From: Candidatus Marinacidobacterium sp.
Lineage (GTDB): Bacteria > Acidobacteriota > Vicinamibacteria > Marinacidobacterales > Marinacidobacteraceae
Assembly: GCA_965220965.1 (NCBI GenBank)
Contig: OZ244852.1
Location: 2,592,001-2,656,000 of the forward strand
Direction of reading: 5' to 3'
DNA: 64,000 nt
This document shows, piece after piece, positions 1 through 64,000 of the stretch. The position numbers were made by a program, and so were the translations under genes. Positions within the stretch are counted from its first letter, which is position 1, and each line of letters begins with the position of its first letter. Below the pieces are notes generated by a model. It was not told the DNA's origin, did not search any database, and was given only the letters and a program-made list of their open reading frames with translations.

Positions 1-1
1 G

Positions 2-313
2 AATCCCGAGAGCTTTCTGTCGTTCGGCTACGAGGAGCCGTTCCCGGTCATGGTCTGGTCCAGCCTCGCCTTCGAACCCGACCCCTCCATCGCCGTCGGG
101 GCGCGATTCCCCGAAGACGCGGCGGAGCTCCTCGGGAGCGGGTTCGCGTTCCCCGATTCGCTCGACCGGCTCGCGGGAAGTCCTTATGTCGTCACCGAGC
201 GCGTCGGCGCCGGCCGGGTCGTGCTTTTCCTGGACGACCCCAACTTCCGCCTCTTCTGGTCCGGGCTGACCCGACTCTTCCTGAACGCGGTCCTCTTCGC
301 GCCGACCTTCTGA
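2..313 (+). CDS. 3' end of probable M14 zinc carboxypeptidase family protein (partial)
   Basis: Frame open from the window edge; C-terminus GRVVLFLDDPNFRLFWSGLTRLFLNAVLF resembles the tail of large bacterial M14 peptidases. Confidence 0.6.
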   Translation, partial: NPESFLSFGYEEPFPVMVWSSLAFEPDPSIAVGARFPEDAAELLGSGFAFPDSLDRLAGSPYVVTERVGAGRVVLFLDDPNFRLFWSGLTRLFLNAVLFAPTF

Positions 314-432
314 TCCCGGGCCGGGGCCGGTTTCGCGGGGTCCCGGCTGCGCGCCCGGCATGTGACGTGAAATGGCGCATTAGCGCCGATTTCCGGGCTA
401 CATTCCCTCCCGGTCCGGGGAGGGAGTCACCT

Positions 433-3306
433 GTGCATTCATTCGATCAGCGGCTGAGTCGGCAGTTTCTCCTCGCTGCGTTCCGCGCGGCGAACTCGCG
501 TCCCCGCCTTCGCTCGCAACTGGCCGAGTGGATCCATGAGAGTGAGGTCGACCTCCGCTCCGTCGGCGCGGCGTTCCTGGTGACCGCCTCCGCGAAGAGG
601 CTCCTCGCCGAGGACGAAGACGAGGGGTTCGCGGGTCACGATCCGCTCTTTCGCCGCCGGTCGCGCCGCGAAGTCCCGCGTCCGGACGCCCGGTTGCGCC
701 AGTACTTCGCCCGCGTGATTCCCCGCCTCGAGGCCTCGCTTGCGGGACCGGGGCCGGCCCGCACCGGCGCCGCCCGGGCAACGCAGATCCTGGTCAACGC
801 CTTCCGCCTCAAGGCCCCGTGCGGGACGCTGCTCGACCTCGTCCGGCTCCATTCCGAGCGCGGTTCCGTGGTCTACCAGACCTGGGACCGCGTGAACGAC
901 GAGTTCCGTGACCAGCTCGCGACGACCGCGGCCCTGCTCGGCATCTCCCGGCGCTCGGTGGAGGCCGCGCTCCGCCGGCTTGACCGGGCGGGCCTGGGCG
1001 ACCCGGAGGACTGGGGCCGCGCCGGCGCCGACCCGGACGACTACCTGAACCGCTGGGTCGAGCGGATCTACAGCCCCCCGGTCACCACCGTCGACGAGCT
1101 TCGAACCCGCCTTGCGCCGCGAGCCGCGCCGCCGCTCCTCGGGCTTCGGGACTTCGAGCACCTCGACGAACGGGATGACGCGCTGAGGCTCCTCAAGGGC
1201 GCGCTCCGCCGCGGCGCCGGGCTCCGGGTGCTGCTCTATGGTCGACCCGGGACCGGCAAGACCGAGTTCGCGAAGACGCTGGCCCATGCCGCGGAGGCGC
1301 GTCTCTACGACATCGGCGGTCCGCTGTCTCGCCGCAGCTACCGCGCGGAGGAAGATCATCACACCCACGATCGTCCTTCGAGGAACCGGAACCGTTTGCG
1401 GTTCGCGGAGGCCCTCCTCCGCAGCGACCCGGGGGCCGTGATCCTCTGCGACGAGGTGGAGGATGTCCTGTCTTCGGAACCAGGGCGAAGGCGTCAGAGC
1501 CACTCGATGCTCGAGGAGTCGAGAGTTCCGGTCCTCTTCACCGGCAACGACCTGAGCCGGTTCGACGAGGCAGTGCTTCGGCGCTTCGATCTCATGATCC
1601 GGTTCCGGCCCCTCAGTCCCCGGCGCCGGAGGTCCGTCGTCCGCCGGATGCTGAGGACCGCCGACCTCCAGGGTGTGGGGGCCGACAGGATTGACGGGCT
1701 CGCCGTCCGTCTCGCGGACGAGCTGGAGTGCCCCCCGGCCATCATCGAGCGCGCGATCCACGCGACCCGGCTCGTGAAGGGTTCCGCAGAGGACCTGTTC
1801 CGGTTCGCCGAGCGGAACGAGCGGGTCCTGTCGCGGCGGACGCCACGGCCCCGGCTCGGGCCGCCGGTCGAGGCGGAGCTGGGCTGGGCCGCCTTCGCCC
1901 ATCTGGGAGAGCCCGCGGAAGACATCCGGCGGGTCCTGACGGCGGCCGTGGCCGCGAGGAAGGAACGTCGTCGCACAACGGCGCCGGTCAGCGCCCTCTT
2001 CCACGGCCCGCCGGGCGGCGGCAAGACGGCGTTCTGCCACGCGCTCGCCGCCGAAGCCGGCGCAACGCTCTACGCGGTCGGGCAGCGCGACCCCGGTGTG
2101 AACCCGCGTCCTTCGGCGCCGCGGTCCGAGGCGCTGGCGCACGCGATGGAGGCGCTCGCCGATGAGCCCGGCGCCGTCCTTCTGTTCGATGAGATCGAGG
2201 ACCTCGTGTTCGACCGCCCGAAGTTCTGGCTGAACTCGCTTCTCGAGGAGTGCCGCGTTCCCCTTCTGATGACGGCGAACGCCACCGAAGCTCTCCGGCG
2301 GCATTTGCCGCACTTCCTCGACCGCGTGACCTGCTCGCTCGAGTTCCGGCACATTCCGCGAAGGCGTCGCGCCTCCATGTTCCGGGATCTGCTGGGTGGA
2401 GACGAGGAGTCGCGTCGCGAAGCCCTGGTCACCCGTCTCGCCGAAGACCGGCGCGTCACCCCGCGCGCCGTTCGGAACGCGGCGCAGGTCGCCTCGCTCA
2501 CCGGACTCGGGATCGTCGCGGCCCGGCGGGCGGTCGAGGCGCACCAGAGCCTTCGGTACGGGCGCTCCGGCGCCCGTTCGAAGCCCGGCGCGGACTACGA
2601 CGTAGCGCTCATCTGCGCCCGACCGGATCTTCGGGCTCTGCGCGACCGGATCCTGGAAGCGGGTTCCGGTCGGCTGGGACTGCTGCTCGACGGCCCGTCG
2701 GGCAGCGGCAAGTCGGTCTTCGCCCGCCAGCTCGCCCTCGAGATGGGTCTCGATCCAGTGGTGAAGCGGGCCTCCGGGCTCCTGAGTTCCTGGGTCGGCG
2801 AGACCGAAAAACGTATCGCGGCAGCGTTCGCCGAGGCCCGGGTGGACGGAGGCTTCCTCATCATCGACGAGGCGGACTCGTTCCTGTTCGACCGCCGCGA
2901 CGCCTCCCGGACCTGGGAGACGAGCATGGTGAACGAGGTGCTCAGCCAGCTCGAGACCCACGACGGCCCCTACGCGTTCACGACGAACCTCGCCGACCGC
3001 CTCGACCCCGCGGTAGCCCGGCGGTTCCTCTTCCGGGCGACGTTCGACTATCTGGACCGTCCGAGGGTCGAGCGCGCCTTCGTCCACTTCTTCGGCGCGG
3101 AGGCGCCGCCCGCAGTGCTCGCGCTCACCCGGCTCGTGCCCGCCGACTTCGCGCTGGTGCGCGAACGCGCAAGCGTCCTCGGCTACCTGGACGACGTCGT
3201 CAGGCTGGAGGAGGAACTCCGCGCGCAGTCCGTTGGCCGCGAGGCCCGGACCCACGCCGGCTTCCGCATCGGAAGTCCGATGCCGGTGGGAGAGCGCCGG
3301 CCATGA
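433..3306 (+). CDS. AAA+ ATPase with three AAA modules and an N-terminal HTH-like segment
   Basis: Walker A GRPGTGKT, GPPGGGKT, GPSGSGKS; Walker B ILCDEVE, LLFDEIE, LIIDEAD; third module has WVGETEK and TTN..DRLDPAVARRF; GTG at 433 follows GGGAG (ORF is open from 367). Confidence 0.9.
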   Translation: MHSFDQRLSRQFLLAAFRAANSRPRLRSQLAEWIHESEVDLRSVGAAFLVTASAKRLLAEDEDEGFAGHDPLFRRRSRREVPRPDARLRQYFARVIPRLEASLAGPGPARTGAARATQILVNAFRLKAPCGTLLDLVRLHSERGSVVYQTWDRVNDEFRDQLATTAALLGISRRSVEAALRRLDRAGLGDPEDWGRAGADPDDYLNRWVERIYSPPVTTVDELRTRLAPRAAPPLLGLRDFEHLDERDDALRLLKGALRRGAGLRVLLYGRPGTGKTEFAKTLAHAAEARLYDIGGPLSRRSYRAEEDHHTHDRPSRNRNRLRFAEALLRSDPGAVILCDEVEDVLSSEPGRRRQSHSMLEESRVPVLFTGNDLSRFDEAVLRRFDLMIRFRPLSPRRRRSVVRRMLRTADLQGVGADRIDGLAVRLADELECPPAIIERAIHATRLVKGSAEDLFRFAERNERVLSRRTPRPRLGPPVEAELGWAAFAHLGEPAEDIRRVLTAAVAARKERRRTTAPVSALFHGPPGGGKTAFCHALAAEAGATLYAVGQRDPGVNPRPSAPRSEALAHAMEALADEPGAVLLFDEIEDLVFDRPKFWLNSLLEECRVPLLMTANATEALRRHLPHFLDRVTCSLEFRHIPRRRRASMFRDLLGGDEESRREALVTRLAEDRRVTPRAVRNAAQVASLTGLGIVAARRAVEAHQSLRYGRSGARSKPGADYDVALICARPDLRALRDRILEAGSGRLGLLLDGPSGSGKSVFARQLALEMGLDPVVKRASGLLSSWVGETEKRIAAAFAEARVDGGFLIIDEADSFLFDRRDASRTWETSMVNEVLSQLETHDGPYAFTTNLADRLDPAVARRFLFRATFDYLDRPRVERAFVHFFGAEAPPAVLALTRLVPADFALVRERASVLGYLDDVVRLEEELRAQSVGREARTHAGFRIGSPMPVGERRP
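3141..3255 (+). repeat. Direct repeat copy A (3' end of the AAA gene)
   Basis: Ungapped hand alignment to 4575-4689 gives 98/115 identities. Confidence 0.9.
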
Positions 3307-4547
3307 AGGCGATGACCAGGGACACGGGGTCCGACTACGGCTTCCTGCACACGATCGCTCCAAGCGACTTCGAGGGCCATCTGACCCGCATCTTCGCCTG
3401 GATCCTGCAGAACACCGGATTCGGCGAGGAGTATCTCGAACGCCTGAGGAAGAGATCCCACAAGGTTCCCGGCCCCACGGGCGAGGCCCCTCGGTGGGAC
3501 ACCGAGGTCTCCTTTCCACGCGAGGGAGGAGAAGCCATTCGCCCGGCGATGGTCTGCCGGTTCCGGAGCGGATACTCCGAATCCGGCGTCATCTTCGCCC
3601 ACACCGTATGCGCCCCTCTCCGCGATGGCCAGATCCAGGAATACCGGGACTCGGCGCCTCCAGAGTTGCAGGGAGCTCCGGTCGTTCTGATCTGTGAGAA
3701 CCCCGGCCAGATGTCCATGGACGTCGATGTGGAGCACTTCTGGTGGGACGTCCACACGTGGCTCGAGGCCTGGCTCCGCTCCAACCGCGCCGGGCTCAGC
3801 CCGGAAGTTGGCTTCGTTGTCCGCGACTTGCTGGAAATGATGGATCGGAGAGGGCTCAGTGAATCATCGTCGGGCATCCCATCGCGCGCTCACTGGACTG
3901 CGCTCTACTCTGCGCGAATCAGCGCCTCCGTCCATAAGCTCCTGCGGCTCGTGGTTCATCAGTGGCGCCTGCCGCACAACGTCGTGGAGGACTGGGGCCG
4001 GATCGGCTTCATGGCGCGCGGCGACTTCGAGCGAACCAGGGGCGCGGTTGAGGACGCTCCGGGAGTCTTCGTCGGGATCCTCCTGCCTTGTCAGGACTGC
4101 TTGACGCCCGAAAGAGAGCTGGAGGCGGTAGTGATGCTGTGGGGTGACGTGCTGTGCGACTGCACCCAGCCATCAGCCTTCCACGCCTTCCGAATCGAAC
4201 TGTTGCGGCGACAAGGAGATCTTCCGGAGGGTTGGAAGATTCAGGAGCCATGGAAGGCGGAGTTGGAACGGCCTTGGCCGCCCAGGGGTCCCAGGCCCTG
4301 GCGGCTGCTGGAACTACGACGTCCTCTCGCGGACGTCCTGTCACGCGTCGAGAGTGGTATCAGGCAGGCGCAGCGCTTCCATGATCAAGCCCGCGAGGTC
4401 GTCCGGGTGGTGGAGGAATGCCTCTCGAGTGCCGGAGGTAGTTGGGACTGGCGGTCAGACGACGAGCCGCCAGAAGTACAGGAGGCCGATGCGGGGTTCT
4501 CGGTCGACGAGTCAGAGGACGAAGAGGAGCCTGATGTGGGGTTTTGA
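3303..4547 (+). CDS. PD-(D/E)XK nuclease-like protein with degenerate active site and acidic tail
   Basis: ATGA overlap with the AAA stop; family-like scaffold EGHLTRIFAWIL...TE...RPAM...IFAHTV..L...QIQEY...WWDV, but D, E and K positions read A, A, T. Confidence 0.65.
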   Translation: MKAMTRDTGSDYGFLHTIAPSDFEGHLTRIFAWILQNTGFGEEYLERLRKRSHKVPGPTGEAPRWDTEVSFPREGGEAIRPAMVCRFRSGYSESGVIFAHTVCAPLRDGQIQEYRDSAPPELQGAPVVLICENPGQMSMDVDVEHFWWDVHTWLEAWLRSNRAGLSPEVGFVVRDLLEMMDRRGLSESSSGIPSRAHWTALYSARISASVHKLLRLVVHQWRLPHNVVEDWGRIGFMARGDFERTRGAVEDAPGVFVGILLPCQDCLTPERELEAVVMLWGDVLCDCTQPSAFHAFRIELLRRQGDLPEGWKIQEPWKAELERPWPPRGPRPWRLLELRRPLADVLSRVESGIRQAQRFHDQAREVVRVVEECLSSAGGSWDWRSDDEPPEVQEADAGFSVDESEDEEEPDVGF

Positions 4548-4574
4548 CAGGAATCGGTCAGGCGTTTCGTCCTC

Positions 4575-4689
4575 CGCCGGCCTCGCGCTGGTGCGCGAGC
4601 GCGCCGGCGTCCTCGGCTTGCTGAAGGAGGTCGCCCGGCTGGAAGAGGAGCTCCGCGCGCAGTCCGGCGGCCGCGAGGCCCGGACGCAC
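4575..4689 (+). repeat. Direct repeat copy B (orphan alternative 3' end of the AAA gene)
   Basis: Translates ALVRERAGVLGLLKEVARLEEELRAQSGGREARTH versus ALVRERASVLGYLDDVVRLEEELRAQSVGREARTH in the ATPase; frame open to TAA at 4753-4755. Confidence 0.9.
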
Positions 4690-4882
4690 CCGGCAACCGA
4701 AAAGGGGCCTGACGGGCGGGCGACCGGGCCAAGAGAACAAAAAAACCGTCGCTAAGAGCAGAATTCGCCCGTTCCTGCGTCGATCGGCGCAATCTGGGCT
4801 CTCCATCCAGTGAACCGGTTCCTCGCGGGGCCGACCACCCAACGAGGGATCCCCCTCACTGCCAAGCCAAGGAGGACATGGC

Positions 4883-5941
4883 ATGACAACCCCGAACATC
4901 TTCAAACACGCGACCTCGGAACTCTCGCAGGACGCGATGATTTGCTGGCTCGTCGACTGTGCGCGCGAGGCCACCGGGAGGCTACGGGAGTGCGGACTGG
5001 CCTTCGTTCAGGCGCTCTTCGACGCGGATGAGCGACGCGTAGTCCCTCCCGACAAGGGTGACGCCACGCCCTATTCGGGACCGGGAGAGGTGACTTCGGT
5101 ATCTTGCCCCAAACGTCAGTACGGGAAGATCGACGTCTATTTCCAGGCCGCCGTCGACGGTCAGACGGTCAGCTTCATCATCGAAGACAAGGTGCACTCC
5201 GGAGAGCACAGCAACCAGCTCGCGCGGTACCTCGAGGTCGTTCGAAGTGACGACGACGTGGAGGCTCTGATCAAGCCCACCTTCTTCAAGACCGGATACA
5301 TCTTCGACGACGAGAAGGACACAGCACGTGGCAACAACTACGCGCTGTTCTCGGGCGAGGATGCCGTCAAGGCGCTTGATCCCTTTACGGAAGTGCATCC
5401 CCTGATCGACCAGTTTGTGGCCCACCTGAAGAAGCACCAGCGAGACCGCGAGTTGGCTCTCGCTAATGCGTGCTTCGGTGATGCTGTGGTTCAGTGGGAG
5501 TTCGCCAAGCGACTCCGGGCAGCTCTTCCCGAAGACCTTCGGGGGGGGGCCGCGCCGAAGTGGACGCAGTGGAACGGAATCGGACGCGGCATCAATCGCG
5601 GCGGCGGGCCGTGGACCCAGTACCCGTTCGCGGGTCACTTCTGCTGGCGGCTGGATTCGCCCAGCTTGCGACTGATGCTCTATCCGAGAGAGGGGCTCAC
5701 ATCGGAGCCGGAGATGAGAGAACGATGGGAGCGTCTGAGCAGCCGCTTTGCCACGCTCGCGGCGGATGGCCGCCTGTCAGTCGTGAAGCTCCGCAAGAGG
5801 CGGACGTACAGGGGGCAGATCGTCAACGAGGGCACGGTCGGGGCGCTCGCGCTTCCCGAGACGGGTCCGTCCGGATGGGGCGCGTTCGTAGACCGGATCG
5901 TGAGCCTCACCGAGCGCCTTCTTAAGGAGGCCGGAGCGTAA
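4883..5941 (+). CDS. PD-(D/E)XK nuclease family protein
   Basis: N-terminus PNIFKHATSELSQDAMICWL; intact motif KIDVYF...IIEDKV...NQLARY; AAGGAGG RBS upstream. Confidence 0.85.
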   Translation: MTTPNIFKHATSELSQDAMICWLVDCAREATGRLRECGLAFVQALFDADERRVVPPDKGDATPYSGPGEVTSVSCPKRQYGKIDVYFQAAVDGQTVSFIIEDKVHSGEHSNQLARYLEVVRSDDDVEALIKPTFFKTGYIFDDEKDTARGNNYALFSGEDAVKALDPFTEVHPLIDQFVAHLKKHQRDRELALANACFGDAVVQWEFAKRLRAALPEDLRGGAAPKWTQWNGIGRGINRGGGPWTQYPFAGHFCWRLDSPSLRLMLYPREGLTSEPEMRERWERLSSRFATLAADGRLSVVKLRKRRTYRGQIVNEGTVGALALPETGPSGWGAFVDRIVSLTERLLKEAGA

Positions 5942-6063
5942 GTGAACGGCCGGCGCGCTCCGGCGGAAGGTTGCGAGCTACGGGAGTACGATCTCGCGAA
6001 CCGGGTCCCGGAGGAATGCGTTGGCGAGAATCCGTGGACGCCGGACCCGTGACGCAGCAGCCA

Positions 6064-6099
6064 CAGCCCGACACGGGGCTCTGATTCCCGGTCGGGCTG
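6064..6099. terminator. Stem-loop between convergent genes
   Basis: CAGCCCGAC...GTCGGGCTG 9-bp perfect stem; no U-tract. Confidence 0.35.
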
Positions 6100-6130
6100 A
6101 CGGAGAGCGCCGGGGTCTGATCCCCCGCGA

Positions 6131-7294
6131 TCAGGCCTCGGCCATCCGGTCGAACAGCGCCTTGTGGGTGTTCACGATGTGGTCCCGGGCGGCGGCGTTG
6201 GGTTCGAGTGACCACTCGCCCTTTTCGCCGGTGCCGCCCAGGATGATCCCGTCGTTTCGCGGCTGCATGCTGACGCCGGTGACGCCCGGAGGAGCGCCCG
6301 GGGCGGTGGTCGAGATGCCGTAGTTCACTTCCGCCTGCGGGACGAGCACGGTGAGCTGGCCCCGGAGCGGCATGAGCTCCGGGTCCTCGAACAGCTCGCC
6401 GGAGCCGAGCCCGGTGCAGTTGAACACGAGCGACTCCGGGAGCGCGGCGATCTCGCGCACATCGCTGAACTTGCGGATGACCAGCTTGCCCCCGTGGTCG
6501 CGGAAGTCCCGGACGAGCGCATCCAGGTAGGTCGCCGGCTCGATCCGGATCCTGGTCCGCCGCACCGCGTATTGCGTCGGGAAGTTGTGCTCGCCCGGAC
6601 CCAGCACGAAGCGGCCTCCACCGCTGAGATGCTCCGGGAGCAGGGGTCCCCGTCCCCGGGTGGGTCGGGGCGGCCGCGGTTCGCGCGGCGCGTCGTCCCG
6701 CAGCGCGTAGTGGTCGAGCCAGGCGATCCCGTATCCCCGGCCGGCGAGCCACTGGAACTCGAGATACGAGATCTCCACCGCCTCGCGGAACTGCGCGTCC
6801 CAGGCTGGCGTCCGTTGCGGATCATCCACCAGCCAGGCCGCCGGGGTGAACCCGGCCCACGCCATGTTGGAGGTCGTGTTTGGGGGCACGTTCGCGGCGT
6901 AGATCGTCACCTCGAAACCGCGCCGCTGGAGCTGACGGGCGGTGGCGAGCCCCACGGCGCCGCTCCCGAGGACCGCCGCCCGGCGGCTCGAATGGTCGAG
7001 CGCCATCTCGGCGGCCATCCGACCGGTCCCCCACGAGAGTGAAATGCCGGCCCCGCCGTGGCCGTAGTTGTGGATCAGCGTCTTGCTGTCGAGCTTGTCG
7101 GCGCGCAGGATGAACCCCGACGGCCGGTGCGGACGGAGTCCGACGGTCGTCCGGATCACCCGGTTCCAGGCCACCCGGACCGGGGCGAAGCGAAGCGCCG
7201 GCCGAGGCTGGATGTCGGCCCGGGTCGAGCACGCGCCGAGGCCGAGCCCCACCAGACCGGCGCTCCCCAGCTTCAACAGGTTCCGTCGTTTCAT
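6131..7294 (-). CDS. Tat-exported FAD-dependent oxidoreductase, D-amino-acid oxidase family (probable lipoprotein)
   Basis: Signal MKRRNLLK...LGLGAC; GSGAVG Rossmann motif; VFNCTGLGS, PLRGQ, GLRP and HNYGHGGAG motifs. Confidence 0.85.
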   Translation of the reverse strand: MKRRNLLKLGSAGLVGLGLGACSTRADIQPRPALRFAPVRVAWNRVIRTTVGLRPHRPSGFILRADKLDSKTLIHNYGHGGAGISLSWGTGRMAAEMALDHSSRRAAVLGSGAVGLATARQLQRRGFEVTIYAANVPPNTTSNMAWAGFTPAAWLVDDPQRTPAWDAQFREAVEISYLEFQWLAGRGYGIAWLDHYALRDDAPREPRPPRPTRGRGPLLPEHLSGGGRFVLGPGEHNFPTQYAVRRTRIRIEPATYLDALVRDFRDHGGKLVIRKFSDVREIAALPESLVFNCTGLGSGELFEDPELMPLRGQLTVLVPQAEVNYGISTTAPGAPPGVTGVSMQPRNDGIILGGTGEKGEWSLEPNAAARDHIVNTHKALFDRMAEA

Positions 7295-7374
7295 GCCTCT
7301 CCCCTGGACCCGGGTTGCTCCTGCGCGAACCCGCCGAACCCTATCAGCCGCGAACGCTACCGACGGGGCTCGTC

Positions 7375-7614
7375 TCAGTCGTCGCCCGCACGGCTCCGCC
7401 GGACCTGGCGCAGCACGTCGGCCGCCGGGACTCTGGGCTCGACCGGGGGCAGGGCGGCGAGAGCATCGAGCACTTCGGCCCGGGTCGGACGAGCCAGCGC
7501 CTTCTCGATCCACTGGCGGACGAGGACCGGGACGGAGACCCCTTCCCGCGCAGCCCGCGCCTTCAGGCGAACCACGATCTCCGGAGACACATCTCGAATC
7601 AGCAGGTCTGGCAT
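7375..7614 (-). CDS. FitA/VapB-like ribbon-helix-helix protein
   Basis: MPDLLIRDVSPEIVVRLKARAAREGVSV..LVR fits the RHH antitoxin pattern; 79 aa. Confidence 0.75.
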   Translation of the reverse strand: MPDLLIRDVSPEIVVRLKARAAREGVSVPVLVRQWIEKALARPTRAEVLDALAALPPVEPRVPAADVLRQVRRSRAGDD

Positions 7615-7692
7615 GGCCGAAGACCTCGCAGGACTTCTCTCGGGATTATGCGTGGTCCAAGCCATGGGGAGCGCGGAAACCGCCTGCTGGTC

Positions 7693-8685
7693 TCACACTT
7701 CGATTCCACATCGGGTAGCCAGCTTGCGGGCGAGCGCCTCAAAGTCCGCCCTGCAGTCGAGGACGGCGTAGGTGTGGGCGCCGAGGGCGCCGTCTGCCGA
7801 GCGAAGGTGGAACATGGGCTTCCTGGCCTCCTGCGCCATGGCCATCAGGCTCCGGTAATGCTTGAGCGTGGCGAGACAGTGTTCGTCCTCTTCATCCCCG
7901 CTGGCGCCCCCGTCCGCCTGTTCGAGCATCTCTGTCCGGTAGACCCCCGGGATCCTGCCGCCCCACCACTCGTAAGCCGCCGCTCGTCCTCCGATGCGCA
8001 CGCCGTGCTCCAGCACGATGTATCCCGCCGGCTCCATGCGCCCCGACGGAAGATCGGAGTCGATGACTCCCGGGGCTTCCCGGACTCGCCTCCGCCATCC
8101 CTTGCGCCAGCTCCCGAGCGTGGGGCCCATGCTGCGCAATGCCTGAAGGGCGACCACGTCGGGGCCAAGCGGGATCACCACGAAGTCCGCCGCGAGCAGT
8201 GCGGCCCGATTGATCGCGCCCAGGTTGGGCCCGACGTCTATCAGAGCGACATGCGCCGCGCGGCCCCGGGCCGCGTTCGCGATGAGTCGGTGGAACCCCG
8301 AGACGGTGCGAAACGCCGCCTCGTTGTGGTCGAGGCACTGGGGCCAGGCGGACGAAAGGTTGTCTTCGAACCGCGACAGGCCCAGGTCTCCGACCAGCAG
8401 ACCGAGCCCCGGCGCGACCTCTTCGACATGAGGCGTCGCCAGGATGTCGCCCGTCCCTCTAAGGATCGGAGACACCCCTCCGAGAATCGTGTCCGGATGG
8501 TCCCCCTCCCGCCAGAGCTCTTCCAGCCGTTCCTCTGCCAGGAACATCGTGGACGCGTTCGCCTGCGGATCCAGGTCGGCTACGACGACCGGTACGTCCA
8601 GTTCGGAGAACATCCATGCCAGGTGGTAGACGAGGGTCGTCTTGCCGACGCCCCCCTTGTTGTTGAAGAAAGCGATCGTCGTCAT
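7693..8685 (-). CDS. ParA/Soj family ATPase
   Basis: Deviant Walker A NKGGVGKTT, DLDPQAN, IDVGPNLG. Confidence 0.9.
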   Translation of the reverse strand: MTTIAFFNNKGGVGKTTLVYHLAWMFSELDVPVVVADLDPQANASTMFLAEERLEELWREGDHPDTILGGVSPILRGTGDILATPHVEEVAPGLGLLVGDLGLSRFEDNLSSAWPQCLDHNEAAFRTVSGFHRLIANAARGRAAHVALIDVGPNLGAINRAALLAADFVVIPLGPDVVALQALRSMGPTLGSWRKGWRRRVREAPGVIDSDLPSGRMEPAGYIVLEHGVRIGGRAAAYEWWGGRIPGVYRTEMLEQADGGASGDEEDEHCLATLKHYRSLMAMAQEARKPMFHLRSADGALGAHTYAVLDCRADFEALARKLATRCGIEV

Positions 8686-9869
8686 GGCTGACGCCGGATC
8701 GTCGCCACGACCGAGGCCTGTTCGAGATCGAAGTGCGCCGCCGGGCTCCCGTTGTGTCGGAGTGCGTCCTGCGCCCGGATGATCCCGCGACCGAACCGGT
8801 TCACGTACCCGAGGGTGGCCATGGCTTCCGCCAGCACCGGATTCCGGTAGTCGGTCACCGGGGGCGGCCCGAGGCTGGCGCTGCCGTAGAAGCCGCCCGG
8901 ATTCTGGATCTCGATTCGGTCCGCGAACCAGTTGAAGCGCGTTGGCGCATTGGACTCGTAGGATCGGTGCATTACCGCGTTCAGCAGGAGCTCCCGTATT
9001 GCGACCGGAGGGTAGTCCTGCAACCGGGTCTCTCGCAGCGCGGTGGCGGCAACGGGTCGGGCCCTCGACGGACGGGACGCGATGGACTCGAGGAGCCGAA
9101 GAACGGTCAGGAGATCACCGCTGACGACCTCCTCCGCGATTGGCTCACTCGCGAACGAATCGCCCGCCCACTGCACGAATTGGAGCCAGGCTCCCGGAAT
9201 CCATCGCAGCGGCTCCTTTCCGAAGAGGAGGATGCCGGCCATCGTCGGACAGCGCGAACGGGGATCGAAGAAGCGGAGAGACGCCATCTGTTCTTCGAGT
9301 TCCCGGTCGTTCTCCTCGATCACGTCATGGGATACCGCCTGTGGGAGGTACGTCCCCTGGAAGAGTTCGGGAACGAGGTCGTCAAGAGAGCTTCCGACAC
9401 ACGGTCGCAGATCGAAGGGAAGATGGCGCGAGGCGCGCTTTTCCACCAGGATTCGCTCCTCCTGGCGATTCGCGGCCCGACGCGAAGGGCCGACACGAAT
9501 CCAGACGCGGCCCTTGTAGCGCACTGGCGGGAGGTCGGAAGGCAGCACCTCGACGATGCCCACGTCGCCTTCCGGCAGAGCGACCTTGCCCACGGTCAGA
9601 GCCGGAAGCGGCTCCAGGTTCACGTTCGAACGCAGGGACGCCACCTCACGCAGCGTCTTGTCAGAGATCTCCCGGCCAGCGGGGCGCCCGTCATCGTGGA
9701 CGCCGATCAGGAGATATCCCGGCGCCCCGTGATTCGGGAAGTCGTTTGCGAAGGCGCAGATGGCCTCCGCGAACTTCTCCGTTTTGCCGATCGCGTTCGT
9801 GAATTCGATCCGGTCGGATTCACCGGCGTCGAGGAGATCCCGCAGCCGGGACTCCTCCAGAGCCTTCAC
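8682..9869 (-). CDS. Schlafen/AlbA_2 domain protein with RecG-C-terminal-like (HATPase_c_4) domain
   Basis: GESDRIEF...ICAFAN...GYLLIGVHDDG; RELLLNAVMHRSY, DRIEIQNPGG, RNPVLA, GRGI; GTG start overlaps the upstream stop. Confidence 0.85.
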   Translation of the reverse strand: MKALEESRLRDLLDAGESDRIEFTNAIGKTEKFAEAICAFANDFPNHGAPGYLLIGVHDDGRPAGREISDKTLREVASLRSNVNLEPLPALTVGKVALPEGDVGIVEVLPSDLPPVRYKGRVWIRVGPSRRAANRQEERILVEKRASRHLPFDLRPCVGSSLDDLVPELFQGTYLPQAVSHDVIEENDRELEEQMASLRFFDPRSRCPTMAGILLFGKEPLRWIPGAWLQFVQWAGDSFASEPIAEEVVSGDLLTVLRLLESIASRPSRARPVAATALRETRLQDYPPVAIRELLLNAVMHRSYESNAPTRFNWFADRIEIQNPGGFYGSASLGPPPVTDYRNPVLAEAMATLGYVNRFGRGIIRAQDALRHNGSPAAHFDLEQASVVATIRRQP

Positions 9870-10438
9870 GAATCGTGGAGCCGTCGCCCGGTGATGCCCA
9901 GCTCCTCGGCGTGCGGGCGCAGCGCCGCGACGATGAAGTCGATGTGCTCTCCGAGGTCCACGCCCAGCAGCTCCGCGCCGATGCGGCACTCGTGCCGCTC
10001 CACCTTCGCTGCGAACGCCTTGTCCTTCAGCTTCTTCTTCACGCTGCGGGCGGTGAGGGTCGAGACCCCCTCGGGGCGAACCAGGCAGCACGCGACGATG
10101 AACCCGGTCAGCTCGTCACACGCGAGCAGGGCGCGGTCCATTGGCGACTTCAGGGGGACGCCCCACCTCGTGTAGTGGCCCGAGATCGCGTAGGCGAGGT
10201 CCTCCTCGCCGCGCTCCCGCAGCCACGCCACGATCCGCTTCGGGTGATCCTCCGGCCACTTCTCGTAGTCGGCGTCGTGGAGCATGCCGGCCATCCCCCA
10301 CCGCTCGGGGTCCGCATCCGGCCCGCCGTAGCGGCTGGCGGCGGCCCGCATCACGATCTCCACCGAGCGGGCGTGTTTCCGGAGCGACTCCGTCTCGCAC
10401 CACTCCGTCAGGTGCCCCCAGGCTTCGTCCCGGGTCAT
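9866..10438 (-). CDS. HD-domain phosphohydrolase
   Basis: SLRKH...GMLHDADYE...H...ACDELTGF motifs. Confidence 0.9.
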   Translation of the reverse strand: MTRDEAWGHLTEWCETESLRKHARSVEIVMRAAASRYGGPDADPERWGMAGMLHDADYEKWPEDHPKRIVAWLRERGEEDLAYAISGHYTRWGVPLKSPMDRALLACDELTGFIVACCLVRPEGVSTLTARSVKKKLKDKAFAAKVERHECRIGAELLGVDLGEHIDFIVAALRPHAEELGITGRRLHDS

Positions 10439-10851
10439 CAGGAGCTCTCGCCTTCGCTCTTGGACTTCGGCGGACAGCAGGCGTCCACGCTCCACTTGCC
10501 GGAGCCGGCGGTGGCCAGGAAGGCGAACACGATGCAGTAGACCAGCGCCAGCTCGCCGTCGTTTTCGATCGGGAGCAGCCCCTCAGGCTGGTGCCGGTAG
10601 AAGTAAGCGATCAGCATCTGGATCGAGGCGAGCGCGGCGGCGATGCGGGTCTGGTAGCCGGCGAGGATCAGCGCGCCGGTGACGAGCTCGACGATCCCGG
10701 CGGTGTTGTAGAGCCACGCCGGCGAGTAGGGCGTGCCCTCGCCGAGGAGGTACGCCACCGCGATGATCCCGTGGCAGAAGAACAGGAACCCGGCGACGAT
10801 GCGCAAGAGCGCATACGCGGTGTCCCGGTGGTCGGCGAGAACGGTCTTCAT
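10438..10851 (-). CDS. DoxX family membrane protein
   Basis: ALLRIVAGFLFFCHG, AGIVE, TRIAA, GELA, GSGKWSVD. Confidence 0.9.
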   Translation of the reverse strand: MKTVLADHRDTAYALLRIVAGFLFFCHGIIAVAYLLGEGTPYSPAWLYNTAGIVELVTGALILAGYQTRIAAALASIQMLIAYFYRHQPEGLLPIENDGELALVYCIVFAFLATAGSGKWSVDACCPPKSKSEGESS

Positions 10852-10873
10852 GGGTTCTTTCCTCGTTGGCCGG

Positions 10874-12832
10874 TCATTCCTCCGGCGGGAGCGCGAGCGC
10901 GACGAACTCACCCGGGAAGTCGCGGGCGCCAACCGCAACGACCAGGATCTGCCGGCCGTCGACCTCGTAGCTCATCGGAGTGCCCGACTGGTTCGCGGGA
11001 AGCTCGAACTCCCACAGGATCTCTCCCGTCGCCTTGTCGTGGGCGCGGAACATGGGGCCGCCGGTTCCGAAGGCGGCGAACAGCCCGCTGCCCTCCCCGG
11101 CGAAGAGAAGCGTCTTCGTCACCAGCAGTCCGCCGCGGTCGGCCTGACCGGTGCGGCCCAGCTCGACGCCCTCGAGCGCCGGATGCTCGCGGATCCACTC
11201 CGGAGTGTCCGAGTTCGGGACCCACCAGGCGATCTCGCCCCGGTTCAGGTCGATCGCGGTGATCTTCCCCCACGGCGGCTTCAGCAGCGGCAGACCCTGC
11301 GGGCCGCCGCCCTCGGGCAGCCGGATGTCGCGCCCCCGCCCCTGGATGTAGTCCATCGTGGACCTCTCCGGGTCGTTCTCGAGCCCCAGCACGTTCACGT
11401 CGAGCCCGGAGGAGACGTAGAGCATGCCGGTTTCCGGGTCGGCGGCGACGCTCGGCCAGTTCGCGCCGCCCAGCGCGCCGGGAACCGTCAGCGTGCCCCG
11501 GTTCCCTCGCTCCTCGATGAGCGTCGGTGGGGTGTAGAGCGGGCCGAGCGTGTAGAACCGGGCGATCGCTTCGGCCTCGGCGCGGAGCTCCGGCGTGAGG
11601 TCGAGGAGATCGTCCTCCGAAACGCCCTGCCGCTGGAAGGGCGGGGGTTTCGTAGGGAAGGGCTGCGTCGGGGCGGCCCGCTCACCCGGGACCGTCGAGG
11701 CGGCCATCGGCCGCTCCTCGATGGGCCAGACCGGCTCTCCGGTGCGCCGGTCGAAGACGAAGGTGAACGCCTGTTTCGTGACCTGCGCCAGCGCCGGGAT
11801 CTCGCGCCCGTCCACGACCAGGTCCAGCAGGACGGGCGCGGTCGGAAGGTCGTAGTCCCAGATCCCGTGGTGGACGGTCTGGAAGTGCCAGCGCCGCTCG
11901 CCGGTGGCGGCGTCGAGCGCCACCACGCTCTGGGTGAACAGGTTGTCGCCCGGGCGATGGCCGCCGTAGTAGTCCCCGGTGGCGGCCTCCAGCGGAAGGT
12001 AGACGAGCCCCAGTTCCGGGTCGGCGCTCATCCAGGCCCAGACGCCGCCGTTCCCGGTCGTCCGCCAGCTCCCGTTCTCCCAGGTGTCGTTCCCGAACTC
12101 CCCTTCGCGCGGGATCGTGTGGAAGGTCCACAGCAGCTCTCCGGTCCGGACGTCGTAGCCGCGCACCGGCGAAGGCGGGTTCTCCGGCGAGGGCGGAGCG
12201 CCGCCGCTCGGGAGCGCCGCCCCGACGACGACCACGTCCCCCACGACGGTCGGGGGCGAACCGGAGCCGATCGGGGCCCGCTGCAGGTCGACCTCGCGGC
12301 CGAGGTCGCGCCGCAGGTCCACCATCCCGTCGAACCCGAAGGATGGGACCGGCCGCCCGGTCCCGGCGTCCAGCCCTACGAGCTGGTAGGCGGGCGTCAC
12401 CAGGAAAAGGCGCGCCTGCTCCCCGTCGCTCCAGAAGGAGAGTCCCCGCCCCGATGTCTGCCGCGGCGCGGACCGCCCGCGCGGCCCCTCGTCGAGGCGG
12501 TACATCCAGAGGGTCTCGCCGGTGAGACCGTCGATCGCCACCGCGACCCGGCGGGCGCCGGCGGTGGCGTAGAGCACCCCGTCGATCGCCAGCGGGGTCG
12601 TCCGCAGGTTCCAGTCCTCCCGGGGCCCGAAGTTCTGCGAGGTCCACCGCCAGAGGATCTCCAGATCCCCCACGTTTCCGGCGTGGATCTGGTCGAGCGG
12701 CGAGTAGCGGGTGGACGCCAGATCCCCGGCGTAGTGGGGCCACTCGCCGGGCTCGCGATCCTGGGCGGCGGCGACCGTCCCCAGGACCAGCGCGGTCACC
12801 GCCGCGCGCGGGATCAGCCGCCGGAGTACCAA
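10874..12832 (-). CDS. PQQ-dependent dehydrogenase (glucose dehydrogenase-like beta-propeller)
   Basis: EWPHYAGD..STRYSPLDQI, WHFQTVHHGIWDYDLP, KPPWG, TPMSYEVDGRQ; start approximate (TTG). Confidence 0.9.
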   Translation of the reverse strand: MVLRRLIPRAAVTALVLGTVAAAQDREPGEWPHYAGDLASTRYSPLDQIHAGNVGDLEILWRWTSQNFGPREDWNLRTTPLAIDGVLYATAGARRVAVAIDGLTGETLWMYRLDEGPRGRSAPRQTSGRGLSFWSDGEQARLFLVTPAYQLVGLDAGTGRPVPSFGFDGMVDLRRDLGREVDLQRAPIGSGSPPTVVGDVVVVGAALPSGGAPPSPENPPSPVRGYDVRTGELLWTFHTIPREGEFGNDTWENGSWRTTGNGGVWAWMSADPELGLVYLPLEAATGDYYGGHRPGDNLFTQSVVALDAATGERRWHFQTVHHGIWDYDLPTAPVLLDLVVDGREIPALAQVTKQAFTFVFDRRTGEPVWPIEERPMAASTVPGERAAPTQPFPTKPPPFQRQGVSEDDLLDLTPELRAEAEAIARFYTLGPLYTPPTLIEERGNRGTLTVPGALGGANWPSVAADPETGMLYVSSGLDVNVLGLENDPERSTMDYIQGRGRDIRLPEGGGPQGLPLLKPPWGKITAIDLNRGEIAWWVPNSDTPEWIREHPALEGVELGRTGQADRGGLLVTKTLLFAGEGSGLFAAFGTGGPMFRAHDKATGEILWEFELPANQSGTPMSYEVDGRQILVVAVGARDFPGEFVALALPPEE

Positions 12833-13941
12833 ATCCGGTAGATCGCGCCGGCCCGGTCGTCCGACACCAGAATGTCCCCGGAGGGGAGTTCGAGGATGTC
12901 CACCGGGCGTCCCCAGGGGCTCTCCTCGGGCGCTCCGATCCAGCCGGTCACGAAGTCCTCGTATCCGGTCGCGACGCCGTCCTTCGTCCGCACGATGGTG
13001 AGGCGGTAGCCGATCCGCTCGGTGCGGTTCCACGAGCCGTGCTCCGCGACCAGCGCCTGCCCGCGGTATTTCTCGGGGAACTGGTCGCCCCGGTAGAAGG
13101 TCATCCCGATGGCGGCCACATGCGGACCGAGCTGCTGCGTGGGCGGCGTGAAGTCGTCGCAGGCCCCGTCGCGCGAGAACCACGGGTCGGGCCGGTCCCC
13201 GCCGTGGCAGTACGGGTAGCCGAAGTGCTCGCCGATCTCGCCAAGGATGTTCATCTCACCGGGCGGGTTGTCGTCGCCGAGCCAGTCGGGGTTGTTGTCG
13301 GTGAACCACATCTCCCCGGTCTCGGGGTGCCAGTCGAAGCCCACCGACATCCGCACGCCGCGCGCCGCCACCTCGAGCCCGCTCCCGTCGGGGAGCATCC
13401 GGGCGATGGAGGCGAACAGCGGGTCCGCCGAGTCGCAGCGGTTGCATGGCGCCCCGATCGGGACGTAGAGATAGCCGTCCGGACCGAAGTCGATGAACTT
13501 CCATCCGTGGTGGCGCATGTTCGGCAGATCGTCGGTCACGACCTCGGGCTCGCCGGGATCGGCCAGACGGGACTCGATGTCCGGGAACCGGAGGATCCGG
13601 TTCACCTCCGCCACGTAGAGGTCATCCCCGCGCATGGCCACGCCGTTCGGCATGAACAGCTCCTCGTCGAGCTCGTGGATCTCGTCGGCCCGGTGGTCGC
13701 CATTCCGGTCCGCGATCGCGTAGACGCTCCCGGAGGCGTCGCGGGTGCCGACGAAAATCGTCCCCCCGTCTCCGCGAGTCAGCGACCGGGCCCCGGGGAT
13801 CCGTCCCCAGACCGAGACCTCGAAGCCCGGCGGAAGCTTCAGCCGCTCGAGCGGAAGCGCGGCGCCCGGAGAGGAGCGCTGGGCGGTCGCCGGCGCCGCC
13901 AGCGCCAGCGAAAGGAGCAGAAACGCCGGGGCGTTGCGCAT
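12814..13941 (-). CDS. Sorbosone/soluble PQQ sugar dehydrogenase family protein
   Basis: Signal peptide; HHGWKFIDFGPDG.LYVPIGAPCN.C, EHGSWNR, GRPVD, VSDD. Confidence 0.9.
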   Translation of the reverse strand: MRNAPAFLLLSLALAAPATAQRSSPGAALPLERLKLPPGFEVSVWGRIPGARSLTRGDGGTIFVGTRDASGSVYAIADRNGDHRADEIHELDEELFMPNGVAMRGDDLYVAEVNRILRFPDIESRLADPGEPEVVTDDLPNMRHHGWKFIDFGPDGYLYVPIGAPCNRCDSADPLFASIARMLPDGSGLEVAARGVRMSVGFDWHPETGEMWFTDNNPDWLGDDNPPGEMNILGEIGEHFGYPYCHGGDRPDPWFSRDGACDDFTPPTQQLGPHVAAIGMTFYRGDQFPEKYRGQALVAEHGSWNRTERIGYRLTIVRTKDGVATGYEDFVTGWIGAPEESPWGRPVDILELPSGDILVSDDRAGAIYRIWYSGG

Positions 13942-13972
13942 TCGGTGGGTCCTCGCCTGTGGAATCGGGAAG

Positions 13973-15580
13973 TCAGTCGGCGCCGTGAGCCCGGGGAATC
14001 GCCTCGACGAGGAGCGCGAGCGCGTTCTGGAGCGCCCGGTTCGCGTGACCGTCGAAGGAGCCTTCGTACATGCCGAGCCGGGCCACGACCATTTCGTAGT
14101 CGGGAACGACGATCGTGCTCTGCCCGCCGGCGCCGGCGAAGCTGTAGGTATTGTTCGGGAGCGACGGGAAGCGCTTCTCACCCCCCCGGGGAGGGTTGTT
14201 GATCCAGATCAGGCCGCCGTAGATGGGGCGTCCGTCGGCTTCCCACGAGGGCGCGACCGAGGTGGCGAACGTGACGAAGTCCTCTCCGAGCACCCGCTCC
14301 CCATTCGGGGCCAGCCCGCCGTCGAGGTAGAGCTGACCCAGCCGGGCCCACGCGCGCCCGCTGCCGAAGCCGTAGCCGTTCAGCAGGAAGTTCCCGTAGG
14401 GGTCGGCCTCGGCCACGAACCGCGCGACGCCGATCTTGTCGAACAGGTGCGCCTGCGGGAACTGGTGGTAGTTGTCGCCGCGTCCCTCGACGCCGAGCCG
14501 GACCAGGTGGTTCGTCAGGATGGGGTCGCAGTTGCGGTAGCGGCCCACGGTATTGGGCGGCCACTGCGGCGGACGCTCGGTGGCCCAGATGTGGGAGTCG
14601 ACGGTTCCGGTGTAGAGGTAGAGGTGGTCCGGGTAGCCCATCGTCTCCTCGTCGTACTCGGGATCTCCGGCGTTCACGCAGCGGACCCCGCTCGACATCT
14701 GGAGGATGTCCTGGATCCGGATCGTCCCCCTCGGGTCTTCCGGATCCTCATGCCAGGCGTCGATCGGCGCCACCTGGTCCAGTTGGTAGACGCCCTGCTC
14801 GATGAGCACCCCCATCAGGGTCGCGGAGAGGCTCTTGTTCATGGACCAGCTCTCGAGTGGCGTGTCCTTCGTGATCCCGTCCTCTTCCCGGTAACGCTCG
14901 CCAACGAGCCGGCCCCGGTGGAGCACCACGAAGGCGAGGGTCATCGCGTTCTCGTCGAACGCGGCGTCCAGCGCCATCTCCAGCTTCTCGCCGTCCACAT
15001 CCTCGGGGAGCGGCTCATCCGGGAGCACATCCCCCATCGGCCACGGATCATCCTGGTTCACCGTGGAGGTCACCGGCACGGTCTCGTAGAACGGAGCGTC
15101 CTCCCCCTTGGGAAGCGCAACGCAGCCCTGGTCGCCGTGGAGGACGGCGGTGCGGGTGACGCCGGTGTCGGTCGTGATGTGGACCCGCTGCCCGTCCATG
15201 TCGATCTCCCGGCCGGGAAGCCGGTCGCGATACTCGTAGCGGGCGGTGAAGCCGCCGATCTGGTGCTGGGCGCGCTCGAAGTCGAGGCCGGTCAGGAAGA
15301 CAGCGGAGCACAGCACCTTGGCGAAGCCGGCGGCCTCGTGCTCGATGAAGCCGTCGGGATCCATCCCGCCCGGAGGCGGGATGCGCTCGGTGTCGAACTC
15401 GTACTGCTGTCCGCGCTCGACCAGGCTCTGGTTCAGCAGCTCCGCCGGACTCGCGGTCTCTTCCGCGGGAGGCTCGGCCTCTCCGCCGCCGCACGCGGCG
15501 AGGGCGAACGCGAGCAGCGCGGCCGCGGGAACCGCGAGCCAGCGCGCGCGAAGTCGGGAAGTCTGGGGCTCTTGCATCAT
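13973..15580 (-). CDS. Serine hydrolase, beta-lactamase class C-like lipoprotein
   Basis: Lipobox LAAC; SxxK motif WSMNKS; LQMSSG; YRN; AAGGAG RBS. Confidence 0.85.
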   Translation of the reverse strand: MMQEPQTSRLRARWLAVPAAALLAFALAACGGGEAEPPAEETASPAELLNQSLVERGQQYEFDTERIPPPGGMDPDGFIEHEAAGFAKVLCSAVFLTGLDFERAQHQIGGFTARYEYRDRLPGREIDMDGQRVHITTDTGVTRTAVLHGDQGCVALPKGEDAPFYETVPVTSTVNQDDPWPMGDVLPDEPLPEDVDGEKLEMALDAAFDENAMTLAFVVLHRGRLVGERYREEDGITKDTPLESWSMNKSLSATLMGVLIEQGVYQLDQVAPIDAWHEDPEDPRGTIRIQDILQMSSGVRCVNAGDPEYDEETMGYPDHLYLYTGTVDSHIWATERPPQWPPNTVGRYRNCDPILTNHLVRLGVEGRGDNYHQFPQAHLFDKIGVARFVAEADPYGNFLLNGYGFGSGRAWARLGQLYLDGGLAPNGERVLGEDFVTFATSVAPSWEADGRPIYGGLIWINNPPRGGEKRFPSLPNNTYSFAGAGGQSTIVVPDYEMVVARLGMYEGSFDGHANRALQNALALLVEAIPRAHGAD

Positions 15581-15700
15581 CGTCTCCTTCCGGTGTGGCG
15601 TTCGCCACCCGCCCCGGGCGTTCCCCGGCCGGGCGCCGAACCGGCGATTGTACGGCGGGGCGCCAGCCGTCCGCTCCCGGCCGGGATACGCTGACTCGCC

Positions 15701-17974
15701 GTGATTCCGCCCTCCGCCGCCGCCCGTTCCCGGGTCGTCCTCGTCGGCGGCGGCCACTCCCACGTTCAGGTGCTCCGGCGGATGGTGATGCGGCCCTGGC
15801 CCCAGGCCCGGGTCACCGTCGTGCTGGACACTCCGGTCGCGGTCTATTCGGGGATGGTCCCGGGGTTCGTGGCCCGGCAATATCGGCGCTCCGAACTCGA
15901 GATGGATGTCGTTCCGCTCGCCCGGCTCGCGGGCGCCGAAGTGGTGCTCACCGCTTCGACCGGGGTGGATCCCGGCGCCCGGCGCGTCCGCCTCGAAGGC
16001 CGACCGCCGCTGGCCTACGACTTCGCTTCCTTCGACATCGGGAGCACGGTCGCCGGGCTCGACTTGCCCGGCATCCGGCGACATGCGGTGGCGACCCGGC
16101 CCATCGCCCGGCTGGTCCGCGAGGTGGACGCCATCTCGCGGTCATTCCTCGCCCACGAGGAGGACCGGCCGTTCCGGGTCGCGGTCGCGGGCGGCGGCGC
16201 CGGAGGCGTCGAGCTCGCGTTCACCATCCGGGAGCGGCTCCTCGCGGATGCGGCGGCGTCCGGGGTCGAACGGTCGCTCGAGGTGACGCTTCTCCACGGG
16301 CTCCCCGAGCTGCTGCCCGGATTCCCCGCCTCGCTGGCGCAGAGGGCGGAGCGGCAGGCGGCCCGGCGCGGCATCCGGGTGCGCACCGGCGTGCTGGTCG
16401 TTCGGGCGGAGGCGGACTCGGTGCTGCTGGAGGGCGGCGAGACCGTTCCGGCCGACGCCCTGCTCTGGGCGGTGGGCGCGGCCAGCCAGGACCTCTTCCA
16501 CGACTCGGGCCTGCCGCTCGACGAGCGCGGCTTCGTTCTGACCCGCCCGACGCTCCAGACGGTCGGAGACGACCGGGTCTTCGGGGTCGGCGACTGCGCC
16601 ACCCTCGCGGACTGGCCGCGCACCCCCAAGGCTGGGGTCTACGCCGTGCGGCAGGGGCCGTTCCTCGCCGACAACCTGCGCCGGGCGGTGGCCGGGAAGA
16701 GCCTTCGCCGTTACCGGCCGCAGCGGGACTTCCTGACCCTGCTGAACCTCGGCGACGGCGTCGCGCTCGGCGCCAAGTGGGGCCTCTCGTTCGGGGGGCG
16801 GGGGGTCATGCGGCTCAAGGACCGCATCGACCGGAAGTTCATGGAGAAGTTCCAGGTCCTCGACGACGAGGACCGCCGCGCGCCCGAATTCTCCCGAATG
16901 GACACCAGCCGGATGGACGCGATGCTCTGTGGCGGCTGCGCCGCCAAGGCGGGCGAAACCACGCTCGACCGGGCGCTGGAACGGCTGCGCGCGGAACTGG
17001 GCGCCGGACCGGGGGCGGGGGAGGCGCGGGTCCGGCTGGGGCTCGACGAGGCGGATGATGCGGCGGCCTACCGCACGCCGGCCGGCGATCTGGTGGTCAC
17101 CAGCGTGGACTGGTTCAAGGCGTTCAGCGGCGACCACTGGCTCAACGGGAAGGTGGCGGCGGCGAACGCCCTCTCCGACCTCTACGCCACCGGCGCGGCC
17201 CCCCGCTACGCGATGGCCCTGGTGACGCTGCCCGAGGCCGATCCGGAGGAGGAGCGGGCGGAGGCGCTCTTCCAGCTCCTCGCCGGGGCCCGGTCGCTGC
17301 TCGACGAGGAGGGCGTCTCGCTGCTCGGGGGCCATACGACGGTCGGCCCCGAGTTGACGGTCGGCTTTTCGGTCGAGGGTCCGCCGATCGGCGAGCGTCT
17401 CCTTACCCTCGACGGGCTCCGGCCCGGGGACGGGCTCTATCTCACGAAGCCGCTCGGCAGCGGGGTCGTCCTCCGGGGCGTCATGCTCGGGCGGGGACGG
17501 GGCGAGTGGCTCGAGGCCGCCGCCGCCCGGATGGTCTGCCCGAACGGCAAGGCGGCGCGCGCGGCGGTGGCCGGCGGGCTCAGCGCCGCGACCGATGTCA
17601 CCGGATTCGGGCTCATGAACCACCTCGCCGGGATGCTCCGCGCGAGCGGCGTCTCCGCGGAGCTGGATGTCGCCGCTCTGCCGGCGCTTCCCGGCGCGCT
17701 GGAACTGCTGGGTTCGGGTCTCCGCAGCACGGCTCACGAGCAGAACCGCAGCGTCGTGAAGGCGGTGCGGGCAGCGCCCGAGGCGAGCCGCCATCCGCGG
17801 TTCGAACTGCTCTTCGACCCGCAGACCGCGGGCGGCTTCCTCGCCGGCGTTCCCGAGTCGAACACCGGGTTCCTCGAAGCGCTCGCCGAGGCCGGGGTGG
17901 AGGCCACCCGGATCGGCGCCGTCATCCCCCGATGCGAGGACGGCGCGGTGGCGCGGGTGACGGCGGGACCGTGA
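15701..17974 (+). CDS. selD: Selenide, water dikinase fused to an N-terminal FAD/NAD(P) oxidoreductase domain
   Basis: LVGGGHSH, GGGAGGVE, GDC, PKAGVYAVRQG; then CGGCAAK, DDAA, GGHT, TKPLG, TDVTGFGL, DPQTAGG. Confidence 0.92.
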   Translation: MIPPSAAARSRVVLVGGGHSHVQVLRRMVMRPWPQARVTVVLDTPVAVYSGMVPGFVARQYRRSELEMDVVPLARLAGAEVVLTASTGVDPGARRVRLEGRPPLAYDFASFDIGSTVAGLDLPGIRRHAVATRPIARLVREVDAISRSFLAHEEDRPFRVAVAGGGAGGVELAFTIRERLLADAAASGVERSLEVTLLHGLPELLPGFPASLAQRAERQAARRGIRVRTGVLVVRAEADSVLLEGGETVPADALLWAVGAASQDLFHDSGLPLDERGFVLTRPTLQTVGDDRVFGVGDCATLADWPRTPKAGVYAVRQGPFLADNLRRAVAGKSLRRYRPQRDFLTLLNLGDGVALGAKWGLSFGGRGVMRLKDRIDRKFMEKFQVLDDEDRRAPEFSRMDTSRMDAMLCGGCAAKAGETTLDRALERLRAELGAGPGAGEARVRLGLDEADDAAAYRTPAGDLVVTSVDWFKAFSGDHWLNGKVAAANALSDLYATGAAPRYAMALVTLPEADPEEERAEALFQLLAGARSLLDEEGVSLLGGHTTVGPELTVGFSVEGPPIGERLLTLDGLRPGDGLYLTKPLGSGVVLRGVMLGRGRGEWLEAAAARMVCPNGKAARAAVAGGLSAATDVTGFGLMNHLAGMLRASGVSAELDVAALPALPGALELLGSGLRSTAHEQNRSVVKAVRAAPEASRHPRFELLFDPQTAGGFLAGVPESNTGFLEALAEAGVEATRIGAVIPRCEDGAVARVTAGP

Positions 17975-18798
17975 CCGGCGAGCACCTCGCCTTCGTCAAG
18001 ATGTCCGGGGCCGGGAACGACTTCGTCGTCGTGGACCACCGGGCGCCATTCGTCGCCGAGGCGGACAAGCCGGAGCTCGCCCGGCGGCTCTGCCGGCGGC
18101 GCGTCGGAGTCGGTGCGGACGGGCTCATCCTGATCGAGCCGGCGGCCGGGGACGGCGTGGACTTCCGGATGCGCTACTTCAACGCCGACGGGAGCGAAGG
18201 CGAGCTGTGCGGGAACGGAACCCGCTGCGCCGCCGCCTTCGCCCGCGAGATCGGCGCGGCCGGCGACGAGGCGACCATCGCGACTCCGGCGGGGGATATC
18301 GCCGTCGCGATCGTCGGGGCTCCGGCGGATGGAGCCCGCCGCGTCCGGATGACGATGCCCACGCCCGGCCCGGTGCGGCGCTTCGAGCTCGACGGGCTCC
18401 CGGGCGGAATGGGGGAGGTGTTCGCGGTGGATGTCGGCGTTCCCCACGCCGTCGAGGTCGTCTCCGACCTCGACGCGGTCGACATCGACGCCCGGGGGCC
18501 GGCTATCCGGAATCACCCCGCCTTCCCCCGGGGAGCGAACGCGAACTTCATCGCGCTGGACGAGGCGGCGGGGGAGTTGCGGCTCCGAACCTGGGAACGG
18601 GGCGTCGAGGCCGAGACGCTCGCCTGCGGCACCGGCGCCACCGCCGCCTCGGCCGTAGCGCGCCGCGCTCTGGACTGGCCGGCGCGGACCGGCGTTCGCG
18701 TCGCCAGCGGCGACCGGCTCGAGGTGGACCTGTCGACCGACCCTCCCCGGATGGAAGGCCCGGCGATCGTCGTCTACCGGGGTGAGCTGGCGTTGTAG
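17971..18798 (+). CDS. dapF: Diaminopimelate epimerase
   Basis: KMSGAGNDF, GADG, NADGS..ELCGNG, ERG..ETLACGTG. Confidence 0.95.
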   Translation: MTGEHLAFVKMSGAGNDFVVVDHRAPFVAEADKPELARRLCRRRVGVGADGLILIEPAAGDGVDFRMRYFNADGSEGELCGNGTRCAAAFAREIGAAGDEATIATPAGDIAVAIVGAPADGARRVRMTMPTPGPVRRFELDGLPGGMGEVFAVDVGVPHAVEVVSDLDAVDIDARGPAIRNHPAFPRGANANFIALDEAAGELRLRTWERGVEAETLACGTGATAASAVARRALDWPARTGVRVASGDRLEVDLSTDPPRMEGPAIVVYRGELAL

Positions 18799-18802
18799 GC
18801 GC

Positions 18803-20269
18803 TCAGAGGTTGCCGTTCGTCCAGATCTCCAGACCCCGGACGATGCAGTCCTCCATCCACTCCTCGAATCGGTCCTGGATGGCGTCCGGGTCTTCCTGGT
18901 AGTTGACCTGGAACACCTCGTTCGAGAGCGTCGTCACCGGCCCCGTCTCGCGGATGTCGGGATCGGCCTGCAGCCGCTGGAAGAAAAGAGGGCAGCAGGC
19001 GAGCACTCCCCGGAACTCCCGCCCGATTCCGTGGAACGCGAACAGGATCTGGCTCTGGTCGGCGTTATCGATCACGAGCCGCGCCCAGGATCGATAGGAC
19101 TCCAGACCGGCGAAGTAGTCGAGCCGCCGGGCGGCCGAAACGATCTGCTGACGGAAGAAGTGGCTCCGCGGTCCCCGGTCCGCCTCGCTGTCCACGAAGG
19201 TGCGCCACTTCCCCGGGAGGAGCGGCAGGAGTTCGGCTTCCAGTTCCTGTTGCACCCGGCCGAGGCGCTTCGCCGCGAGTTGCCGCACATCGTCGGCCCG
19301 GTCTTTGGCGACGTTCCATTCCTTACGGAGGACTCCCTGCTGGTATTCGAGCTGCTGCCGGGTCGCGCTGATGAAGCTCTCCGCGCGCAGAGCTCGCTCG
19401 ACCTGATGCGATAGCCCGATCGCCCGCACCAGCTCCCGCCGCTGGATCGCGCTGAAGAACCGGACGAGGGGTCTCAGGTCACCTTCGTCGGCCTTCTCCA
19501 AGGTGTCCAGATACTCGCTCCTGGTCGCGCTGCGGACCACCAGCGGAAAGCGGCCCGCCTTGAGCATCACGAGCGTTGCGAGCGCGCGGGCGATCCGGCC
19601 GTTCCCGTCCTGGAACGGATGGATCTGGGTGAAGCGGTGGTGCAGCCACGCGGCCTCGACTTCGGGCGCAACGCCCTCGTGGCTCTGGTGGAGCTCGATC
19701 AGGCGGTCCATTTCGGAAGTGACCTGCTCGGGAGGGCAGTACTGGTGGACCCGGCCATCCCGTCCGGTCGGATTGTTGGGGCGCAGCTTCCAGTCGCCGT
19801 GAAGGAGCGGAATCCGGACCCTCCTGCCCGCCGGGTCCCTCCCCTCGGCATGGAGCTGGTTCCGGGTCATGAGCTGGTGCAGTTCCTTGATGTAACTGGT
19901 CGAGAGCGGGCGCTCCTCCTTGATGAAGTCGAAGAGGAATTCGATGGCGGCCTCGTGATCCCGGATCATCGAGGCGACGGCCTCCGGACTCTCGCCGGAC
20001 CCGCGGGGGATGAGCGAGGAATCGATCCCGCGCTCGATGAGGAGTTCCGTGATTTCCGGATCGAACGCGTAGACCCGTTCGATGAGTCCGGTCTCGATGG
20101 CCCACTCCCGGCGCAGCCTCCGGTGGAACTCCGCGAGCGGATCCGGGGGCGCGAGCGGCTCGAGGTCGCTGGCCCAGATGCGCGCCAGAACCGCCACCTC
20201 ACCCCCGGCCAGCGCGGTCGGATCTGACTCGTAGTCCCGGATCGGCGCCCAGCGGCGCGCGGTCCCCAT
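18803..20269 (-). CDS. Fic domain protein
   Basis: Canonical HPFQDGNGRIAR motif. Confidence 0.92.
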   Translation of the reverse strand: MGTARRWAPIRDYESDPTALAGGEVAVLARIWASDLEPLAPPDPLAEFHRRLRREWAIETGLIERVYAFDPEITELLIERGIDSSLIPRGSGESPEAVASMIRDHEAAIEFLFDFIKEERPLSTSYIKELHQLMTRNQLHAEGRDPAGRRVRIPLLHGDWKLRPNNPTGRDGRVHQYCPPEQVTSEMDRLIELHQSHEGVAPEVEAAWLHHRFTQIHPFQDGNGRIARALATLVMLKAGRFPLVVRSATRSEYLDTLEKADEGDLRPLVRFFSAIQRRELVRAIGLSHQVERALRAESFISATRQQLEYQQGVLRKEWNVAKDRADDVRQLAAKRLGRVQQELEAELLPLLPGKWRTFVDSEADRGPRSHFFRQQIVSAARRLDYFAGLESYRSWARLVIDNADQSQILFAFHGIGREFRGVLACCPLFFQRLQADPDIRETGPVTTLSNEVFQVNYQEDPDAIQDRFEEWMEDCIVRGLEIWTNGNL

Positions 20270-20303
20270 CAGGTCGCTCTGTTGGTTCCGCGCTCCCGGG
20301 GTC

Positions 20304-21344
20304 CTACCCGCAGGCGCGTCGGAGGATGTCGAGGCCGCCGGGGACCGGGGCGCCGCTCTCGTTCACCGGCGGGGCGGCGATGAGCGTCGTCACTCCGGCC
20401 TCCCGGTAGGCCGCCATCCGCTCCGCGATCCGCGCGGGCGGGCCGAGCAGCGAGAGCTCGTCCACCAGCGCGTCGGGCACGGCGGCCGCGGCTTCGTTCT
20501 TCTTCCCGTCGAGGTAGAGCTCCTGGATCGTCCGCGCGGCGTCCTGGTAGCCGTAGCGCCGCGCCAGGTCGTTGTAGAAGTTCTTCTTCCGCGCGCCCAT
20601 GCCCCCCACGTAGAGCGCGATCTCGGGACGCAGTTCGTCGCGGAGCCGCGGCAGGTCCTCGCCGACGGCGGTGTTCACCATGGGGGCGACCTCGAGCGGC
20701 GCCGGACGGGTCCGGCGGGCCGCGCCGGCCGCGAGCGACGGACCCCAGATGTTTGCGGCTTTCTCCGGTGAGTAGAGGAAGGGAAGCCATCCATCCGCCG
20801 CTTCGCCCGCGAGTTCGGTGTTCTTCGGTCCGATGGTCGCGAGCCAGATCGGGACGTCCCGCCGCGGGGGGCGGAGCATGATCCGGAGCGGCTTCCCGAG
20901 CCCGGTTCCGCCTTCGAGCGGCAGCCGCACGGTGTCCCCCGCGTAGGTCAGCGGGGCCTCCCGCCGGAGCGCTCCGCGGATTACTTCCACCGTCTCGCGG
21001 GTTCGCGTCACCGGCCGGGCGAACGGAACGCCGTGCCACCCCTCCATGACCTGGGGCCCCGACACCCCGAGGCCGAGGATCAGCCGCCCGCCGCTCAGGA
21101 GGTCCAGCGTCGCCGCCGTCTGCGCGAGGAGCGCCGGCGTCCGCGATCCGATCGGCAGGATCGCCGTTCCGAGGTTCACCCGCCGGGTCTTCGCGCCGAT
21201 CCACGCCAGCAGACTCACGCCGTCGGAACCCCAGGCCTCCGAAACCCACACCGAATCGAATCCGGCCGCCTCCGCCTCCCCCGCCAGCGCGACCGGGTCG
21301 GGGGAGCCGGCGGTCAGGTAGCCGAGTTCCAGCCCCAGCTTCAC
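20304..21344 (-). CDS. LLM-class (probably F420-dependent) oxidoreductase
   Basis: GFDSVWVSEAWGSD, LSGGRLILGLGVSGPQVMEGWHG, ALYVGGMGA..KNFY. Confidence 0.88.
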   Translation of the reverse strand: MKLGLELGYLTAGSPDPVALAGEAEAAGFDSVWVSEAWGSDGVSLLAWIGAKTRRVNLGTAILPIGSRTPALLAQTAATLDLLSGGRLILGLGVSGPQVMEGWHGVPFARPVTRTRETVEVIRGALRREAPLTYAGDTVRLPLEGGTGLGKPLRIMLRPPRRDVPIWLATIGPKNTELAGEAADGWLPFLYSPEKAANIWGPSLAAGAARRTRPAPLEVAPMVNTAVGEDLPRLRDELRPEIALYVGGMGARKKNFYNDLARRYGYQDAARTIQELYLDGKKNEAAAAVPDALVDELSLLGPPARIAERMAAYREAGVTTLIAAPPVNESGAPVPGGLDILRRACG

Positions 21345-21856
21345 GGCGTCTCCGTGCTCCCTCCGCCGGCGCCCGCCGCGCTGTCCTGGAGCCACCGGAC
21401 CAGCGCCTTTTGCGGGTCGGCGAGCTCGGCGACCGAGGCGTACCAGGAGGCTTCCCACCCCTCGAGCGGCAGCCCGGTGAACAGCATCAGGTTGAGCGGG
21501 TAGTTCTGCGAGTCGGTGCAGCGGCGGAAGTCGTCGCGGAACAGGAAGGTCGGCTTGCCCCACGCGATCGCCATCCCGAGCTCGACCATGACCCCCTCGT
21601 CGGGAGGGCAGCCGTTCACCACGCCGAAGAAGCCATCGGACTCGCGAACGTCCCGGAGGTCGGCCTGCCCGACCCGCCAGGCCCAGTCGGGCGCCGAGAG
21701 GTCGACCTGGTTGTTCCGGGCGAACGGCTCCCAGACTTCGGCGCCCAGCGCCTCGAGCGCTTCGATGAGCTCCTCGAGCGGGCCCTTTCGTTGCTGCGCG
21801 GAGAAGCCGTAGGGGTTCGCCAGATAAAGGGTCTTGCGTTTCGTCGGGGGTGTCAT
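21341..21856 (-). CDS. Nucleoside 2-deoxyribosyltransferase family protein
   Basis: YLANP.GFS, WEPF, PDEGVMVELGMAIAWGKP. Confidence 0.85.
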   Translation of the reverse strand: MTPPTKRKTLYLANPYGFSAQQRKGPLEELIEALEALGAEVWEPFARNNQVDLSAPDWAWRVGQADLRDVRESDGFFGVVNGCPPDEGVMVELGMAIAWGKPTFLFRDDFRRCTDSQNYPLNLMLFTGLPLEGWEASWYASVAELADPQKALVRWLQDSAAGAGGGSTETP

Positions 21857-22659
21857 CGGGTCGCCTTCCTCCTGGTTCGGCGGCGCGGAGCCGGCGGTTC
21901 GTCCCCCGGGTCCACGCCGATCCGGGGGCAGATGGTCTCCAGCGAGCACTCGCGGCAGCGGGGGCTGCGGGCCGCGCAGACCGCCCGGCCGTGGAGGATG
22001 ACCCGGTGGGAGAAGTGGGTCCACTCCCGCCGGGGCAGGAGCTCCATGAGTCGCTGCTCGGTGCGGACCGGATTCGCCTTGGGGGCGAGCCCCAGCCGAT
22101 GCGCGATCCGGAACACGTGGGTGTCCACCACGACGCCTTCGTTCCTGCCGAACCACGTGCCGAGAACCACGTTGGCCGTCTTCCTCGCCACCCCGGGCAG
22201 CGTGAGGAGTTCCTCCATCGTGTCCGGAACTTCGCCGCCGAAGTCGTCCCGGAGGCGCTGGGCGGCCCCCAGGATCGAGCGCGTCTTGTTCCGGAAGAAC
22301 CCGGTGGAGTGGATCATCGCCTCGAGGTCGTCCGGGTCGGCGTCCGCCAGGTCGGCGACCGTCGGGTAGCGGGCGAAGAGCGCCGGAGTCACCTGGTTGA
22401 CCCGGCGGTCGGTGCACTGGGCCGAGAGGATCGTGGCGATCAGGAGCTGGAGCGCCGAGTCGTGGGTCAGCGCGCAATCCGCGCCGGGATACTCCTTCGC
22501 CAGCGCGCGGACGATCCGCCCCGCCCGCCGCCGCAGCGCCCGCTCTTCGGGCGAGAGCGGCGTCTTCGCCCGCGCCGCGACCTTCCGGCCCGTCTTCTTG
22601 CGGGCGGCCCGTTTGCGCCCGGTCCGCCCGGCCCCCGGCGGATCCCCGGGAGCGGGCAC
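21853..22659 (-). CDS. nth: Endonuclease III
   Basis: LIATILSAQCTD, HhH LPGVARKTAN, VDTHV, Fe-S motif C-x6-C-x2-C-x5-C; start uncertain. Confidence 0.93.
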   Translation of the reverse strand: MPAPGDPPGAGRTGRKRAARKKTGRKVAARAKTPLSPEERALRRRAGRIVRALAKEYPGADCALTHDSALQLLIATILSAQCTDRRVNQVTPALFARYPTVADLADADPDDLEAMIHSTGFFRNKTRSILGAAQRLRDDFGGEVPDTMEELLTLPGVARKTANVVLGTWFGRNEGVVVDTHVFRIAHRLGLAPKANPVRTEQRLMELLPRREWTHFSHRVILHGRAVCAARSPRCRECSLETICPRIGVDPGDEPPAPRRRTRRKATR

Positions 22660-22670
22660 GACCGGACCGG

Positions 22671-23450
22671 TCAGACGAGCGGCGCGTCCGCGGGAGGGGA
22701 AGACGCGGTGGCGTAGCGGCGGCGGGGCATCCGTCCGGCGAGCCACGAGAGGCGCCCGGCTTCGCAGGCATGCCGCATGGCGCGCGCCATCCGGAGCGGA
22801 TCGCTGGCGGCCGCCACCGCGGTGTTGAGCAGCACCCCGTCGGCCCCCAGCTCCATGGCCACCGCCACATCGGACGCTTGGCCGACGCCGGCGTCCACGA
22901 TCACCGGGACGGACACCGCCTCCCGGATCAGCGCGATGTTGTTCCGGTTCTGGATCCCGAGTCCGGAGCCGATGGGGGCGCCGAGCGGCATGACGGCGGC
23001 GGCGCCGGCGTCCTCGAGCTTCTTCGCCATGACCACATCGTCGTTCGTGTAGGGCAGCACGATGAAGCCCTCGGCGACCAGCTCCCGGGTCGCGGCGAGG
23101 AGTTCCTCGTTGTCGGGAAACAGCGTCCGCCGGTCGCCGATGACCTCCAGCTTGATCCACTCGGAGAGCCCGGCCTCGCGGGCGAGGCGGGCCGTTCGCA
23201 CCGCCTCGGCGGCGTTGAAGCAGTCCGCGGTGTTCGGGAGCAGCGCGTAGCGGTCGCGGGGGATGTAATCCAGCAGCGTCTCGGCGGCCTCGAGGTCCAC
23301 GCGCCGCACCGCGACCGTGACCATCTCGCACCCGGAGGCTTCGTGGCAGTCCCGCATGACTCCGAACGAGGAGTACTTCCCGGTCCCCAGGATGAGCCGG
23401 GAACCGAAGCTCCGGCCTCCCAGCAGAAACGGATCCTGCGCCCCGGTCAT
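22671..23450 (-). CDS. thiG: Thiazole synthase
   Basis: [36 protein letters not shown]. Confidence 0.96.
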
Positions 23451-23454
23451 GGCG

Positions 23455-23703
23455 TCATCCACCCCCCACGAACGTGACGATCTCGAGTCGGTCGCCGGCG
23501 CGGACTTCGGTCTCGGCGTGCCTCGCCCGCCGCACCAGCCGCCCGTTCACCTCGACCGCCACCGGCTTGTCGTCGAGACCCAGATCGGCGAGCGCCCCCC
23601 GGACCGAAGCCGGGTGAGGGAGGGGCCGCTCGCGCCCGTTCACGATCAGCACTTCGGGGCGCGGCGCCCCCGGTGGATCCACGGCGCGCGGCGCTTCCGA
23701 CAT
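23455..23703 (-). CDS. thiS: Sulfur carrier protein ThiS
   Basis: VNG...AVEVNG...[14 protein letters not shown]-terminus, directly upstream of thiG. Confidence 0.93.
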
Positions 23704-23815
23704 CTTGTGTTTCCCGCCCGGAAGCCTACCCGGCCGCCGGGCTGACGAGAGGCGTGACCGGCAGGTTCGGCGGCTACCCTTGGCGCTTCCGCGCTCGTCC
23801 TCCCCCGAGCCCTCG

Positions 23816-25258
23816 ATGATGGCCCCCGCCACCCCCCCGGTACGGATCCCCGCCGTCGGGCGTCTGCTCGAAACCGGACCATTCCGGGAGCTCGCCGAAC
23901 GGTTCGGGAGGGAGCTCGTCACCGCCGCGCTCCGCCGTGAGGTCGCCGAGGTCCGGCGCGCCCTCCGCGCCGACGCCGGCCCTCCAGGTTTCGAGGGCGA
24001 TCCGGCCGCCTGGCTTTGCGGGTCGGTCGAGTTGCGCCTCGCCCGGTGGCGGGGGCCGCGGCTGCGCCGGGTGGTGAACGCCACCGGCGTCGTGGTGCAT
24101 ACCAACCTCGGACGCGCGGTCCTCGCCCCGCCCGCCGCGCAGGCGGTTTTTCGCGCGGCGAGCGGTCACGCCGACCTCGAGTTCGACCTGGAGACGGGCG
24201 CCCGGGGCAGCCGTCAGGACCATCTCAGCGGCCTCCTCGAGGCGATGTTCGGGGTCCCCGCCGCCCTCGTGGTGAACAACGCCGCCGGGGCGGTGCTGCT
24301 CGCGCTCGATTCGCTGGCCTCGGGAAAGGAGGTCGTGGTCTCGCGCGGCGAGCTCGTCGAGATCGGAGGGTCCTTCCGGGTGCCCGACGTTCTCGAAAAG
24401 AGCGGGGCGCGACTGCGGGAAGTCGGGACGACGAACCGGACGCGCGCCTCCGATTACCGCCGGGCGCTCGAGGCGGGCGGGGGCCGGGTCGGCGCCCTCC
24501 TCCGGGTCCATCAGTCGAACTTCCGCATCGTGGGTTTCACCGAAGCGGCGCGCACCCGGGAGCTCGTCGCCCTCGGCCGGGAGTTCGGGGTCCCGGTGAT
24601 CGAGGATTTCGGAAGCGGCAACCTGCTTCCCCTCGCGGACCACGGCGTCCGGGTGGGGGAAGACGAGCCGACCGTGCCCGACCGGGTGGCGGCGGGAGCG
24701 GACCTGCTCGTCTTTTCCGGCGACAAGCTGCTCGGCGGGCCGCAGGCCGGGATCCTGCTCGGCTCGGAGGAAGCGGTGGCCGCCTGCCGCGGGAATCCGC
24801 TGGCCCGGGCGCTCCGCGCCGACAAGACGGTGATCGCCGGGCTCCAGACAACGCTCTATCTGCATGCATCCGGGCGCTCCGGGGAGATCCCGGTGGTCCG
24901 GGCGATCACCCGGCCGCTCGCCGACATCCGGCGGGCCGTCAACGAGTTGCGGGAAGCGCTGACCGCGGTCGCCGCGCCCGGCTGGGATCTCGAAGCCGTT
25001 TCGGCGAGTTCCCGGATCGGCGGCGGCGCCGCCCCCGGAGCGGAGCTCCCGACATGGTGTCTCGGGATCTCCCACGCCCGTGAGGCGCCCGACCGGCTCC
25101 GCTCCCGGTTGCTCGCCGGCGAGCCGCCGGTCGTCACCCGGATCGTGGAGGGGCGGATCCTGCTCGATCTGCGAACCGTTCCCGGGGACGACATGCCCGA
25201 ACTCACCGATGCGCTCACCGCTATCGTGACCCGGAATCCGGAGGCACGGCGCGGGTAG
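23816..25258 (+). CDS. selA: L-seryl-tRNA(Sec) selenium transferase
   Basis: NATGVVVHTNLGRA, SRGELVEIGGSFR, EVGTTNRT, FSGDKLLGGPQAG. Confidence 0.96.
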   Translation: MMAPATPPVRIPAVGRLLETGPFRELAERFGRELVTAALRREVAEVRRALRADAGPPGFEGDPAAWLCGSVELRLARWRGPRLRRVVNATGVVVHTNLGRAVLAPPAAQAVFRAASGHADLEFDLETGARGSRQDHLSGLLEAMFGVPAALVVNNAAGAVLLALDSLASGKEVVVSRGELVEIGGSFRVPDVLEKSGARLREVGTTNRTRASDYRRALEAGGGRVGALLRVHQSNFRIVGFTEAARTRELVALGREFGVPVIEDFGSGNLLPLADHGVRVGEDEPTVPDRVAAGADLLVFSGDKLLGGPQAGILLGSEEAVAACRGNPLARALRADKTVIAGLQTTLYLHASGRSGEIPVVRAITRPLADIRRAVNELREALTAVAAPGWDLEAVSASSRIGGGAAPGAELPTWCLGISHAREAPDRLRSRLLAGEPPVVTRIVEGRILLDLRTVPGDDMPELTDALTAIVTRNPEARRG

Positions 25259-25273
25259 GATCCCCGCCCCTCG

Positions 25274-26860
25274 ATGACGACGGACTCCCACGACAAGCCG
25301 CGGGCGCTGCTCAGTGTCAGCCGCAAGGACGGACTCGCCGACTTTGCGCGAGGCCTGGTGGAGCGCGGGTTCGAGATCGTCGCGAGCGGCGGCACCGCCC
25401 GCGCGCTGCGCGACGCCGGGATCCCGGTGCTCGGGGTTTCCGACGTCACCGGCCACCCCGAGGTCCTCGACGGCCGGGTGAAGACGCTCCACCCGGCGAT
25501 CCACGCCGGGGTCCTCGCGCGACCGTCGCGCCCGGACGACCTCGCGTCGCTCGACGCGCTCGGGATCCGGCGGATTTCGGTCGTGGCGGTCTACTTCTAC
25601 CCGTTCGAGCAGACCCTCGCCCGCGGCGCCCCGGAGGACGAAATCCTCGAGAACATCGACATCGGCGGGCCGTGTCTGGTGCGGGCCGCCGCCAAGAACT
25701 GGCCGGGAGTCACCGTGGTGGTGGACCCGGCGGAGTACCCGGCGGTCCTCGCGTCGCTCGACGATCCGGACGCCGCCGCCGGGCGCGCCTTCCGTCGTCG
25801 GCTGGCGGGGAGGGCGTTCGCCGCGACCTCCGCCTACGAGAACGCCATCGCCGGGTGGTTCGCTTCGCTCGAAGCTCCGGAGGACGGGGCCCGCTTTCCC
25901 GAGCGGCTCGAGCTGTCCTTCGCCCGGGTCGCCTCGCTGCGCTACGGCGAAAACCCCCACCAGGCGGCGGCGCTTTATCGCGACTCCGGCCCCGGAGCCC
26001 CCGCGGGCCGCCAGCTCCAGGGCAAGGAGCTCTCCTACAACAACATCCTGGATCTGGACGCCGCCATCCGCTGCGCCGCCGACCTCGCGACCCTTCCGGC
26101 GGGGCGGTCGGGAGCGGCCGCGGTCGTGATCAAGCACTCGAACCCGGCCGGCGCCGCGATCGCGGATACGCCGGTCTCGGCCTACGTCGCGGCGCGCGCC
26201 ACCGACCCGACTTCGGCCTTCGGCGGGATCGTCGCGCTGACTCGCGAAGTGGACCTCGATGCGGCGAAGGAGTTGGCCTCGACGTTCCTCGAAGCGATCG
26301 CGGCGCCCGGTTTCACCGAAGGCGCCAGAAAGCGTCTGCGGCGCAAGAAGAACCTCCGTCTCCTCGAAGTGGACGGCCTCGGGGACCCCGAGGGGCTCGC
26401 TCCGACAGGCCGCTACTACGCCCGGGTGGCGGGCGGCCTGCTCGCGCAGGACTGGGACGCCGGCGACGACGAGGACGCCTGGCGGGTCGTCAGCCGGGTC
26501 GAGCCCGATCCGGAGCAGCGGGACGGACTTCGATTCGCCTGGCGCGCCGCGAAGCACGTCAAGTCGAACGCGATCGTGGTGGCCCGCGGGAACGCCCTGC
26601 TCGGCGTCGGGGCCGGGCAGATGAGCCGGCTCGACTCCTGCCGGCTCGCGATCGGAAAAGCGGAGAGCTCGGTTCAGGGCGCGGTCGCCGCTTCGGACGC
26701 CTTCTTTCCCTTCGCGGACGGCCTCGAAACGCTGGGTGACGCCGGGGTGGCCGCCGTGATCCAGCCGGGAGGCTCCGTCCGGGACTCCGAGGTGATCGAG
26801 GCCGCCGACGCCCGCGGCATGGCGCTGGTCCTCACCGGAGCCCGCCACTTCCGCCACTGA
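25274..26860 (+). CDS. purH: Bifunctional AICAR formyltransferase / IMP cyclohydrolase
   Basis: [42 protein letters not shown]. Confidence 0.97.
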
Positions 26861-26868
26861 GGAATCAC

Positions 26869-27338
26869 GCGCTGCGCGCGAGGGGCCGGCTTGGCCACCC
26901 TCGGCGAAGTGATCACGCCGCTGCTCGCGGCCCCTCGCGCGCAGCGCCTGGCCCTCCGGGCCAGGAATCGAAAACTGCGCTTCGCGCGAGTTTCCGATTC
27001 GACGGATCCAATTTCGGGAGGGGGACACCCCCTCCCGGGCCCTCCCCCGGGGGAGGGGCGCTGTCGGTGGCAGAGCCGGACCATTCGCCGTCTCGTCCGG
27101 TCGGGCGACATCACGGCGGCGAGGGGCCGGCCTGGCCACCTTCGGCGAAGTGATCGCGCCGCTGCTCGCGGCCCCTCACGCGCAGCGCCTGGCCCTCCGG
27201 GCCAGGAATCGAAAACGGCGCCTCGCGCGAGTTTCCGATTCGACGGATCCATTTTCGGGAGGGGGACCCTCCCCCCTCCCCCGGGGGCCAGGAATCGAAG
27301 ACTGCGCTTCGCGCGAGTTTCCGATTCACACGGATCCA
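26869..27338. repeat. Tandem multi-hairpin repeat (REP/MITE-like): two ~155-bp copies plus a third 54-bp partial copy
   Basis: Copies start at about 26878 and 27119 (241-bp offset); core GGGCCAGGAATCGAA.AC.GCGC.TCGCGCGAGTTTCCGATTC at 26958, 27199 and 27285; perfect 20-bp inverted repeat 26869-26888/26928-26947. Confidence 0.88.
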
Positions 27339-27383
27339 GGTGCGGGATGACGGAGCGAAATCTCCGGCTCCGCTTCGCGCTCC

Positions 27384-27389
27384 TATAAT
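27384..27389 (+). promoter_or_regulatory. -10 box (TATAAT) of probable leaderless transcript
   Basis: Perfect TATAAT 7 nt before ATG 27397 in very GC-rich DNA; no SD. Confidence 0.55.
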
Positions 27390-27396
27390 TTCGTAG

Positions 27397-29412
27397 ATGC
27401 AGGCGTTCCGGCGAGTGCGGCGCGGGTGGGCCCACGGCGTCGCTGCGTGTGTGCTCTGGGCGGCCGCCAGCGCGGCGCAGTCGCCGGCGGACTCGACCGC
27501 GGAAACGGCGGAGGAGCCGGTCGCGCTGGACGCGGTCGCCGCCGCCTACCGGCACTTCGCCGAGGGGCGGATCGCGCAGATGGAGCGCGATCTCGAGAGC
27601 GCCCTCATGTCCTACCAGTTGGCCGCGCAGCTCGATTCCCGGGCGGCCGGGCCGCTGATCGCCCTCGCGGAGATCCGCTTCGGGGCGGGTGACTACGAAG
27701 CCGCCGAAACCGCCGCCGCCGAGGCGGTCGCCCGCGATCCGGAGGCCGGTCGCGCGCACCGGCTGCTTGGAGCGCTCCATTACCGGCGCGCCCGCTCCGG
27801 CGGGAACCGCGCCGATCTCGAGCAGGCGGTCGCCTCCTACGAAGAAGCCGTGCGGCTCGACCCGGACGATCTCGAGACCCGCTCGCGGCTTGCCCGGCTG
27901 CTCCAGCCGATGGGTCGGGTGGAGGAGGCCTCGGATCACCTCCGGGAGCTCGTCCGCCGCGCGCCGGACGCCTTCACCGAACTCCAGGAGCTGGCGGGCC
28001 TGCGCCTCGCCGCCGGGGACCGGGAGCAGGCCTTCGACTATCTGATTCAGTCCCTCCAGGTCGAGCCGCGGAACCCCGACGCCCGCAAGATGCTCGATGA
28101 CCTGCTCCGGGAAGCCATCCCGGGCCGGACCGGCGAGGAGGCGCTCGAGGCCGTCGCCGATCTCTACCGGGGGGCCGTCTCCGAGCATCCCGAGGATCCG
28201 GCGCTGCAGCTCTCGCTCGCCGACGCGCTCGCGCGGCTCGGGCGACTCGACGAGGCCGCGGAGACGTTCGAGGCGCTGGTCGCCGTCGAACCGCAGAGCG
28301 AGATCGCGCTCATGGGCCTCGCCATGGTGCGGCGCGAACAGAAGCGACTCGCGGACGCCGAAGAAGCGCTCACCCGGCTGGTGGATCTGAACAGCCGCAG
28401 CGTGCCCGGCCGCCTGGCGCTGGGAGGCGTGTTCGCCGCGCAGTGCGAGCACGAGCGCGCGGTGGATCAGTTCGAGTCGCTTATCGCGCTTCCGACCGAC
28501 GCCTACGGCGCCGGGCGTCGACGCGAAGTCCTGGGGCGGCTGGCGCAGTCGCTCGAGCAGCTCGGTCGACACGACGAGGCGCTCGCCACGCTGTCCGAAG
28601 CCGTCCGGATCGCCGGCGGGGATCCGGAGGCGTCGCTTCCGTTCCGGGTGGCCGAGGTCCAGAACCGGCTCGAAGCCGGCGATCCGCAGGAGGCGGCGCG
28701 CCGGATCGCCGAGCTGGTGGATGACGCCACCGGCGATCCGGGTCTTCTCGCGCTGCAGGCCAGGGTGCTCGCGGCCGCCGGGCAGCCGGACGCCGCGCTG
28801 GGAATCCTCCGCGGCCTCACGTCGCGCTTTCCGGACGTGGCGGGCGTCCGGTTTGCGGTGATCCGCCACCACACCGAGGCCGGCGACCTCCCCGCCGCCG
28901 AGGAGTTGACGCGCTCCTGGCTGGAAGAGAACCCCGATGACACCAGCTTCCGTTTCCAGTTGGCGGCTCTCCTCGAGCGCCAGGGACGGCTCGAAGAGGC
29001 CGAGACCGAGTTCCGGCGGGTCATCGAGGCGGTCCCCGATCACGACCTCGCGCTGAACTACCTGGGCTACATGCTGGCGGACGCCGGGCGGCGACTCGAC
29101 GAGTCCGAGGAACTCATCCGCCGGGCTGTCGAACAGGACCCCTGGAACGGGTCCTACCTGGACAGTCTGGGTTGGGTCCAGTTCCGGCAGGGCGAGATCG
29201 AACTCGCCGAGCCGAACCTGCTGCGGGCGCAGCGCTGCATGCCGCAAAACAGCGTGGTGCTGGACCATCTGGGCGACCTCTACCAGGCGAAGGGAAACGC
29301 GGCGGAGGCCGTCCGCTTCTGGCGCCTCGCGCTCGAGCACGACGAGGACGGCGAGCTCGAAGAGGCGCAGATCGTTCGCAAGATCGAGGAAGCCGGCCAC
29401 GAGCAGGATTGA
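27397..29412 (+). CDS. Tetratricopeptide repeat protein
   Basis: Signal peptide, many TPR-like helices, [11 protein letters not shown] and YLDSLGWV motifs typical of the TPR gene upstream of lolB-ispE. Confidence 0.9.
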
Positions 29413-29485
29413 GCAATCCGGCGCTCTGCGCCGCGCTCCGGTCCCCGGAGAAACCGGCCCCGGCCGGCGGAAGCAGGCCGACGCG

Positions 29486-30364
29486 CTGTCCAACCCCCCG
29501 GGCTGGCGTACGCCGGCGAGGCGGCGACGCCTCTGCGCCGCGCTGTTCGTCGCGGTTTCCGTGGCGTCCTGTTCCAGCCGCTCGCCCCTCCCGGCTGGTG
29601 TCCCGCTCGGGGCGCCCCCGCTGACCGAAGCCGAGATCGAACGCTTCCTCACGGAGGCGGCGGCCGAAGCCCGGGCGGTGCGCCGCTACCAGGCGGTTCT
29701 CGGGGTCCGCGGCGACGGCCCGCGCGGACGGTTCTCGGGTCGCATGCTCGTGGTGTTCCAGCGCCCGGAGGATGGCTCGGACGCGGCGGCGGTGGCGTCC
29801 CTGCGCATGGAGGCGTTCGCTCCGGTCGGCGGGGCCCGCTGGACCCTGGTGGCGAGCCCGGGGCGGGCCAACGCGGTCGTCCCGTCGGAACGGGCCTTTG
29901 GCGAGGCCAGCGATCTCGCCGAGTTCACTCTCCCGCTCCTGGGCGTGCCGGTCGGGGTGGAACAGGTTGCGGCGCTGCTCGTCGGAACCGGAGTTCCGCT
30001 TCGCTCCGCCACCGCCGCGCGTCCGTCCGCGGATGGCGGCGCCGTCGTGCTCGATCAGGGGGAAATCCTCTGGTGGGATCACGGCGCCGATGCCGCCCAG
30101 CTTCGGCGGGTGGCGACGCCCGAATACGGCGCCGCCTACCCGGACGAGTGGCGCCGGGACGGCCGGCAGGTGCCGCGCCGCATCGAGGTCTTCTCCACCG
30201 AGGTGCGCGCGGAACTGACGGTCGAGGAACTGCGGGTGAACGCCGAGCTGCATCCGGAGAGCTTCGAGCTGCGGGCGCCGGCGGAGTTTCGCCGTCTCGG
30301 CGTTCGGGAACTGACCGGGGCGATGCGTCTGTCCGGGGACGGGGAGGCTTCTTCCCCGCGGTGA
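29486..30364 (+). CDS. Putative lipoprotein (LolB-like position)
   Basis: In-frame [18 protein letters not shown] signal/lipobox; lies between TPR and ispE; start uncertain (CTG 29486 proposed, first canonical start GTG 29561). Confidence 0.55.
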
Positions 30365-31413
30365 ACCCGCCTTCGGCGCAGCCCGGCCCGCGCCTCGTCG
30401 TCCGGACGCCGGCGAAGATCAACCTCGGTCTCGAGGTCTGGAACCGCCGGCCCGACGGGTACCACGATCTCCGCACGCTGATGGTGGCGGTGGACCTCTG
30501 GGACACGCTCCGGCTGGAGTCGGACCCGGGCGCGCCGCCGGGAGAGGTCGTCCTCTCCGGCCAGGGGCCGGCGATCCCGCTGGATGACCGCAATCTCGTC
30601 GTCCGGGCGGCCAACCTGCTGGGGCGGAGCTATCCCGGCCGGCTCCCCGGACTGCGGATCCACATCGAAAAGAGCATCCCGGTGGGTCGAGGTTTGGGGG
30701 GAGGCAGCTCCGACGCCGCCGCCGCGCTGCTCGCGCTCAACCGCCTGTTCGGGCTGGGGGCGTCGCGCCGCGAGCTCCACCGCCTGGCGGCCCGGATCGG
30801 CATGGATGCGCCGTTCTTTCTCTACGGCGGCGCCGCGGTCTGCGTGGGCCGGGGCGAGCAGGTGTTCCCGCTCGTTTCGGCGCCCACGCTGCCGCTCGTG
30901 CTGCTGCTTCCGGACTTCGCGGTCTCGACGCCGGAGGCCTACGAGGGACTCCAGCGGCGGGTGGCCGCGCCCTCCCGCGACCGGGGCGCCGCGCCATTCC
31001 CGGCAGTAACCGAACCCCGGTTGGGTGCTGCTAGCATCCGCCGTTCTTCCGGGCCCCTTCCGGAGGCGCGGCTCCAGGCCCCGGGAGTCCCTGCAAGATG
31101 GCTCCGGAACGATCTGGAAGACTCCAGCGCGATACCGGGGATCGCTTCCGATCCGTCCCCGGGGGGAGCAGTCCGGGCGATGCGTCGATCCCTCGAGCAG
31201 GCGGGCGCGCTCGCCTCGGCGATGTCCGGGAGCGGTTCCGCGGTGTTCGGGGTCTTTCCCGACGACCGGAGCGCGGAGGAGGCGGCCGGACGCCTGGGCG
31301 CTTCCCGGGAGCTTCCCGGTTGCCGGGCGGTCGCCACTCGCGTGATCTCGCGGCGGGAGCACCGCCAGGCGCTCGTCGGAGCGCCGGGCAATGGGGCGTG
31401 GCCGAGTGGCTAG
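30361..31413 (+). CDS. ispE: 4-diphosphocytidyl-2-C-methyl-D-erythritol kinase
   Basis: PAKINLGL, GYH, K.IPVGRGLGGGSSDAA, NDLE, MSGSGSAVFG. Confidence 0.95.
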   Translation: MNPPSAQPGPRLVVRTPAKINLGLEVWNRRPDGYHDLRTLMVAVDLWDTLRLESDPGAPPGEVVLSGQGPAIPLDDRNLVVRAANLLGRSYPGRLPGLRIHIEKSIPVGRGLGGGSSDAAAALLALNRLFGLGASRRELHRLAARIGMDAPFFLYGGAAVCVGRGEQVFPLVSAPTLPLVLLLPDFAVSTPEAYEGLQRRVAAPSRDRGAAPFPAVTEPRLGAASIRRSSGPLPEARLQAPGVPARWLRNDLEDSSAIPGIASDPSPGGAVRAMRRSLEQAGALASAMSGSGSAVFGVFPDDRSAEEAAGRLGASRELPGCRAVATRVISRREHRQALVGAPGNGAWPSG

Positions 31414-31463
31414 GCGCCGGGTTTTGGTTCCGGTCTACGAGGGTTCGAATCCTTCCGCCCCAG
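31392..31463 (+). tRNA. tRNA-Gln(TTG)
   Basis: Acceptor TGGGGCG/CGCCCCA, anticodon arm CCGGG-TTTTGGT-TCCGG, T-loop TTCGAAT; CCA not encoded; expected position between ispE and prs. Confidence 0.93.
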
Positions 31464-31530
31464 CGCCCGCCCTTCGCTGGATTTCCCGTTCGCCCGCTCC
31501 GGTCCGGCCGGGGCCCCGTCCTTTCGGCTC

Positions 31531-32508
31531 ATGGCTAACCTGAAAAACACCGGCCCCCAGGGATTCCGCGGCAACCTCCTGCTGTTCTCCGGCTCCTCGA
31601 ACCCGGACCTCGCGGCCGCCATCGCCGGTCATCTCGGCCTGGAGCTCTCGCGCGTCCGACGCGACCGGTTTCGCGACGGTGAGGTTCGCCTCCAGATCCA
31701 GACGAACGTTCGCGGGGCGGATGTCTTCACGATCCAGTCCACCTGTCCGCCGGTCAACGAAAACCTGATGGAGCTGCTCCTCATGGTGGACGCGCTGAAG
31801 CGCGCCTCGGCGGCGCGCATCAACGCGGTCATTCCGTACTACGGCTACGGGCGCCAGGACCGGAAGGACCGTCCCCGGGTCCCGATCTCGGCGAAACTGG
31901 TCGCCGACCTGCTGTCGGTCGCCGGAGTCCACCGGGTGATCACCATGGAGCTGCATGCCGGTCAGATCCAGGGGTACTTCGATATCCCGGTGGACCATCT
32001 CTACGCGACGCCGGTGATGCTGGATTACCTGGCGGACAGCGGCCTGGACCGGCTGATCCTGGTCTCGCCCGACGCCGGAGGCGTGGAGCGGGCCCGCCTG
32101 TTCGGAAAGAAGCTCGGGGTGGGGATCGCCGTCATGGACAAGCGGCGCGGCGCCGATAACGAAGTCGAAACGATGCACGTAGTCGGCGACGTCCGGGGCC
32201 GGACGGCCGTCATCGTGGACGACATCGTGGACTCCGCCGGCACCCTGATCCGCGCCGCCGGCGCGCTTCGAGAGGCCGGCGCCCGGCGTGTTCTGGCGAT
32301 CTGCACCCACGCGGTCCTGTCCGGCCCGGCGGTCGAGCGCATCCAGAACGGACCGGTGGAGCGCCTCATCGTGGGCGACACGATCCCGCTCGCGCCCGAA
32401 ACGGCCGCCGCCGCCGACAAGATCCAGGTTCTCTCGGTCGCGTCGCTGTTCGCCCGCGCCATCGAGTCGGTCCACGGCGAGACCAGCGTCAGCTCGCTGT
32501 TCGTCTGA
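31531..32508 (+). CDS. prs: Ribose-phosphate pyrophosphokinase
   Basis: PYYGYGRQDRK, VSPDAGGVERA, VDDIVDSAGT. Confidence 0.97.
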   Translation: MANLKNTGPQGFRGNLLLFSGSSNPDLAAAIAGHLGLELSRVRRDRFRDGEVRLQIQTNVRGADVFTIQSTCPPVNENLMELLLMVDALKRASAARINAVIPYYGYGRQDRKDRPRVPISAKLVADLLSVAGVHRVITMELHAGQIQGYFDIPVDHLYATPVMLDYLADSGLDRLILVSPDAGGVERARLFGKKLGVGIAVMDKRRGADNEVETMHVVGDVRGRTAVIVDDIVDSAGTLIRAAGALREAGARRVLAICTHAVLSGPAVERIQNGPVERLIVGDTIPLAPETAAAADKIQVLSVASLFARAIESVHGETSVSSLFV

Positions 32509-32537
32509 TCGACCCGCGGGCCGAACGCGGATCGGAC

Positions 32538-32546
32538 TGCTAGAAT
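32538..32546 (+). promoter_or_regulatory. Extended -10 promoter upstream of rplY
   Basis: TGcTAGAAT in the prs-rplY intergenic region. Confidence 0.55.
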
Positions 32547-32748
32547 CCGCCGCCCCGTTCGGGTGGACCCCGCTCCTCCCGCTTCGGGACCGGTCGGCGC
32601 CGAGCTTCGTCACGGAGCGCGCGCCGTTCTGCGCGAGACGCCCTCAGGCGCGGCGCGCTCCTCCCCGGGTCGCCGGGAGTCTGCGAGCCCGGATTCCGCC
32701 GGCGCGCCGTTCTCCTGGCTTCGTTCGTCCCCATCCCCTCCAAGCCCC

Positions 32749-33378
32749 ATGCCCCAGGTCACCGTCTCCGCCACCGCGCGCACCGCCGTCGGCAAGGGGG
32801 CGAACCGCCGCCTTCGCGCTTCCGGCCAGATCCCCGCCGTCGTCTACGGCGGGGAGGCCGGGTCCAGAAGCCTCTCGCTCTCGCCCCGGACCATCACCGA
32901 AATCCTCCGCTCGCCCCGCGGCGAGAACACCATCTTCTCGCTCGAGATCGCGGGCGAGACGACGGCGGAGCAGGTGATGATCCATGACTACCAGCTCCAC
33001 CCCCTCGACCACTCGGTGCTCCATGCGGACCTGATGCGGGTCGATCCCGAGAAGGAATCCCACTGGCACGTTCCGGTGCATCTCACCGGGGATTCGGTCG
33101 GCGTCAAGCGCGGCGGCCGGCTCGACTTCGTCACCCGAACGCTGACTGTCATCTGCAAGCCCCTCGACATCCCGGAACACCTCAGCGTGGACATCAGCGC
33201 GCTGGATTACGGCGACACCGTGCGGGCTTCGGCCATTGAGCTCCCCGACGACCTCGAGCTCCACACCGAGTCCGAAGTCGTGGTGGTCCACGTCTCGCCG
33301 CCCAAGCGGACCGAGGAAGAGACGACCGAGGAAGGCGCCGAGGAAACCGATGAGGAGCCGGAGGAGCAGACCGAGTAG
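32749..33378 (+). CDS. rplY: 50S ribosomal protein bL25/Ctc
   Basis: GKGANRRLR..G.IPAVVYG, HAD, GVKRGG, acidic tail. Confidence 0.95.
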   Translation: MPQVTVSATARTAVGKGANRRLRASGQIPAVVYGGEAGSRSLSLSPRTITEILRSPRGENTIFSLEIAGETTAEQVMIHDYQLHPLDHSVLHADLMRVDPEKESHWHVPVHLTGDSVGVKRGGRLDFVTRTLTVICKPLDIPEHLSVDISALDYGDTVRASAIELPDDLELHTESEVVVVHVSPPKRTEEETTEEGAEETDEEPEEQTE

Positions 33379-33408
33379 CCCGGTCATGGCCCGTGGTTTC
33401 TGATCCCC

Positions 33409-34074
33409 GTGCGAAGCGGTTCCGCCGAGACGCCACCCCCGCAGCGGGACTCCTGTGACCCCACGCCGGAACCTGGAGAGGCGTCGATTCGCGTCGTGAT
33501 CGGCCTCGGAAACCCGGGACCTCGCTACGACGGGACCCGGCACAACATCGGATTCGACGCGGTGGCCGGTCTGCTCGAGGGCCGCGCCAGCCGGCGGCGC
33601 CACTTTGACGGCGGAGTGCTGACCGAGGTGGAGATTCATGGGCGCGCGGTCTCGCTCTTCTTTCCGACGAGCTACATGAACCGCAGCGGAGGGCCGGTGC
33701 GCCATCTGCTCCGTTCGGAAGCGGCGCCGCCCGAAGCCGCGCTGGTCGTGTGTGACGACATGGCGCTGCCGCTCGGTTCGATCCGGACCCGTCGGCGCGG
33801 CAGCGATGGCGGCCACAACGGACTGGCGTCCGTCATTGCGGCCCTCGCGACGAACGAGGTTCCCCGCATGCGGCTCGGCGTGGGCGCTCCGCCTTCGGGC
33901 GCCGACCCGGCCGACTTCGTTCTGGACCGGTTTTCCGCCGCCGAAGCCGAACCGGTGGCGGAGCTCGTTTCCCGCGCGGTGCAGGCCATCGAGTGCGCGA
34001 TCGGAGACGGGATCGACGTCGCGATGAATCGGTTCAACCGGACGCCCGCGGGCGCCGGGGCGAGCGTCGCATGA
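33409..34074 (+). CDS. pth: Peptidyl-tRNA hydrolase
   Basis: GLGNPG..Y..TRHNIGF, YMN.SG, GGHNGL; start uncertain. Confidence 0.95.
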   Translation: MRSGSAETPPPQRDSCDPTPEPGEASIRVVIGLGNPGPRYDGTRHNIGFDAVAGLLEGRASRRRHFDGGVLTEVEIHGRAVSLFFPTSYMNRSGGPVRHLLRSEAAPPEAALVVCDDMALPLGSIRTRRRGSDGGHNGLASVIAALATNEVPRMRLGVGAPPSGADPADFVLDRFSAAEAEPVAELVSRAVQAIECAIGDGIDVAMNRFNRTPAGAGASVA

Positions 34075-34138
34075 CCGGCGCCACTGTTCGCCGGCCCCCT
34101 GGGCGTCCGGCCGCGCCACGCGCAGGAGACAGCCTTCC

Positions 34139-34681
34139 ATGAGTGGCTACGAGTTCATGTTCATCCTCGATCCAACGCTGGATGACGCGGCGTCCCTCGC
34201 GGTCGTGGACCGGGTCGAGACGATCGTCAAGGGGCAGGGGGGCGAGATCGTCAGCCTCAAGCCGTGGGAGCGGCGGCGGCTCGCCTATCCGATCGGCGGG
34301 CACAACGAAGGCCTCTACATGCTCTGCTATTTCGATGCGCCTCCGACTGCGATCACCGGGATCCAGAGCCGCGTCCGGCTGACGGAAGGCGTGCTCCGGT
34401 TCCTGGTTCTGCGCACGGATCAGGAAACGCGTGAACGCGATCAGGCTGCGGATGATCGCCGGCGGCAGGAGCGCGCGGCCCGCGCCGCCGCCGAAGCGGC
34501 GGCGGCCGCAGAGGCCGGCGATGCTCCGGCGCCTGCCGGAGATGCTGCTGCGCCAGCGGCGGCGACCAAGGAGGCCGCCGCTCCGGCGCCGGCGACTGAA
34601 GACGCCGCTGCCCCGGCGGCCGCGACCGAAGAGCCGAAGGCTGGCGACGCCGCGTCTGGCGCCGCCGAGGAGTCCCCATGA
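34139..34681 (+). CDS. rpsF: 30S ribosomal protein bS6 with long Ala/Pro/Glu tail
   Basis: YEFMFILDP, W.RRRLAYPI, VLRFL. Confidence 0.95.
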   Translation: MSGYEFMFILDPTLDDAASLAVVDRVETIVKGQGGEIVSLKPWERRRLAYPIGGHNEGLYMLCYFDAPPTAITGIQSRVRLTEGVLRFLVLRTDQETRERDQAADDRRRQERAARAAAEAAAAAEAGDAPAPAGDAAAPAAATKEAAAPAPATEDAAAPAAATEEPKAGDAASGAAEESP

Positions 34682-34923
34682 GCGAGACCCCACCCACCCC
34701 CCGTCGACGCCGCCGTTCCGGTGGACGTCGCGTCAGGATCAACCCGCTGCTGAACGGCGTGGACCGCGTGGACTGGAAGGATGTGGACTTCCTTCGCGAG
34801 TTCCTGGGGGATCGCGCCCGCATCTCCCCGCGGCGGGTTTCGCGCGCCCGGGCGCGCACCCAGCGTCAGATCCGCATCGCGATCAAGCGGGCCCGGATGA
34901 TGGCGCTCCTGCCGTACGAGTAG
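34678..34923 (+). CDS. rpsR: 30S ribosomal protein bS18 (no Zn-binding cysteines)
   Basis: VDWKDVDFL, QR.IRIAIKRARMMALLPY. Confidence 0.95.
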   Translation: MSETPPTPRRRRRSGGRRVRINPLLNGVDRVDWKDVDFLREFLGDRARISPRRVSRARARTQRQIRIAIKRARMMALLPYE

Positions 34924-34932
34924 GCTCGGACG

Positions 34933-35472
34933 ATGCGCCTGTTGCTCAAGGAGCCGGTCGAGTCCCTGGGGGACCCCGGAGACGAGGTGAACGTGCGGGC
35001 CGGCTATGCCCGCAACTACCTGCTTCCTCGCCGGATCGCCGTTCCGATCACCGAGGAGAACCGGCGCGAGGTCGCGTCCGCCCGACAGGAGTGGGCGGTG
35101 CGCCGGGTCCAGGAGCACGAAGCGGCGAAGGCGCTCCGGGACGCGCTCGAAGGGACGACGCTCCGCTTCGAGCGCCGCGTGAAGACCGACTCCGAGGAAC
35201 TCTATGGATCGGTGTCGGTTCAGGACATCTCGCGACACCTTGCCGAAGCCGGCTTCGAGATCGCCCGCCATCGCATCGTGATGGGGGGGCCGATCAAGCA
35301 GGTTGGCGAGACCACCGTGTCCCTGCGGCTTCACCCCGAAGTCCACTTCGACCTCCCGGTCGAGGTCCTTCCGGTCGCCGCCGGCACGCTGGGCGTGGAC
35401 CCGGTCCCGTCGGTTCCGGAGCCGGACGCGGACGCCGCCGATCCGGAACCTTCCGATCCGGACGCCGACTAG
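34933..35472 (+). CDS. rplI: 50S ribosomal protein bL9
   Basis: LG..GD.V.V..GYARNYLLP, LYGSVS, LHPEV. Confidence 0.95.
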   Translation: MRLLLKEPVESLGDPGDEVNVRAGYARNYLLPRRIAVPITEENRREVASARQEWAVRRVQEHEAAKALRDALEGTTLRFERRVKTDSEELYGSVSVQDISRHLAEAGFEIARHRIVMGGPIKQVGETTVSLRLHPEVHFDLPVEVLPVAAGTLGVDPVPSVPEPDADAADPEPSDPDAD

Positions 35473-35579
35473 CCGCTGAGCCCCCGGTGGCCTTCGTGGC
35501 GCGTCGCCGGGAACGACAGAGGCCAGCGGCCCGGGCGCTCGCGCCGGCGGGCCGTTCTCGCCCGGGGCGGATCGGGTAG

Positions 35580-37061
35580 ATGGCTGCGGCGCCCGAAGAC
35601 GCGCCCCGTCTCCCGCACGACGAGGCCGCCGAGCGGGCGGTGCTTGCGGCCGTCGTGGTGGACGCCTCGCAGCTCGACGGCGTCCGCGAGATCGTCACGC
35701 CGGAGGACTTTTTCGACGCCCGCCACCGGCGCATCTTCCAGGCGCTTTGTGAACTGGACGACCGGGGAAACGGCCACATCGACCTCGTGACGCTGGGGTC
35801 CCATCTTCAGGAAGAGGGGCTCGAGGCCGCCGGCGGGCCGGCCTATCTCGTCGAAATCTTCGAGGGAACGGCGCGCTCCGCGAACGCCGCGGGGTACGCC
35901 CGGGTGGTGCGGGAGCGCGCCGACAGCCGAAGGCTCTACCGGATGGCTCGCGGCCTCGCCCACGAGGCGCTGCGCGAAGAGCCGGGCCCCCTCATCGCCA
36001 GGACGGAGACGAAGCTCCTCGAGATTGCCGAGCGCTCGCTCGGGGCGGGCCCGACGCCGATCACTGAAGAGCTGGGCAAGGTTGTCGAGGAGGCGTCCAG
36101 GGAGCGCAAGGGTTTCCCCGGCATCAGGACGAAGCTGCTGGACCTGGACGAACTCATGGGCGGCCTCCGGAAATCGGACCTGATCCTGGTGGGCGCCCGG
36201 CCGGGGGAGGGAAAGACGAGCCTCGCGCTGAACATCGCCCTCTCCGCCGCCGAAGACGGGTACTCGGTTCTCTTCTTCAGCCTCGAGATGCCGCTCCGCC
36301 AGATCGTCACGCGGCTCCTCTTCTCCCGGGCGCGGGTGGATCCCCGCCCGCTGAACCGCCCGGGACGGATGAGCGAACGCGACATCGAGAGTCTCCGCCG
36401 GACCGTGCGCGACTTCGACCGGATGAAGATCCACGTTGACGACTCGGACGTGAGCCCGGTGGACCTGCGCTCGCGGGCCCGTCAGCTCAAGCGCGAGGAA
36501 CACGGCCTCGACCTGGTGATCGTGGACTACATCCAGCTCATGCGCGCCACCGAAAAGGGCGAAAGGCGCCGGGACAACCGCAACCTCGAGATCGGCGACA
36601 TCAGCCGGGCGCTGAAGCTGCTCGCCAAGGAGCTCGATGTTCCGGTGCTCGCCCTGTCCCAGTTGAGCCGGGCGCCCGAAACCCGAGAGGCCGCTTTCGC
36701 CAAACCGCAACTGAGCGATCTGCGCGAGTCCGGCTCGCTCGAGCAGGACGCCGACATCGTGCTCCTGATCCACAACCCTCACCGACGGAAGCCGAAGGAG
36801 GGATCCGGCCCCGACGACCTGCCGGAGCCGCTCGTTCCGCCAACCCGACAGATCATCGTGGCGAAGAACCGCAACGGACAGACCGGAGAGGCCAAACTGG
36901 CCTGGCTCGGCCGGTTCACCCGCTTCGAGAACATCCAGGCGGACGGCTTCGAAGCGGATGACGATCAGTACCGTCCCGACGAGCAAGTCGCCTTCGGATC
37001 CGATTCGGGGCTGGAAGCACTCCCGCCGCTCACCGACGACGGGGAAGACGCCGGGTTCTGA
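35580..37061 (+). CDS. dnaB: Replicative DNA helicase
   Basis: PH..AE.AVL, GARPGEGKT, FSLEM, VDYIQL, LSQLSR, DLRESGSLEQDAD, KNRNG. Confidence 0.96.
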   Translation: MAAAPEDAPRLPHDEAAERAVLAAVVVDASQLDGVREIVTPEDFFDARHRRIFQALCELDDRGNGHIDLVTLGSHLQEEGLEAAGGPAYLVEIFEGTARSANAAGYARVVRERADSRRLYRMARGLAHEALREEPGPLIARTETKLLEIAERSLGAGPTPITEELGKVVEEASRERKGFPGIRTKLLDLDELMGGLRKSDLILVGARPGEGKTSLALNIALSAAEDGYSVLFFSLEMPLRQIVTRLLFSRARVDPRPLNRPGRMSERDIESLRRTVRDFDRMKIHVDDSDVSPVDLRSRARQLKREEHGLDLVIVDYIQLMRATEKGERRRDNRNLEIGDISRALKLLAKELDVPVLALSQLSRAPETREAAFAKPQLSDLRESGSLEQDADIVLLIHNPHRRKPKEGSGPDDLPEPLVPPTRQIIVAKNRNGQTGEAKLAWLGRFTRFENIQADGFEADDDQYRPDEQVAFGSDSGLEALPPLTDDGEDAGF

Positions 37062-37065
37062 CCGC

Positions 37066-38490
37066 GTGCCGCGCTCCGCCGCCGCCCGCGTTCCGGTGCG
37101 GTTCGTCTGTACGGATTGCGGTCAGGATCAGTCCCGCTGGATGGGGTACTGCCCGTCCTGCGGAAGCCGCACTCCGCTCGTCGAGGAGGCGGCTCCGCCC
37201 CCGGCGGCGACGAAAGGCGGCTGGCGTGACTTCGCCAGCGCCGGGGGGCCTTCGGAGCCGGTGCGCTGGAACGAGGTGGACGCCGCGGCGGCGCCGCGAC
37301 GTCCGCTCGGGATCGGAGAACTCGACCGGGTTCTCGGGGGCGGGATCGTTCCCGGCTCGGCGGTGCTCGTCGCCGGGGAGCCGGGCGCCGGCAAGAGCAC
37401 CCTCCTGCTCCAGCTCGCTGCGGCCGCCGCCGAAGGAACGACGCGTGCGGGCGGCCCGGAGTCCGGGCATCCTGTTCTCTATGTCAGCGGCGAGGAGTCC
37501 GAGAAGCAGCTCAAGCTCCGGGGCGACCGGCTGGGGCTCCACCCGGACAACCTGGTCCTCTACTGCGAGACCGCGGTCCCGAGCATCCTCGAGGCCGCCA
37601 GGCGGCTTCGCCCCGGTCTGCTGATCCTCGACTCGGTCCAGTGCGTTCACGCCCCCGAGGTCAGCGGAGCGCCCGGGACCGTGGCGCAGGTCCGCGAGGC
37701 GGCCGCCGCGCTCGTGGTCTACGCCAAGTCCAGCGGGAGCCCGGTCTTTCTGATCGGCCATGTGAACAAGGAAGGCTCGATCGCCGGTCCGCGCACCCTC
37801 GAGCACCTCGTTGACACCGTGCTCCACTTCGAGGGGGACCGCCGCCAGTCGCATCGGCTGCTTCGGGCGGTCAAGAACCGCTTCGGGGCCGCCGGCGAGC
37901 TGGGCGTCTTCGAGATGACCGGCAAGGGACTGGCGCCGGTCGCGAACCCCTCGCGGCTGTTTCTCGGTTCGGGAGCGCGCGGACCGGGCTCCGCCGTGGT
38001 CTGCACCCTCGAGGGGAACCGGCCGCTGCTCGCCGAGATCCAGGCGCTGCTCGCGGAGAGCCCGCTCGCCTACCCCCGGCGCGTCACCGTCGGCTTCGAC
38101 AGCGGGCGGCTTGCGGTCCTGCTCGCGGTCCTCGAGACCACGCTCGGCCGCGGTTTCGGCCGCTCCGATGTCTACGTCTCGGTGGGGGGCGGGCTGAGCG
38201 TCACCGAGCCCGCCGCCGATCTCGGGCTGCTCGCGGCGGTCGTCTCGCGCCACCGCGGGGAGCCGGCCCCCGAGGACGCGGTGTTCCTCGGTGAGATCGG
38301 CCTCTCCGGCGAGGTGCGCCCGGTCCATCGCGTCGCCGATCGTCTCCGGGAGGCCTCCCGCCTCGGCATCCGCCGGGCCGTCCTGAACCCGGAGGGCCTG
38401 CGGGACGGCGAGCGTCCCCGGAAGATGGAGATCCTGGCCTGCCAGACTCTCGACGAGGCCTTCGAGCCGGTCTTCGGGAGAAGCCGGTGA
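37066..38490 (+). CDS. radA: DNA repair protein RadA/Sms
   Basis: C4 zinc finger, GEPGAGKSTLL, SGEES, KNRFG. Confidence 0.96.
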   Translation: MPRSAAARVPVRFVCTDCGQDQSRWMGYCPSCGSRTPLVEEAAPPPAATKGGWRDFASAGGPSEPVRWNEVDAAAAPRRPLGIGELDRVLGGGIVPGSAVLVAGEPGAGKSTLLLQLAAAAAEGTTRAGGPESGHPVLYVSGEESEKQLKLRGDRLGLHPDNLVLYCETAVPSILEAARRLRPGLLILDSVQCVHAPEVSGAPGTVAQVREAAAALVVYAKSSGSPVFLIGHVNKEGSIAGPRTLEHLVDTVLHFEGDRRQSHRLLRAVKNRFGAAGELGVFEMTGKGLAPVANPSRLFLGSGARGPGSAVVCTLEGNRPLLAEIQALLAESPLAYPRRVTVGFDSGRLAVLLAVLETTLGRGFGRSDVYVSVGGGLSVTEPAADLGLLAAVVSRHRGEPAPEDAVFLGEIGLSGEVRPVHRVADRLREASRLGIRRAVLNPEGLRDGERPRKMEILACQTLDEAFEPVFGRSR

Positions 38491-39773
38491 CCTCGGCGCC
38501 CCCCCGGGTCGGCGCCGTCGTCGTGGCGGGCGGCGCCGGTCGCCGCTTCGGCGCCGAAGACAATGTTCCGAAGCAGTTCCGCCTGCTGGACGGTCGTCCG
38601 GTTGCGGTCCGGGCGGTGGACGCGGTGCTGGCGCACCCCTCGGTGGAGCGCGTCGTCCTCGTGCTTCCCGAGGAGGGGTTCGACCGCTGGCGGGACCTGG
38701 TGGCGCCATGCCTCGAGCGCGTTCCATCACCGCGGCGGGTCCGGTTCGTCCCCGGCGGGCGAACCCGGCAGGAGTCCTCGTGGCGCGGACTCGCCGCTCT
38801 GGACGAGGAATTTCCCGGTGGCGACGAGGGCGCGACCGACCTGGCGCTGGTGCACGACGCCGCGCGGCCCGGCGCGCCTCCCGACCTCGTGGAGCGGGTC
38901 GTCGCCGCGGCCGCGGCTCACGGGGCGGCGGTCCCGGTCGTGCGTCCGGCGGACACGCTCTGGCGCCTGGCGCCGGAAGGAACCGCCGACGGACGCCTCG
39001 ACCGGGCCGCCGTGGTCGCCGCCCAGACTCCCCAGGGCTTCCGGCGGGCGCTCCTGCGGGAAGCGCTCCGGAGCGCCGAGGCCGCCGGCTTCGAGGGGAC
39101 CGACGAGGCTTCGGCGGTGCGACGCGCCGGCCACCCGGTCCATGTGGTCGCCGGCAGCTCGAGGAACCTGAAGGTCACGACTCCGGACGACCTCGCGCTG
39201 CTCGAGGGGCTTGGTCGGCTGACCGCGCCCGTGGCGGGCCCGGCGGCGCCGCCCCGGATCGGCCACGGCTTCGACGCCCATCGCTACGGCGATCAGGGGG
39301 TCCTGGCGCTCGGTGGCCTCGTCTTTCCCGAGATGGGGGCGCTCCTCGGACACTCCGACGGGGACGCCGTGCTCCACGCGCTCACCGACGCCGTTCTCGG
39401 GGCGGTCGCCGGCCCGGACATCGGGTCGCTGTTCCCCTCCTCCGACCCGTCGCTCCGGGGCGCGGCCAGTCGCGAGTTCCTCGCCCGCGCGATCGGCATC
39501 GCCGAAGAAGCCGGGTTCCGGCCGGGACAGGCGGATCTCACCGTTATCGCCGAGCGGCCCCGCCTCGCTCCCCGTCGCGGCGAGATGCGTCGCAGCCTCG
39601 CCGGCCTTCTGGGAGTCCCGGAAAACGCCGTCGGGCTCAAGGCGACGACGACCGACGGCCTGGGCTTCGCCGGCCGGGGCGAGGGGCTCGCCGCGAGCGC
39701 GGTGGTTCGGCTCGACCCGTTGCCGGCGGCGGTGGACCCGGAGCGCGGCCCTGCGGCGTCCCCGGTCCCATGA
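38487..39773 (+). CDS. ispDF: Bifunctional IspD/IspF
   Basis: AGG.GRRFG..PKQF, VHDAARP, QTPQGF, NLKVTTPDDL; then GHGFDAH, GHSDGD..LHAL.DA, DIG..FP. Confidence 0.95.
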   Translation: MTSAPPRVGAVVVAGGAGRRFGAEDNVPKQFRLLDGRPVAVRAVDAVLAHPSVERVVLVLPEEGFDRWRDLVAPCLERVPSPRRVRFVPGGRTRQESSWRGLAALDEEFPGGDEGATDLALVHDAARPGAPPDLVERVVAAAAAHGAAVPVVRPADTLWRLAPEGTADGRLDRAAVVAAQTPQGFRRALLREALRSAEAAGFEGTDEASAVRRAGHPVHVVAGSSRNLKVTTPDDLALLEGLGRLTAPVAGPAAPPRIGHGFDAHRYGDQGVLALGGLVFPEMGALLGHSDGDAVLHALTDAVLGAVAGPDIGSLFPSSDPSLRGAASREFLARAIGIAEEAGFRPGQADLTVIAERPRLAPRRGEMRRSLAGLLGVPENAVGLKATTTDGLGFAGRGEGLAASAVVRLDPLPAAVDPERGPAASPVP

Positions 39774-40681
39774 GCGCGCCGCCCAAAGACGCGCGGCGAC
39801 GGCGCAATCGCGGTCCCGCCGGCAAGCGAACGGCGAAGAAGACCCGCGCGGCCTCCGGGTCCCGCGGCGGCGGGGCGCAGGAGCGGGACGCGGGGGCGCC
39901 GCTGTGGGTCTTCGGGCCGGCGCGCATCGAGGAAACGCTGGAGCGCATTCCCCGGCAGGTGCGCCGGGTGCTGGTCAGGACGGGTCGTCTCGAGCGACGC
40001 CACCAGGTCCTGGTGCAGATCGCCCGCGCGCGCGGCGTTCCGGTCCAGCGGGTCCCCAACCAGGATCTCGACCGGCGCGCCGCCGGCGGCCGCCACCAGG
40101 GGGCCGCCGCCGAGGTCTCCCCGGTGCGCTGGCTGACCCTCGGGGAGGTGCTGGAGGCCGACCCGCCCCCGAGGCTGCTGCTGCTGGCGGACCGCGTCGA
40201 GGATCCGCGGAACTTCGGCGCGCTCGTTCGGGCGGCGGACGGCGCCGGGGTGGATGCGGTGCTCGTGCCGCGCCGGGGGGCCGCGCCGCCATCCCCCGCC
40301 GCGGTGGCGGCGTCCGCGGGCGCCATCGCGAGGGTTCGGCTGGCGCGGGTTCCGGGGGCGGCGGCGGCGCTTCGGGCGCTCCGGGAGGCCGGATTCCGGA
40401 CGGTGGGGCTGACGCCGCGCGCCGCCACTCCCTGGCACGCCTTCGACTGGACCCGGGCGGCGGTTCTGGTCGTGGGGTCCGAAGGCCGGGGGCTCGGCGC
40501 CGGAGTGTCGAAGGAATGCGACACCCTGGTTTCGCTGCCCCAGTTGGGCGCCGCCCGGTCCCTGAATGTCTCGGTCGCCGCCGGGATCGTGCTCTACGAG
40601 GCGGTTCGGCAGCGGGGCGCCGGCTCGCCTCCGGCGGCGGCGGCGCCGCCGGCTGCCCGGCCGGACGGGAATCGCACTTGA
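39770..40681 (+). CDS. rlmB: 23S rRNA Gm2251 2'-O-methyltransferase (SpoU family)
   Basis: HQG, DPRNFGA..R, GSEGRGL, SLNVSVAAG. Confidence 0.9.
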   Translation: MSAPPKDARRRRNRGPAGKRTAKKTRAASGSRGGGAQERDAGAPLWVFGPARIEETLERIPRQVRRVLVRTGRLERRHQVLVQIARARGVPVQRVPNQDLDRRAAGGRHQGAAAEVSPVRWLTLGEVLEADPPPRLLLLADRVEDPRNFGALVRAADGAGVDAVLVPRRGAAPPSPAAVAASAGAIARVRLARVPGAAAALRALREAGFRTVGLTPRAATPWHAFDWTRAAVLVVGSEGRGLGAGVSKECDTLVSLPQLGAARSLNVSVAAGIVLYEAVRQRGAGSPPAAAAPPAARPDGNRT

Positions 40682-40707
40682 CCGGCGGCGCGCGCGCCTC
40701 CTATAAT
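40678..40707 (+). promoter_or_regulatory. Sigma70-type promoter of the tRNA-tuf operon
   Basis: TTGACC-18 nt-TATAAT, 19 nt upstream of tRNA-Thr. Confidence 0.8.
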
Positions 40708-40726
40708 CACGCGTTCGCCGGTGCAC

Positions 40727-40798
40727 GCTGGCGTAGCTCAGAGGCAGAGCAGCTGATTTGTAATCAGCCGGTCAAGGGTTCAACTCCCTTCGCCAGCT
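40727..40798 (+). tRNA. tRNA-Thr(TGT)
   Basis: Acceptor GCTGGCG/CGCCAGC; anticodon arm CTGAT-TTGTAA-TCAG. Confidence 0.95.
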
Positions 40799-41085
40799 CC
40801 GGACCGGTTCGCGGAACGGGGTGGCGGATGCGGGTCGGGTCCGCGGCCGGGTGGAATGACCGGCCGTAGCTGGTTCAGACAGCCGCCTTGGTCCGATGCG
40901 GCGCCTGTAGCGGGTGGGAACGCCCGGTGGCGGCGCTGCGACGGGCCGCCTCCGGGAGACGCCGACCGAATCGGCGCGTGGCGGCGTCGTCCGCCGGGGA
41001 TTTTCCGCTCCCCTCCCTCCCGGCCGACGCACCGGGTGGGGAGTCGGAGCACGGAGCAGTCAGAACGAACCGAGGAGCGCTTCTG

Positions 41086-41172
41086 GGAGCGGTAGCGAAG
41101 CGGCCAAACGCAGCAGGCTGTAAACCTGCCGGCTCGATGCCTTCGGAGGTTCGAATCCTCCCCGCTCCACCA
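41086..41172 (+). tRNA. tRNA-Tyr(GTA)
   Basis: Acceptor GGAGCGG/CCGCTCC, arm GCAGG-CTGTAAA-CCTGC, long variable arm, ACCA end. Confidence 0.96.
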
Positions 41173-41367
41173 CGCCCCGCGGCCCCTTCCCGCCCCTCAC
41201 GCCTTCCTCGCACGAACGCCGACTCCGGCCCCCGCCTTCTTCCTTCCATGATCCCCCGGCCCGACCCTCCCCGCAGCCCGTCACTCCGGGGAGCGTCCGC
41301 CCTGCGGCGTGGAAGGACCAGGCAGCGGTTCCCCCGCACTGGCCGGTCCTTCGTTTCCAGTTTCGAC

Positions 41368-41443
41368 GCGGGAGTAGCTCAGTTGGCAGAGCATCAGCCT
41401 TCCAAGCTGAGGGTCGCGGGTTCGAGGCCCGTCTCCCGCTCCA
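41368..41443 (+). tRNA. tRNA-Gly(TCC)
   Basis: Acceptor GCGGGAG/CTCCCGC, arm TCAGC-CTTCCAA-GCTGA, CCA end. Confidence 0.96.
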
Positions 41444-41500
41444 TTTCGGGCCGGAACGCCTTCCGGCCTGTGGCGGAGGACGCGAGCGTCCCCCGTTTTT

Positions 41501-41575
<75 letters not shown>

Positions 41576-41654
41576 CTCCAATCCTCCCCGGGCGCCGCGA
41601 GCGCTGAACGGGGACGGTCCGACTTCCCGACCCGGCAGCCAAGGAGAAAGCCAG

Positions 41655-42845
41655 ATGGCCAAGGAGAAGTTTCAGCGCACGAAACCTCACGTGAACGTGG
41701 GGACCATCGGGCACGTCGATCACGGCAAGACCACGCTCACCGCGGCGATCACCAAGGTCCTCGCGGCGCAGAGCGGCGGTGAGTTCCGCTCGTTCGACTC
41801 GATCGACAACGCTCCGGAGGAGCGTGAGCGCGGCATCACGATCGCGACCGCGCATGTGGAGTACGAGACCGCGAACCGGCACTACGCCCACGTGGACTGC
41901 CCCGGTCACGCTGACTACATCAAGAACATGATCACCGGCGCGGCGCAGATGGACGGCGCGGTGCTGCTGATCTCGGCGCCGGACGGTCCCCAGGCCCAGA
42001 CGCGGGAGCACATCCTGCTCGCCCGGCAGGTGGGCGTGCCGAGGATCGTCGTCTTCCTGAACAAGGTGGACATGCTGGATGACGAGGAGCTTCTCGAGCT
42101 GGTCGAGCTCGAGGTGCGCGAGCTGCTCTCCGAGTACGACTTCCCTGGCGACGACATCCCGGTCATCCGGGGCAGCGCCCTGACGGCGCTGAACGCCGAT
42201 GGCGGCGACGACTGGAAGCCGATCCTCGAGCTGGCGGCGGCGCTCGACGACTACGTGCCGGTGCCCGACCGCGCCATCGACAAGCCCTACCTGATGCCGA
42301 TCGAGGATGTCTTCTCGATTTCGGGTCGGGGCACGGTCGTGACCGGCCGGATCGAGCGCGGCCAGGTCCACGTCCAGGAGGAAGTCGAGATCGTCGGAAT
42401 CCGGGAGACCAGGAAGCGCGTGGTCACCGGCGTCGAGATGTTCAAGAAGCTGCTCGACGAGGGGCAGGCTGGCGACAACGTCGGGATCCTGCTTCGGGGC
42501 ACCGACCGGCGTGACGTGGAGCGCGGCATGGTGCTGGCGAAGCCCGGCTCCATCACCCCGCACCGGAAGTTCCGCTCCGAGGTCTATGTCCTCTCCAAGG
42601 AGGAGGGCGGTCGCGAGAAGCCGTTCAAGGCCGGCTATCGCCCGCAGTTCTACTTCCGGACGACGGACGTGACCGGCGCGGCCAGCTTCGTGGATCCGGA
42701 TCGGCAGGTCGCCATGCCCGGGGACAACCTGCAGCTCGAGGTCGAGCTGATCACCCCGATCGCCATGGACAAGGGACTCCGGTTCGCCATCCGCGAGGGT
42801 GGCCGGACGGTGGCCTCCGGCGTGACCACGGAGATCCTGGACTAG
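41655..42845 (+). CDS. tuf: Elongation factor Tu
   Basis: [40 protein letters not shown]. Confidence 0.98.
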
Positions 42846-42884
42846 GGCTCTTCCGACAGAGCCACAACCGGGTGCGAGGGCGCC

Positions 42885-43052
42885 ATGCCGCAGGACAAGA
42901 GAAAGAGGCAGCAGGTCACTCTGGCGTGTACGGACTGCAAGCGGCGCACTTACAGCACGACGAAGAACCGCACGTCGCATCCCGGACGCATGGAGCTCAG
43001 GAAGTACTGTCGCTTCTGTCGCACCCATGTGCTCCATCGGGAGACGCGATGA
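42885..43052 (+). CDS. rpmG: 50S ribosomal protein bL33 (Zn-ribbon type; below the ORF-track size cutoff)
   Basis: Hand translation [55 protein letters not shown]. Confidence 0.95.
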
Positions 43053-43073
43053 CGATGTTCCGCGGGAGCGGGA

Positions 43074-43149
43074 AGGCCAGTAGCTCAATTGGCAGAGCAC
43101 CGGTCTCCAAAACCGGGGGTTGGGGGTTCGAGCCCCTCCTGGCCTGCCA
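43074..43149 (+). tRNA. tRNA-Trp(CCA)
   Basis: Acceptor AGGCCAG/CTGGCCT, arm CCGGT-CTCCAAA-ACCGG, CCA end. Confidence 0.96.
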
Positions 43150-43218
43150 CCCCCGCTCCGGCCCGGGACCGCTGCGCTGGCGGCCCGGGATCGGAGCGTC
43201 CGGGGAGGGACCGCTGGC

Positions 43219-43434
43219 ATGAGCCGCCTGACCGAGCGCGCCGGCGCGGTGCGCGGTTTTCTCGACGAGGTTCGCGCCGAAGTCGGCAAGGTGACGTGGC
43301 CCACTCGCAACGAGGTCCGCGGCACGACGATCATCGTCCTGATCACCGTGTTCTTCTTCGGCTTCTACCTCTACGGACTCGACGTCGTCATGTCCTACAT
43401 CTCGTCCTTCGTGACCGGTCTGATCGAGGGCTGA
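43219..43434 (+). CDS. secE: Preprotein translocase subunit SecE
   Basis: FLDEVRAEVGKVTWP followed by one TM helix. Confidence 0.95.
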   Translation: MSRLTERAGAVRGFLDEVRAEVGKVTWPTRNEVRGTTIIVLITVFFFGFYLYGLDVVMSYISSFVTGLIEG

Positions 43435-43967
43435 TGGAGATGGCGAGAGAGTGGTACATCGTGTCCACGCACTCCAAGTTCGAGGAGAGCGTGCGCGATG
43501 CGCTTCGCCACCGCGCCCGCGCCTACGGCCTCGCCGGGCAGATCGGCGAGATCCTGATCCCGACCGAGAAAGTCGTGGAGATGCGCGGGGGGCGGCGGGT
43601 GGTCACCACGAAGCAGGTGTACCCCGGCTACGTGCTCGTCAACATGGAGATGAACGCCGACACCTGGCAGGTCGTCAAGAACACCGACAAGGTCATGGGC
43701 TTCGTGCCGCCGCACAAGCCCCAGCCGATGCCGGAGGACGATGTGGTCCGCATCCGGAGCCAGATGGAGGACGCCAGCCAGGCGCCCAAGTTGCGTCACA
43801 CCTACCAGCCGGGAGAATCGGTGCGCATCATCCACGGTCCGTTCAACGGCTTCCAGGGGGTCGTGGACGATGTCGACGCGGACCGCAACAAGCTGAAGGT
43901 CATGGTCACGATCTTCGGGCGCTCCACGCCGGTGGAGCTCGAGTTCCTCGAGGTGGAAAAGACATGA
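43434..43967 (+). CDS. nusG: Transcription termination/antitermination factor NusG
   Basis: [32 protein letters not shown]. Confidence 0.97.
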
Positions 43968-44001
43968 GCCGGGGCAGCCGGGCCTCACGGGGGGTCTCCC
44001 G

Positions 44002-44421
44002 ATGAAGAAAGTGCTCGCGATGGCGAAGCTGCAGCTCCCGGGAGGCAAGGCCACGCCTGCGCCTCCGGTGGGCCCGGCCCTCGGTCAGCACGGGATCAAC
44101 ATCGTCGAGTTCTGCAAGTCCTTCAACGCGAAGACCCAGAACGACGTCGGCATGATCATTCCCTGCGTCGTGACCGTCTTCCAGGACCGGTCCTTCAGCT
44201 TCATCACGAAGACGCCCCCCGCCGCCGCCCTGCTCAAGAAGGCGGCCGGAATCGCCAAGGGATCGGGCATCCCGAACCGCGACCGGGTGGGGACGGTGAC
44301 GCCCGCTCAGGTCGAGGAGATCGCGAAGATCAAGATGCCCGACCTGAACGCGGTGGATCTCCAGGCCGCCCGACGCATCGTGGAAGGCACCGCCCGCAGC
44401 ATGGGGATCGCGGTCGAGTAA
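44002..44421 (+). CDS. rplK: 50S ribosomal protein uL11
   Basis: [22 protein letters not shown]. Confidence 0.98.
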
Positions 44422-44483
44422 CGGAGTCGCATCCGAGCCAGTCCAGGGGAATCCGCAGGCAGATACCAGAGGCCGTTCGCATC

Positions 44484-45176
44484 ATGGGTCAGAAATACAC
44501 GAAGGCGAGAGAAGAGCTCGGCGGCGCCGAGCCCGAGACGCTCACCGAAGCGTTCGGCGCGCTGCAGCGCGCCAGCTTCGCGCGATTCGACGAGACCGCC
44601 GAAATCGCGCTCCGCCTGGGCGTCGACCCGCGTCACGCCGACCAGATGGTTCGGGGAACGGTCGTGCTGCCCCATGGCCTCGGCATCTCCCGGCGGGTCG
44701 CAGTGGTCGCCTCCGGAGAGAAAGTCAAGGAAGCGGAAGAGGCCGGCGCCGATCTGGTGGGTGGAGAGGACCTGGTGAAGCGCATCCAGGGCGGTTTCCT
44801 CGACTTCGAGGCCGTGGTCGCCACTCCCGACATGATGCGGTCCGTGGGGAAACTGGGCCGGGTCCTGGGACCGCGGGGGATGATGCCGAACCCGAAGTCG
44901 GGGACGATCACCTTCGACGTGGCGGCGGCGGTCCGCGACATCAAGGCCGGGAAGGTCAACTACCGGGTGGACAAGACCTCGAACCTGCACGCCCCGGTCG
45001 GAAAGCTGTCGTTCTCCGCGGAGTCGCTCGCCGAGAACACGATGGCGCTGGTGCAGGCGGTGATCCGCCAGCGGCCGGCCGCCGCCAAGGGCCGCTTCAT
45101 CCGCAGCGTCGCCCTCAGTTCCACGATGAGTCCCGGACTCTCCATCAATCCGGCCCTGGTGGGCGCCACCAGGTAG
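44484..45176 (+). CDS. rplA: 50S ribosomal protein uL1
   Basis: [25 protein letters not shown]. Confidence 0.98.
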
Positions 45177-45200
45177 TCGCACCGAAGGTCCCGACCCGAC

Positions 45201-45740
45201 ATGCAGCGCGTTGAGAAAGTCAGGAGCGCCGAGGAGCTCGCGGGTGTGCTGCGCGAGCCGGCGGCCCTCTTTTCCTTCGACTTCCGCGGCCTGAGCGTCG
45301 CTCAGGTCACCGACCTCCGCCGGCGCGTCCGGGAGGCGGGCGGTCAGTACCGGGTGGTCAAGAACTCGACGGCGCGCTGGGCCTTCCGGGATGCGGGCAT
45401 CACCGGGCTCGACGATCACCTCGTCGGCATGACCGGTCTCGCGTGGGCCGAGGCCGACCCGGCGTCGCTCGCCAAGGTCCTTCACGAGACCGCGAAGGAT
45501 CTGGAAGGCCTCCGGTTCAAGGGAGGCGTCGTCCAGGCGCGCGCGCTGGACGAGCAGGCCTTCGAGGCGCTGGCGAAGCTCCCCGGCGAAGACGTGCTTC
45601 GGACGCAGGTCGTTTCGCTCATCGCCGCGCCGATCCGCAACCTCATGAATGTGCTGGAAGGCGTGCCCCGCAAACTCGTTCTCGTCCTCAAGGCCGCCGA
45701 GGCCAGCAAAGCGGAGGGAGAGGGGGGCCAGGCCGGCTGA
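45201..45740 (+). CDS. rplJ: 50S ribosomal protein uL10
   Basis: DFRGLSV...LRR, VVKNS, LAKLP; position between rplA and rplL. Confidence 0.95.
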   Translation: MQRVEKVRSAEELAGVLREPAALFSFDFRGLSVAQVTDLRRRVREAGGQYRVVKNSTARWAFRDAGITGLDDHLVGMTGLAWAEADPASLAKVLHETAKDLEGLRFKGGVVQARALDEQAFEALAKLPGEDVLRTQVVSLIAAPIRNLMNVLEGVPRKLVLVLKAAEASKAEGEGGQAG

Positions 45741-45808
45741 GCCCGGGTCGCCCCTCTTCCTTTGCGCCAACAATTTCCGTCCAGAACCCAAGGAGTAGAT
45801 GACCCGTC

Positions 45809-46189
45809 ATGGCCCTGAATCAGCAGGATGTCGTCAACCACATCAAGTCCCTCACTGTGCTCGAGCTGGCCGACCTGGTCAAGGCGCTCGAGGAGGAACT
45901 CGGGGTTTCCGCCGCGGCCGCCATGCCCGTCGCCGTGGCCGGCGACGCCGGCGGCCAGGCGGCCGCCGCCGAGGAGCAGACAGAGTTCGACGCGGTTCTC
46001 GCCGATACCGGCCCGAACCGGGTTCAGGTGATCAAGGCGGTCCGCGAGATCACCAGCCTCGGCCTCCGGGAGGCCAAGGGACTCGTCGAAGAGGCGCCGA
46101 AGCCGGTGAAGGAGGGCATTTCCAAGGAGGAGGCCGAAGAAATCGCGGCCCGCTTCGAGAAGGTGGGGGCCAGGATCGAGATCAAGTAG
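45809..46189 (+). CDS. rplL: 50S ribosomal protein bL12
   Basis: [29 protein letters not shown]. Confidence 0.97.
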
Positions 46190-46371
46190 GCGGGCGCATG
46201 CCGCTGTCCCGCCCGCATCCCTCGACGCCTCCCGTCGGGGCCGCGCCGCCGGTCCCGTCGTCTTCCCCCTTTCCGCTCCTGACGCGCCCTACGACTCCCT
46301 TCCCGTCGGATTTGCTTCCGAACCTCCGGCCGCATCCTCCCCGGCCCGGGGCCTGACCGAGGCCCGCCTCC

Positions 46372-50595
<4,224 letters not shown>

Positions 50596-50618
50596 CGCGG
50601 CGCGGGAGGAGTACGACA

Positions 50619-54962
<4,344 letters not shown>

Positions 54963-54999
54963 GCCGCCCGGGAAGGGGGGTCCGCCGGGGAATTCGCGT

Positions 55000-55029
55000 T
55001 TGACTGCGGCGCGCCGCGGAACGTAGAAT
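55000..55029 (+). promoter_or_regulatory. Sigma70-type promoter of the str/S10 cluster
   Basis: TTGACT-18 nt-TAGAAT upstream of rpsL. Confidence 0.75.
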
Positions 55030-55208
55030 CCCCGGTTCCCGCTCAGGCTTCACGAACAGGTTTCACGCGCCCGAGCAACCACGCCTCACCGGGCGTGACG
55101 CCGCGGATCGGCTGGTCCGAGCACCCTTGGGATGTGTGCGGTGGCGCGTTGTGAAGACAGCTTCCCTCCGTCCGGAGGACCTTTCCCGTCCCGGGATCTG
55201 AAATATCC

Positions 55209-55583
55209 ATGCCCACGATCCATCAGCTCGTTCGCCAAGGCAGAAAACGCATGGCGCCCGGCACCGACTCGCCGGCCCTCCAGCGTTGCCCGCAGCGACG
55301 GGGGGTGTGTGTCCGGGTCTTCACCATCAACCCCAAGAAGCCCAACTCCGCGCTCCGCAAGGTCGCCCGCGTCCGCCTCACGAACGGAATCGAGGTGACG
55401 ACCTACATTCCGGGGGTCGGCCACACCCTGCAGGAGCACTCGATCGTGCTGATCCGCGGCGGCCGCGTGAAGGATCTTCCCGGCGTCCGGTACCACGTGA
55501 TCCGGGGCGCGCTCGACGCTGTGGGCGTGGACGGCCGCAAGAACGCCCGGTCCAAGTACGGCGCGAAGCGCCCCAAGGCCTGA
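55209..55583 (+). CDS. rpsL: 30S ribosomal protein uS12
   Basis: [22 protein letters not shown]. Confidence 0.98.
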
Positions 55584-55610
55584 GCCCGCCGAGTTCCGAG
55601 GTCTCCACCC

Positions 55611-56081
55611 ATGTCCCGTCGCCGCGATGTGCCGAAACGGCCGCCCGTGCCCGACCCCCGGTTCCAGAGCGGCCTGGTCTCTTCCTTCATCAACAAGGTG
55701 ATGAAGGACGGCAAGAAGTCGACGGCCGAGCGGATCGTGTACGGAGCGTTCGAGCAGATCCGCGAGAAGACCGACGGGGATCCGCTGAGCACCTTCCGGG
55801 AGGCGGTTCAGAACGTGAAGCCCTCCCTCGAAGTCAAGAGCCGGCGAAAGGGCGGAGCCAACGTCCAGGTCCCCTATGAGGTGCGTCCGGAGCGCAAGAC
55901 CTCCCTGTCGCTCCGCTGGCTCGTGGACTACGCGCGCCGCCGACCGGAGAAGACGATGGTCGAACGGCTCGCCGGCGAACTCCTCGACGCTTCCCAGAAT
56001 CGCGGCGGAGCCGTCAAGAAGCGCGAGGACACTCACAAGATGGCGGAGGCGAACAAGGCGTTCGCCCATCACCGCTGGTGA
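55611..56081 (+). CDS. rpsG: 30S ribosomal protein uS7
   Basis: [23 protein letters not shown]. Confidence 0.98.
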
Positions 56082-56164
56082 CCCTCCCCCAGCCCGCGCC
56101 TGCCTCTCCCCTTCTCACCGACCACCCACTCCCCTGTCTCCCGAGCAGACCCCTCCGCTCCATC

Positions 56165-58309
56165 ATGCCGCGCAAAGTCGCCCTCGCCGACACCCGGAAC
56201 ATCGGGATCATGGCGCACATTGACGCGGGCAAGACAACCACCACCGAGCGCATCCTCTACTACACCGGGATCACCTACAAGCTCGGTGAGGTCCATGAAG
56301 GGACCGCCACCATGGACTGGATGGAGCAGGAGCAGGAGCGGGGCATCACGATCACGTCGGCGGCGACGACCTGTTTCTGGAACGGGCGCCGGGTCAACAT
56401 CATCGACACCCCCGGCCATGTGGACTTCACGGCCGAGGTGGAGCGTTCCCTGCGCGTCCTCGACGGGGCGGTCGCGGTGTTCTGCGCCGTAGGCGGGGTG
56501 GAGCCGCAGTCGGAGACGGTCTGGCGTCAGGCCGACAAGTACCGGGTTCCCCGGGTCGCGTTCGTGAACAAGATGGATCGCGCCGGCGCCGACTTCGACC
56601 ACGTGGTCGGCCAGATCGAGGATCGCCTCGGGGCGCGCGCTGCGCCGATCCAGGCGCCCATCGGCGCGGAGGACTCCTTCGAGGGAGTCGTGGATCTGGT
56701 CCGGATGCGCGAGTTCCGGTACCTCGGCGACTCGCTCGGGGCCCGGTTCGAAGAGGGGCCGGTCGCCGCCGAGCGCGAGGAGTCGGCGCTGGTCGCCCGC
56801 GAGGCGCTGGTGGAGAAGATCTGCGAGTGCGATCTCGAGGCGCTCGCCGCCTGGGACGCCCGCGGGGATCTCACCGCCGACGAGTGCGAGGCCGCGCTTC
56901 GCCGCGCGACGCTGTCGCTGCAGCTCGTTCCGGTCCTGTGCGGCTCGGCCTTCCGGAACAAGGGGGTCCAGCCGCTGCTGGATGCGGTGGTGTCCTACCT
57001 CCCGGCCCCGACGGACGTGCCGCCGATGACCGGGACCCGGACGCCGGCGGGGCCCGGTCTGGGCGCCGCGGCGGCGACCGCGAACGGGACCGCGGAGAGC
57101 GCCGCCGACGCTGACGGCGTCGCCGAGGAGGTCCTGGTCCGGGAGGCGCGGGACGACGCCCCGTTCGCTGCGCTGGTCTTCAAGGTGATGGCGGACCCGT
57201 TCGTCGGACAGCTTTCGTTCTTCCGGGTCTACTCCGGGGTCCTCAAGGCCGGCGACACGGTTCTGAATTCCGCCCGCAACCGACGCTCGCGGGTCGGGCG
57301 GCTCCTCAAGGTCCACGCCAACAAGCGCGAGGAGATCAAGGAGGTCTACGCCGGCGACATCGCCGCCGCCGTCGGTCTCCGCAACTCGATGACCGGGGAG
57401 ACGATCTGTGACCCGGCCGCGCCCATCGTCCTCGAACCGATGGAGTTTCCCGAGCCGGTCATCTCGCGGGTCATCGAACCGTCCACCAAGGCGGACCAGG
57501 AAAAGCTCTCCGCCGCCCTCGGGAAACTGACCCACGAGGATCCGACCTTCCGGGTCACCACGGACGCCGAGACCGCCCAGACGATCATCAGCGGGATGGG
57601 GGAGCTTCACCTCGAGATCATCGTGGACCGTCTGCTCCGGGAGTTCCAGGTCGGCGCGGTGGTCGGTCAGCCGCGGGTGGCCTATCGCGAGGCGATCCGC
57701 TCGAGCACGCGCGCCGAGGGCCGTCACGTGCGGCAGACCGGCGGACGCGGGCAGTACGGCCACGTCCGCATCGAGGTCTCCCCGAACCACCAGGAGCCCT
57801 TCGAGTTCATCAACGGGATCGTCGGGGGCGCCGTCCCCCGGGAGTACATCCCGGCGGTCGAAGAGGGAGCGCGCGACGCGCTCGAGAATGGTCCGCTCGC
57901 CGGATTCCCGGTGACCGGAGTCACCGTCCGGCTCTACGACGGAACGTTCCATTCCGTGGACAGTTCGGAGATCGCGTTCCGCATCGCCGGTTCGCTGGCG
58001 GTGAAGGACGCGATCCGCCGCTGTTCGCCGGTGATTCTCGAACCCGTCATGAGGGTCGAGGTCGTCACTCCCGACGAATACACCGGCGAGGTCATGGGCG
58101 ACCTGTCCGCGCGGAGGGCGCGGATCACCGGACTCTCGGTCCGGGGGAACGCCCAGGTCATCGACGCCCGGGTTCCGCTCGCGGGGATGTTCGGATACGC
58201 CACCGACATCCGCTCGGCGACCCAGGGGCGCGCCACCTACACGATGCACTTCGGGTCCTACGAGGAGGCCCCGGAACCGGTCATGGCGGAGGTCATGGCC
58301 GGCGCCTGA
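56165..58309 (+). CDS. fusA: Elongation factor G
   Basis: [35 protein letters not shown]. Confidence 0.98.
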
Positions 58310-58373
58310 CCCGGGCGGGACACCATGTTCGACACCGGGCGGGAACGACGAGGTTCGTAACCGGAACGCCGCC

Positions 58374-58706
58374 ATGAACGAAAAGATCCGCATCCGTCTC
58401 AAGGCCTTCGACCACCAGCTTCTGGATCAGTCCGCCAGCGAGATCGTGGAGACGGCGAAGCGCACCGGGGCCATCGTGGCCGGTCCGATTCCGCTCCCGA
58501 CGGTGAAGAACCGCTACACCGTGCTGCGCTCGCCGCATGTGGACAAGAAGTCGCGGGAGCAGTTCGAGCTCCGCACCCACAAGCGGCTCCTCGACATCCT
58601 CGGCTCCACGCCCACCACGGTGGACGCCCTGTCGCGCCTCGACCTGCCCGCCGGGGTGCACGTCGAGATCAAGGCCATGGTCACCGGCGGCCCGGACGGC
58701 GCGTAG
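58374..58706 (+). CDS. rpsJ: 30S ribosomal protein uS10
   Basis: [29 protein letters not shown]. Confidence 0.98.
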
Positions 58707-58730
58707 GACGGGTTCAGGGAGGACATCCGG

Positions 58731-59357
58731 ATGGACGGCTTGCTCGGCGTGAAGCTGGGAATGACCCAGCGGTTTTCGGACAACGGGACCGTTGTGCCGG
58801 TCACGTTGCTTCGCGTGGGCCCCTGCGTGGTTGTCCAGAAGAAGACTGCGGGGGCGGACGGTTACGACGCGGTGCAGGTCGGCCTCGAAGGGGCCGGCCC
58901 GCGCGCGCGGGGACGCTCCCGGGCGCAGTCGACCCGTCTCTCGGCGGCTGGCGTCGGCGGAGCGGTTTCCGCCCTGCGGGAGTTCCGGGCGGACGACGGC
59001 GAGGACGTCGAGGTCGGGGCGCGCCTGGGAGCGGGGGTGTTTTCCCCGGATGACCGGGTGTCGGTCAGCGGGGTCAGCAAGGGGCGCGGTTTTTCCGGGG
59101 TCATGCGCCGGCACGGGTTCCACGGCGGCCCGAAGTCGCATGGCTCCAAGTTCCACCGCGCGCCGGGAGCGATCGGGATGTGCGCCACGCCGTCGCGCGT
59201 CCTTCCGGGCACCCGGCTGCCCGGGCATTACGGGCAGGCGCGGGTGACCGTGCGGAATCTGCGGGTCGTCCAGGTGGACACCGACCAGAACCTCGTCGCG
59301 GTGCGGGGCGCCGTTCCCGGTCCTCGCGGCGGCCTCGTGGAGATCCGCAAGGCGTGA
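58731..59357 (+). CDS. rplC: 50S ribosomal protein uL3
   Basis: GVKLGMTQ, DGYDAVQ, SKGRGF.G, GAVPG. Confidence 0.97.
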   Translation: MDGLLGVKLGMTQRFSDNGTVVPVTLLRVGPCVVVQKKTAGADGYDAVQVGLEGAGPRARGRSRAQSTRLSAAGVGGAVSALREFRADDGEDVEVGARLGAGVFSPDDRVSVSGVSKGRGFSGVMRRHGFHGGPKSHGSKFHRAPGAIGMCATPSRVLPGTRLPGHYGQARVTVRNLRVVQVDTDQNLVAVRGAVPGPRGGLVEIRKA

Positions 59358-59376
59358 CCCGCAGGAGCTGGAGGCC

Positions 59377-60024
59377 ATGACCGAGCAGACCACCGCGCCA
59401 GCCGCCGTCCCTGTGCTCGGGGGCGGGGAGGCGGTCCTCGACCCGGGCGTGTTCGCCGCTCCGGTGAACCCCGCCCTCCATTACGACGCCGTCCGCCAGT
59501 ACCGGGCGGGCCTCCGCGCCGGAACCCACTCCACGAAGAACCGGGCGCGCGTCCGGGGCGGGGGCCGCAAGCCCTGGCGCCAGAAGGGCACCGGCAACGC
59601 CCGGACCGGGAGTCGCCGCAATCCGCTGTGGCGGGGCGGCGGGACGGTCTTCGGGCCGCTTCCGCGGGACTACAGCTACCGGTTGCCGGGGAAGATGCAG
59701 CGGGGGGCGTTGCGCTCCGCGCTCTCGCACCGGGCCGGGGAGGACAAGCTTCGGCTCTACGACGACTTCGGACTCGAAGCGCCTTCGACGCAGGCGCTCG
59801 TCCGGCGGCTCGCCGAGTGGGGTCTGGGGAACGAGCGCCTCCTCATCGTGGAGTCCGATCCCTCCGAGTCGCTGTGGCTCTCGGCGCGCAACCTCCCGAG
59901 GGTCGATGTCGTGACGGTGGCCGCGCTCCACGCCTATGACGTGCTCCGGGCCGGGGTCGTGCTGATCCGCAACGGATCGCTCGACGCGATCGGCGCCAAG
60001 CTCGCGGAAGCGGGAGGCCGGTGA
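59377..60024 (+). CDS. rplD: 50S ribosomal protein uL4
   Basis: [26 protein letters not shown]. Confidence 0.97.
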
Positions 60025-60311
60025 TGGAACTCGACCGCGTGATCCTCGGGCCGCTGACCACCGAGAAGGCGGACCGGCTCCAGGAACAGCACAACGTGAT
60101 CTGTTTCCGGGTCCATCCCGACGCGAACAAGGTGCAGATCCGACGGGCGGTGGAGAGCCTCTTCGAGGTCGAGGTGAACGCCGTGCGGACCGCCCGGCGG
60201 CGCGGCAAGGAGAAGCGGTGGGGGCGTTTCGTCGGGCGCCGTCCGGACTGGAAGAAGGCCTTCGTCACGCTCGCCGAGGGGCACTCGGTCGAGATCTTCA
60301 AGGGCGTGTAG
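60024..60311 (+). CDS. rplW: 50S ribosomal protein uL23
   Basis: [25 protein letters not shown]. Confidence 0.96.
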
Positions 60312-60318
60312 AGCCGTC

Positions 60319-61152
60319 ATGCCGATCAGGAAATCCCGACCGACCTCGCCGGGGCGCCGGTTCCACACCGTCCAGACCTTCGAGGAGCTGACGACCCGCC
60401 AGCCCGAGAAGTCCCTGACCCGGGGCAAGAAATCGAGCGGCGGCCGCAACGGCGGCGGGCGGATCACCGTCCGCTTCCGTGGCGGGGGCCACAAGCGGCG
60501 TCTGCGGGAAATCGATTTCCGCCGGGCCAAGCCCGGCGTTCCGGCGAAGGTCGCGACGATCGAGTACGACCCGAACCGGTCCGCCCGGATCGCGCTGCTT
60601 CACTACGCCGATGGAGAAAAGCGCTACATCCTCCACGCCGTCGGGATGAAGGTGGGCGACACCGTGGTGGCGAGCGACGCCGCCGAGATCCTTCCCGGCA
60701 ACATGCTCCGGATCGAGCGGATTCCGCTCGGGGCGACGATCCACAACGTGGAGCTCCGTCCCGGGGGCGGCGCCCGGCTGGCGCGGAGCGCGGGGGCCTT
60801 TGTGCAGCTCGTGGCCAAGGAGGGCCGTTACGCCCAGTTGCGGCTCCCCTCCGGCGAAGTGCGGCGCGTCCACCGGGAATGCCACGCCACCATCGGGCAG
60901 GTCTCGAACCTGGAACACGAGAACGTGAAGCTGGGGAAGGCGGGCCGCAAGCGCTGGCTTGGCCGGCGACCCCACAACCGCGGCGTCACGATGAACCCGG
61001 TGGATCACCCCCACGGCGGCGGAGAGGGCAAGAGCTCGGGGGGGCGCCATCCGGTCTCGCCCTGGGGCATGCCCACCAAGGGTTACAAGACCCGGAACAA
61101 CAAGCGCACCGACTGGGTGATCGTGCGCTCGCGCAAGCGGCGGCGGAAGTAG
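60319..61152 (+). CDS. rplB: 50S ribosomal protein uL2
   Basis: [21 protein letters not shown]. Confidence 0.98.
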
Positions 61153-61191
61153 GCGCGCGCCCGCCGGGAAGGCAACCAGGAGACCCATTCG

Positions 61192-61476
61192 ATGCCGCGT
61201 TCGGTTCAGAAAGGCCCGTACATCGAGGAGAGCCTCATCCGCAAGGTCGAAGACGCCCACCTGGCGCGCCGGCAGACGATCATCAAGACCTGGTCCCGAC
61301 GGTCCACGATCGTGCCGCAGATGGTGGGGCTCACCTTCGCCGTGCACAACGGCAAGAAGTTCATTCCGGTCTACGTCACCGACAACATGGTGGGCCACAA
61401 GCTGGGTGAGTTCTCGCCGACCCGCACCTTCAAGGGCCACAAGGTGAAGACCGAGCGGGCGAGGGGCAGGCGGTGA
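61192..61476 (+). CDS. rpsS: 30S ribosomal protein uS19
   Basis: [21 protein letters not shown]. Confidence 0.98.
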
Positions 61477-61832
61477 TGGAAGCTGTCGCCCGCGCCCGCA
61501 ACGTCCCCGGTTCGGCCCAGAAGGCCCGCCTGGTGCTGGACCTGATCCGGAACCTTCCGGCGGCCGACGCCATCGCCGTCCTCCAGAACACGAACCGGGC
61601 GGTTGCGCCGGTCGTCGAGAAGGTGCTGCGGTCGGCGATCGCGAATGCGCAGAACCGGGCGCTGGCCGAGGCGAAGCGCATCGACGAGGACCAGCTCGTG
61701 GTCAGCGAGGCGGTCGCCGATGTGGGGCCGGCGCGCACGATCGCGCGCAGTGGCCGGCGCGCCCGGATCCGCCGGATCCGCCGGCGCACCACCCACTACA
61801 CGATCCGGGTCACCGCCCGCGAAGAGGATTAG
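61476..61832 (+). CDS. rplV: 50S ribosomal protein uL22
   Basis: [25 protein letters not shown]; position. Confidence 0.95.
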
Positions 61833-61834
61833 GC

Positions 61835-62536
61835 ATGGGTCAGAAGGTCCACCCGTACGGGTTCCGCCTCGGGTACAGCAAGACCTGGCGCTCCCGCTGG
61901 TTCGCCGCCGGGAACTACCGGGACGCGCTGCACGAGGACTTGCGGCTGCGGCGGCTCCTGAAGCGACGCCTCTACCACGCGGGGATCTCCCGGGTCGAGA
62001 TCGAGCGCCCCGGCAACAAGCTGAACATCTACATCCACACCTCCCGCCCCGGCATCATCATCGGCCGGAAGGGGACCGAGGTCGAGAAGCTCACCCGGGA
62101 CCTGCGGAAGCGGACCGGAAAGGAAGTTCACATCCGGCCGCTGGAGGTCATCAAGCCCGAACTGGATCCGCAGCTCGTGGCCGAGTCGATCGCGCTTCAG
62201 CTCGAGAAGCGGATCGCCTTCCGCCGCGCGATGCGCAAGGCGGTGGAAAACACCATGCGCAACGGCGCCAAGGGCGTGCGCATCCGGTGCGCGGGACGGC
62301 TGAACGGCGCCGATATCGCCCGCTCCGAGTGGTACCTGGAGGGGCAGTTGCCGCTCCACACCCTGCGCGCGGACATCGAGTACGGCCTCGCGGAGGCGTT
62401 CACGACGTACGGGCAGATCGGCGTGAAGTGCTGGGTCTACCGCGGCGTCAGCGACCGTGTGGCCCGGCCCCGCGGCGAGCAGGATCCGGGGATCCCGGGT
62501 CGGCGGGAGGCTCCGAACCCGACGGCTGCGGCCTGA
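61835..62536 (+). CDS. rpsC: 30S ribosomal protein uS3
   Basis: [28 protein letters not shown]. Confidence 0.98.
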
Positions 62537-62560
62537 TCGAGGGACAGGAGGGACACGGCG

Positions 62561-62983
62561 ATGCTGATGCCGAAGAAGACGCGCTACCGCAAGCAGCAGC
62601 GCGGCCGCATGCGGGGCAAGTCCTGGACGGGCCAGACGGTGGCCTTCGGTGACTTCGGGCTCAAGACCCTCGAGCCGGGCTGGATCACGAACCGCCAGAT
62701 CGAATCGGCCCGGGTTGCGATGACCCGTTTCGTGCGTCGCACCGGCCGGGTCTGGATCCGGGTCTTCCCGGACAAGCCGGTCACCCGCAAGCCCCAGGAG
62801 ACCCGCATGGGCAAGGGAAAGGGCGGTCCCGAGGGCTGGGTGGCCGTCGTGCGCCCCGGGCGGATCCTCTTCGAGATGGAGGGCGTCTCCAGGGAGCAGG
62901 CCGCCGAGGCCATGCGACTGGCCGGGCACAAGCTGCCGGTTCGCACCCGTTTCGTCGGACGCTTCGAGGAGGAGACAGCGTGA
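62561..62983 (+). CDS. rplP: 50S ribosomal protein uL16
   Basis: QIESAR, RMGKGKG, KLP. Confidence 0.98.
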
Positions 62984-63207
62984 AGCCGGCTCAGGTTCGC
63001 GAACTCACCCACGAGGAGCTCGTGCGCAAGATGGAAGAGACCACCAGGGAGCTCTTCGACGCCCGGATCGAGGCGGCGACCGGCCAGCTCGGCCACACCC
63101 ACAAGGTGAAGCTGCTGCGGCGCCGGCGCGCCCGGTTCCAGACGATTCTTCGGGAGCGCGAGCTCCGGATCGACCGTGGCCCGGAGAAGGAGGGCGCGGC
63201 CGGCTGA
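62980..63207 (+). CDS. rpmC: 50S ribosomal protein uL29
   Basis: ELF..R...ATGQL...AR..TILRE; position. Confidence 0.93.
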
Positions 63208-63222
63208 GGCCGCGGGAGCAGC

Positions 63223-63468
63223 ATGCCGAAACTCATCAAGACCGGGACCGTCGTGTCGGACAAGGCGTCGAAGACCATCACGGTGCTCGTGGAGCGGCTG
63301 GTTGAGCATCCGCTCTACAAGCGCCGCTACAAGAAGTCCTCGCGGTTCTCGGTCCATGACGAGGCGAACGCGGCGTCGGTGGGCGACCGGGTTCAGATCG
63401 AGGAGTGTCGGCCGCGATCGCGCACCAAGCGGTTCCGGCTGCTGAAGATCCTGGAGCGGGCGTCATGA
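63223..63468 (+). CDS. rpsQ: 30S ribosomal protein uS17
   Basis: G.VVSDK..KT, HPLY, GD.V.I.ECRP. Confidence 0.96.
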
Positions 63469-63845
63469 TCCAGATGCAGTCGGTGCTGCAGGTCGCGGAC
63501 AATTCCGGGGCCCGTCGGGTCACCTGCATCCTTCCGGCGAAGCGCGCCTCCGGCGGCGGCGTTGGGCGGGTCGCCCGGCTTGGCGACGTCATCACCGCAT
63601 CGGTGCGCGAAGCCGCTCCGGGGAGCGCGGTCAAGAAGGGGACCGTGGTGCGCGCGGTCATCGTCCGCACCCGGAAGGAGCATCGCCGTCCGGACGGTTC
63701 TTACATCCGGTTCGGGGACAACGCGGCCGTGCTGGTGAACGATCAGAAGGAGCCGACCGGCACCCGGGTCTTCGGTCCGGTGGCGCGCGAGCTCCGGGAA
63801 CGCCAGTTCATGAAGATCGTCTCGCTGGCGCCGGAGGTGCTCTGA
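63465..63845 (+). CDS. rplN: 50S ribosomal protein uL14
   Basis: MIQ...[31 protein letters not shown]. Confidence 0.97.
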
Positions 63846-63846
63846 G

Positions 63847-64000
63847 ATGGGCCGCCGCTTCACGCCGCCGCCCCCGAGGCGGCTGCACGTCCGGAAGAAC
63901 GATCTCGTCCTGGTCGTGGCCGGAGCCGATGTCGGGAAGCGCGGCCGCGTGCTGCGCGTGTTTCGCGACACCGGCAGGGTCCTGGTCGAGGGCGTCCACA
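63847..64000 (+). CDS. rplX: 50S ribosomal protein uL24 (partial, runs off the window)
   Basis: [24 protein letters not shown]...VLVEGV KOW motif directly after rplN. Confidence 0.93.

What the first reader, a model, noticed from the sequence alone, without database searches (positions are those of the whole stretch)
433..5941. Candidate new system: triple-AAA ATPase, catalytically dead nuclease and active nuclease in a repeat-punctuated cassette
Seen: three co-directional genes. The ATPase is coupled by an ATGA overlap to a PD-(D/E)XK-like protein lacking its catalytic residues; a diverged copy of the ATPase 3' end follows, then an intact PD-(D/E)XK nuclease with a strong RBS. The two nuclease-fold genes look more AT-rich than the core genes. 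Known: NTPase-plus-nuclease pairs are a recurrent anti-phage architecture (McrBC, Gabija, Septu, PARIS), and AAA+ unfoldases reset or disarm effectors (e.g. TRIP13/HORMA in type III CBASS). Inference: a defence or conflict module in which the dead paralogue acts as sensor, adaptor or inhibitor and the ATPase remodels it to control the active nuclease. I do not recognise this combination as a named system.
Basis: partly seen in the sequence, partly recalled or inferred. Interest (0 to 1): 0.85.

Follow-up and report, generated by a model that had tools for sequence, protein, structure and literature searches.

The report
ATPase island with dead and live nucleases
A 5.8-kb accessory island carries a three-module protein-unfolding ATPase, a nuclease-family gene that has lost all three catalytic residues, a leftover copy of the ATPase gene's end and an intact nuclease gene; it looks like a one-off mosaic built by gene swapping behind the ATPase, not a conserved new three-gene system.

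Summary
There is a 957-aa triple-AAA ATPase (433-3306) and an ATGA overlap with a 414-aa gene (3303-4547). A 116-nt, 85% copy of the ATPase 3' end lies at 4574-4689. An intact PDDEXK_4-type nuclease gene (4883-5941) follows an AGGAGG site. Both nuclease-fold genes are AT-richer than their neighbours. Gene 2 belongs to a large nuclease family: 865 representatives at E<=1e-3. In an alignment of 78 members, the other 77 carry D/E/K at the catalytic columns; gene 2 alone has A/A/T.

The trio is not a conserved system. Among 59 dereplicated loci of the ATPase family with at least 1.5 kb downstream, the gene 2 family occurs in 2 and the gene 3 family in 3, window included. The orphan 3' end occurs only here. 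The recurrent partner, in the two-AAA branch, is a WYL/WCX regulator (27 of 59); none lies near this locus. Two same-genus genomes lack the whole block. Family-level relatives keep the ATPase at the same site with different cargo, often nucleases.

Best reading: an ATPase-anchored variable slot, probably defence-related. Cargo is exchanged by recombination in the ATPase 3' end. Function is untested.

The parts
320..6125 (.). Accessory island between two core genes (a 957-aa upstream gene that ends at 313, and a DAO-type oxidoreductase on the minus strand from about 6131)
   Evidence: In same-genus genomes G802 and G803 the two flanking genes lie 0.73-0.77 kb apart, against 5.8 kb here. Homology to G802 stops at the upstream gene's stop codon and resumes at the DAO gene's end.
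361..395 (+). Promoter-like conserved motif with an inverted repeat (369-393, GAAATGGCGC-ATTA-GCGCCGATTTC) upstream of the ATPase gene
   Evidence: A related motif (TGACAGGAAATGGCG...GCGTTTAGCGTCC) lies at the same distance upstream of the ATPase genes of L179, L180 and L089/L090. The inverted repeat is unique in the genome. Its function is inferred.
433..3306 (+). Triple-AAA+ ATPase, 957 aa: helical N-domain with an HTH-like stretch, then three AAA modules. The third is a classical Cdc48/VCP-type module with a WVGETE pore loop. An AGF motif lies near the C-terminus.
   Evidence: Pfam AAA, 3 stretches. PDB sequence hits VCP-like/Rix7/Cdc48, E 1e-18 to 1e-16, on residues 748-869. AlphaFold pLDDT 82.1; Foldseek top hits Cdc48/Rix7/NVL, E about 1e-13. 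Walker residues invariant. GC3 0.86.
3140..3255 (+). Repeat copy A: the functional ATPase 3' end (codons for FALVRERASVLGYLDDVVRLEEELRAQSVGREARTH)
3303..4547 (+). Gene 2, 414 aa: catalytically dead member of a large PDDEXK_4-like family (N-terminal nuclease fold, C-terminal T3SS-chaperone/YbjN-like domain, acidic tail). Its start overlaps the ATPase stop (ATGA).
4574..4689 (+). Repeat copy B: orphan, truncated copy of the ATPase 3' end (85% to copy A), starting about 15-25 nt after the gene 2 stop. Read here as a recombination scar.
   Evidence: No second C-terminal fragment was found in 102 other loci of the family.
4870..4875 (+). AGGAGG ribosome-binding site of gene 3
   Evidence: Read from the sequence
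4883..5941 (+). Gene 3, 352 aa: PDDEXK_4-family nuclease with an intact D84/E101/K103/Q112 motif
   Evidence: Pfam PDDEXK_4 20.9 bits, just under the 22.3 cut-off. 61 homologues besides itself, many carrying PF14281. Invariant catalytic columns. PADLOC PDC-S26 E 2.2e-6 over the core only.

Best explanation
The block is an accessory island in a variable hotspot of an Acidobacteriota chromosome.

Its anchor is a Cdc48-like triple-AAA+ unfoldase gene with its own conserved promoter-like element. Behind that gene lies an exchangeable cargo slot. In relatives the slot holds other genes, often nucleases.

Here the slot holds two independently acquired, AT-richer PDDEXK_4-type genes. Gene 3 is an intact nuclease and the likely effector; it has its own ribosome-binding site. 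Gene 2 came in later by recombination, with one crossover inside the ATPase 3' end. That event left the displaced old 3' end as a 116-nt orphan between the two cargo genes and created the ATGA junction.

Gene 2 keeps the fold-defining residues of its family but has lost D, E and K. It therefore cannot cut by the canonical mechanism. It is either a detoxified relic or a binding-only protein.

The most likely function of the whole is defence against foreign DNA, with the unfoldase controlling or assisting a nuclease.

Shown: the anatomy, the dead motif, the island status, the variable cargo and the lack of conserved linkage. Inferred: the order of events, the defence role and any ATPase-nuclease interplay.
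For: Island status: same-genus G802 and G803 lack the block between the same two flanking genes.

Anchor: G813 (L179), G810 (L180) and the metagenome contigs L089/L090 have a roughly 54%-identical triple-AAA ATPase directly after the same upstream gene, with a shared upstream motif.

Cargo differs between these loci:
- L179: RecB-like protein of 614 aa.
- L089: DUF429-like protein, RecB-like/RNase_H_2 protein of 710 aa, and a PDDEXK_4 protein (PDC-S26, E 6e-15).
- L180: convergent DNA methyltransferase and an RHH/PIN pair.
- L181: a PckA-like gene (named from its sequence, no family search).
- L182 and L088: ankyrin-repeat protein.
- L001: unknown 332-aa protein.

Counts over 59 dereplicated loci with at least 1.5 kb downstream: WYL regulator 27, any of four nuclease profiles 8, gene 2 family 2, gene 3 family 3. 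Two plasmid loci add annotated PD-(D/E)XK genes.

Recombination scar: repeats A and B. B is truncated at both ends, and its tail lacks the family's [IVM]GF motif.

In L141 a gene 3 homologue (33% identity, profile E 1.6e-44) follows a family ATPase by 28 nt, so ATPase followed by gene 3 is a plausible older arrangement.

Foreign composition of both cargo genes. Dead motif. The fold is kept: pLDDT 82.5.

Defence flavour: a gene 2 family member sits between hsdS and hsdR on a Shewanella plasmid. PDC-S26 models hit the PDDEXK_4 relatives. PDC systems were derived by guilt-by-embedding (10.1101/2024.01.29.577857, passages read).
Against: No experiment and no RNA data bear on function or co-transcription.

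Only 8 dereplicated triple-AAA contexts could be read, out of about 150 homologues known as proteins.

No PADLOC model of a validated system matches as a whole. The gene 3 match to PDC-S26 covers only 45 residues.

The ATPase has host-like GC3 (0.86) and is kept at this locus in several relatives. It could therefore be a housekeeping-type unfoldase whose neighbours are incidental.

The order of acquisition cannot be proven. Repeats A and B are each other's closest relatives (85%) and no donor was found. A Campbell-type insertion of a gene 2 circle, or a gene 3 cassette arriving with fragment B, fits equally well.

Three separate catalytic substitutions in an otherwise well-kept ORF that is translationally coupled to the ATPase argue for a selected non-catalytic role rather than a mere relic.
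Confidence: 0.55

Rival explanations
1. One reading: one functional three-part system. The nuclease-dead paralogue is a sensor, adaptor or inhibitor. The AAA+ unfoldase remodels it to release or restrain the active nuclease.
For: ATGA coupling of the ATPase and gene 2. Gene 2 keeps the invariant fold residues (E24, T28, W33, F98, H100, Q110, W147, G232-G235) while all three catalytic residues are replaced, and it folds with confidence. The third AAA module has a canonical substrate-threading pore loop (read from the sequence) and Cdc48-like structure matches. Nuclease genes recur near ATPases of the family: 8 of 59 by profiles, plus 2 annotated plasmid loci.
Against: The trio is unique. Outside the window the gene 2 family appears once, in L143, as a weak core-only match (E 1.3e-4). 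Outside the window the gene 3 family appears in L141 and, weakly, in L101. Gene 2 and gene 3 are too distant to be a recent paralogue pair. The orphan fragment shows that the order is a recombination product.
Confidence: 0.15
2. The block is a DNA-damage or repair-type module, not a defence module. It would resemble the WYL-controlled regulons (DriD/PafBC type) in which AAA ATPases and nucleases are induced by single-stranded DNA.
For: In the two-AAA branch of the family a wHTH-WYL-WCX regulator follows the ATPase in 27 of 59 dereplicated loci. Regulators of this family sense single-stranded DNA (PMC11662680, abstract seen in the listing). The plasmid versions carry AddAB-like nuclease and UvrD-type helicase genes.
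Against: No WYL gene lies near this locus; the genome's only close homologue is 266 kb away. The block is absent from same-genus genomes. The cargo genes are compositionally foreign. The gene 2 family's annotated context is a type I restriction operon.
Confidence: 0.15
3. There is no joint function at all. The ATPase is a stand-alone unfoldase with a cellular client. Gene 2 is a decaying relic and gene 3 a selfish or solitary nuclease that landed in a permissive hotspot.
For: The ATPase has host-like composition and is kept at this locus in relatives, with unrelated neighbours in some of them (a PckA-like gene in L181, ankyrin-repeat proteins in L182 and L088). PDC-S26-type candidates are single-gene units.
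Against: The ATPase evolves fast compared with its flank: 61-77% nucleotide identity along most of the gene against 80-83% for the upstream gene's end. It is patchy, full-length in 1 of 401 and 1 of 401 sampled genomes of the phylum, which does not look like housekeeping. Gene 2 is an intact 414-codon ORF with a coding-type GC pattern.
Confidence: 0.15

Closest known systems
PADLOC PDC-S26 and Pfam PDDEXK_4 (PF14281): single-gene, untested phage-defence candidates of the PD-(D/E)XK superfamily
   Same: Gene 3 and the gene 2 family share the N-terminal Glu helix, the D...ExK core and the QLxxY signature, and a size of about 350-400 aa. PDDEXK_4 relatives next to ATPases of this family hit PDC-S26 strongly (L101 E 9e-33, L089 E 6e-15). 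The ESM Atlas places gene 2 nearest a PDDEXK_4 cluster (score 0.95).
   Different: Gene 3 reaches PDC-S26 only over 45 core residues (E 2.2e-6) and falls just below Pfam's cut-off. A central member of the gene 2 family (P0231) hits no PADLOC model. Gene 2 itself lacks D, E and K. The function of PDDEXK_4 is listed as unknown (PMC3424549, one table passage read).
IetAS (IetA AAA ATPase plus IetS protease) and TRIP13-type AAA regulators of CBASS
   Same: The third AAA module matches IetA profiles (E 1.9e-25) and TRIP13 profiles (E 7.8e-12). Both are classical-type AAA modules found in defence loci.
   Different: Only about 130 residues match. The NCBIfam IteA equivalog scores 79.7 bits against a cut-off of 510. 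No protease, HORMA or cyclase gene is in the block. This protein has three AAA modules and a helical N-domain.
Cdc48/p97, VAT, Rix7/NVL: tandem classical AAA+ unfoldases
   Same: These are the best sequence and structure matches. The third module has a WVGETE-type pore loop (read from the sequence).
   Different: The protein has three modules, not two. The first two modules lack an aromatic pore loop (read from the sequence). The N-domain is unrelated. A conserved [IVM]GF motif lies near the C-terminus. NCBIfam CDC48 scores 81 bits against a cut-off of 803.
WYL/WCX-regulated defence operons (BrxR of BREX, CapW of CBASS)
   Same: The two-AAA branch of the ATPase family is followed by a wHTH-WYL-WCX protein (Pfam WYL 1.2e-13, WCX 2.3e-14). 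Variable genes, several of them nucleases, are inserted between or after the pair.
   Different: No WYL gene lies in or near this island. The ATPase-WYL pair itself matches no named system in PADLOC.
Orphan C-terminal modules of Rhs and CDI loci (recalled; an analogy only)
   Same: A displaced fragment of the conserved gene's 3' end precedes an older downstream cassette. This is the footprint of cassette replacement by recombination within the conserved gene.
   Different: Here the conserved gene is an ATPase, not a toxin carrier. The cassette is a separate gene, not a fused tip. The footprint was seen once in 103 loci.

Membership tests
PD-(D/E)XK superfamily, PDDEXK_4-like (gene 3) | Catalytic D...(D/E)xK motif with the family's QLxxY signature | tested here: met
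   D84, E101, K103 and Q112 are invariant in 31 aligned members, gene 3 included.
PD-(D/E)XK superfamily, PDDEXK_4-like (gene 3) | Pfam PF14281 gathering score | tested here: inconclusive
   20.9 bits against a cut-off of 22.3. Many of its 61 homologues carry PF14281 in the precomputed column.
PDDEXK_4-like family of gene 2 | Full-length sequence homology to the family | tested here: met
   The profile search returns gene 2 at E 1.6e-126 over positions 6-384, among 865 representatives at E<=1e-3. E24, Q110 and W147 are invariant; T28, W33, F98, H100 and Y114 are nearly invariant and kept in gene 2.
PDDEXK_4-like family of gene 2 | Catalytic D, E and K | tested here: not met
   A82, A99 and T101 in gene 2, against D/E/K in 77 of 77 other aligned members. 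Those 77 were the full-length entries I picked from the 150 best of 865 hits.
PDDEXK_4-like family of gene 2 | Restriction-endonuclease-like fold | tested here: met
   AlphaFold pLDDT 82.5. Residues 14-165 align to 1y88 (Z 8.2, rmsd 2.7, 107 aligned), R.BspD6I (Z 6.6), SduA (6.4) and VC1899 (6.4). These Z values are middling. The Foldseek best hit was MspJI at only E 1e-2.
IetAS | IetA equivalog score and an adjacent IetS protease | tested here: not met
   79.7 bits against a cut-off of 510. No peptidase family was found in gene 2 or gene 3.
McrBC-type GTPase plus nuclease | McrB-type AAA_5 GTPase with an adjacent McrC | tested here: not met
   AAA_5 matches only the P-loop (residues 288-312). 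McrC appears only as one of many nuclease-fold matches (Z 5.3).
Type III CBASS TRIP13/HORMA module | HORMA and CD-NTase genes next to the TRIP13 ATPase | tested here: not met
   There is only a partial TRIP13 profile match (E 7.8e-12). No HORMA or cyclase hit was found among the proteins scanned.
WYL-regulated ATPase-nuclease cassettes | wHTH-WYL-WCX regulator gene adjacent to the ATPase | tested here: not met
   No match to the WYL profile in the window. The single genomic homologue is at C1:2325924-2327342, 266 kb away.
Classical-clade AAA+ unfoldase | Walker A, Walker B, sensor 1 and Arg residues; aromatic pore loop | tested here: met
   GxxGxGK[TS], DE, N and RR are invariant in all three modules across 22 homologues. 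A WVGETE pore loop is present in module 3 only (read from the translation).

The most novel reading that the evidence does not exclude
The ATPase gene is the fixed 5' arm of a shuffling defence locus. New effector cassettes are captured by recombination inside its 3' end, as orphan tips are in Rhs and CDI loci. The nuclease-dead PDDEXK_4 protein, translationally coupled to the unfoldase, has been kept as a non-cutting DNA-binding or decoy subunit that the unfoldase loads, removes or unfolds to gate the live nuclease. This would define an undescribed ATPase-anchored family, two- and three-AAA forms, the former WYL-controlled, with swappable nuclease effectors.
Probability: 0.15. Interest if true: 0.7.

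Novelty: new variant of a known kind. Interest (0 to 1): 0.4.

Why it matters
If the defence reading is right, three things follow.

- The locus gives a clean natural example of how effector genes are exchanged behind a conserved NTPase gene, with the recombination scar still in place.
- It also gives a natural triple-mutant 'dead' nuclease with which to ask what non-catalytic PD-(D/E)XK proteins do.
- The wider result may matter more than the trio. A large, unnamed family of Cdc48-like two- and three-AAA ATPases has a WYL/WCX regulator and variable nucleases as recurrent neighbours. This is a candidate defence or damage-response module found on chromosomes and plasmids of several phyla.

As it stands, the three-gene combination is a single occurrence without functional data.

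Tried and rejected
1. The search for related loci on genome contigs with the full ATPase alignment chose Walker-motif patterns and gave only one full-length relative, L001. The scan was then spent.

2. Two 400-genome phylum searches turned out to sample the same phylum. The centre G401 is the same genome as G806, a family-level relative (equal contig length). They found no further full-length copy.

3. The listing of cluster members gave no organism names.

Comparing longest-contig lengths between the lists showed no shared contig except 27438 (P0179 and L100). There the gene 3 homologue, if it is on that contig, lies outside the 8 kb fetched.

5. Predicted complex of gene 3 with gene 2: no verdict (score 0.00, mark 0.32, controls not run). 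This is no evidence either way.

6. Sequencing runs: no RNA holder listed. No reads were laid.

7. The sigma-70 promoter scan found 0 sites, and the terminator-like sites (2) did not exceed shuffles.

8. No tRNA gene lies in 1-20000, and no flanking att-like repeat was seen.

9. The inverted repeat upstream of the ATPase was searched genome-wide as a possible shared operator. It is unique, and none lies at the distant WYL gene.

10. I considered whether burying the conserved [IVM]GF motif under the 13-residue extension matters, and rejected the idea. Homologues carry 0-40 residues after the motif.

11. Tandem duplication of an ATPase-end-plus-nuclease unit as the origin of gene 2 and gene 3 was rejected. 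The repeats are 85% identical, while the two genes show no pairwise similarity.

12. Literature. One search ('WYL domain', 'AAA ATPase', 'anti-phage', 'defense island') listed no paper on this ATPase-WYL pair among the 15 shown. One search ('PDDEXK_4', 'PF14281') returned one paper. One search covered PADLOC PDC. Supplementary tables that define PDC-S26 could not be opened.

Full report
**1. What is there**

The window is GC-rich, about 70%. Between a core gene that ends at 313 and a DAO-type oxidoreductase gene on the minus strand (from about 6131) lie three co-directional ORFs.
- 433-3306: 957 aa. The same 957-aa form is the one held in the public protein collection.
- 3303-4547: 414 aa.
- 4883-5941: 352 aa.

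The first two overlap by ATGA. AGGAGG lies 7 nt before the third start.

A direct repeat of 116 nt at 85% identity joins 3140-3255, the end of the ATPase gene, to 4574-4689, just after the stop of gene 2. No other direct repeat in 1-7000 exceeds 32 nt. Alignment extends the similarity to about 3127-3258 versus 4560-4692 and shows sharp breaks on both sides.

GC is 0.712 for the ATPase, 0.639 for gene 2 and 0.630 for gene 3. GC3 is 0.86, 0.77 and 0.78, against 0.86-0.92 for neighbouring core genes.

**2. The ATPase**

Pfam finds three AAA stretches. Walker A, Walker B, sensor-1 Asn and paired Arg residues of all three modules are invariant in 22 homologues.

The third module is a classical-clade AAA. 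PDB sequence matches are VCP-like ATPase, Rix7, NVL and Cdc48, at E 1e-18 to 1e-16 on residues 748-869. It carries a WVGETE pore loop; modules 1 and 2 have none (read from the translation).

The AlphaFold model has pLDDT 82.1. It shows a helical N-domain of about 230 residues with a weak HTH-like stretch, followed by three AAA modules. Foldseek puts Cdc48, Rix7, NVL and AFG2 first, at E about 1e-13.

PADLOC IetA (E 1.9e-25) and TRIP13 (E 7.8e-12) match only about 130 residues. The curated NCBIfam cut-offs for IteA (79.7 against 510 bits) and CDC48 (81 against 803 bits) are far from met.

An [IVM]GF motif preceded by basic residues is conserved near the C-terminus of the whole family, followed by 0-40 residues.

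**3. Gene 2**

Pfam, NCBIfam and PADLOC give nothing for gene 2. A word-indexed search found 9 relatives at 23-26% identity. A profile search of 1.84 billion representatives found 865 at E<=1e-3 and 194 at E<=1e-30.

I aligned gene 2 with 77 full-length members, which I picked from the best 150. Columns 82, 99 and 101 read D, E and K in 77 of 77 others and A, A and T in gene 2. Q68 is also changed to E. E24, Q110 and W147 are invariant, and T28, W33, F98, H100 and Y114 are nearly invariant and kept in gene 2.

The model (pLDDT 82.5, pTM 0.73) has two domains.
- The N-terminal domain (14-165) aligns to restriction-endonuclease-like folds: 1y88 at Z 8.2, R.BspD6I at 6.6, SduA at 6.4, VC1899 at 6.4, and also Can2, McrC and FokI.
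- The C-terminal domain (about 190-380) resembles DUF1054/YbjN and type III secretion chaperone folds (Z 7-8).

These Z values are middling, and Foldseek alone was weak. The ESM Atlas puts a PDDEXK_4 cluster first, at score 0.95.

One family member on a Shewanella plasmid is annotated as a PD-(D/E)XK nuclease and sits between hsdS and hsdR of a type I restriction operon.

Gene 2 is thus a uniquely inactivated but otherwise well-kept member of a widespread nuclease family.

**4. Gene 3**

Gene 3 has 61 homologues besides itself, many carrying PF14281. D84, E101, K103 and Q112 are invariant in 31 aligned sequences, gene 3 included. Its Pfam score is just under the threshold, and its PDC-S26 match covers only the core.

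Gene 2 and gene 3 show no pairwise similarity. Their family profiles align only over the ExK-QLxxY stretch, at 53% probability and E 1.4e-4. They are distant cousins, not a recent paralogue pair.

**5. Is the trio a system?**

I collected 103 loci of the ATPase family:
- 80 from metagenomes, using a family-specific C-terminal alignment;
- 15 from named genomes (L001-L015);
- one further locus of genome G401 (L088);
- 2 plasmids;
- 4 relatives;
- the window itself.

Most encode a two-AAA form of about 700 aa that matches residues 475-945. Dereplicated at 90% identity of the C-terminal region, they form 79 groups; 59 of these have at least 1.5 kb downstream.

Within 5 kb downstream of the ATPase, out of these 59:
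- a wHTH-WYL-WCX regulator occurs in 27 (Pfam WYL and WCX);
- one of four nuclease profiles occurs in 8;
- the gene 2 family occurs in 2: the window, and a weak core-only hit in L143;
- the gene 3 family occurs in 3: the window, L141 directly after the ATPase, and L101 weakly.

Two plasmid loci add annotated ADP-ribosylglycohydrolase, HEPN and AddAB-like genes after the WYL gene. Variable genes often sit between the ATPase and the WYL gene: a Mrr-like gene, PDDEXK_4 genes and an unknown 270-295-aa family.

An orphan C-terminal fragment was found in the window only.

The eight triple-AAA groups have different downstream genes:
- RecB-like nuclease in L179 and L089;
- in L089 also a PDC-S26-type PDDEXK_4 gene;
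- ankyrin-repeat protein in L088 and L182;
- a convergent DNA methyltransferase with an RHH/PIN pair in L180;
- a PckA-like gene in L181 (named from its sequence; no family search was run);
- an unknown protein in L001, with a WYL gene at +3.7 kb.

The window's genome has one WYL homologue, 266 kb away. A looser association of the ATPase family with nucleases is real.

**6. Island and hotspot**

Same-genus genomes G802 and G803 have the two flanking genes 0.73-0.77 kb apart. Homology stops exactly at the upstream stop codon and resumes at the end of the DAO gene.

Family-level relatives G813 and G810, and the contigs L089 and L090, keep a triple-AAA gene directly after the same upstream gene. 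A shared upstream motif is present. The ATPase is only about 54% identical in protein, while the upstream gene's end is 80-83% identical in DNA.

The ATPase was found full-length in 1 of 401 and 1 of 401 sampled genomes of the phylum. One relative bears the name Candidatus Marinacidobacterium, which places the window in Acidobacteriota.

This is the behaviour of an accessory, fast-evolving gene in a variable hotspot.

**7. How the present order arose (inferred)**

Copy B is truncated at both ends, and its tail lacks the family's GF motif. Copy A continues into a normal AGF end, followed by 13 codons and then the ATGA junction.

The simplest account has three steps. An older ATPase-gene 3 arrangement existed; its like is seen in L141. 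It then received a segment carrying a related ATPase 3' end plus gene 2. One crossover lay inside the ATPase gene, and the other junction lay just upstream of what is now copy B.

A and B are each other's closest relatives, and no donor was found. The direction of events therefore stays open.

**8. Function**

Nothing here tests function. No RNA run is listed. The complex prediction for gene 3 with gene 2 gave no verdict.

I favour an ATPase-anchored cargo slot with a defence role (0.55).

Earlier notes of this scan describe WYL-AAA pairs with swappable nucleases in other phyla. They agree with the wider pattern found here, but they are unchecked leads and involve other AAA families.

**9. Verdict**

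The block is a single-occurrence mosaic. It has one notable feature, a triple-substituted dead nuclease coupled to an unfoldase, and it points to a useful by-product: an unnamed ATPase-WYL-nuclease family. Interest 0.4.

Noticed in passing
window 7375-10091 (minus strand): An RHH (FitA-like) gene, a ParA-type ATPase gene and an AlbA_2/Schlafen + HATPase_c_4 gene form a second AT-richer block in the same hotspot. The last protein hits PADLOC pAgo-associated profiles (Aga_SIR2-PNTD, E 2.2e-19). Relatives G805 and G808 carry this block at the same site, with or without the ATPase.
   Followed up: partly
loci L091-L168, L171, L172 (for example L096:6087-9441): A two-AAA ATPase of about 700 aa is followed within about 50-120 nt by a wHTH-WYL-WCX regulator in many proteobacterial contigs and plasmids. 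An unknown 270-295-aa protein (motif FF.SRTV.YPG.G.DG.P) recurs in 4 of 59 dereplicated loci (for example L110, L123, L141 and L159). No PADLOC system matches the pair.
   Followed up: partly
L171 and L172 (Leisingera and Fuscovulum plasmids): The annotated order is AAA ATPase, WYL protein, ADP-ribosylglycohydrolase, (HEPN), a PD-(D/E)XK protein of about 850 aa, and a UvrD-type helicase. This looks like a larger conserved cassette.
   Followed up: no
C-terminus of the ATPase family (window 3256-3264, AGF): An [IVM]GF motif after a basic stretch is kept in nearly all of about 100 family members. It recalls the IGF loops by which ClpX docks on ClpP (recalled). No peptidase partner was seen.
   Followed up: no
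window 4440-4547: Gene 2 ends in an acidic tail that its homologues lack (...DESEDEEEPDVGF). The tail, like the canonical ATPase end, finishes in VGF. This may be chance.
   Followed up: no
L157:3458-4417 and L185:8266-9354: FtsZ-like genes follow a family ATPase (L157), and a truncated gene 2 family protein plus a WYL gene next to an integrase (L185, Pseudoalteromonas plasmid).
   Followed up: no
L166 (8001-8372 and 13435-13800); G401 (L001 and L088): Some genomes carry two copies of the ATPase. In L166 they lie 5.4 kb apart on one contig. In the Marinacidobacterium genome they lie 200 kb apart.
   Followed up: no
L107:1591-2193, L097, L118: A short ORF with only the central domain of the DNA polymerase III beta clamp (Pfam E 7.4e-18) sits between the ATPase and the WYL gene in three contigs.
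   Followed up: no
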